The translations under genes and the position numbers were made by a program. DNA of 31,420 bases, taken from the NCBI GenBank assembly GCA_949286775.1, contig CASEDW010000056.1, positions 1 through 31,420 of the forward strand, written 5' to 3'. This stretch comes from an uncultured Eubacteriales bacterium. Its GTDB lineage: Bacteria > Bacillota > Clostridia > Lachnospirales > Lachnospiraceae. Numbering within the stretch: the stretch's first letter is position 1; each line of letters opens with the position of its first letter. Of this stretch, positions 1 to 31,420 are shown piece after piece. A model generated the notes under the pieces. The model was given only the letters and a program-made list of their open reading frames with translations. It did no database searches and was not told the origin of the DNA.

Positions 1-167
1 GGATAGACAAGGGATAAAGCGGTCATCGCGTCTTCGCTGATCTGAGCCACGAAAAAGCTGTCTACTATGTTATAAAGAGAATTTACCATCATGGAGATCA
101 CCATGGGCAGCGCCATTGACAGCATCAGCGGAAGCACAGGTTTTTCTTTCATAAAAGTTTCGTTCAT
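1..167 (-). CDS. MATE family efflux transporter (5' part, runs off the left edge)
   Basis: Reverse complement of 167..1 reads MNETFMKEKPVLPLMLSMALPMVISMMVNSLYNIVDSFFVAQISEDAMTALSLVYP, a typical MATE N-terminus (LYNIVDSFFV). GAGGA RBS upstream. Absent from the ORF track because it is partial. Confidence 0.9.
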   Translation of the reverse strand, partial: MNETFMKEKPVLPLMLSMALPMVISMMVNSLYNIVDSFFVAQISEDAMTALSLVY

Positions 168-229
168 AACATTCCTCATTTTCTAAAGATTTTGTGAGCG
201 GCGATAAATTATCGTCCGGCGCCTGGCGC

Positions 230-263
230 AAAAAAAGCCACGCAGCCGTTAAGACTGTGTGGC
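230..263 (-). terminator. Intrinsic-terminator-like hairpin in the MATE 5' leader
   Basis: Minus strand GCCACACAGTC-TTAAC-GGCTGCGTGGC followed by 7 U (one A-C mismatch, one G-U pair), lying between the promoter and the ATG. Confidence 0.55.
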
Positions 264-311
264 AAAAAGATGATCAAGTCCGGAAAAGTCCACTCAAAAT
301 TTTACGGGCTA

Positions 312-340
312 ATTATAATCAGACTTTCCGCAGCTGTCAA
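312..340 (-). promoter_or_regulatory. Sigma-70/SigA promoter of the MATE gene
   Basis: Minus strand TTGACA (340-335), 17 nt, TATAAT (317-312): perfect consensus. Confidence 0.8.
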
Positions 341-344
341 GAAA

Positions 345-408
345 ATAAAAACTTCAATTTAGTTTTATATAAAAACTTCAATTTGGTTTTAATACAAAAT
401 TTCAATTG
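345..408. repeat. About 2.7 tandem copies of a 24-bp quasi-palindromic AT-rich unit
   Basis: ATAAAAACTTCAATTTAGTTTTAT (345-368), ATAAAAACTTCAATTTGGTTTTAA (369-392), then a partial third copy. The TTCAATT core lies at 353, 377 and 401 (exact 24-bp period). Confidence 0.8.
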
Positions 409-434
409 ACTATTATATGGCATGGGCATATAAT
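406..434 (+). promoter_or_regulatory. Sigma-70/SigA promoter of the thiamine salvage operon
   Basis: TTGACT (406-411), 17 nt, TATAAT (429-434), just upstream of the TPP aptamer. Confidence 0.85.
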
Positions 435-440
435 CCCTAT

Positions 441-524
441 AAAAAGGGGAGCTTACATATGGTAGGCTGAGAGTCGGAGCGCCGAGACCCATGACCTGAT
501 TTGGATAATGCCAACGTAGGAAAA
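441..524 (+). ncRNA. TPP (THI-box) riboswitch aptamer
   Basis: GGGGAGC...GGCTGAGAG...GACCC..GACCTGATTTGGATAATGCCAACGTAGGAA matches the TPP consensus; lies upstream of thiamine genes. Confidence 0.95.
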
Positions 525-544
525 TACGAAAATGACAAGAACGC

Positions 545-574
545 AGGTGATGGGAGTATCCGTCACCTTTTTTT
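545..574 (+). terminator. Terminator hairpin (riboswitch expression platform)
   Basis: AGGTGATGG-GAGTAT-CCGTCACCT followed by a U-tract. Confidence 0.8.
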
Positions 575-581
575 ATTAACA

Positions 582-708
582 GCGGTCTATTAGGAGCACC
601 ATCTTAGGCCGCAATATAAAAACCAATGCGAGGAGGTATCGAGTTATGATGCTAAAAAAAGAAGCATTGGCGATCACCCGGTCATGCGGTGAAGGCGCTT
701 TTATTTTT
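582..708 (+). promoter_or_regulatory. Second structured leader element after the TPP terminator (candidate tandem riboswitch/attenuator, possibly HMP-PP/thiS-motif type)
   Basis: Hairpin GCGGTCTA/TAGGCCGC (582-612). CCAATGC (623-629) can pair with GCATTGG (664-670). Imperfect terminator-like stem AAGC...TCACC-CGGTCATGC-GGTGA...GCTT followed by a U-rich tract (662-708). Class assignment is not verified. Confidence 0.45.
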
Positions 709-728
709 GGAAAGAGAGGTATGGGTTT

Positions 729-1397
729 ATGAATTACACTGTCTCTGACAAAATTTTAAGCGGTAGCAGCAGGATCTGGGATGAGTTTTATACTCATCCT
801 TTTGTTTTGGGGATTGCCGATGGAACATTATCAGAGGAAAAGTTTAAATATTTTATGAAACAGGATTATATGTATCTGTTTGAATACGCTAAGGTATTTT
901 CCATAGGCGCGTCAAAAGCGTATGACACTGAGATGCAGAAAGTATTTTCAGGATATGTATCCGCGATATTGAATAACGAAATGGAAATACACAGAGGATA
1001 TATGAAACGCCTCGGTATAGAGATGGACGAGGTTGAAAAAGAATATATCGCTCAGGACAATTTAAGTTATACGAGCTTCATGCTGAGGGTGGCTTACGAG
1101 ATGGGACCGGCCGAAATATGCGCCGCTATTCTTCCATGCGCCGTGAGCTATGAAATGATTGCCCGCAGAATGATCGAGAATAATCCTGAGTGTGTAAATC
1201 ATCCGTTTTACGGAGAGTGGATAAGGGGATACGCTGCTAAAGAGTATCACGATGATAATGAAGAATTGAAAATGATCACTGAAGAGGCAGCAAGAGGTTT
1301 AGGGGAAGAACACATAGAAAAGCTTGTTGAGATAGGAAGACGAAGCAGCATATATGAGAGAAACTTTTGGGACATGTCCTGGGAGATGCGAAAATAA
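729..1397 (+). CDS. tenA: Thiaminase II / aminopyrimidine aminohydrolase
   Basis: HPFV...F..FMKQDYMYL, catalytic Cys in ILPCAVSY, YGEWI..Y, ERNFWDM; first gene behind the TPP riboswitch. Confidence 0.93.
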   Translation: MNYTVSDKILSGSSRIWDEFYTHPFVLGIADGTLSEEKFKYFMKQDYMYLFEYAKVFSIGASKAYDTEMQKVFSGYVSAILNNEMEIHRGYMKRLGIEMDEVEKEYIAQDNLSYTSFMLRVAYEMGPAEICAAILPCAVSYEMIARRMIENNPECVNHPFYGEWIRGYAAKEYHDDNEELKMITEEAARGLGEEHIEKLVEIGRRSSIYERNFWDMSWEMRK

Positions 1398-1399
1398 TT

Positions 1400-2152
1400 A
1401 TGTTGAAATTTGAAAATATAACTTTTACTTATAAAGGCGAAGAAAATCCTGTTTTAAAAAATCTGTCTTTTTGCGTGGAGGATAAAAGCTTTGTAAGCAT
1501 AATAGGAGCGAGCGGAAGCGGCAAGACAACTATATTCAGGCTGCTCAATTCGCTTGAAAAACCCGACAGCGGAAATATCAGCATAGACGGAAAAAATATA
1601 GAGAATCTAAAGAATTATGCAAGCTATATGCCGCAGCAGGATCTTTTGTTTCCATGGAGGACAGTAGAAAAAAATGTGATGCTTCCAATGCAGATACAGA
1701 AAAAAACGAAACAGGAGCAGGTCAGGATCGCAGGTGAAATTCTTGAAAAAGTAGGGTTATATGAATATTCAAAAAAGTATCCGAGGGAGCTTTCAGGCGG
1801 AATGCGCCAGAGAGTGAGTTTTGCCAGAACCCTTTGTCAGGGCGCGGATATCATGCTTCTTGACGAGCCTTTCAGCGCGCTGGACTCGATTACGAGAATA
1901 AATCTCCGGGAATGGCTACGTGAACAGTGGGAAAATCTGGACAGAACGATTTTGTTTATAACGCATGATGTGGAAGAAGCAATATATCTGTCTGAGAAGA
2001 TACTCGTTCTTACCGGAAATCCCGTAGACGATATAATCGAGATTAAAGTTCCGCTGCCGAAAAAAAGAGACAGAAACATGCTCGAAGAGCCTGACATCAG
2101 GGATTTAAAAGAAAAGCTTATAGAACTTTTACGAAGCGAGGCAAAAGAATGA
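1400..2152 (+). CDS. ABC transporter ATP-binding protein (ThiZ-like)
   Basis: Walker A GASGSGKT, signature LSGGMRQR, Walker B MLLDEP, FITHDVEEA. Likely start is ATG 1400 (MLKFENITF) rather than 1367. Confidence 0.9.
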   Translation: MLKFENITFTYKGEENPVLKNLSFCVEDKSFVSIIGASGSGKTTIFRLLNSLEKPDSGNISIDGKNIENLKNYASYMPQQDLLFPWRTVEKNVMLPMQIQKKTKQEQVRIAGEILEKVGLYEYSKKYPRELSGGMRQRVSFARTLCQGADIMLLDEPFSALDSITRINLREWLREQWENLDRTILFITHDVEEAIYLSEKILVLTGNPVDDIIEIKVPLPKKRDRNMLEEPDIRDLKEKLIELLRSEAKE

Positions 2153-2901
2153 GTCCGAAAAAAAAGAGAGCCATAGGCGTTTTGTTTCTGGTTTTTCTCA
2201 TTGTATTGTGGCAGATAATTTCCCTTATCATAGGAAAAAGTTATCTTCTTCCGGGTCCGGTGGACGTGGTGGAGAACATATGGGAAAACAGAATTGAAAT
2301 TTTCACGGTACATCTTCCGGCTACGCTTCAGGTAGTGGTGTCAGGAGGAATCATCTCAGTTGTTTTGGGATTTTTCCTTGCCATGATCATGGATATGGAC
2401 AGAAGAGTGGAAAAGGCGCTGTATCCTGTTCTGACTGCCACCCAGACAATACCGGTCATGTGTATCGCGCCTGTATTTGTACTCTGGTTCGGATATACGG
2501 TGACGATGAGGATTATCGTGGTTGTTCTGCTGAATTTCTTTTCCGTGGCTGTAAATGTATTTGACGGTCTGAAATCGACAAATACGGGAAGGACAGAACT
2601 TATGCTGACATACGGCGCGTCGCGCCTTCAGCGCTTTTTTTTGCTGAGGCTACCGACAGCTTTGCCCTATCTTTTTACGGCATTAAAAGTAGTCGTTCCG
2701 TGGAGCTTTGTAGGAGCTGCGGTATCCGAGTGGCTCGGGGCTCCGTCAGGACTTGGCATATACAGCAGAAACTGTATGGCGCAGTTTGACGCCGCGGGAC
2801 TTCTGGCTCCTCTGGCGGTGCTTACAGTATTGGCGCTGATATTAAACGGCGTTATATATCTTGCCGAGAAAAAGATTATAACGTGGAAAGGCGAAGTGTG
2901 A
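2149..2901 (+). CDS. ABC transporter permease (ThiX-like, copy 1)
   Basis: Hydrophobic SsuC/TauC-type permease (QTIPVMCIAPVFVLWFG, GASRLQRFFLLRLPTALPYLF, AAVSEWLG); overlaps the ATPase stop. Confidence 0.88.
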   Translation: MSPKKKRAIGVLFLVFLIVLWQIISLIIGKSYLLPGPVDVVENIWENRIEIFTVHLPATLQVVVSGGIISVVLGFFLAMIMDMDRRVEKALYPVLTATQTIPVMCIAPVFVLWFGYTVTMRIIVVVLLNFFSVAVNVFDGLKSTNTGRTELMLTYGASRLQRFFLLRLPTALPYLFTALKVVVPWSFVGAAVSEWLGAPSGLGIYSRNCMAQFDAAGLLAPLAVLTVLALILNGVIYLAEKKIITWKGEV

Positions 2902-2949
2902 CTTTAAAAGCCGTATAGTGACGGATATGATACGTCAGAAAGAGAAAAT

Positions 2950-4182
2950 ATGAATACAAACAAAGAAATCAATATTGAAGAAATAATAAGCAGGATAAAA
3001 GACAAAGCGGGAGAGTACCTTGACGATCAGGTGGAGCTCTTAAGAAATTTTGCGTCCTTTGACAGCGAGACACATTATATAGAGGGAAACAGAAAGGCTG
3101 TCGAGACGGCGAAAAAATACTTATCAGCTTTGGGAGCTGAATTTGAAGAGATTACATATGAAAACGCGGGAACGCATCTTCTCGCGAGGATAAAACCTGA
3201 AAATCCAAAGGGCAGGATCATTTTGAACGCTCATCTTGATACGGTATTTCCGGTCGGATTTGCTAAAGATCATCAGCCTTATATAGAAGGCGACTGGCTG
3301 CACGGACTTGGAGTTATCGACTGTAAAGGAGGCGTGGCCGTAAGCTGCTACGCGCTGTTGATACTGAAAGAGCTCGGACTTCTTCCCGATCTTCAGATAG
3401 ATATCCTCTATACATGCGATGAGGAACAGGGCTCGATGACCGGTCAGAAAGTATTTGAGAAGATCGCTCCGGGAGCTGACGCTGTTTTTATATTTGAGCC
3501 CGGCGATTATAAGGAAAACAAGCCGATTCCGATACTTACGAGCCGACAGGGCGTTATCCTCGGAAATCTTGACATCAAAGGCGTGGAGGCTCATGCGGGA
3601 TGCGATTATTCAAAAGGACACAGCGCCAACAGGGAGTTGGCATATAAGATACTTGAACTCTACAGCTTTAATGACGATAAAAAGGGAATATATTACAACG
3701 CGGCTCCTGTTAGCGGCGGACGTCCCAACGGAGTAGTATCGGGAAGCGCCAACATGCAGTTCTGCGTTGCGGGAATTCCCGACTGGGAATCGTATCATGA
3801 ATGCGAAAAAAAGCTGGATACATTGGGAGATCATGTAAATGACCCTGCTATAAGCCTTGAACTTTCATACAGGATGCTGTTTCCGCCTCAGATTTATCTT
3901 GAGGAAACGGGACGCATATATAAAGTCATCGAAAAGGCGGCGCGGCTTCTTGATGTAGAAGTTGAAGAGGCAGGCGTAAATCCTAACGGAGAGGACATAT
4001 TTCCGGCGACAGACGCGAATTATTTCGCGAGTTACGGAGTGCCCGCACTGGACGGATTTGGAGTTATGGGACTTGGAATGCATACTACGGAAGAAAAGGT
4101 ATATATACCGTCGATCAGAACAAAAACAGAGTTATTCGCGTCTGCTCTTTATCTTTTGGGACACGGATTAAATGAAAAGTAA
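2950..4182 (+). CDS. M20 family metallopeptidase/amidohydrolase; candidate formylaminopyrimidine deformylase (YlmB role)
   Basis: Metal ligand motifs HLDTV, DCKGG, DEEQGS, EPG and C-terminal GMHT are intact. Function is inferred from operon context. Confidence 0.8.
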   Translation: MNTNKEINIEEIISRIKDKAGEYLDDQVELLRNFASFDSETHYIEGNRKAVETAKKYLSALGAEFEEITYENAGTHLLARIKPENPKGRIILNAHLDTVFPVGFAKDHQPYIEGDWLHGLGVIDCKGGVAVSCYALLILKELGLLPDLQIDILYTCDEEQGSMTGQKVFEKIAPGADAVFIFEPGDYKENKPIPILTSRQGVILGNLDIKGVEAHAGCDYSKGHSANRELAYKILELYSFNDDKKGIYYNAAPVSGGRPNGVVSGSANMQFCVAGIPDWESYHECEKKLDTLGDHVNDPAISLELSYRMLFPPQIYLEETGRIYKVIEKAARLLDVEVEEAGVNPNGEDIFPATDANYFASYGVPALDGFGVMGLGMHTTEEKVYIPSIRTKTELFASALYLLGHGLNEK

Positions 4183-4201
4183 AGGAAAAAAAGAGGTAAA
4201 A

Positions 4202-5230
4202 ATGAAGATCAGAAAAACAGCAGCTATTTTATGCGCGGCAGTTATCGCGGCGGGATTGTCAGCATGCGAAACATCGGATGGTACAAAGGAAGGTTCTACA
4301 GAGGGAGGATTAAAAGCGATAGACGTTGTTCTTGACTGGTATCCGAACGCTATTCATACTTTTTTATATGAAGCCATAGACAGAGGATATTTTGAAGAGG
4401 AAGGACTTACAGTAAATCTTATAACTCCGGCCGACAGCGTAGACGCGATATCCTTTGTCGCGAACGGAAAAGCCGAAATAGGACTTACATATCCTGTAGA
4501 GACTATATACGCGGTTGAAAACGGAATGCCTGTCCGGGCGATAGCGGCGGTGTCGCAAAAGCCCCTTGACTGTCTGTGTACCCTTGCTGATTCAGGAATC
4601 ACATTTGATATGTCCACATTAAAAGGAAAAAAGATCGGATATTCAGGTACAGCTGTGGCGGAGGCGACTGTCCGCACGATTACGAGAAACGCGGGACTTA
4701 AAGACGAGGATTACGAACTGATCGACGTCGGCTTTGACCTCGTATCAAGCCTTACGACTAAAAGCGTGGATTTAGTGGCCGGAACATTTATTAACGATGA
4801 AGTCGTTACGATGAGAAACAACGGATATGATGTGACAGTTTACTCGGAGCAGGACTATGGAGTTCCGGAATTATACGGACTCGTGATGGATGTAAATACA
4901 GACGCTTACAATGAAGATCCTGAGATGTATGAGGCTTTCTTAAGAGCCTGCCAAAAGGGATTTGAAGATATGGCCTCAGGCGAAGACGAGGCTATGAGAG
5001 TTGTCATGGAAGAGATGAACAGCGCCGACAACCCTCTTGACGAAGAACAGCAGAGGGAAAGCTACAATATTCTCATGGACTGTATGGAGACTGACGACGC
5101 CGAGTTTCTCTCGATGAGTGAAGAAACCTGGAACGATATAATAAAATGGATGAAAGATTCGAATCTCATCACAGGATCGTATACAGCCGAGAATGTGGCC
5201 GAATTTATTAATCTTACAGCAGGTGAATAA
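4202..5230 (+). CDS. thiY: NMT1/THI5-family ABC substrate-binding lipoprotein (ThiY-like)
   Basis: Lipobox GLSAC. LDWYPNAIHTFLY...GYFEEEGL matches the ThiY N-terminus. GAGGT RBS favours ATG 4202. Confidence 0.82.
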   Translation: MKIRKTAAILCAAVIAAGLSACETSDGTKEGSTEGGLKAIDVVLDWYPNAIHTFLYEAIDRGYFEEEGLTVNLITPADSVDAISFVANGKAEIGLTYPVETIYAVENGMPVRAIAAVSQKPLDCLCTLADSGITFDMSTLKGKKIGYSGTAVAEATVRTITRNAGLKDEDYELIDVGFDLVSSLTTKSVDLVAGTFINDEVVTMRNNGYDVTVYSEQDYGVPELYGLVMDVNTDAYNEDPEMYEAFLRACQKGFEDMASGEDEAMRVVMEEMNSADNPLDEEQQRESYNILMDCMETDDAEFLSMSEETWNDIIKWMKDSNLITGSYTAENVAEFINLTAGE

Positions 5231-5236
5231 AGTATA

Positions 5237-5995
5237 ATGAAAAAAACAAGTGTCGCTGAAAGGATGCCTTCCGTTATTTTAGTGGCTGCGATTTTTGCCG
5301 CATGGCAGATTGCCGCGATGATAATAAATATGCAGCATATACTTCCGTCGCCTGCGGACATAATCTTAAAGATATGGGAGCTTAAGGAAAGTCTGTTTCT
5401 GCATCATCTTCCGTCAACTTTAATAACGATTTTTTCGGGATGGGGACTTTCGATAGTCACAGGTGTTCTATTGGCGTGTTTGATGCGGTTTTCAGCAATT
5501 GCGGAAGCATGTCTTAAGCCGCTTCTTATAATAACCCAGACTGTGCCAGTCATATGTATAAGTCCGCTGTTTGTAGTATGGTTTGGGTATACGATAGGCG
5601 CACGTCTCATAGCGGTGGTTTTGAGCACTTTTTTTGTAATAACGTTAAATACATACGACGGATTCTTAAGCGCCGACATAAAGAAAAAAGAGTGGATGAA
5701 GACATGCGGAGCAAACGCAAGGCAGATATTCTTTTATCTGGAAGTGCCGAGCGCGCTGCCAAAGTTTGTGACGGCTCTTAAGATGACGCTGCCGTGGGCT
5801 GTAATAGACGCCGCCGTCGCTGAGTGGCTTGGAGCGACTGAAGGCCTTGGTTATTTCAGCAAACGAATGATAGGAAAGATGGACGGGGCGGCGGTATTCG
5901 CGCCTGTCGTGATTTTATGCGTGATAGCTCTTATATGTATGGCTGTCTTAAAACATTTGGACAAAAAATATATCAGATACAGAAGCGAAGTCTGA
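5237..5995 (+). CDS. ABC transporter permease (ThiX-like, copy 2)
   Basis: QTVPVICISPLFVVWFG, GANARQIFFYLEVPSALPKF, AAVAEWLG; paralogue of 2149..2901. Confidence 0.88.
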   Translation: MKKTSVAERMPSVILVAAIFAAWQIAAMIINMQHILPSPADIILKIWELKESLFLHHLPSTLITIFSGWGLSIVTGVLLACLMRFSAIAEACLKPLLIITQTVPVICISPLFVVWFGYTIGARLIAVVLSTFFVITLNTYDGFLSADIKKKEWMKTCGANARQIFFYLEVPSALPKFVTALKMTLPWAVIDAAVAEWLGATEGLGYFSKRMIGKMDGAAVFAPVVILCVIALICMAVLKHLDKKYIRYRSEV

Positions 5996-6008
5996 AAGGA
6001 GGCTGAAA

Positions 6009-6806
6009 ATGAAAACAGCGTTGACTATAGCCGGAAGCGATTCGAGCGGCGGAGCCGGAATCCAGGCTGATATAAAAACCATGATAATGAACGGAGTATT
6101 CGCCACCAGCGCGATAACGGCTTTGACGGCTCAAAACACGCTGGGAGTGACAGACATAATGGAGGTGACTCCTGATTTTTTAAGAAAAGAGCTCGACGCC
6201 GTATTTACCGACATATTTCCGGACGCGGTAAAAATAGGAATGGTTTCGTCGGCAGCGCTTATAGAAGTTATAGCCGATGAACTTATAAAATATAACGCGA
6301 AAAATATCGTCGTGGATCCCGTTATGGTGGCGACTTCAGGCTCGGCTCTTATGAGGGACGGCACTGTAGATACGCTTTCGAAAAGACTGCTGCCGATTGC
6401 TGATCTTGCCACGCCTAATATACCGGAGGCGGAGATATTATCAGATATGAAGATCAATAGCAGGGAAGATATGGAAAAGGCAGCGAAAATAATATTTGAA
6501 AGATATAATTGCAGTGTGCTTCTTAAGGGAGGACATGATTTAAATGACGCGAACGATCTGCTCTATACTGAAAATAAAATCAGATGGTTTGAAGGCAAAA
6601 GAATAGATAATCCTAATACCCATGGAACAGGATGTACTCTTTCAAGCGCCATAGCGTCGAATCTGGCCAAAGGATATAATCTGGAAGAATCGGTGAAAAA
6701 AGCAAAAGATTATATTTCAGGAGCCCTTTCGGCGATGCTTGATCTGGGTAAGGGTTCGGGGCCTATGAATCACGCGTTTTGTCTTTCAGGCGAATTTACA
6801 AAATAA
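6009..6806 (+). CDS. thiD: Hydroxymethylpyrimidine/phosphomethylpyrimidine kinase
   Basis: ALTIAGSDSSGGAGIQAD, VVDPVMVATSG, TPNIPEA, NTHGTGCTLSSAIA. Confidence 0.96.
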   Translation: MKTALTIAGSDSSGGAGIQADIKTMIMNGVFATSAITALTAQNTLGVTDIMEVTPDFLRKELDAVFTDIFPDAVKIGMVSSAALIEVIADELIKYNAKNIVVDPVMVATSGSALMRDGTVDTLSKRLLPIADLATPNIPEAEILSDMKINSREDMEKAAKIIFERYNCSVLLKGGHDLNDANDLLYTENKIRWFEGKRIDNPNTHGTGCTLSSAIASNLAKGYNLEESVKKAKDYISGALSAMLDLGKGSGPMNHAFCLSGEFTK

Positions 6807-6822
6807 ATATAAAAAAATTATG

Positions 6823-6860
6823 CAAACTGACTGTATTTTACGGTCAGTTTGTTTTATACT
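6823..6860. promoter_or_regulatory. Inverted repeat between thiD and the ECF S gene (terminator and/or MocR/PdxR-type operator)
   Basis: CAAACTGACTGTA-TTT-TACGGTCAGTTTG followed by TTTTATACT, which contains a -10-like TATACT at 6855-6860. Confidence 0.55.
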
Positions 6861-6891
6861 GTGCTCAGAATTAAAAAGGAGCGTGAATATC

Positions 6892-7416
6892 ATGAAAGAT
6901 ACAGGAATCGCAAAGAAAATAACAATTTACGCACTGTCAATCGCGCTTGTTTGTATTAGCACAACGGTTATACAGATACCGATACCGCTTGGATATATGC
7001 ACCTCGGAAATACTATGATCCTGGCGACGGCGTTTTTATTCGGCCCGGGAGTCGGTTTCTGCGCCGGCGGATTTGGCTCTATGATCGCTGATCTGATCAC
7101 CGGATACGCGTATTGGAGCTTGCCTACGCTGATCATAAAGGGTATTATGGGCTTTGCCATAGGAGCAGTGGCTTATAAGATGAACAGTTCTCATAAGGTG
7201 TTTACGGTTAAGACCTTCGCGGGAACCATTCTTGGAATAGTTATAATGATAGCCGGATATTTCATTGCCGGAAGCATAATATACGGAAGCATTTATACAG
7301 GAGCGCTTCAGATTCCGGGTCTTACGACAGAAGGCGTAATCGGAATAGTTCTGTTTTATGTTTTATGTACGGCGCTTGAAAAGGCAGGATTTTCAAAATT
7401 GCTGAAAAGGATATAA
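6892..7416 (+). CDS. ECF transporter S component (probably vitamin B6 or HMP precursor)
   Basis: ALVCISTTVIQIPIP..GYMHLG...FGPGVGFCAGGFGSMIADLITGYAYWSLPTLIIKG. AGGAG RBS before ATG 6892; directly upstream of pdxK. Confidence 0.85.
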   Translation: MKDTGIAKKITIYALSIALVCISTTVIQIPIPLGYMHLGNTMILATAFLFGPGVGFCAGGFGSMIADLITGYAYWSLPTLIIKGIMGFAIGAVAYKMNSSHKVFTVKTFAGTILGIVIMIAGYFIAGSIIYGSIYTGALQIPGLTTEGVIGIVLFYVLCTALEKAGFSKLLKRI

Positions 7417-7425
7417 CATTTAATT

Positions 7426-8259
7426 ATGAATGAAAACCATAACAATCAGAAGAAGATTGCTGTAATAAACGATTTTACAGGATTTGGAAGATGTTCGCTG
7501 GCTGTGGCTTTGCCGATAATATCAGCCCTGAAAGTTCAGTGCTGCCCTGTCCCGACGTCAATATTTTCTAACCATACAGGATTCAAAAGCTTTTTCTTTG
7601 AAGATTATACCGATAAAATGGAAAAATATATTGACGAATGGAAGAAACTGGGATTGAAGTTTTCGGCGATTTCGTCGGGATTTCTGGGTTCAAAGGAACA
7701 GATCAGGATAGTATCGGACTTTTTTAAATACTTCGGGGAAAAAGATACGATAATAGTGGTGGATCCTGTTATGGGAGACTACGGCAAAGCCTACTCGACT
7801 TATACCGATGAAATGTGTCATGAAATGAAAAAACTCGTTTCATTTGCCGACATCATTACGCCAAACCTCACCGAGGCATGTATTCTTGCTGATGAACCGT
7901 ACGATATCAAAAGAAGAAACAAGGACATACATAAACTCGCTCAGAAATTAAGCGATATGGGACCGGAAAAAGTAGTTATAACGGGTATAGCCCAGGGCGA
8001 TTTTATGGTAAATTTCTGCTACGAACGAGGAAAAGAAGGAAAGATCAGGAAAGTACACAAAGTGGGAACGCAGCGATCGGGAACGGGAGATGTATTCGCG
8101 TCGATAATCGCGGCGGATGCCGTAAACGGCGTTCCTTTTTACGATTCTGTCAGAAAAGCGTCCATATTTATAAAAAAATGTATCGAAAGATCGATAGAGC
8201 TTGACCTTCCGCTCACAGATGGGGTATGCTTTGAAGAAGTTTTGGATAAACTCAAGTGA
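7426..8259 (+). CDS. pdxK: Pyridoxal/pyridoxine/pyridoxamine kinase
   Basis: INDFTGFGRCSL, FSNHTGF, VVDPVMGDYG, ITPNLTEA, SGTGDVFAS. Confidence 0.9.
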   Translation: MNENHNNQKKIAVINDFTGFGRCSLAVALPIISALKVQCCPVPTSIFSNHTGFKSFFFEDYTDKMEKYIDEWKKLGLKFSAISSGFLGSKEQIRIVSDFFKYFGEKDTIIVVDPVMGDYGKAYSTYTDEMCHEMKKLVSFADIITPNLTEACILADEPYDIKRRNKDIHKLAQKLSDMGPEKVVITGIAQGDFMVNFCYERGKEGKIRKVHKVGTQRSGTGDVFASIIAADAVNGVPFYDSVRKASIFIKKCIERSIELDLPLTDGVCFEEVLDKLK

Positions 8260-8313
8260 TATCAAAGTCAAAAGATATATTAACTTCAATACAGTAAATG
8301 GAGGAATGCGGAT

Positions 8314-8928
8314 ATGAATAAAGCTATGACTATATTTTATGAAGTACATGATAATTTATATGTAAATCTGACAAATAAATGTCCGTGCAGCTGTACATTC
8401 TGTTTAAGACAGAACAGAGATCATATGGAAAAATCCGATCCGCTCTGGCTTGAGCACGAGCCTTCATATGAGGAGGCCGTAAATGAACTTGAAAAATTTG
8501 ATATGGATAAATACAGAGAGGTCGTTTTCTGCGGTTTCGGCGAGCCGACGGAGGCTTTCGACGTTTTAAAGAAGCTTGCAGCGTATATAAAAGAAAAATT
8601 TAACAAGCCGATCAGGATCAATACAAACGGCCTTGGAAACCTGATAAACAAAAGAGACATAACTCCTGAACTTGAGGGAGTAGTCGATACTGTTTCCATA
8701 AGTCTTAATACGCCGAACGCAGAAGAATACAATAAGATAGTTCGTCCTGTATTTGGAGAAAAATCCTTTGACGCGATGCTTGATTTCGCGAAAAAAGCGG
8801 CAAAATATGTGCCAAATGTAGTATTGACAACGGTTGATACTACTATTACAAAAGAAGAAGAAAACGAGTGCCGGTCAATTTGCGAAAAAATAGGCGTAAA
8901 ATACAGAATTCGCGCATGGGAAGCGTAA
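8314..8928 (+). CDS. Radical SAM protein of the TatD-associated type
   Basis: LYVNLTNKCPCSCTFCLR (CxxxCxxC), EVVFCGFGEPT, IRINTNGLG, SISLN; short, about 200 aa. Confidence 0.8.
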   Translation: MNKAMTIFYEVHDNLYVNLTNKCPCSCTFCLRQNRDHMEKSDPLWLEHEPSYEEAVNELEKFDMDKYREVVFCGFGEPTEAFDVLKKLAAYIKEKFNKPIRINTNGLGNLINKRDITPELEGVVDTVSISLNTPNAEEYNKIVRPVFGEKSFDAMLDFAKKAAKYVPNVVLTTVDTTITKEEENECRSICEKIGVKYRIRAWEA

Positions 8929-8954
8929 GCTTACCGCGTTAGAAAGAGGAAACG

Positions 8955-9872
8955 ATGGAGAAAATCTACGAGGGATTATGTGAAATTTGCGGAGAACAGA
9001 ATGTTTTGCTTGACGAAATTATGAAAGAGCATACAAGCTTTAAAATAGGAGGACCCGCGAAATATTTTGTGACGCCGTCTGACGGTACACAGCTCACAAA
9101 AACAGTTGAATTTTGCAATGAAAATAATCAGGAGTATTTTGTTCTCGGAAACGGAACTAACCTCCTCGTGTCAGATACAGGATATGACGGGGTTATCATA
9201 CAGATAAGAAAATATTTTAATGAGCTCAGGATAGAAGGAGACATGATCTACGCAGGCGCGGGATGTCTCCTTTCAAAAGTCGCGGCAGCTGCTGCGGCGA
9301 AAGAGCTTGAAGGATTTGAATTTGCCGCCGGAATCCCGGGAACAGTCGGAGGAGCCGTCGTTATGAACGCCGGAGCCTACGGCTCGGAGATCAAAGATGT
9401 CATAGAGGGAGCTCTCGTATGCATACCGGGAATAGGAGAAGTCAAGGTCCCGGCGGAAAAACTTGAACTCGGATACAGAACGAGCGTATTTGAAAAAAAC
9501 GACTGGATCATTACAGGGGCGGTTTTCAAACTGAAAAAGGGCAGCGGCGTTTCAATAGAAAACAAGATGAATGAGCTGCGAGAAATGAGAAAAGAAAAGC
9601 AGCCGCTGGAATTTCCGAGCGCGGGAAGCTCATTTAAAAGACCTGAAGGCAATTTCGCGGGCAAACTTATAGAGGACGCAGGATTGAAAGGCTTTTCTAT
9701 CGGCGGAGCTCAGATATCGGAAAAACACGCCGGATTTATTATCAACAGACAGGATGCCGACGCGAGCCAGGTAATGGAACTGTACAGATATACGATGAGG
9801 AAAGTTGAAGAAACATCGGGAGTAAAACTTGTACCGGAAGTTAAATTCCTGGGTAACTTTGATGAGAAATGA
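8955..9872 (+). CDS. murB: UDP-N-acetylenolpyruvoylglucosamine reductase
   Basis: HTSFKIGGPA, LGNGTNLLVSD, GIPGTVGGAVVMNAGAYG, QPLEFPSAGSSFKRP, KHAGFIIN. Confidence 0.96.
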   Translation: MEKIYEGLCEICGEQNVLLDEIMKEHTSFKIGGPAKYFVTPSDGTQLTKTVEFCNENNQEYFVLGNGTNLLVSDTGYDGVIIQIRKYFNELRIEGDMIYAGAGCLLSKVAAAAAAKELEGFEFAAGIPGTVGGAVVMNAGAYGSEIKDVIEGALVCIPGIGEVKVPAEKLELGYRTSVFEKNDWIITGAVFKLKKGSGVSIENKMNELREMRKEKQPLEFPSAGSSFKRPEGNFAGKLIEDAGLKGFSIGGAQISEKHAGFIINRQDADASQVMELYRYTMRKVEETSGVKLVPEVKFLGNFDEK

Positions 9873-9882
9873 GGCAAGGTAA

Positions 9883-10863
9883 ATGTCGTTTTCATCAGAT
9901 TTGAAAAACGAACTCGGAAAAGTGATCGACAATCCGAGGCACTGCAGGATAGCTGAACTGGCAGCGATCATGTGCATGTCAGGCGTAGTAAGAAGAAATG
10001 ACAGGGGAAGATATGTCATAAGCGTATCTCTTGAAAATCCGATACCCGCCGAAGTTTGTTCGGCTCTTCTGAAAAAAGTTTTTGATATGGAAACGGAAAT
10101 AGAAGAGAGACGATCAAACAGAAATCTCGCGTTATACAGCTGCGAAATAGAGGAAAAAGACTCAGTCGACGTGGCCAACGCTTTAAAGATCAGGATAAGA
10201 GAGAACAAGATATTTCCGGATGTGGAAAGCCTGACGGAAAATACCTGCTGCAGAAGGGCGTTTTTGCGCGGAGCGTTTATAACCGCAGGATCGATAAGCG
10301 ACCCTGACAGACATTATCATCTGGAAATTCCGTGCAGGGATATATACAGCGCGCAGCAGATAATGATGATAATGAACAGGCTTGGGCTTGAACCCAAGAT
10401 GGTTGAAAGACAGAATCATTATGTCGTATATTTAAAAGACAGCGAGCAGATAGCGGACATGCTGGGACTTATGGGCGCCAGAAAGAGCCTTTTGGAGCTT
10501 GAAAACGCGAGGATAAGGCGTGAAGTAAGGGGAAATATAAACAGGCGCGTCAACTGTGAAACAGCGAATATTAATAAGACTGCACACGCCGCGGCGCGTC
10601 AGATTGAAGATATTTTGCTTATAAAAGAAAAAGCCGGGCTAAGTTCCCTGCCTATGGGACTTGACGAGATGGCAAGAGTGAGGTTAAAATATCCAGAAGC
10701 AAGTCTTAGTGAACTGGGAACATATCTTGAGCCGCCGGTCGGCAAATCAGGTGTGAATCACCGGCTTCGAAAGTTAGGTGAGATCGCGGCTTCGCTAAAA
10801 CGCAAGGAGGAGAGTTGTTATGATCAGGAAACCGGTAACGGTAAAAATTTCAAATGGACTTGA
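9883..10863 (+). CDS. whiA: DNA-binding protein WhiA
   Basis: MSFSSDLKNEL, FLRGAFITAGSISDP..YHLE, NRRVNCETANINK, R..YPEASL.ELG, KSGVNHRLRK. Confidence 0.95.
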   Translation: MSFSSDLKNELGKVIDNPRHCRIAELAAIMCMSGVVRRNDRGRYVISVSLENPIPAEVCSALLKKVFDMETEIEERRSNRNLALYSCEIEEKDSVDVANALKIRIRENKIFPDVESLTENTCCRRAFLRGAFITAGSISDPDRHYHLEIPCRDIYSAQQIMMIMNRLGLEPKMVERQNHYVVYLKDSEQIADMLGLMGARKSLLELENARIRREVRGNINRRVNCETANINKTAHAAARQIEDILLIKEKAGLSSLPMGLDEMARVRLKYPEASLSELGTYLEPPVGKSGVNHRLRKLGEIAASLKRKEESCYDQETGNGKNFKWT

Positions 10864-11074
10864 AGTACGTCCGATTGCTATGCTTGTTCAGGTTGCAAGC
10901 CAGTTTGAAAGTGAAATTCATATCGAAAGCGGATCAAGAAAAGTCAATGCCAAAAGTATCATGGGTATGATGACCCTTGGACTTGACACAGGAGATGAAG
11001 TTATTATAACGGCGAATGGAATCGACGAAGAGCTGGCCATGGAAAAAGTGGAAGAATATTTGTCTAACAAATAA
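10820..11074 (+). CDS. HPr-family protein, Crh-like (Glu at position 15, Ser46 retained)
   Basis: NGLEVRP replaces the canonical GLHARP; VNAKSIMG present. AGGAGG RBS lies inside the end of whiA. Confidence 0.9.
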   Translation: MIRKPVTVKISNGLEVRPIAMLVQVASQFESEIHIESGSRKVNAKSIMGMMTLGLDTGDEVIITANGIDEELAMEKVEEYLSNK

Positions 11075-11090
11075 ATAAAATGATAAAAAC

Positions 11091-11118
11091 AAAAAGCTGC
11101 CGCAGGGCAGCTTTTTTT
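11091..11118. terminator. Bidirectional intrinsic terminator
   Basis: AAAAAGCTGCC-GCAG-GGCAGCTTTTTTT between the convergent HPr-like and mecA genes. Confidence 0.85.
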
Positions 11119-11154
11119 GCTATGTATAAGATGGAGTTTCTTCTTTTGTTAATT

Positions 11155-11907
11155 TCAGAGCTGTGAAAGTTTCTGGATCGCGTTGTCGGCGATCATAAGA
11201 TAGCCGTGTTCGCGAAGGAAATTTTCAGAGGCGTCTGAAACATGATCTGATGAGCTGTATTCGGACAGAATATTGCATGTCTTGTTAAACATCTCGGGCT
11301 CTTCACCTTCGCTGTGTATTATCAGGATGTAGGCGTTGTTTTCAAATTTGTAAAGAGAATTCTTTGCCTTGAGATGATGATCCACAGCCTTTGCTCCAAG
11401 GATAGCGTCGTCCAGCGTCATAAACCGGAAAGCTTCCAAAAGAGGGGATGCAATATTGTTATCAGCGTTCTGATCCTCTCCGGAATTATTTGAAGAAGCT
11501 GCGCCGTTATTTTGACCGGCTTCGTTTTTCTTTATATTTAACGCCGCTTCGGTCGCTTTTTTTATCAGGTTGAGGATCGCGTCCGCGCCTGAAAGATGAA
11601 CGTCGGCGCTTTTTTGCGCTTGCGGGTTGGAAAAGCTGGAAAAACGGGTGTCGAGCTCTTCGGGATCCGTTACTTTAGTTATATTCAGCACAAGGCGATC
11701 CCGCATCGGGATTGCTTCTATCATCAGAGGACTTCCGTTGGCGTCAAAACCAACGTCGTGTTTTGCCTGAGCCATCATATCGTGAAACAGATTTTTTGCC
11801 TTTTCAGATCCGTATGAAAGCTCGTCAAGAGTAATTTTTCTGCTTGAAAGCTCATCGCTCATAATAGTGCAGCGTATCTGGTTTTCGTTGATTTTTTCTA
11901 TCTTCAT
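11155..11907 (-). CDS. mecA: Adapter protein MecA (ClpC adaptor)
   Basis: MKIEKINENQIRCTI...DELSYGSEKAKNLF, PLMIEAIP, LSEY C-terminal motif. The sequence shows the gene is on the minus strand (CAT ending at 11907, TCA at 11155), contrary to the track label. Confidence 0.88.
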   Translation of the reverse strand: MKIEKINENQIRCTIMSDELSSRKITLDELSYGSEKAKNLFHDMMAQAKHDVGFDANGSPLMIEAIPMRDRLVLNITKVTDPEELDTRFSSFSNPQAQKSADVHLSGADAILNLIKKATEAALNIKKNEAGQNNGAASSNNSGEDQNADNNIASPLLEAFRFMTLDDAILGAKAVDHHLKAKNSLYKFENNAYILIIHSEGEEPEMFNKTCNILSEYSSSDHVSDASENFLREHGYLMIADNAIQKLSQL

Positions 11908-12045
11908 ATATTATCCTTATCTTTTTATTAAATGTAAATAGTATAAAACAGTATTTTATTTTTTGCAATTAGAAACAATATCATATACAATACATAGATA
12001 AGAGAAAAATATTTATAAGTAAAATGAAAAAGGCAAACAGATAAA

Positions 12046-13725
12046 ATGAAAAATACAAATAAGAGAAACAATAAAAAAAAGAATGAAAAGACGCCGATCC
12101 CGGTGATAGTAGCCGGACTTATCATAGTAGCGGTTGTATGCATAGTTTATGTTGTGGTAAATGGAATGGGGCCGAACAATACAGTAGCGGATCAGAACAG
12201 GCTGTTCGCGATGCCAGATGATTCAAGCGCTGCCATTATCATAAACGGAGAGCAGATCGAAGAATATGGAAAAGTCATTGACGGCAATGTATATATACCA
12301 TATGACACGGTCTGGGATAATATTAACAGCGGATTTTATCTTGAAAACGATACTTTATATATGACGCTTCCGGCAGAGACGAGAACATGGAATATTAATG
12401 ACGGCAGCGGCGCCATTTACAGGGACGAGGCAGGCATAACATATATTTCGGCTTCCTGCGTAAAAGACAATTCGGATATCGAAATGGAGATATATCAGGA
12501 TCCTGACAGGGTTGTGATCAGAAACGACTGGACTAATATAAAGCTTGCGACAGTGACAGAAGAAACGCCTATAAGACTCAGAGCTGATGAAAGAAGCGAG
12601 ATAGCAGTAAATGTTTCAGAAGGAAATGAAGTTACGCTTGTGGAAGAAGGCGAGAGCTGGGCGCAGGTAATATCACCTGACGGTCACAACGGATTTATAA
12701 AATCCGAATGCCTGACAGATATAAGAGACGCGGTGCATGAAGCGGATCTAGCGTATGTTTTCGAGCCGATAAAATATCCTGACAGGATAAGGATGGTATG
12801 GCATTATATAGACAGCGTTGAAAACAATATATATCTTGACGGCATGCTTGTCGACGCGCATGGTTTAAATATCATAAGCCCTACGTGGTTCAGTCTGTCG
12901 GCTCCCGACGGAAGTATAGTTTCATACGCCGACGCGCAGTATGTGGAAAAAGCCCATTCCCAATACGGTCTCAGTATATGGGCGATGGTAGGCGACTATA
13001 CGGGCGAGGACAGCTCGACGGGGCAGATACTTCAAAACACAGACAGCAGACGCAATCTGATAAATCAGATTATGCAGCAGGTTTTGACTTATGGCCTTGA
13101 AGGTATTAATATAGATTTTGAAACTATCACATATGAAGAAGCACCTGCATATCTTCAGTTTTTGAGAGAGATCACTATAGAAGCTCATAAAAACGGCATA
13201 ATAGTCTCGGTTGACAATTACGTTCCGACTTATACGAAACAGTACAAACGCAGTGAAGAGAACAAGATAGTGGATTATGTGGTGATCATGGGCTACGATG
13301 AGCATACTGTTTCATCAGATGAGATAGGTTCCGTAGCGTCGATAGGATTCGTTGAAAACGGTATTATCGATACTTTAGAAGAGGTTGATCCTGAAAAAAC
13401 TGTTTTAGCGGTTCCGTTTTATTCAAGGGGATGGAAAGAAAATTACGGAAGCGCTGAATTTGAAGTTGAAAATGTCTATATGACGGAGCAGCAGGATTAT
13501 ATAAAAGAGCATGGTATAGAGGTTTACTGGAATGAAAGCGTGGGACAGAATATGGGAAGCGCCGAAGGCGAAAACGCGAGATATTCTATCTGGCTGGAGG
13601 ACGCCCAGTCTATCGCGAAAAAACTTGAACTTGTAAACAAATATCAGCTTGCCGGAGCTTCGGCATGGCGAATAGGAATGGAAACGCCGGACATATGGGA
13701 CGTCTGGGAAAGTTATTTAGGTTAA
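12046..13725 (+). CDS. Membrane-anchored GH18 glycoside hydrolase with SH3-like domain (YdhD/YaaH-like peptidoglycan hydrolase)
   Basis: N-terminal TM anchor, SH3-like VTLVEEGESWAQV...GFIK, ISPTWF, GINIDFE catalytic motif, VIMGYDEH, AGASAWRIG. Confidence 0.85.
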   Translation: MKNTNKRNNKKKNEKTPIPVIVAGLIIVAVVCIVYVVVNGMGPNNTVADQNRLFAMPDDSSAAIIINGEQIEEYGKVIDGNVYIPYDTVWDNINSGFYLENDTLYMTLPAETRTWNINDGSGAIYRDEAGITYISASCVKDNSDIEMEIYQDPDRVVIRNDWTNIKLATVTEETPIRLRADERSEIAVNVSEGNEVTLVEEGESWAQVISPDGHNGFIKSECLTDIRDAVHEADLAYVFEPIKYPDRIRMVWHYIDSVENNIYLDGMLVDAHGLNIISPTWFSLSAPDGSIVSYADAQYVEKAHSQYGLSIWAMVGDYTGEDSSTGQILQNTDSRRNLINQIMQQVLTYGLEGINIDFETITYEEAPAYLQFLREITIEAHKNGIIVSVDNYVPTYTKQYKRSEENKIVDYVVIMGYDEHTVSSDEIGSVASIGFVENGIIDTLEEVDPEKTVLAVPFYSRGWKENYGSAEFEVENVYMTEQQDYIKEHGIEVYWNESVGQNMGSAEGENARYSIWLEDAQSIAKKLELVNKYQLAGASAWRIGMETPDIWDVWESYLG

Positions 13726-13738
13726 CGGAAAGGGGAAA

Positions 13739-14323
13739 ATGATGGAAAACTTCAATGAAGAATTTAAAACAACTTTAATGGGCGGATTTGATAAAGAAGA
13801 CGTTCTCGCGAAGTTTAAGGCTCTCAATGATGAGTCTTACGCGAAAAGAAGCAAAATGGCTCTTGAAATAGAAAAACAGATGAAGATCATCGAGGAAAAA
13901 GACAAGATCATTGCGGAAAAAAATGAAGAGATCGAGTCATTGAAAAAAGATATACACGAAAAATATCAGAGCTATATTGATAATTATGATACTATCGGAA
14001 AAATTGTTTTTGAGACGAGGGTTCAGTCTGAAAAAACTATAAAAGAAGCCAAAGAAGAAGCTGAGAAAATCATAAAAGAGGCTAATGAAAAAGCTCAGCA
14101 CTGCAATGACAAAGCTCAGCTCGAAGTGGAAAGAAAACTTGCTGACGGAAAGAGAAAATACAATGTTCTCCAGGAGGAGATAAACGAACTCATTCAGCTT
14201 GTAAATCAGGTTCAGCATAAATTTATGCAGTCTTTTAAAGCTATCCATGAGATTTCAGGATCAATAAACGACGAAAACTACGGATCTGACATAGATGAAT
14301 GTTTTGACGAAGAAGACGAATGA
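13739..14323 (+). CDS. Coiled-coil protein with DivIVA/GpsB-like N-terminus
   Basis: FKTTLMGGFDKEDV resembles the DivIVA head; long charged coiled coil (AKEEAEKIIKEA). Confidence 0.6.
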   Translation: MMENFNEEFKTTLMGGFDKEDVLAKFKALNDESYAKRSKMALEIEKQMKIIEEKDKIIAEKNEEIESLKKDIHEKYQSYIDNYDTIGKIVFETRVQSEKTIKEAKEEAEKIIKEANEKAQHCNDKAQLEVERKLADGKRKYNVLQEEINELIQLVNQVQHKFMQSFKAIHEISGSINDENYGSDIDECFDEEDE

Positions 14324-15384
14324 TGAGAGCGAAGATTGTTTGTTTAGACAGAAATGATCCGGATGAAGAACAGATCAAAGAAGCGGGAGAGATTATATTA
14401 AAGGGAGGTCTTGTGGCGTTTCCCACTGAGACAGTATACGGACTCGGAGGAAACGCTCTCGATCCTGAGGCGTCAAATAAAATCTATACGGCAAAGGGAA
14501 GACCTTCTGACAATCCCCTTATAGTGCATATCGCAAGCTGGGAAGATCTGGATAAAATAGTAAAGGAAATACCGAAAAAGGCCCATATACTCGGAGAAAA
14601 ATGCTGGCCGGGACCCCTTACTATGATATTTAATAAAAAAGATATCGTTCCAAAAGAAACTACAGGCGGCCTTGATACCGTAGCGGTAAGATTTCCAAGC
14701 CATCCGGTGGCAAGAAAACTCATACTTGCCTCAGGAGGATATATCGCCGCTCCAAGTGCGAATATATCAGGAAGGCCGAGCCCGACAAAAGCGGAGCATG
14801 TGATAGAGGATCTGGCGAACAGGATAGACATGATAATAGATTCAGGCGAAACAGACATCGGACTTGAATCTACGATAGTCGATTTCACATCGGAAAATCC
14901 TGTTATTTTAAGGCCGGGATTTTACTCGGAAGAGGACATCCGTGAAATAATAGGCGATATTGAAGTTGACAGAGCCCTCATAAAAAATGACAGCCGGGTA
15001 AAACCAAAAGCGCCTGGTATGAAATACAGGCATTACGCTCCGAAAGGCGACCTTACCGTTGTCGAGGGCGAACGCGGCGAAGTAATAGACGAGATAAACA
15101 GGCTCATAAAGGAACATTCAAAGCAGGGACAGAAAACAGCGGTTCTATGTTCCGACGAAACAAAAGACAGATATATGGGAGCTGAGGTAATTTCCCTGGG
15201 AAGCCTCTTGAAAGAAGATGAGATAGCGCATCATTTGTTTGACGTTTTAAGGACGCTTGACAGCAGAAAAGTTGAGGTCATATATTCAGAGGCGTTTTAT
15301 ACTCAGAAAATAGGCGAGGCTATTATGAACCGTCTGCTTAAAGCAGCGGGTCATAAAGTAATAGATTTAAAAAATAAAAGGTAA
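14320..15384 (+). CDS. tsaC: L-threonylcarbamoyladenylate synthase (Sua5 type)
   Basis: VAFPTETVYGLG, KGRPSDNPLIVH, AAPSANISGRPSPT, APGMKYRHYAP. Confidence 0.95.
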   Translation: MMRAKIVCLDRNDPDEEQIKEAGEIILKGGLVAFPTETVYGLGGNALDPEASNKIYTAKGRPSDNPLIVHIASWEDLDKIVKEIPKKAHILGEKCWPGPLTMIFNKKDIVPKETTGGLDTVAVRFPSHPVARKLILASGGYIAAPSANISGRPSPTKAEHVIEDLANRIDMIIDSGETDIGLESTIVDFTSENPVILRPGFYSEEDIREIIGDIEVDRALIKNDSRVKPKAPGMKYRHYAPKGDLTVVEGERGEVIDEINRLIKEHSKQGQKTAVLCSDETKDRYMGAEVISLGSLLKEDEIAHHLFDVLRTLDSRKVEVIYSEAFYTQKIGEAIMNRLLKAAGHKVIDLKNKR

Positions 15385-15406
15385 AAGGTGAAAAGGAGAA
15401 AAAATC

Positions 15407-15835
15407 ATGATAGCTTTAGGTTGTGATCACGGCGGTTTCGATCTTATGCAGGAGGTAAAAAAACACCTCGAGGAAAGAGGGCTTGAGTACAAAGATTACG
15501 GTACATACAGCAAAGAATCCTGCGACTATCCGGTATACGGAAAAGCGGTCGCAAACGCGATTGTAAGCGGAGAGTGCGACAAGGGAATCCTCATTTGCGG
15601 AACAGGAATCGGTATTTCTATCGCCGCTAATAAAGTAAAAGGAATCCGTGCGGCTGTCGTTTCAGATACATTCAGCGCACAGGCTACAAGAGAGCACAAC
15701 GACGCGAATATCATCGCTTTCGGCGGACGCGTCGTAGGAGTTGGTCTTGCGCTCAAGATCGTAGATACATTTCTTGATACGCCGTTTTCAAACGGAGAAC
15801 GTCACAAAAAGAGAATCGCTCAGATAGAGGATTGA
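15407..15835 (+). CDS. rpiB: Ribose-5-phosphate isomerase B
   Basis: IALGCDHGG, ICGTGIGISIAANKVKGIRA, EHNDAN, RHKKRI. Confidence 0.96.
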   Translation: MIALGCDHGGFDLMQEVKKHLEERGLEYKDYGTYSKESCDYPVYGKAVANAIVSGECDKGILICGTGIGISIAANKVKGIRAAVVSDTFSAQATREHNDANIIAFGGRVVGVGLALKIVDTFLDTPFSNGERHKKRIAQIED

Positions 15836-15853
15836 TTAAGAAAATATTGATAA

Positions 15854-15884
15854 AAAACAGTCGTGGGATAACCATGGCTGTTTT
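15854..15884 (+). terminator. Terminator-like hairpin after rpiB
   Basis: AAAACAGTCGTGG-GATAA-CCATGGCTGTTTT. Confidence 0.6.
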
Positions 15885-15911
15885 GATATAAGAAGAAAAA
15901 CAGGAGGCACC

Positions 15912-16400
15912 ATGAACGAAAAACGCGCGGACTATATAACATGGGATGAATATTTTATGGCGGTTGCGAAACTGGCGGGTATGCGGTCGAAAGATCCGAA
16001 TTCGCAGGTCGGCTCCTGCATAGTAAGTCAGGATAACAAGATTCTGTCGATGGGATACAATGGATTCCCTATAGGATGTTCAGACGACGAATATCCATGG
16101 TCAAGAGAGGATGAAGATCCTCTCAATACAAAGTATCTGTATGTGACCCACAGCGAACTGAACGCTATTTTAAATTACAGGGGAGGCTCCCTTGAAGGCT
16201 CAAAAATGTATGTGTCTATGTTCCCATGCAACGAATGCGCAAAAGCGATAATTCAGGCGGGAATAAAAACGCTCATATACGATGTAAACAAATATCCGAC
16301 GTCGGCTTCCGTGCTTGCTTCCATGAGGATGCTCAAATCAGCAGGAGTAGAAGTGAAAAAATATAAACCAAGCGGAAGAAAAATCGAAATGGATGTGTAA
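15912..16400 (+). CDS. dCMP deaminase (ComEB family)
   Basis: RSKDPNSQVG, GYNG, HSELNA and PCNEC zinc motifs; AGGAGG RBS. Confidence 0.92.
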   Translation: MNEKRADYITWDEYFMAVAKLAGMRSKDPNSQVGSCIVSQDNKILSMGYNGFPIGCSDDEYPWSREDEDPLNTKYLYVTHSELNAILNYRGGSLEGSKMYVSMFPCNECAKAIIQAGIKTLIYDVNKYPTSASVLASMRMLKSAGVEVKKYKPSGRKIEMDV

Positions 16401-16414
16401 AAAATAACGGATAT

Positions 16415-16454
16415 AAAAAATGGCAGTGCCGCGATCGCGACACTGCCATTTTTT
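16415..16454. terminator. Bidirectional intrinsic terminator
   Basis: AAAAAATGGCAGTG...CACTGCCATTTTTT. Confidence 0.85.
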
Positions 16455-16557
16455 GCGCGATATACCTGGCAAGCAGCCGCCGTGCTTGCACGAGCGGATA
16501 TTTGCTGGGTAACGGTCAACGAGTGGCAATGCCACGAGATGAGCGAGGTATCGCGCA
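16454..16557. repeat. 104-bp GC-rich element with terminal inverted repeats (MITE/REP-like or structured RNA)
   Basis: TGCGCGATA (16454-62) and TATCGCGCA (16549-57), with internal hairpins GCAAGCA/TGCTTGC and GTGGC/GCCAC. Only one copy in this window. Confidence 0.4.
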
Positions 16558-16593
16558 GATCGGATAGGGAAGAATACTTCCTCTATCCGATCT
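16557..16593. terminator. Long hairpin downstream of the hydrolase gene
   Basis: AGATCGGATAGGGAAG-AATA-CTTCCTCTATCCGATCT (about 16 bp with one bulge); no clear U-tract. Confidence 0.5.
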
Positions 16594-16623
16594 ATGTAAA
16601 TCTGAAAGAAAATTTGCTTCGCA

Positions 16624-18726
16624 TTAAACATTAATTACCATGTGGCAGATAGTAAATGCCAGAATGATAAATGATGTAAGGAATCCGCCAAGCCATACTG
16701 AACCTGTTTTCTTTGCAAGGACTCTGCCGAAGATCGCAGATAACGGAAGGATCAGAAGAAGTCCGAAGAGCATGATTCCGGCAAGCGCTGTCGGGAACGG
16801 CATCCCTGTTAAAGCGATCCAGCTCTCGGAAGTTGTTCCCGGGATATATTGGATACCGCGTACATGTGTTGCGAACAATGTGCCGTAATCGTAAATGAAC
16901 ATTATGAGCAGTCCGCCGATAGAAGAAAATCCTATGAGAATGTAGTTAAGGATACTCTTTTTACCGTTGATTCGTGTCAGCGAGTTGTAAACAACATTTA
17001 CGATCAGGCAGAAACCAAACCATACCGGAAGGTATTTAAGGAATGCGATCCAGCGCTCTAAGTTCATCGGCTGAAGGCTGAATTTGAAGAATGTAAATGT
17101 TGAGCCTGTTGCCGCTGCGAGCAGCGTTATCAGTGCGTAGATCAAAGCAAATGATATAACCGCGAGCAGCAGAGCTCTGAAAACTTTTCCTGCCGGGAGT
17201 TTGAGTCCTGTGTTATCAAATGTAGACTGAGATTTTTTCTTACCCGTAAAGTATGCGATAAGGTAAATAACCAGTACTATAATTCCTACAACTCCGCTGA
17301 AGAGCATGAGTGAGTTCATCGGCGCCATATTGAATATCTCGTTAGGCATGAACTTTGTAAGGAACTTGAACCACTGCGGCTGCATATAGTAAGGGTAGCC
17401 TACGAGAGCATAATAGAGCAGCGGAGCCGGAAGCAGGAATATAATATACCATATCGCGTATTTGACACCGCTCTTTTTATCAGTGATGGTACTGATAGAA
17501 GCAGCTTCCTCGCGGCATATAGCTTTGAAGAATGGGATGCGGATAAGAGTCATGGCAAGAGCTACAAAGCTGATGAGCGCTGCGATAAGACCGATCAGTC
17601 CGCATGCCGCACGGCCGTGCCATACCTGATCCGTAGCTGCAAGTTCGCTGACTCCGCCTTTTAAGGTGATGTCAAAGAAATCGATACCGTATGATATAGC
17701 TGTTTCATCATAATAAGTGTCCGAATGAGTTCCGTTGAAGGTATAAGCTGCACGGAGCGGCTGGTACGTAAGCGCTGCGGAAGCGGCTGCCGCAACAGCT
17801 TCTTCTCTTGATAAAGGAGTAGCTGTTGGATCTCCATAGAGGAAATAAGTTCCTGACTCTACATTTGTAGCTCCGCCTGTGCCAAGTTTAAATTTGAAGC
17901 TTTCCGTATATTTACTTGCGTCGTCAACTCCCCAGAGAAGACCAGAGAATTCGTCATATTCGCCTTCGATGGTACATATATTTACAGGCGCGAGATAGAG
18001 CGGGAATACACCGTTTTCTTCCGTTACATTGTTATAAGTGAGATCCTCTGTGTTGCGGACATTGTAGTTATATCCCGTAAGAACCATTGAACCCGGAAGA
18101 ACGATTCCTGAATTCATCGCGTCGGCGTAAGCGGCTGTAGCGGCGTCTGTTTCGTTCATGCCTTCTTCGGTATACTGTGCAAGGCTTGCGTTATATACGG
18201 CGGTCCATCTTGTGTAGGCAATATATGCGCCCTCCTGGATAGCTGCCGTACCCATTGAATGACCGAGCATACCGATCTTTGTAAGGTCTACAAAATCATA
18301 TTTCGCGAACTCCTGCAATGCGCTGAAAGTTCCGAGATCGGGAGCGTAATCTGCTACGCTTCCCATTTCTACCTGGCTGTATCCGCTTTCAGGCAGCGGA
18401 GTTTCGCCGTGACCGTAGAGGTCGAGCGTCATGACAACATATCCGCGTCGTGAAAGTTCGATAGCATTCGGCTCCATATCGTCTGATGAGGCTGTGTAGC
18501 CGTGGCAGAGCAGAACGGCAGGAGCAGGTGTTTCTGCCGTGGCCGTTTCGGGAATGTACAGTTTGGCGTGAGCAGTTGCACCGATATCAGTTGTAAAAGT
18601 TAATTCTTCTGTACGCACCTTACCGCCGTTTGTCAGTATGCTTCCTGATACGACAGACGTGATGATCATTACAAGGATGCAGATGATCAAAACGATAGGA
18701 GATGCGTTCTTTTTTAATTTTTTCAT
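16624..18726 (-). CDS. Membrane-bound alpha/beta-hydrolase: N-terminal anchor, serine hydrolase domain, about 8 C-terminal TM helices
   Basis: PAVLLCHGY, LSRRGYVV...DLYGHG, nucleophile GHSMG, EGEYDE, GTHSD. Minus strand (CAT ending at 18726), contrary to the track label; GGGGGG RBS. Confidence 0.88.
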   Translation of the reverse strand: MKKLKKNASPIVLIICILVMIITSVVSGSILTNGGKVRTEELTFTTDIGATAHAKLYIPETATAETPAPAVLLCHGYTASSDDMEPNAIELSRRGYVVMTLDLYGHGETPLPESGYSQVEMGSVADYAPDLGTFSALQEFAKYDFVDLTKIGMLGHSMGTAAIQEGAYIAYTRWTAVYNASLAQYTEEGMNETDAATAAYADAMNSGIVLPGSMVLTGYNYNVRNTEDLTYNNVTEENGVFPLYLAPVNICTIEGEYDEFSGLLWGVDDASKYTESFKFKLGTGGATNVESGTYFLYGDPTATPLSREEAVAAAASAALTYQPLRAAYTFNGTHSDTYYDETAISYGIDFFDITLKGGVSELAATDQVWHGRAACGLIGLIAALISFVALAMTLIRIPFFKAICREEAASISTITDKKSGVKYAIWYIIFLLPAPLLYYALVGYPYYMQPQWFKFLTKFMPNEIFNMAPMNSLMLFSGVVGIIVLVIYLIAYFTGKKKSQSTFDNTGLKLPAGKVFRALLLAVISFALIYALITLLAAATGSTFTFFKFSLQPMNLERWIAFLKYLPVWFGFCLIVNVVYNSLTRINGKKSILNYILIGFSSIGGLLIMFIYDYGTLFATHVRGIQYIPGTTSESWIALTGMPFPTALAGIMLFGLLLILPLSAIFGRVLAKKTGSVWLGGFLTSFIILAFTICHMVINV

Positions 18727-18805
18727 AAAAAAAGTTCCCCCCCTTCTTTATTTTCCTGAACTTTAACATTTCCGGAAAAAGATTAAAAGAGGAGAAACAG
18801 GGTTG

Positions 18806-19984
18806 TCATTGACAGCGTCTGTCACGAAACATGACAACGTTTCTAAGAGGAAAAATTTCGGACCATCCGAAAGGATTTTCGTAATCAATTTTGTGAAGAC
18901 TCAATTCTTCTGTTCCGAGCCGCTTGCCGTCTGCGTAATCGATAAAACCGCCAAAAGGATTTTCTATTGGTGAAGATTCCATGGCTTCACGAAAAGATTC
19001 CCATGTAATTTCTTTGCCGGAGACTCTTTTGAGGCCTTCGCACAGAAAATGAGCGCCTATCCATCCGCAGTGAGCGTATCCGTTCATGGCATAATCGCCG
19101 AGCCAGTCGGATGCTTCGTTAAGAGCAGCCATGTGTCTTTGACTTGTATAATCAAGCCACCCAAAGGAATATATGTCGAATTTGTTTTTGATGACAGGTA
19201 TAAGCCGCATTGCGATAGTAACGACTGTGTTGACATAGGATGTCAAAACGGTCTTGCATGTGTCTGTTTCAGCCAGCGCGGCAGCAATGTCAGGGAAACT
19301 TTCCTGGCCGGCAGCGATGATTATAAAGTCAGGATCGTAATCTTTCATGGAAAGAACGGTGTCGCGGATTGATTTCAAAAACGCGCTCTGTTCGAGCATT
19401 TCAGGAGCCGGGATAATTTCTGAAAAAGAATCTGTCTGATGCTCTTTTAAAGTACGATTGATTCCGGATAAAAGATCATGCCCTATCGTTGTATCGGTAT
19501 ATAAAATGCCGATCTTTTTCGCATTAAAATCATGGATGGCGATTGACGCCATTGCCCGCCCCTCGGTGATATAGACCGGTTGGATAGGATAACAGTTGGC
19601 TCCGGACATAAAATCCATGGCATGTTCGTTATAAAGAGCGCCTACGCCTGTTCCGAAATAAACTACAGGCATACCGCTTTTTTTGATAAGATCAAGGGTC
19701 TGCATTACGATCGATCCGCCGAAATGGCCGACATATGCAAATATCTTGTTTTCATTGAGATAAGATGACAGGATGGATTCAGCTGTTTTCGGATCGTATC
19801 GGTCGTCGGTATGGATAAATTTAAGCTTTCGGCCGTCGATCCCGCCTCGGGAGTTGATCATGTCGAAATATGCTCTGATGCCGGCGTTGATCGGATCGCC
19901 TGTGCTTGCAAATATACCGCTTTGAGCTGCGCTGTTTGCGACAACAATGCAGTCTTTTGATACTCCGGGTGTATTAGTTTTCAT
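18806..19984 (-). CDS. Type-1 periplasmic binding fold protein (LivK/AmiC-like) lacking a signal peptide
   Basis: PGVSKDCIVVANSAAQSG, INSRGGIDGRKLKFIHTDDRYDP, AYVGHFG. AGGAG RBS 10 nt before the ATG; no hydrophobic leader or lipobox. Confidence 0.82.
   Translation of the reverse strand: MKTNTPGVSKDCIVVANSAAQSGIFASTGDPINAGIRAYFDMINSRGGIDGRKLKFIHTDDRYDPKTAESILSSYLNENKIFAYVGHFGGSIVMQTLDLIKKSGMPVVYFGTGVGALYNEHAMDFMSGANCYPIQPVYITEGRAMASIAIHDFNAKKIGILYTDTTIGHDLLSGINRTLKEHQTDSFSEIIPAPEMLEQSAFLKSIRDTVLSMKDYDPDFIIIAAGQESFPDIAAALAETDTCKTVLTSYVNTVVTIAMRLIPVIKNKFDIYSFGWLDYTSQRHMAALNEASDWLGDYAMNGYAHCGWIGAHFLCEGLKRVSGKEITWESFREAMESSPIENPFGGFIDYADGKRLGTEELSLHKIDYENPFGWSEIFPLRNVVMFRDRRCQ
18820..18836. promoter_or_regulatory. 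Candidate operator TGTCA-N7-TGACA (site 1)
   Basis: TGTCACGAAACATGACA, 94 bp upstream of the hydrolase ATG, next to TGTCATTGACA at 18804-14. Confidence 0.4.
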
Positions 19985-20009
19985 TTTTTGAACACTCCTG
20001 GTCTTTTTG

Positions 20010-20058
20010 TTGCATTATTATTTATGATATCATAAAATATCTTAAAACAGTTTGTAAA
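20010..20058. promoter_or_regulatory. Overlapping divergent promoters with a central 16-bp palindrome
   Basis: Plus strand: TTGCAT (20010-15), 17 nt, TAAAAT (20033-38). Minus strand: TTTACA (20058-53), 18 nt, TATGAT. Palindrome TTTATGATATCATAAA at 20021-36. Confidence 0.55.
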
Positions 20059-20082
20059 GCGAAAAATGACAGTTGCAGTATT

Positions 20083-20099
20083 TGTCATTGACAATGACA
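20083..20099. promoter_or_regulatory. Candidate operator TGTCA-N7-TGACA (site 2)
   Basis: Perfect palindrome TGTCATTG-A-CAATGACA directly before the regulator RBS, with an extra AATGACA at 20065-71. Confidence 0.5.
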
Positions 20100-20112
20100 G
20101 GGGGAAAAAGCA

Positions 20113-21618
20113 GTGACGTTTTCTGAAAAATTGGACATGCTGTTGAATATTACAAACACTCCGAATAATCTGCTCGCGAAAGTATTGTCTTTGGATCCTT
20201 CTTATATAAGCAGGATACGTCACGGCAGGAGAAATATTTTAGGCGGAGATTATATAGAAAATATCGCGGACTTTTTTTCGCACAGATGCATGAAAGAATA
20301 TATCTTATCCGCTCTGGCGGCCGCGATGGAAAATAAAGAAATTGAAACAGTTAAAACCGAGGAAGAACTGAAAGAACGGCTGAAGACGTGGCTTACAGAT
20401 GAACATTCGAAAAGCGGCGGCGTAAAAAATCTATTTAAAGATTTTGCTCAAATTTCTAATGAGGAAACCGCTAAAAAAACAGCGGCGGACAGAGAAAGAT
20501 CGGCGGCGGAGAATTCAAATCTTATGATGTTTTACGGAAACGTAGGCAGACGTCAGGCGACTCTGTCACTGTTTAACAGGATGCTGTCGAACGAAAAACC
20601 CGGAATGCTTCTTATGTTCAGCGATGAGAACTCAAAATGGATGAAGGAATCGGAAGAGTTTGAGCGTGAATGGGAAACGCTTTTGTGGCAGCTGATATTG
20701 AAAGGCAACAAAATAAAAGTTATCCATAAAGTCAGCCATGATATCGATGAAATGATGGAGGTCGTGCATAGATGGCTTCCGCTTTATGTAAGCGGCGCGG
20801 TTGAACCGTATTATTATCCGCGTCTCAGAGACGGAATCTACAAACGTACTCTGACGGTGGCGCCCGGATGCGCTGCGGTATTTGCCACTTCGATCGGGGA
20901 AAGCGGAGAAAACACGCCGAATTTTATGGCTACCGATAAACTGACTGTTGATTCTTTTACAAATGAATTTTTCAGTTATCTGACTCTTTGCAGGCCGCTT
21001 ATGAAGATCAGCACTGCAAAAAGATCGGAAGAAGTACTGGCTAAGCTGTATGAATTTATCACCTCTGACGGGCCGCTTACGATACAGGGAAATTCCATTG
21101 GAATGATGACATTGCCGATAGGACTTATAAATGACATAAATTGCGGCAAAGAAGTAAAACAGAGGCTTTTGGAAAGACAGGAACTGTGGAGCAGAAGATT
21201 TGAAGAAAAGCTGAAAAAAGACGAAGTCTATCATATAATCCGCCTGCATGATATCGCTGATCTGAAAAAAGGCAGTGCATGCATAAGATTTATATCTGAA
21301 GACGATAAGCTGGCGCTGTATTATACGACGGAAACATATAAAGAACATCTGAAGAATATATACAGACTCATGAAAGAAAATGAAAATTATCATGTTTTGG
21401 TAACGGCAAACGGCGAAAACAGATTTTCGGTGTATTGCAATGAAAATGAGGTAAGAATATTCAAAGATGACGAACCCGCGCTGATATTTGAAATAACGGA
21501 GCAGAACATGGTTTCAGCGTTCGGTGATTATTTTGAACAGGAGATCATCCTCGGTTATTCGGAACGTACACGCAAAAGAATGCAGAAAATAATAGAAGAT
21601 CTGATTTATTTTCTCTAA
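20113..21618 (+). CDS. Large transcriptional regulator with N-terminal XRE-like HTH and an uncharacterized C-terminal region
   Basis: TFSEKLDMLLNITNTPNNLLAKVLSLDPSYISRIRHGRR resembles an XRE HTH; GTG start with GGGGGA RBS; 501 aa. Confidence 0.7.
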   Translation: MTFSEKLDMLLNITNTPNNLLAKVLSLDPSYISRIRHGRRNILGGDYIENIADFFSHRCMKEYILSALAAAMENKEIETVKTEEELKERLKTWLTDEHSKSGGVKNLFKDFAQISNEETAKKTAADRERSAAENSNLMMFYGNVGRRQATLSLFNRMLSNEKPGMLLMFSDENSKWMKESEEFEREWETLLWQLILKGNKIKVIHKVSHDIDEMMEVVHRWLPLYVSGAVEPYYYPRLRDGIYKRTLTVAPGCAAVFATSIGESGENTPNFMATDKLTVDSFTNEFFSYLTLCRPLMKISTAKRSEEVLAKLYEFITSDGPLTIQGNSIGMMTLPIGLINDINCGKEVKQRLLERQELWSRRFEEKLKKDEVYHIIRLHDIADLKKGSACIRFISEDDKLALYYTTETYKEHLKNIYRLMKENENYHVLVTANGENRFSVYCNENEVRIFKDDEPALIFEITEQNMVSAFGDYFEQEIILGYSERTRKRMQKIIEDLIYFL

Positions 21619-21642
21619 GATAAATGTTTAAAGGTGGAAGAA

Positions 21643-22707
21643 ATGGATAAAACGGTAAACTTTCTGATGGAAATGTCAGAGCGGCAGATACAGTCAAGAG
21701 AATTTTTCAATACATTTCTTCTTGATTCAATCGAACGGAATTTTGGATTTTCAAATACGGTTATTTTTGTATTTGACCTGAATAATCATGCCTTATCACG
21801 TATTGATAAAAACGGCATAACAAAAGAAAATCCCTATGATCTAAACGACGACCCGGTCGGTGATAAGATATACAATGACGCTGTCAAAGACGGACTGACA
21901 TATTTTAATACGACGCCGAGAATATATAAATTCACCGGGATCATAAATAAAGATTATGATAATTCGGAAACCGCCCGTTTTCTTGAAAAAAATTTTCATA
22001 TGCATTACGGCATGACGATGGCTATGGGTATGAAAGCATATCTTCGCATCTGCATTATGAAAACCGAGGCGGAAGGGGATTTTGACGAGGAGGATATAAG
22101 AAGGATCGAAAAACTGTATACTTATATCACGTCGGGTTACCGCAATTTTAAGAAATACGAGCATCAGAGGATAATCTCGCAGATCAAAGACAGGATAATA
22201 GAATCCGGCGATACGGCGTATCTTATCACAGATGATTTCATGAATATACTCGATCATAACAGGCAGGTAATCGAATATCTGAAGGATATAATCGGAAACA
22301 GAGCGCTGCAGCAGATGCAGAAAAAAGGTTCATTTCAATGGGCGCTGTATTTTTTGAACAGTATAATTACGACCGGTGTTCATAACGACGGCGTCAGCAA
22401 TATTAAAGATTACAAGATTTCGGTTCATACATTTGAGCAGAAGTATATGCACGGCATCGTCGACAGATACCACTGGATCACTATCAGGAAGATTGCCAAA
22501 GATACCGAAGCAAAGAATAAAATACAGGAATATAAGCTTACAGCAAGAGAGATGAAGGTTGCGCAGCTGCTTTGTGAGGGAAAAACTTATAATGACATAG
22601 CCGATGAAATGATGATAAGCTATCATACCGTGAAAAATCATGTTTCTAATATATTTAAAAAATGCGGAATCGCCAGCAGATATGAGCTGAGCGTTTTAAT
22701 GGAATGA
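21643..22707 (+). CDS. LuxR-type HTH regulator with N-terminal GAF-like sensor region
   Basis: C-terminal LTAREMKVAQLLCEGKTYNDIADEMMISYHTVKNHVSNIFKK; no receiver domain. Start is either GTG 21634 or ATG 21643. Confidence 0.85.
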   Translation: MDKTVNFLMEMSERQIQSREFFNTFLLDSIERNFGFSNTVIFVFDLNNHALSRIDKNGITKENPYDLNDDPVGDKIYNDAVKDGLTYFNTTPRIYKFTGIINKDYDNSETARFLEKNFHMHYGMTMAMGMKAYLRICIMKTEAEGDFDEEDIRRIEKLYTYITSGYRNFKKYEHQRIISQIKDRIIESGDTAYLITDDFMNILDHNRQVIEYLKDIIGNRALQQMQKKGSFQWALYFLNSIITTGVHNDGVSNIKDYKISVHTFEQKYMHGIVDRYHWITIRKIAKDTEAKNKIQEYKLTAREMKVAQLLCEGKTYNDIADEMMISYHTVKNHVSNIFKKCGIASRYELSVLME

Positions 22708-22715
22708 AAGCATGG

Positions 22716-22750
22716 ATACTGCTGATGTTTTGTATATCAGCAGTATTTTT
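22716..22750 (+). terminator. Intrinsic terminator after the LuxR gene
   Basis: ATACTGCTGAT...ATCAGCAGTAT followed by TTTT. Confidence 0.75.
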
Positions 22751-22861
22751 ATGCCTGAAATGAAACACAGGGAAACTTTCCTAGTAAAAAATAGTAGTAT
22801 GTCCCGATATGAGCGGCATTTTATTTCGGATACAATATATTGCAAAGAAGAGGAGAAAACA

Positions 22862-23839
22862 GTGGAGCACAAAGCGATTCAGTTTAATATTCAGAGATTT
22901 ACTATTCATGACGGACCCGGGATCCGCACAGAAATCTTTCTGAAGGGATGTCCGCTAAAATGCCAATGGTGCAGCAACCCGGAGGGACAGAATGCTTTTA
23001 TTGAACCCGGGATATATCGTTCTAAATGCATCGGCGTGTCAAAGTGCGGTGACTGCAAGGGTATATGCCCGGTTGACGCAATTAGTTTTTATCGGAATAA
23101 AATATGCGCAGTCAATCGCATTAAATGCAGCAACTGTATGGCATGCGTGGACGAGTGCTGCAGCGAAGCGATCAAATCCTGGGGCAGCAGTATCACAGTA
23201 TCTGAGGCAATGGAAATCATAAAAAGAGATAAAGGTTTTTATGACAAATCAGGAGGCGGAGTGACTGTTTCCGGTGGAGATCCGCTTGTCTGGGCCGATT
23301 TTGTGCAGGAGCTTTTTAAGGAATGCCGAAAGGAAGGGATTCATACATGCCTGGAATCGACTTTCCATTTTGAAAGATGGGTTATGGATAAAGTCCTGCC
23401 GTACACCGATCTGATAATTTCAGATATAAAGCACATGAATACTGTGATTCACAAAAAATATACGGGTGTCGGCAATGAGCTGATTCTTGAAAATCTGAGA
23501 AGACTTTCGGAGGGAACTGTTCCTGTCATCTTAAGGATACCTGTGATCCCCGGTATAAACGATGATATGAAAAACATGAAGGATTCAGCCGATTTTATAA
23601 TAAATGAAATGCATGGAAATGTAAGGACGCTTCAGCTGCTTCAGTTTATGCGGCTGGGAGAAGAAAAATACATATCTCTTGGTCGTCCATATGAGATGGG
23701 ATATATAAAAATGTACAGAAAAAGATTCGCGCGTCAGGTTGAGAAAATAAGAGATTATTTCGTCGGACGAGGAATACATTGTACGGTTGGAACAAAAGAA
23801 AAAGGAGAAGAGAAAAATGACAGTAGTTCAGATGCATAA
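22862..23839 (+). CDS. Glycyl-radical enzyme activating enzyme (radical SAM with ferredoxin insertion; HpfH-like)
   Basis: FNIQRFTIHDGPGIRTEIFLKGCPLKCQWCSNPE, 8-Cys ferredoxin insertion, GGVTVSGGDP, LRIPVIPGIND. GTG start at 22862 with AGGAG RBS. Confidence 0.93.
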   Translation: MEHKAIQFNIQRFTIHDGPGIRTEIFLKGCPLKCQWCSNPEGQNAFIEPGIYRSKCIGVSKCGDCKGICPVDAISFYRNKICAVNRIKCSNCMACVDECCSEAIKSWGSSITVSEAMEIIKRDKGFYDKSGGGVTVSGGDPLVWADFVQELFKECRKEGIHTCLESTFHFERWVMDKVLPYTDLIISDIKHMNTVIHKKYTGVGNELILENLRRLSEGTVPVILRIPVIPGINDDMKNMKDSADFIINEMHGNVRTLQLLQFMRLGEEKYISLGRPYEMGYIKMYRKRFARQVEKIRDYFVGRGIHCTVGTKEKGEEKNDSSSDA

Positions 23840-26342
23840 ACCCCATGGAGTTGATCCTTTTGACAAGACATATTCATTGGGATATAAGGTCAATCATGAA
23901 GACTGGTCGCCGTATCCGCGTGTAAATCATCTTCGCAAGACTTTTTTAGACAGGGAATATTATATCGATGTGGAACGTTTCCGCAATGTTACGGCGGCAT
24001 ATAAAGAAAATGAGGACGCCACAGCCGAAATGAGATGCGCGCGAGCATTTGAAAAAATACTTATGAACGCGACGCTATATATTTACGACGAGGATCTGAT
24101 ATTGGGCGAGATCGCGGCGCCTGCTAAGGAGTCGCCGCAGTATCCGGAGTTTTCGGTAAACTGGATGCTTTATGAGGCGCTTCATGAGCCGTTTGAAGAG
24201 CGTGAACACGATCAGTTTTATTTTAAGAACGATGAGGACAGAAAAGAATTTATTGAACTTTGTCAATACTGGAAAGGCAAATGCGTCGACGACTATGCGA
24301 ATGCGTTTCTGGACGACGAGCAGCTGAAAGGTTCTCAGTCGGGAAAGAAGATATTTCAGACAAATCTTTATCATTACGGCGGCGTAGGCCACTGCGTGAT
24401 GGACTACGGGAAAATACTGCGCATCGGATATGACGGAATGATCAAACAGGCAAAAGAAGGACTGGACAGACTTAAGAAGACGGATCCCGATTTTGCGGTA
24501 AAAAGAGAATTTTATAAAGCGGCTATATATTGTTACGAGGCGGCCAAAAAATATATTTTAAGATATGCTTATCTTGCGGAAAGCAAAGCGGAAGCCGAAA
24601 ATGATCAAAAACGAAAAGAAGAATTGTTGATGATGGCAGAAAACTGCCGTCAGGTGGCGGGCGGTCCGGCAAAATCGTTCTGGCAGGCGCTTCAGCTGTT
24701 TAATTTTGCGACTACTCTTACTCAGATAGAGGGAAACGGCCATTCGATTTCATACGGAAGGATGGATCAGTGGCTGTATCCGTATTACAGAGCGGATATA
24801 GACAATAAAGTAATAACTCAGGAGTTTGCTCAGGAACTGCTTGAAGTCACATATGTAAAGATGAATAATCCTACGAAGATTCGTGACGGCGGAACAGCCA
24901 GGGTGCGTCAGGGACGAGGGTTTGGCGGAGAGTGTCTTACGATAGGCGGCGTTGATAAAGACGGAAACGATGTGACGAATGATCTGACGTTTATGCTTCT
25001 TGACGCTTCGGTACATACAAGGATGATGTGTCCGTGGCTTCTTGTCCGTATGCATGAAAATACGCCGTATGAATTAAAAGTAAAGACGGTTGAATGTATA
25101 CGCGCCGGTTACGGTCATCCGAAGATCTTTAATGACGCTCCGACGATAAAGTGTATGATGAGAAAAGGATGTACCCTTGAAGAGGCCAGAGACTATGCGG
25201 TGGTCGGATGCGTGGAGCCTAATCTTCCGGGAAGAGAATACGGATGGCATGACGCAGCTTATATAAATACCGTAAAATTTATGGAGATGGTGCTTAACGG
25301 CGGACGCTGTCTTGACTGCGGACCTCACTGTCCGAGATGGGAAAAATGCGGCGCGTTGGGAAAACAATTGGGTCCTGACACCGGAAGTCTTGATACATAC
25401 AAAACATTTGAAGAAGTTTTAGAAAGCGTAGATAAACAGTTCGAATATTGGACTGATCAGATGTGCAGCACGTTAAATGTTATTGACAGAGCCCACAGAG
25501 TACGCAAACCGCTTCCGTATCTCTCGGGATTTTTTGAAGGATGTCTTGAAAACGGCGTCGACATAACAGCCGGCGGAACAAAGATAAACGGTATCGGACC
25601 GCAGGCCAGCGGAATCGCCAGCTGCGCCGATACGCTTGCGGCGATAAAACAGCTCGTATTTGATGAAAAGAAATATACGGGATCACAGCTTTTGCAGGCG
25701 CTGAAAGATAACTGGACAGGACATGAAAAACTGTACCGGCTGATCAACAGCACAAAAGTTCATCATTACGGAAATGACGATGACTATGCCGATGATCTGT
25801 TCAGGTTCATGTTTGAATGCTACTGCCGTCATCTTACGGGCAGAAAGACGATTCGCAATGGAGAGTTTACTCCCGGTGTTTATTCTGTAAGCGCAAATGT
25901 AGGAATGGGATTAAATACAAATGCGTCCTTGGACGGAAGAAAGAGCGGCGAAGCGATCTCAGATAATATGGGACCTGTTCATACCGACTGCTGCTCTCAT
26001 GATTACTGCGGGCCGACGGCGCTTGCGCATTCGGTTAGCAAAGTGGATCATTCGCTAGCCACAAACGGAACGCTTTTAAATGTGAAATATCCGCAGGAAG
26101 CCGTTGCCGGTATCGAAGGCCGCGATAATCTTGTAAATTACATAGATGAATATCTGGCGTTGGGCGGCATGCATATCCAGTTTAATATTATGAGCTCAGC
26201 GACTATGCGCGCGGCTCAGAAAAAACCTGAGGATTATAAAGACATGTTGGTACGTGTCGCTGGATACAGCGCGTATTTTGTAGAACTCGGAAAACCGCTT
26301 CAAAAAGACCTGATACAGAGAACTGAATTGTCATTCGGATGA
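23817..26342 (+). CDS. Glycyl radical enzyme, diol-dehydratase/eliminase clade, resembling DHPS dehydratase HpfG (from recall); function not established
   Basis: Cys loop VVGCVEP, GWHDAA, SVSANV, glycyl radical motif RVAGYS, GHSISYGRMDQ. The N-terminus FDKTYSLGY..HEDWSPYPRVN and the GRGFGGE segment match my recollection of Klebsiella oxytoca HpfG. Start ATG 23817 (841 aa). Confidence 0.9.
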   Translation: MTVVQMHKPHGVDPFDKTYSLGYKVNHEDWSPYPRVNHLRKTFLDREYYIDVERFRNVTAAYKENEDATAEMRCARAFEKILMNATLYIYDEDLILGEIAAPAKESPQYPEFSVNWMLYEALHEPFEEREHDQFYFKNDEDRKEFIELCQYWKGKCVDDYANAFLDDEQLKGSQSGKKIFQTNLYHYGGVGHCVMDYGKILRIGYDGMIKQAKEGLDRLKKTDPDFAVKREFYKAAIYCYEAAKKYILRYAYLAESKAEAENDQKRKEELLMMAENCRQVAGGPAKSFWQALQLFNFATTLTQIEGNGHSISYGRMDQWLYPYYRADIDNKVITQEFAQELLEVTYVKMNNPTKIRDGGTARVRQGRGFGGECLTIGGVDKDGNDVTNDLTFMLLDASVHTRMMCPWLLVRMHENTPYELKVKTVECIRAGYGHPKIFNDAPTIKCMMRKGCTLEEARDYAVVGCVEPNLPGREYGWHDAAYINTVKFMEMVLNGGRCLDCGPHCPRWEKCGALGKQLGPDTGSLDTYKTFEEVLESVDKQFEYWTDQMCSTLNVIDRAHRVRKPLPYLSGFFEGCLENGVDITAGGTKINGIGPQASGIASCADTLAAIKQLVFDEKKYTGSQLLQALKDNWTGHEKLYRLINSTKVHHYGNDDDYADDLFRFMFECYCRHLTGRKTIRNGEFTPGVYSVSANVGMGLNTNASLDGRKSGEAISDNMGPVHTDCCSHDYCGPTALAHSVSKVDHSLATNGTLLNVKYPQEAVAGIEGRDNLVNYIDEYLALGGMHIQFNIMSSATMRAAQKKPEDYKDMLVRVAGYSAYFVELGKPLQKDLIQRTELSFG

Positions 26343-26364
26343 AAAAAAGAATAAATAATGCCGC

Positions 26365-26856
26365 TTGCCTTTGGGCGTTCCGGCGCAGTGTACTCAGAAC
26401 GGAAATATAGAATACTGGCAGTGCGCTCTCTGCGGAAAATATTTTGCGGATGAAGCCGGATTAAACGAGATTACACAGGAGGCGACTGTGATACCGATGA
26501 GCGGTCATGACCTGGTAAAGACGGAAGCAAAAGCGCCGACATGCACACAGGCGGGAAATACACAGTACTGGCAGTGTACGGTCTGCGGAGCAGAAGATCC
26601 GAATTATGTTCCGGAAAAACCTGAACAGACACAGAAACCTGAACAGACGCAGAAACCTGAGCAGACACAGAAGCCTGAACAGACTACAAAACCGGTACAG
26701 GCAGGAAATGCTGATAAACCTGACTCAGGTAAAGGAAACGTTTCTTCGGCGCCGACAGGCGATACGAATGATGTTTCTATGTGGGCAGGCGTGATCGCGG
26801 TAGCAGCAGCCGGACTTGTAGGCACTGCGGCAATAAAAAGGAAAGATAAAAAGTAA
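26365..26856 (+). pseudogene. C-terminal remnant of a sortase-anchored surface protein
   Basis: Two CTxxGNxxYWxCxxCG repeats (the second truncated), PEQTQK linker, APTGD sorting motif, TM helix, KRKDKK tail. No RBS, ATG or signal peptide. Confidence 0.7.
26617..26688 (+). repeat. 4 x 18-bp coding tandem repeat (KPEQTQ)
   Basis: AAACCTGAACAGACACAG-like units at 26617, 26635, 26653 and 26671. Confidence 0.9.
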
Positions 26857-26879
26857 TACAAATTGATGACAAATGGTAT

Positions 26880-26915
26880 AAGGCGCGGCCGCGAAATCGG
26901 CTGCGCCTTGTTTTT
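26880..26915 (+). terminator. Intrinsic terminator
   Basis: AAGGCGCGGCCG-CGAAAT-CGGCTGCGCCTT followed by GTTTTT. Confidence 0.8.
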
Positions 26916-26980
26916 GCCGGAAAAATAAACTTTTAACATAGGAAAAACAGTGTTACGACGTTTTTCGTAGGGTTATGCTC

Positions 26981-27008
26981 TTGACATTGACCTGTCACAT
27001 GATAGAAT
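26981..27008 (+). promoter_or_regulatory. Sigma-70/SigA promoter of tyrS-alaS
   Basis: TTGACA (26981-86), 16 nt, TAGAAT (27003-08), with TG of an extended -10. Confidence 0.65.
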
Positions 27009-27051
27009 ATAATTTTGTATGATTATAATTACCGCACAGGGAGGAAACACC

Positions 27052-28302
27052 GTGAAAATATATGAAGAATTAGTAGCAAGAGGGCTCATAGCTCAGGTTA
27101 CAAACGAAGAGAAAGTCCGTGAACTTATAAATAATGGAAACGCCACTTTTTATATAGGATTTGATCCGACGGCGGACAGTCTTCATGTCGGCCATTTTAT
27201 GGCGCTCTGCCTTATGAAGAGACTTCAGATGGCGGGCAACAAACCTATCGCCCTTTTGGGAGGCGGAACAGGTATGATCGGAGATCCGTCAGGAAAGACC
27301 GATATGCGCAAGATGATGACAAAGGAAACCATCGAGCATAATATTGAATGCTTTAAGAAACAGATGAGCAGATTCATCGATTTTTCAGATGGAAAGGCGA
27401 TGATGGTAAACAACGCCGACTGGCTCCTTGATCTTAACTATGTTGATATGCTTAGAGAAGTAGGACCTTATTTCAGCGTAAATAACATGCTCCGCGCCGA
27501 ATGTTTCAAACAGCGTATGGACAGAGAACTGGGACTCAGCTTCCTTGAGTTCAATTACATGATAATGCAGAGCTACGATTTCTATGTATTATATCAGAAA
27601 TACGGATGCAACCTTCAGTTCGGCGGAGACGACCAGTGGAGCAACATGCTGGCGGGACGTGAACTTATCCGCAAAAAAATGGGTCTTGAAGACAAGGACG
27701 CGAAAGCCGAAGCGATGACGATCACGCTTCTTCTCAACTCTGAAGGAAAGAAGATGGGCAAGACAGTGAGCGGAGCTGTATGGCTCGATCCTGAAAAAAC
27801 TTCACCTTATGATTTCTATCAGTACTGGAGAAACGTTGGAGACGCGGATGTACTCAAGTGTCTTCGTATGCTCACATTCCTGCCCCTCGAGCAGATCGAC
27901 GAGATGGACAAATGGGAGGGAAGCCAGCTTAACAAAGCTAAAGAAATCCTTGCATATGAGCTGACAACTCTCGTTCATGGCGATGAAGAAGCTAAAAAAG
28001 CGCAGGACGCCGCAAAATCGCTCTTCGGCGGTTCGGCGGACAACGCGAACATTCCTTCATTGGAAATCTCAGCGGATGAAATCGAAGGGGATACGATCGA
28101 CGTTATCACTCTTCTTGTCAAAGCTGAAATGGTGTCAAGCCGTTCAGAGGGAAGACGCGCGATCGACAAGGATAAGAGTGTTTCTATAGACGGTGAAAAA
28201 GTTACAGACGTATTCGCGACTGTTGAGAAGAGCAGACTTGCCGACGGAGGAATCCTTCTTCAGAGAGGCAAAAAGAAATTTAAGAAGATTGTTTGCAAAT
28301 AA
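27052..28302 (+). CDS. tyrS: Tyrosine--tRNA ligase
   Basis: [38 protein letters not shown]-terminal S4 domain. GTG start at 27052 with GGGAGG RBS. Confidence 0.97.
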
Positions 28303-28321
28303 TATATACAGGGAGAAAACA

Positions 28322-30973
28322 ATGAAGAAATACGGTGTAAATGAATTGAGAAAAATGTTCCTGGATTTTATGGAGAGCAAGGGACATTTAATAATGAAGA
28401 GTTTTTCGCTCATTCCTCAGAATGACAAGAGCATTCTTCTGATAAACGCGGGAATGACTCCGCTCAAACCTTATTTTACCGGAGCGGAGATACCACCGAG
28501 AAAAAGAGTAGCCACATGTCAGAAATGTATCCGTACAGGCGATATTGAAAATGTCGGAAAGACAGCGCGTCACGGTACATTCTTTGAGATGCTCGGAAAC
28601 TTCTCTTTCGGAGATTATTTTAAACATGAGGCTATCGCGTGGTCATGGGAGTTCCTTACTAAAGTTGTGGGACTTGATGAAAACAGACTTTATCCGTCGG
28701 TTTATATCGATGATGACGAAGCTTATAATATCTGGAAAGACGAGATCGGAATAGCTCCTGAAAGAATCTTTAAATTTGGAAAAGAAGAAAATTTCTGGGA
28801 GCACGGCTCAGGTCCATGCGGACCATGTTCTGAAATTTACTATGACCGCGGAGAAAAGTACGGATGCGGCAAACCTGACTGTACTGTTGGCTGCGACTGC
28901 GACAGATATATGGAGATATGGAATAACGTATTTACGCAGTTCGACAATGACGGCCATGGAAATTATACTGAGCTTGAAAACAAAAACATCGATACGGGAA
29001 TGGGTCTTGAGAGACTTGCCAGCGTCGTTCAGGACGTTGATTCTATCTTTGATGTGGATACTATTCAGGCGCTCAGAAACAGAGTATGCGAGATCGCGCA
29101 TAAAGAATATATGAAGAACCATGAAGACGATGTTTCGATCCGCCTTATCACGGATCATATCCGTTCGGCTACTTTCATGATTTCTGACGGTATCATGCCT
29201 ACAAACGAGGGACGCGGATACGTTTTGAGACGTATAATCCGCCGTGCCGCGCGCCATGGAAGACTGCTTGGAATCAACGATCTTTTCCTGGCCGATCTTG
29301 CGGCTACAGTTATTGAAGGAAGCAAAGACGGATATCCTGAGCTTGAGGAAAAACAGGACTTTATCTTTAAAGTGCTTAAGAACGAGGAAAGCCAGTTTAA
29401 CAAGACTATCGACCAGGGACTTAAGATCTTAAGCGATATGGAAGAAAAGATGGCCGCTTCAGGAGAAAAGATTCTCTCCGGCGAAGACGCGTTCAAACTC
29501 TATGATACATACGGATTCCCGATGGATCTCACAAAAGAAATCCTTGAAGAAAAAGGATACGGAATAGATGAAGAGGGATTCAAAGCTGCCATGAACGTGC
29601 AGAAGGAGACGGCGCGCGAGGCGAGAAAATTAAGCGGCGCCAACGATTCATATATGGGAGCCGACGCGACGGTATATGATGAGATAGATCCTTCCATAAC
29701 GACGAAATTCGTTGGGTACACTGATCTTACCTGTAAATCAAAAATAGTAGTACTCACTGATGAAAAAGAAATCCGCAAAGACCTCATGGAAGGCGAGAGC
29801 GGAACAGTTATAGTAGAAGAAACACCGTTCTACGCGACAATGGGCGGACAGGAAGGCGATACAGGCGTTATCACAACGGCGAACGGAAAATTTGAAGTAA
29901 AAGAGACAAAGAAGATACGAGGCGACAAAGTAGCTCATGTCGGAGTAGTGGTTCAGGGCATGATTTCAGTCGGCGATGAGGCGGAACTTAAAGTCGATAC
30001 ATCAGAAAGACGCGATACATGCAAGAATCATTCCGCGACGCATCTTCTTCAGAAAGCCCTTAAGACAGTACTCGGCTCTCATGTAGAACAGAAGGGTTCT
30101 CTTGTGACTCCTACAAGACTTCGTTTTGACTTTTCGCATTTCGAAGCCATGACACCGGAGGAAATCAAAAAAGTAGAAAAGCTTGTAAATGAAGCTATCG
30201 AGGAACAGTATGAAGTTAGAACGGATGTCATGGACATCGATGAGGCGAAAAAGAGCGGCGCGATGGCTCTTTTCGGAGAGAAATACGGTGAAAAAGTTCG
30301 CGTAGTAAACATGGGCGGATATTCCATCGAGCTTTGCGGCGGTACTCACGTATCAAATACGGCGCAGATCGGCCAGTTCAAGATTATATCTGAAGCCGGC
30401 ATAGCCTCAGGCGTAAGACGTATAGAAGCCCTTACGGGACGGAATGTTCTCGAATATTACGCTAATATGGAAGAAAAGCTCAACAGAAGTGCCGCTCTGC
30501 TTAAGTCATCGGCGGATGAGCTTGAAGGAAAGATAAATCATCTTTTAAATGAAAATAAAGAACTCAAATCAGAGAACGAATCGTTAAAGAGCAAGCTCGC
30601 CAAAGGCGCTGTGTCTGACGTAATGAACTCCGTTACTGAGGTTAAAGGCGTTAAACTGCTGGCAGTATCGGTTCCTGAGCAGGATATGAATTCCTTAAGG
30701 AACTTAGGCGACGAACTCAAGGCGAAACTTGGCGAAGGCGTTGTTGTGCTCGCGAGTGAAAAAGGCGGCAAGGTAAGTCTCTGCGCCATGGCTACCGACG
30801 GAGCCGTTAAAGCGGGAGCGCACGCCGGAAATATTGTAAAAGCGGCGGCAGGCATCGTCGGCGGAGGCGGCGGCGGACGTCCGAATATGGCAACCGCGGG
30901 CGGAAAAGACGCTTCAAAAATTCCGGATGCTATCGCGGCAATCCCTTCAATCTTAGAGGGAATGCTCAAATAA
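28322..30973 (+). CDS. alaS: Alanine--tRNA ligase
   Basis: NAGMTP, TFFEMLGNFSFGDYFK, IDTGMGLER, HSATHLL, ELCGGTH, GGGGGRPNMA. ATG start at 28322 with GGGAG RBS. Confidence 0.98.
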   Translation: MKKYGVNELRKMFLDFMESKGHLIMKSFSLIPQNDKSILLINAGMTPLKPYFTGAEIPPRKRVATCQKCIRTGDIENVGKTARHGTFFEMLGNFSFGDYFKHEAIAWSWEFLTKVVGLDENRLYPSVYIDDDEAYNIWKDEIGIAPERIFKFGKEENFWEHGSGPCGPCSEIYYDRGEKYGCGKPDCTVGCDCDRYMEIWNNVFTQFDNDGHGNYTELENKNIDTGMGLERLASVVQDVDSIFDVDTIQALRNRVCEIAHKEYMKNHEDDVSIRLITDHIRSATFMISDGIMPTNEGRGYVLRRIIRRAARHGRLLGINDLFLADLAATVIEGSKDGYPELEEKQDFIFKVLKNEESQFNKTIDQGLKILSDMEEKMAASGEKILSGEDAFKLYDTYGFPMDLTKEILEEKGYGIDEEGFKAAMNVQKETAREARKLSGANDSYMGADATVYDEIDPSITTKFVGYTDLTCKSKIVVLTDEKEIRKDLMEGESGTVIVEETPFYATMGGQEGDTGVITTANGKFEVKETKKIRGDKVAHVGVVVQGMISVGDEAELKVDTSERRDTCKNHSATHLLQKALKTVLGSHVEQKGSLVTPTRLRFDFSHFEAMTPEEIKKVEKLVNEAIEEQYEVRTDVMDIDEAKKSGAMALFGEKYGEKVRVVNMGGYSIELCGGTHVSNTAQIGQFKIISEAGIASGVRRIEALTGRNVLEYYANMEEKLNRSAALLKSSADELEGKINHLLNENKELKSENESLKSKLAKGAVSDVMNSVTEVKGVKLLAVSVPEQDMNSLRNLGDELKAKLGEGVVVLASEKGGKVSLCAMATDGAVKAGAHAGNIVKAAAGIVGGGGGGRPNMATAGGKDASKIPDAIAAIPSILEGMLK

Positions 30974-31001
30974 CACCGCGAAGAAAGGTTGGAACTCTTA
31001 A

Positions 31002-31420
31002 TTGGGTAATAAAGAAGTATCAGTACAGAAAAAGAAAGAACTTAAAGAGGCCATGTATGAATGGCTCGGCAAAAATGAAGAAGAATTCAGACAGCTGATG
31101 TCATACTACAGATGCGCCATGATGGAGATCGAAACAAAGTTTAACGTGCTCAAAGAAGAATTGTCGTTAAAGTTTGACAGAAACCCAATTGAAGGCATCA
31201 GAACGAGAATAAAGACGACAGACAGTATTTTTGAAAAGCTTATCAGAAGAGAGTTCCCTGTAACTATGGAAAGTCTTGAAAGAAATATCAACGATGTGGC
31301 GGGAATCAGAGTTATCTGTTCCTTCCCGTCTGATATTTATCAGCTGGCTGACGCGCTTCTGTCCCAGGACGATATAATCCTTATCGAGAAAAAGGATTAT
31401 ATGAAAAATCCTAAGCAGAA
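31002..31420 (+). CDS. Small alarmone synthetase / GTP pyrophosphokinase family (RelQ/RelP-like), partial at right edge
   Basis: Translation gives ...YRCAMMEIETKFNVL...RNPIEGIRTRIKT..SIFEKLIRR...NDVAGIRVICSF..DIY...KDYMKNPK. Start is TTG 31002 or ATG 31053. Absent from the ORF track. Confidence 0.88.
   Translation, partial: MGNKEVSVQKKKELKEAMYEWLGKNEEEFRQLMSYYRCAMMEIETKFNVLKEELSLKFDRNPIEGIRTRIKTTDSIFEKLIRREFPVTMESLERNINDVAGIRVICSFPSDIYQLADALLSQDDIILIEKKDYMKNPKQ

What the first reader, a model, noticed from the sequence alone, without database searches (positions are those of the whole stretch)
16624..26342. Candidate undescribed catabolic system: HpfG-like glycyl radical enzyme with a membrane serine hydrolase, a cytoplasmic ligand-binding protein and two regulators
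Seen: a six-gene divergent block (hydrolase and SBP on the minus strand; XRE-like regulator, LuxR regulator, activase and GRE on the plus strand) between housekeeping genes, bounded by terminators. It has no aldehyde or alcohol dehydrogenase, no ABC or MFS permease, no microcompartment shell genes and no sulfo-sugar genes. Established: GCVEP/GWHDAA/SANV GREs are 1,2-eliminases. Characterised HpfG (DHPS dehydratase) loci carry a sulfopropionaldehyde reductase or dehydrogenase and often sulfoglycolysis genes. From recall this protein is close to HpfG but differs in substrate-lining segments (HYGGVGH, RVRQGRGFGGEC, CVEP, SVSANV, versus recalled HYAGAGH, AVRNGRGFGGES, CVEL, SVNANV). Inference: the surface hydrolase releases an anionic diol (sulfonate- or phosphate-like, given the Arg-rich RxRxGRG loop) from an acylated or lipid precursor, and the GRE dehydrates it. 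The substrate may not be DHPS.
Basis: partly seen in the sequence, partly recalled or inferred. Interest (0 to 1): 0.85.

Follow-up and report, generated by a model that had tools for sequence, protein, structure and literature searches.

The report
Orphan HpfG-like radical dehydratase beside unrelated esterase module
The six genes are two unrelated gene sets that only sit side by side in this one gut species, but the radical enzyme belongs to a large, unstudied branch of the DHPS-dehydratase (HpfG) family that has a changed substrate pocket and none of the usual partner genes, so it is a good target for enzyme discovery.

Summary
All six genes and every quoted motif are there. They do not form one conserved system.

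- **Module B** (LuxR regulator, activase, glycyl radical enzyme, GRE). The GRE passes NCBI's HpfG equivalog model (1607 bits, cutoff 1000). It is 70-72% identical to the Klebsiella, Hungatella and Enterococcus HpfG.
- **Module A** (membrane serine hydrolase, signal-less LivJ-like binding protein, HTH regulator). It was never within 10 kb of any of 80 related GRE loci. A same-genus genome has it with no HpfG-type GRE found. Two other same-genus genomes carry an HpfG-type GRE without it.

The GRE lies in a well-supported clade I call "type II" (38 of 76 family members retrieved). Its signature is G368, K/R372, Q375, C383 and S702, against K, A/I/L, N, S and N in the characterised type.

- No type II locus has an HpfD orthologue, HpfE or HpfX nearby; 27 of 32 characterised-type loci have HpfD.
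- Five type II genomes and this one have no HpfD orthologue anywhere.

Most likely it is a self-contained, LuxR-controlled dehydratase of DHPS or a close anionic diol. A different substrate is not excluded. The scan had noted a similar orphan LuxR-GRE operon in another genome.

The parts
16408..16450 (.). GC-rich hairpin flanked by A-run and T-run: bidirectional terminator after the dCMP deaminase gene; left edge of the inserted block
   Evidence: Read from the sequence. Same-genus genomes go from the dCMP deaminase gene to tyrS within about 1.2 kb or less.
16456..16592 (.). 137-bp structured repeat (MITE-like), variably present
   Evidence: At least 8 copies at 86-97% identity on other contigs of this genome; fold energy -71 kcal/mol. 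A metagenome contig (X1) spans the site with the element exactly missing.
16624..18726 (-). Module A: membrane serine hydrolase (esterase-like), 700 aa. N-terminal anchor, alpha/beta-hydrolase domain with GHSMG at 155-159, then 8 C-terminal membrane segments
   Evidence: Pfam Hydrolase_4/Abhydrolase. Weak PDB matches to acetyl-xylan esterases and PET/MHET hydrolases. Hydropathy. Relatives in 26 genomes without a GRE nearby.
18806..19984 (-). Module A: LivJ/AmiC-type ligand-binding protein (Peripla_BP_6), 392 aa, no signal peptide or lipobox, no permease or ATPase genes nearby
   Evidence: The G012 orthologue (69-79% identity) has the same short N-terminus.
19985..20112 (.). Divergent promoter region between the binding-protein/hydrolase pair and the HTH regulator gene
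   Evidence: Promoter-like hexamers on both strands at 20017-20095; sequence.
20113..21618 (+). Module A: 501-aa regulator with an N-terminal Cro/C1-like HTH and a large C-terminal domain of phospholipase-D-like fold without an HKD motif
   Evidence: No Pfam family passes; HTH_3 E 0.023. AlphaFold model pLDDT 79. Foldseek matches to PLD, phosphatidylserine synthase and F13 and to AFDB 'HTH cro/C1-type domain' clusters. 66% orthologue in G012.
21643..22707 (+). Module B: LuxR-family regulator. C-terminal GerE HTH, N-terminal domain of about 290 aa with no known family. Starts 24 nt after the HTH gene's stop, behind its own ribosome-binding site
   Evidence: Full-length relatives (38-46% identity) lie near the activase-GRE cassette in 47 of 80 loci, mostly directly upstream of the activase, including Klebsiella, Hungatella and Enterococcus.
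22716..22751 (+). Terminator-like hairpin with a T-run after the LuxR gene. It separates the regulator from the activase-GRE operon
   Evidence: Read from the sequence. The scan did not flag it.
22862..23839 (+). Module B: GRE-activating radical-SAM enzyme (HpfH-like); likely GTG start at 22862
   Evidence: NF048008 HpfH 488.9 bits (cutoff 500) with the match starting at ORF residue 58. Ribosome-binding site GAGGAG upstream of the GTG. 50-64% identical activases in 75 of 80 loci.
23817..26342 (+). Module B: glycyl radical 1,2-eliminase of the HpfG family, 'type II' subclade. Residue numbers follow the 851-aa ORF from 23787: Cys475/Glu477, His202, Asp489, Gly826 in RVAGYS, Arg374/Arg377 loop
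   Evidence: NF048009 1607 bits, cutoff 1000. Residue mapping to glycerol dehydratase 1R8W. Clade support 99. Signature residues.
26365..26856 (+). Gene remnant: C-terminal end of a sortase-anchored surface protein (two Cys-rich repeats, PEQTQK linker, APTGD motif, membrane anchor, KRKDKK tail). It has no start region or signal peptide
   Evidence: Translation; no Pfam family. Partial, frame-broken matches in same-genus genome G004.
26884..26915 (+). Terminator hairpin and T-run; right edge of the block, just before the tyrS promoter (26981-27008)
   Evidence: Sequence; promoter match 11 of 12.

Best explanation
The block is two independent accessory modules lying in one insertion between the dCMP deaminase and tyrS genes.

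**Module B (21643-26342)** is a self-contained cassette.
- A LuxR-type regulator is followed by its own terminator, then by an activase-GRE operon.
- The activase puts a radical on Gly826.
- The radical passes to Cys475, which abstracts hydrogen from the primary-alcohol carbon of a vicinal diol.
- Glu477 and His202 promote loss of the neighbouring hydroxyl, giving an aldehyde. This is the chemistry of glycerol dehydratase and HpfG.
- The Arg374/Arg377 loop, which only the HpfG family has, holds an anionic group.
- The most likely substrate is DHPS, giving 3-sulfopropionaldehyde.
- With no HpfD, HpfE or HpfX, a non-orthologous iron alcohol dehydrogenase or aldehyde dehydrogenase encoded elsewhere would handle the product.
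- The enzyme belongs to a distinct 'type II' clade with a remodelled anion pocket. That clade moves between genomes as a bare activase-GRE cassette, with or without LuxR.

**Module A (16624-21618)** is an unrelated esterase unit.
- An HTH regulator with a PLD-like sensor domain is divergently transcribed from a cytoplasmic LivJ/AmiC-like ligand binder and a membrane-embedded serine esterase.

**Shown:** gene content, family membership, the clade, the signature residues, and the lack of co-occurrence.
**Inferred:** the substrate, the fate of the product, the roles of the module A proteins, and the placing of the signature residues in the pocket.
For: **GRE family.** NF048009 scores 1607 bits against a cutoff of 1000. 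The GRE is 70-72% identical to the Klebsiella, Hungatella and Enterococcus enzymes. The catalytic residues map onto glycerol dehydratase 1R8W. The VRxGRGFGG loop is kept.

**LuxR is a family feature.** It lies near the cassette in 47 of 80 loci, mostly directly upstream of the activase, in both subtypes.

**Type II clade.** SH-aLRT support is 99 for 38 rows. Only 9 of 851 columns separate the types strictly. Of these, 368, 375 and 383 lie in the Arg loop and 702 lies in the strand that carries the Tyr640 equivalent.

**No partner genes.**
- An HpfD orthologue lies within 10 kb in 0 of 38 type II loci, against 27 of 32 characterised-type loci.
- The three iron alcohol dehydrogenases near type II loci are only 32-33% identical to HpfD. 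True orthologues are 68-92% identical.
- In five type II genomes the best HpfD match is 33-41% identical.
- In this genome the best match is 35-36%, with no HpfE or HpfX match.
- 126 non-redundant type II neighbours hit 158 Pfam families with no common theme.

**Hints of an imported anion that yields an aldehyde.** Type II loci L043 and L052 carry an SsuA/NMT1-type ABC importer, an aldehyde dehydrogenase and an iron alcohol dehydrogenase beside the cassette.

**The modules are independent.** In a sample of 150 genera of the family, the GRE was found once and the hydrolase not at all. The nearest relatives differ too: the GRE's carry Anaerovoracaceae-type labels and the hydrolase's Oscillospiraceae labels.

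**The block is an insertion.** Four same-genus genomes have the dCMP deaminase gene and tyrS about 1.2 kb or less apart.
Against: - Only 24 nt, with no terminator, separate the stop of the module A regulator gene from the LuxR start. The two regulators may be co-transcribed here, which would couple the modules in this species.
- Both modules are present in the same species in four metagenomes. In X1, overlapping contigs tile almost the whole block, leaving one 180-bp gap. The arrangement is therefore stable.
- The pocket changes and the complete loss of HpfD, HpfE and HpfX could mean a substrate other than DHPS.
- In cow-rumen microcosms sulfoquinovose went to isethionate and DHPS was not detected (PMC13219744), yet many type II genomes come from ruminant guts.
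- The type II state arose once. The contrast in gene context is therefore one evolutionary event seen in many descendants, not 38 independent tests. I also defined the groups by motif before counting.
- The genome is 81% complete, and many loci are cut by contig ends.
Confidence: 0.55

Rival explanations
1. Type II enzymes have a different physiological substrate from HpfG. It would be another small vicinal diol with an anionic group, such as (R)-DHPS, the carboxylate isostere 3,4-dihydroxybutyrate (product succinate semialdehyde), glycerate, or a phosphonate or phosphate diol. That would explain why the sulfonate-specific partners are absent.
For: - Four of the nine strictly discriminating columns lie in the predicted anion-pocket loops. 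A positive charge also moves from position 368 to 372.
- Type II loci have no HpfD, HpfE or HpfX, and the genomes checked have no HpfD orthologue.
- This genome and five type II genomes all encode 4-hydroxybutyryl-CoA dehydratase. In those five an iron alcohol dehydrogenase lies about 2 kb downstream of it, so succinate semialdehyde could be used directly.
- HpfD, HpfX and HpfYZ are homologues of enzymes that act on succinate semialdehyde and succinyl-CoA (PMC11489063).
- DHPS was not detected in rumen sulfoquinovose microcosms.
Against: - The score is far above NCBI's equivalog cutoff.
- Both Arg residues of the loop are kept.
- N375Q together with N702S could be a volume-compensating pair for the same ligand.
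- The same LuxR regulator family serves both types.
- L043 and L052 pair a type II GRE with an SsuA-type, sulfonate-like importer.
- No paper links a GRE to dihydroxybutyrate.
- The 4-hydroxybutyrate pathway may simply be common in these butyrate producers.
Confidence: 0.3
2. All six genes form one pathway: the surface hydrolase frees an anionic diol from an acylated or lipid precursor, the binding protein and regulators sense it, and the GRE dehydrates it.
For: - The six genes are adjacent in one insertion.
- The junction between the HTH gene and LuxR is only 24 nt, with no terminator.
- The layout is stable across metagenomes.
- A paralogous hydrolase in this genome sits next to glycerol-dehydrogenase-like and dihydroxyacetone-kinase genes. 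This hints that the family acts on glycerol esters.
Against: - Module A co-occurs with none of 80 GRE loci, and the GRE with none of 26 hydrolase loci.
- Within the genus the two modules occur separately.
- Their nearest relatives come from different lineages.
- There is no importer for the supposed product.
- In Oscillospiraceae the hydrolase sits with a sigma-54 regulator, a GntP permease and 4-hydroxybutyrate genes, not with a GRE.
Confidence: 0.08
3. An ordinary (S)-DHPS dehydratase whose HpfD, HpfE and sulfoglycolysis partners lie in the unassembled 19% of the genome.
For: The genome is 81% complete in 266 contigs. The HpfG equivalog model is passed.
Against: Five other type II genomes, including isolates and near-complete assemblies, have no HpfD orthologue. 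None of 38 type II loci has one nearby.
Confidence: 0.07

Closest known systems
HpfG/HpfH, (2S)-DHPS dehydratase and its activase (Klebsiella oxytoca; also Hungatella, Enterococcus gilvus; Liu et al. 2020 as cited in PMC11489063)
   Same: - It passes NCBI's equivalog model and is 70-72% identical.
- It has the same Cys-Glu loop, glycyl loop and Arg-rich VRxGRGFGG loop.
- The activase lies directly upstream.
- A LuxR-type regulator of the same family lies upstream.
   Different: - It belongs to a separate clade with G368, K/R372, Q375, C383 and S702, against K, A/I/L, N, S and N.
- No HpfD reductase, HpfE exporter, HpfXYZ or sulfoglycolysis genes lie in the locus, and no HpfD orthologue lies in the type II genomes checked.
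- No member of this clade is reported as assayed in the papers I could search.
B12-independent glycerol dehydratase (Clostridium butyricum, PDB 1R8W/1R9D) and 1,2-propanediol dehydratase (PDB 5I2A/5I2G)
   Same: - These are the best solved relatives (607 and 539 bits).
- His164, Cys433, Glu435, Asp447 and Tyr640 are all conserved.
- Position 702 is Ser, as in these enzymes.
   Different: - The Tyr339 loop (FGGYPM-YQN) is replaced by the Arg-rich RQGRGFGGEC loop.
- The score falls just below the PFL2/glycerol dehydratase subfamily cutoff (668.6 against 678.2).
- There are no microcompartment genes.
HpsG, DHPS sulfolyase (Bilophila, PDB 6LON)
   Same: It is a GRE that acts on DHPS, with a Cys-x-Glu loop.
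   Different: The match is only 483 bits against a cutoff of 1000. HpsG does C-S cleavage and uses a different sulfonate-binding triad (Arg183, Gln187, Arg672).
AmiC-type cytoplasmic LivJ-fold sensors (comparison for the signal-less binding protein; recalled, not tested)
   Same: It has the Peripla_BP_6 fold, no export signal and no transporter genes, and it sits beside a regulator gene.
   Different: There is no sequence-level match to AmiC. The partner is an HTH/PLD-like protein, not an AmiR antiterminator. The interaction test gave no verdict.

Membership tests
HpfG (DHPS dehydratase) family | Scores above the curated cutoff of NCBIfam equivalog NF048009 | tested here: met
   1607.4 bits against cutoff 1000, covering the full model.
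HpfG (DHPS dehydratase) family | Eliminase catalytic set: glycyl loop RVAGYS, GCVE Cys-Glu loop, and the equivalents of His164 and Asp447 | tested here: met
   Gly826, Cys475/Glu477, His202 and Asp489.
HpfG (DHPS dehydratase) family | Arg-rich loop VRxGRGFGG in place of the Tyr339 loop of glycerol dehydratase | tested here: met
   RVRQGRGFGGEC at 372-383. Both Arg residues are invariant in 76 family members.
HpfG (DHPS dehydratase) family | Pocket-loop residues as in the characterised type (K368, N375, S383, N702) | tested here: not met
   G368, Q375, C383 and S702, which are fixed in all 38 type II sequences.
HpfG (DHPS dehydratase) family | Genomic partners HpfD (3-sulfopropionaldehyde reductase), HpfE exporter, or HpfXYZ/sulfoglycolysis genes | tested here: not met
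   None in the window. The genome's best HpfD match is 35-36% identical, with no HpfE or HpfX match (genome 81% complete). None in 38 type II loci. No HpfD orthologue in five type II genomes.
HpfG (DHPS dehydratase) family | Cognate activase adjacent (HpfH) | tested here: inconclusive
   An activase lies directly upstream. NF048008 scores 488.9 bits, just under the cutoff of 500.
HpfG (DHPS dehydratase) family | Dehydrates (S)-DHPS to 3-sulfopropionaldehyde | not testable with these tools
   This needs anaerobic activation and an enzyme assay.
HpsG (DHPS sulfolyase) | Scores above the NF048011 cutoff | tested here: not met
   483 bits against 1000.
PFL2/glycerol dehydratase subfamily | Scores above the TIGR01774 cutoff | tested here: not met
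   668.6 bits against 678.2.
GRE-associated microcompartment loci | Shell protein genes near the GRE | tested here: not met
   No shell family among the scanned window ORFs.
ABC-transporter substrate-binding protein (for the Peripla_BP_6 protein) | Export signal or lipobox, and adjacent permease and ATPase genes | tested here: not met
   The N-terminus MKTNTPGVSKD has no signal. The fold match starts at residue 15. There are no transporter genes in the block. The G012 orthologue is the same.
XRE/Cro-C1 HTH regulators (for the 501-aa protein) | A recognisable HTH_3-type domain | tested here: inconclusive
   HTH_3 E 0.023, 15 bits, below the cutoff. The structure model matches AFDB clusters named HTH cro/C1-type.
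LuxR/GerE regulators | C-terminal GerE HTH domain | tested here: met
   PF00196, 56.7 bits, residues 302-354.

The most novel reading that the evidence does not exclude
The type II clade is a glycyl radical dehydratase with a substrate nobody has described. It would be an anionic vicinal diol other than (S)-DHPS. The most attractive candidate is 3,4-dihydroxybutyrate, the carboxylate isostere of DHPS. Its product, succinate semialdehyde, would feed straight into the 4-hydroxybutyrate-to-butyrate pathway found in all six type II genomes checked. In that reading the neighbouring esterase, whose relatives sit beside 4-hydroxybutyrate genes in Oscillospiraceae, might supply the hydroxy acid in this species.
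Probability: 0.25. Interest if true: 0.75.

Novelty: new variant of a known kind. Interest (0 to 1): 0.45.

Why it matters
HpfG is the only known dehydratase route for DHPS, a major product of plant sulfolipid breakdown in guts. Genome surveys count 'hpfG' hits as DHPS-fermenting capacity.

Half of the family members retrieved here (38 of 76) belong to a clade with a changed pocket and none of the pathway partners. They come mostly from ruminant and other gut bacteria.

- **If these enzymes still use DHPS,** sulfonate cross-feeding reaches lineages and pathways that current models leave out.
- **If they do not,** current annotation mislabels a large group, and a new radical enzyme activity awaits discovery.

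Either way, isolates that carry type II cassettes make the question directly testable. The case also shows that a tidy six-gene block can be two modules joined by chance.

Tried and rejected
- **Complex prediction** of the binding protein with the HTH regulator gave no verdict, score 0.00 (collected). It is not evidence either way.
- **Rfam** found nothing at gathering scores in the window, and only weak chance-level matches at the repeat and upstream of tyrS. There is no T-box.
- **The original HpfG paper** (PNAS 2020, PMC7354929) is not held. Its homology model could not be consulted, so pocket positions rest on my mapping to 1R8W plus recalled contact residues (Tyr339, Tyr640, Asp447).
- **The LivJ-type binding protein next to type II GREs in L018 and L022** is a lipoprotein only about 20% identical to the window's protein, so there is no specific link.
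- **Contig C101** of this genome first looked like a partner locus, because it has 82% and 72% matches to genes beside hpf in Faecalicatena. It encodes a glycerol-dehydrogenase-like protein and a dihydroxyacetone kinase, not sulfonate genes.
- **The Fe-ADH, aldehyde dehydrogenase and ABC genes of L043 and L052** have no close orthologues in this genome.
- **No RNA sequencing run** holds the locus, so co-expression could not be tested.
- **The four-Cys insert in the GRE** is not specific to type II.
- **Atomic coordinates** of models are not returned by the tools, so no distances to the active site could be measured.
Full report
**What is in the sequence**

Six ORFs lie at the stated coordinates.
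- **Hydrolase.** It has the alpha/beta-hydrolase fold, a GHSMG nucleophile elbow, one N-terminal membrane segment and eight C-terminal ones.
- **Binding protein.** It matches Peripla_BP_6, starting at residue 15, and has no signal peptide.
- **HTH protein.** The 501-aa protein passes no Pfam family and has a weak HTH_3 match at residues 20-54. A model with pLDDT 79 shows an N-terminal helical part and a C-terminal domain of phospholipase-D-like fold. Its nearest AlphaFold DB clusters are named HTH cro/C1-type.
- **LuxR protein.** It has a C-terminal GerE domain.
- **Activase and GRE.** They match NCBI's HpfH model (488.9 bits, cutoff 500) and HpfG model (1607.4 bits, cutoff 1000).
- **Flanks.** They are housekeeping genes.

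Reading the junctions refines the gene starts.
- LuxR starts at ATG 21643, 24 nt after the HTH gene's stop.
- A terminator-like hairpin follows LuxR at 22716-22751.
- The activase starts at GTG 22862.

The layout is therefore binding protein and hydrolase on the minus strand. On the plus strand come HTH and LuxR, a terminator, then activase and GRE.

**Is it one system?**

I fetched 80 genomic loci that encode GREs 67-82% identical to this one, with 10 kb on each side.
- The activase is present in 75 of them.
- A full-length LuxR relative is present in 47, including Klebsiella, Hungatella and Enterococcus.
- The hydrolase, binding protein and HTH protein are present in none.

In the other direction, 26 genomes encode a hydrolase 66-83% identical. 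None has a GRE, activase or LuxR gene within 8 kb.

Within the genus (14 genomes):
- G012 has hydrolase, binding protein and HTH protein next to metal-homeostasis genes, and no HpfG-type GRE was found in it.
- G010 and G013 have an HpfG-type GRE elsewhere and no hydrolase.
- G004 has the same LuxR-activase-GRE at 92-97% DNA identity.

In a sample of 150 other genera of the family, the GRE was found once and the hydrolase never. Four same-genus genomes have the dCMP deaminase gene and tyrS about 1.2 kb or less apart, so the 10-kb block is an insertion.

The nearest relatives of the two modules also carry different lineage labels. I conclude that the block is two modules: A (hydrolase, binding protein, HTH) and B (LuxR, activase, GRE).

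Two points count in favour of a link in this species.
- The junction between the HTH gene and LuxR is tight and has no terminator.
- Both modules are found in the same species in four metagenomes.

**The GRE is a distinct branch of the HpfG family**

I aligned the 76 full-length family members and found two sequence types.
- **Characterised type** (Klebsiella, Hungatella, Enterococcus): xVRNGRGFGGES and SVNANV.
- **Type II** (the window's enzyme and 37 others): [KR]VRQGRGFGGEC, GCVEP and SVS[AG]NV.

A maximum-likelihood tree, rooted on four more distant GREs from same-genus genomes, recovers type II as one clade with SH-aLRT 99. Only nine of 851 columns separate the types strictly: 134, 295, 312, 368, 375, 383, 418, 419 and 702.

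I mapped these onto glycerol dehydratase 1R8W.
- Positions 368-383 replace the loop that carries Tyr339.
- Position 702 lies three residues after the Tyr640 equivalent.
- His164, Cys433, Glu435 and Asp447 are conserved.
- That Tyr339 and Tyr640 contact glycerol is recalled, not checked here.
- Both Arg residues of the loop are invariant in both types.
- A Lys at 368 in the characterised type is replaced by a Lys or Arg at 372 in type II.

**Gene context splits the same way**

I clustered all ORFs of the 80 loci.
- True HpfD orthologues (68-92% identical to Klebsiella HpfD) lie in 27 of 32 characterised-type loci. The TauE-type exporter HpfE and the aldehyde dehydrogenase HpfX are frequent there (Pfam; roles from PMC11489063).
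- No type II locus has any of them.
- Three type II loci have an iron alcohol dehydrogenase, but it is only 32-33% identical to HpfD.
- Five type II genomes, including isolates, have no HpfD match better than 41%. This genome has none better than 36%.
- 126 non-redundant neighbours of type II cassettes hit 158 Pfam families with no theme.

A few type II loci do carry transport or aldehyde genes.
- L043 and L052 have an SsuA/NMT1-type ABC importer, an aldehyde dehydrogenase and an iron alcohol dehydrogenase.
- L018 and L022 have a LivJ-type ABC importer.
- L013 and L014 have a PF03601 membrane protein.

Three caveats apply.
- The type II state arose once, so this is one event seen in many descendants.
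- I defined the groups by motif before counting.
- Many loci are cut by contig ends, and my ORF caller is crude.

**What it most likely does**

The catalytic machinery is that of a 1,2-eliminase acting on a vicinal diol, and the Arg loop argues for an anionic group. DHPS remains the most likely substrate for three reasons.
- The equivalog score is high.
- The same LuxR regulator family serves both types.
- Two type II loci carry a sulfonate-type importer.

The product aldehyde would be handled by non-orthologous dehydrogenases. This genome has an iron alcohol dehydrogenase paired with an aldehyde dehydrogenase on contig C204. The other type II genomes have an iron alcohol dehydrogenase about 2 kb downstream of their 4-hydroxybutyryl-CoA dehydratase gene.

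A different substrate is a serious rival.
- The pocket changes and the complete loss of sulfonate-specific partners fit it.
- In cow-rumen microcosms sulfoquinovose went to isethionate and DHPS was not detected (PMC13219744).
- The carboxylate isostere 3,4-dihydroxybutyrate would give succinate semialdehyde, one step from the butyrate pathway these genomes encode. I found no literature on that.

**Module A**

The hydrolase family looks like a membrane-embedded esterase.
- In Oscillospiraceae it sits beside a sigma-54/PAS activator, a GntP permease, a 4-hydroxybutyrate CoA-transferase and a 4-hydroxybutyryl-CoA dehydratase.
- A 24%-identical paralogue in this genome sits beside glycerol-dehydrogenase-like and dihydroxyacetone-kinase genes and a PocR-type regulator.

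The signal-less binding protein with no transporter is best read as a cytoplasmic ligand sensor. This is an inference.

**Comparison with what is known**

Published work describes HpfG only for the characterised type and always together with HpfD. A 2026 review states that no HpfG structure exists. I found no paper describing the type II clade. The search covered open-access papers only.

**Verdict**

The 'single six-gene system' reading is not supported. The 'HpfG-like but different' reading is supported at the level of sequence and gene context, with the substrate still open.

Noticed in passing
window 16456-16592: A 137-bp, strongly folding repeat (-71 kcal/mol) has at least 8 copies (86-97% identity) on other contigs of this genome. 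A metagenome contig of the same species lacks it exactly at this site, so it is a mobile MITE-like element. No Rfam family matches it.
   Followed up: partly
It is present in all type II and intermediate-type sequences and in some characterised-type ones that sit with HpfD (for example Hungatella and Faecalicatena). It is absent from Klebsiella and Enterococcus. It therefore does not mark the type II clade.
   Followed up: partly
window 26365-26856: An ORF with no start region encodes only the C-terminal end of a sortase-type surface protein: two Cys-rich repeats, a PEQTQK linker, APTGD, a membrane anchor and a basic tail. It looks like a remnant cut off when the GRE cassette was inserted.
   Followed up: partly
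window 20113-21618: The HTH regulator's large C-terminal domain is predicted to have a phospholipase-D-like fold but no HKD motif. The domain looks like an enzyme fold reused as a sensor. Relatives 21-33% identical occur in 18 other genera of the family, in varied contexts.
   Followed up: partly
G000 contig C101 (locus L134) 808-5595: A glycerol-dehydrogenase-like gene and a dihydroxyacetone-kinase gene are 82% and 72% identical to genes inside the Faecalicatena sulfoquinovose cluster. They are followed by a paralogue of the membrane hydrolase and preceded by a PocR-domain regulator.
   Followed up: partly
loci L083-L105 (Oscillospiraceae): Relatives of the membrane hydrolase recur next to a sigma-54/PAS activator, a GntP permease and the 4-hydroxybutyrate CoA-transferase and dehydratase genes. 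This suggests an uncharacterised esterase that feeds a hydroxy-acid fermentation.
   Followed up: partly
window 26857-27018: The tyrS gene has a near-consensus promoter (26981-27008) but no detectable T-box leader.
   Followed up: partly
same-genus genomes G010 and G013 (loci L042, L038): These same-genus genomes carry an intermediate HpfG type (N375, C383, N702) at a different locus. In G010 it lies behind a glycerol-dehydrogenase-like gene and LuxR. The genus has therefore acquired HpfG-family cassettes more than once.
   Followed up: partly
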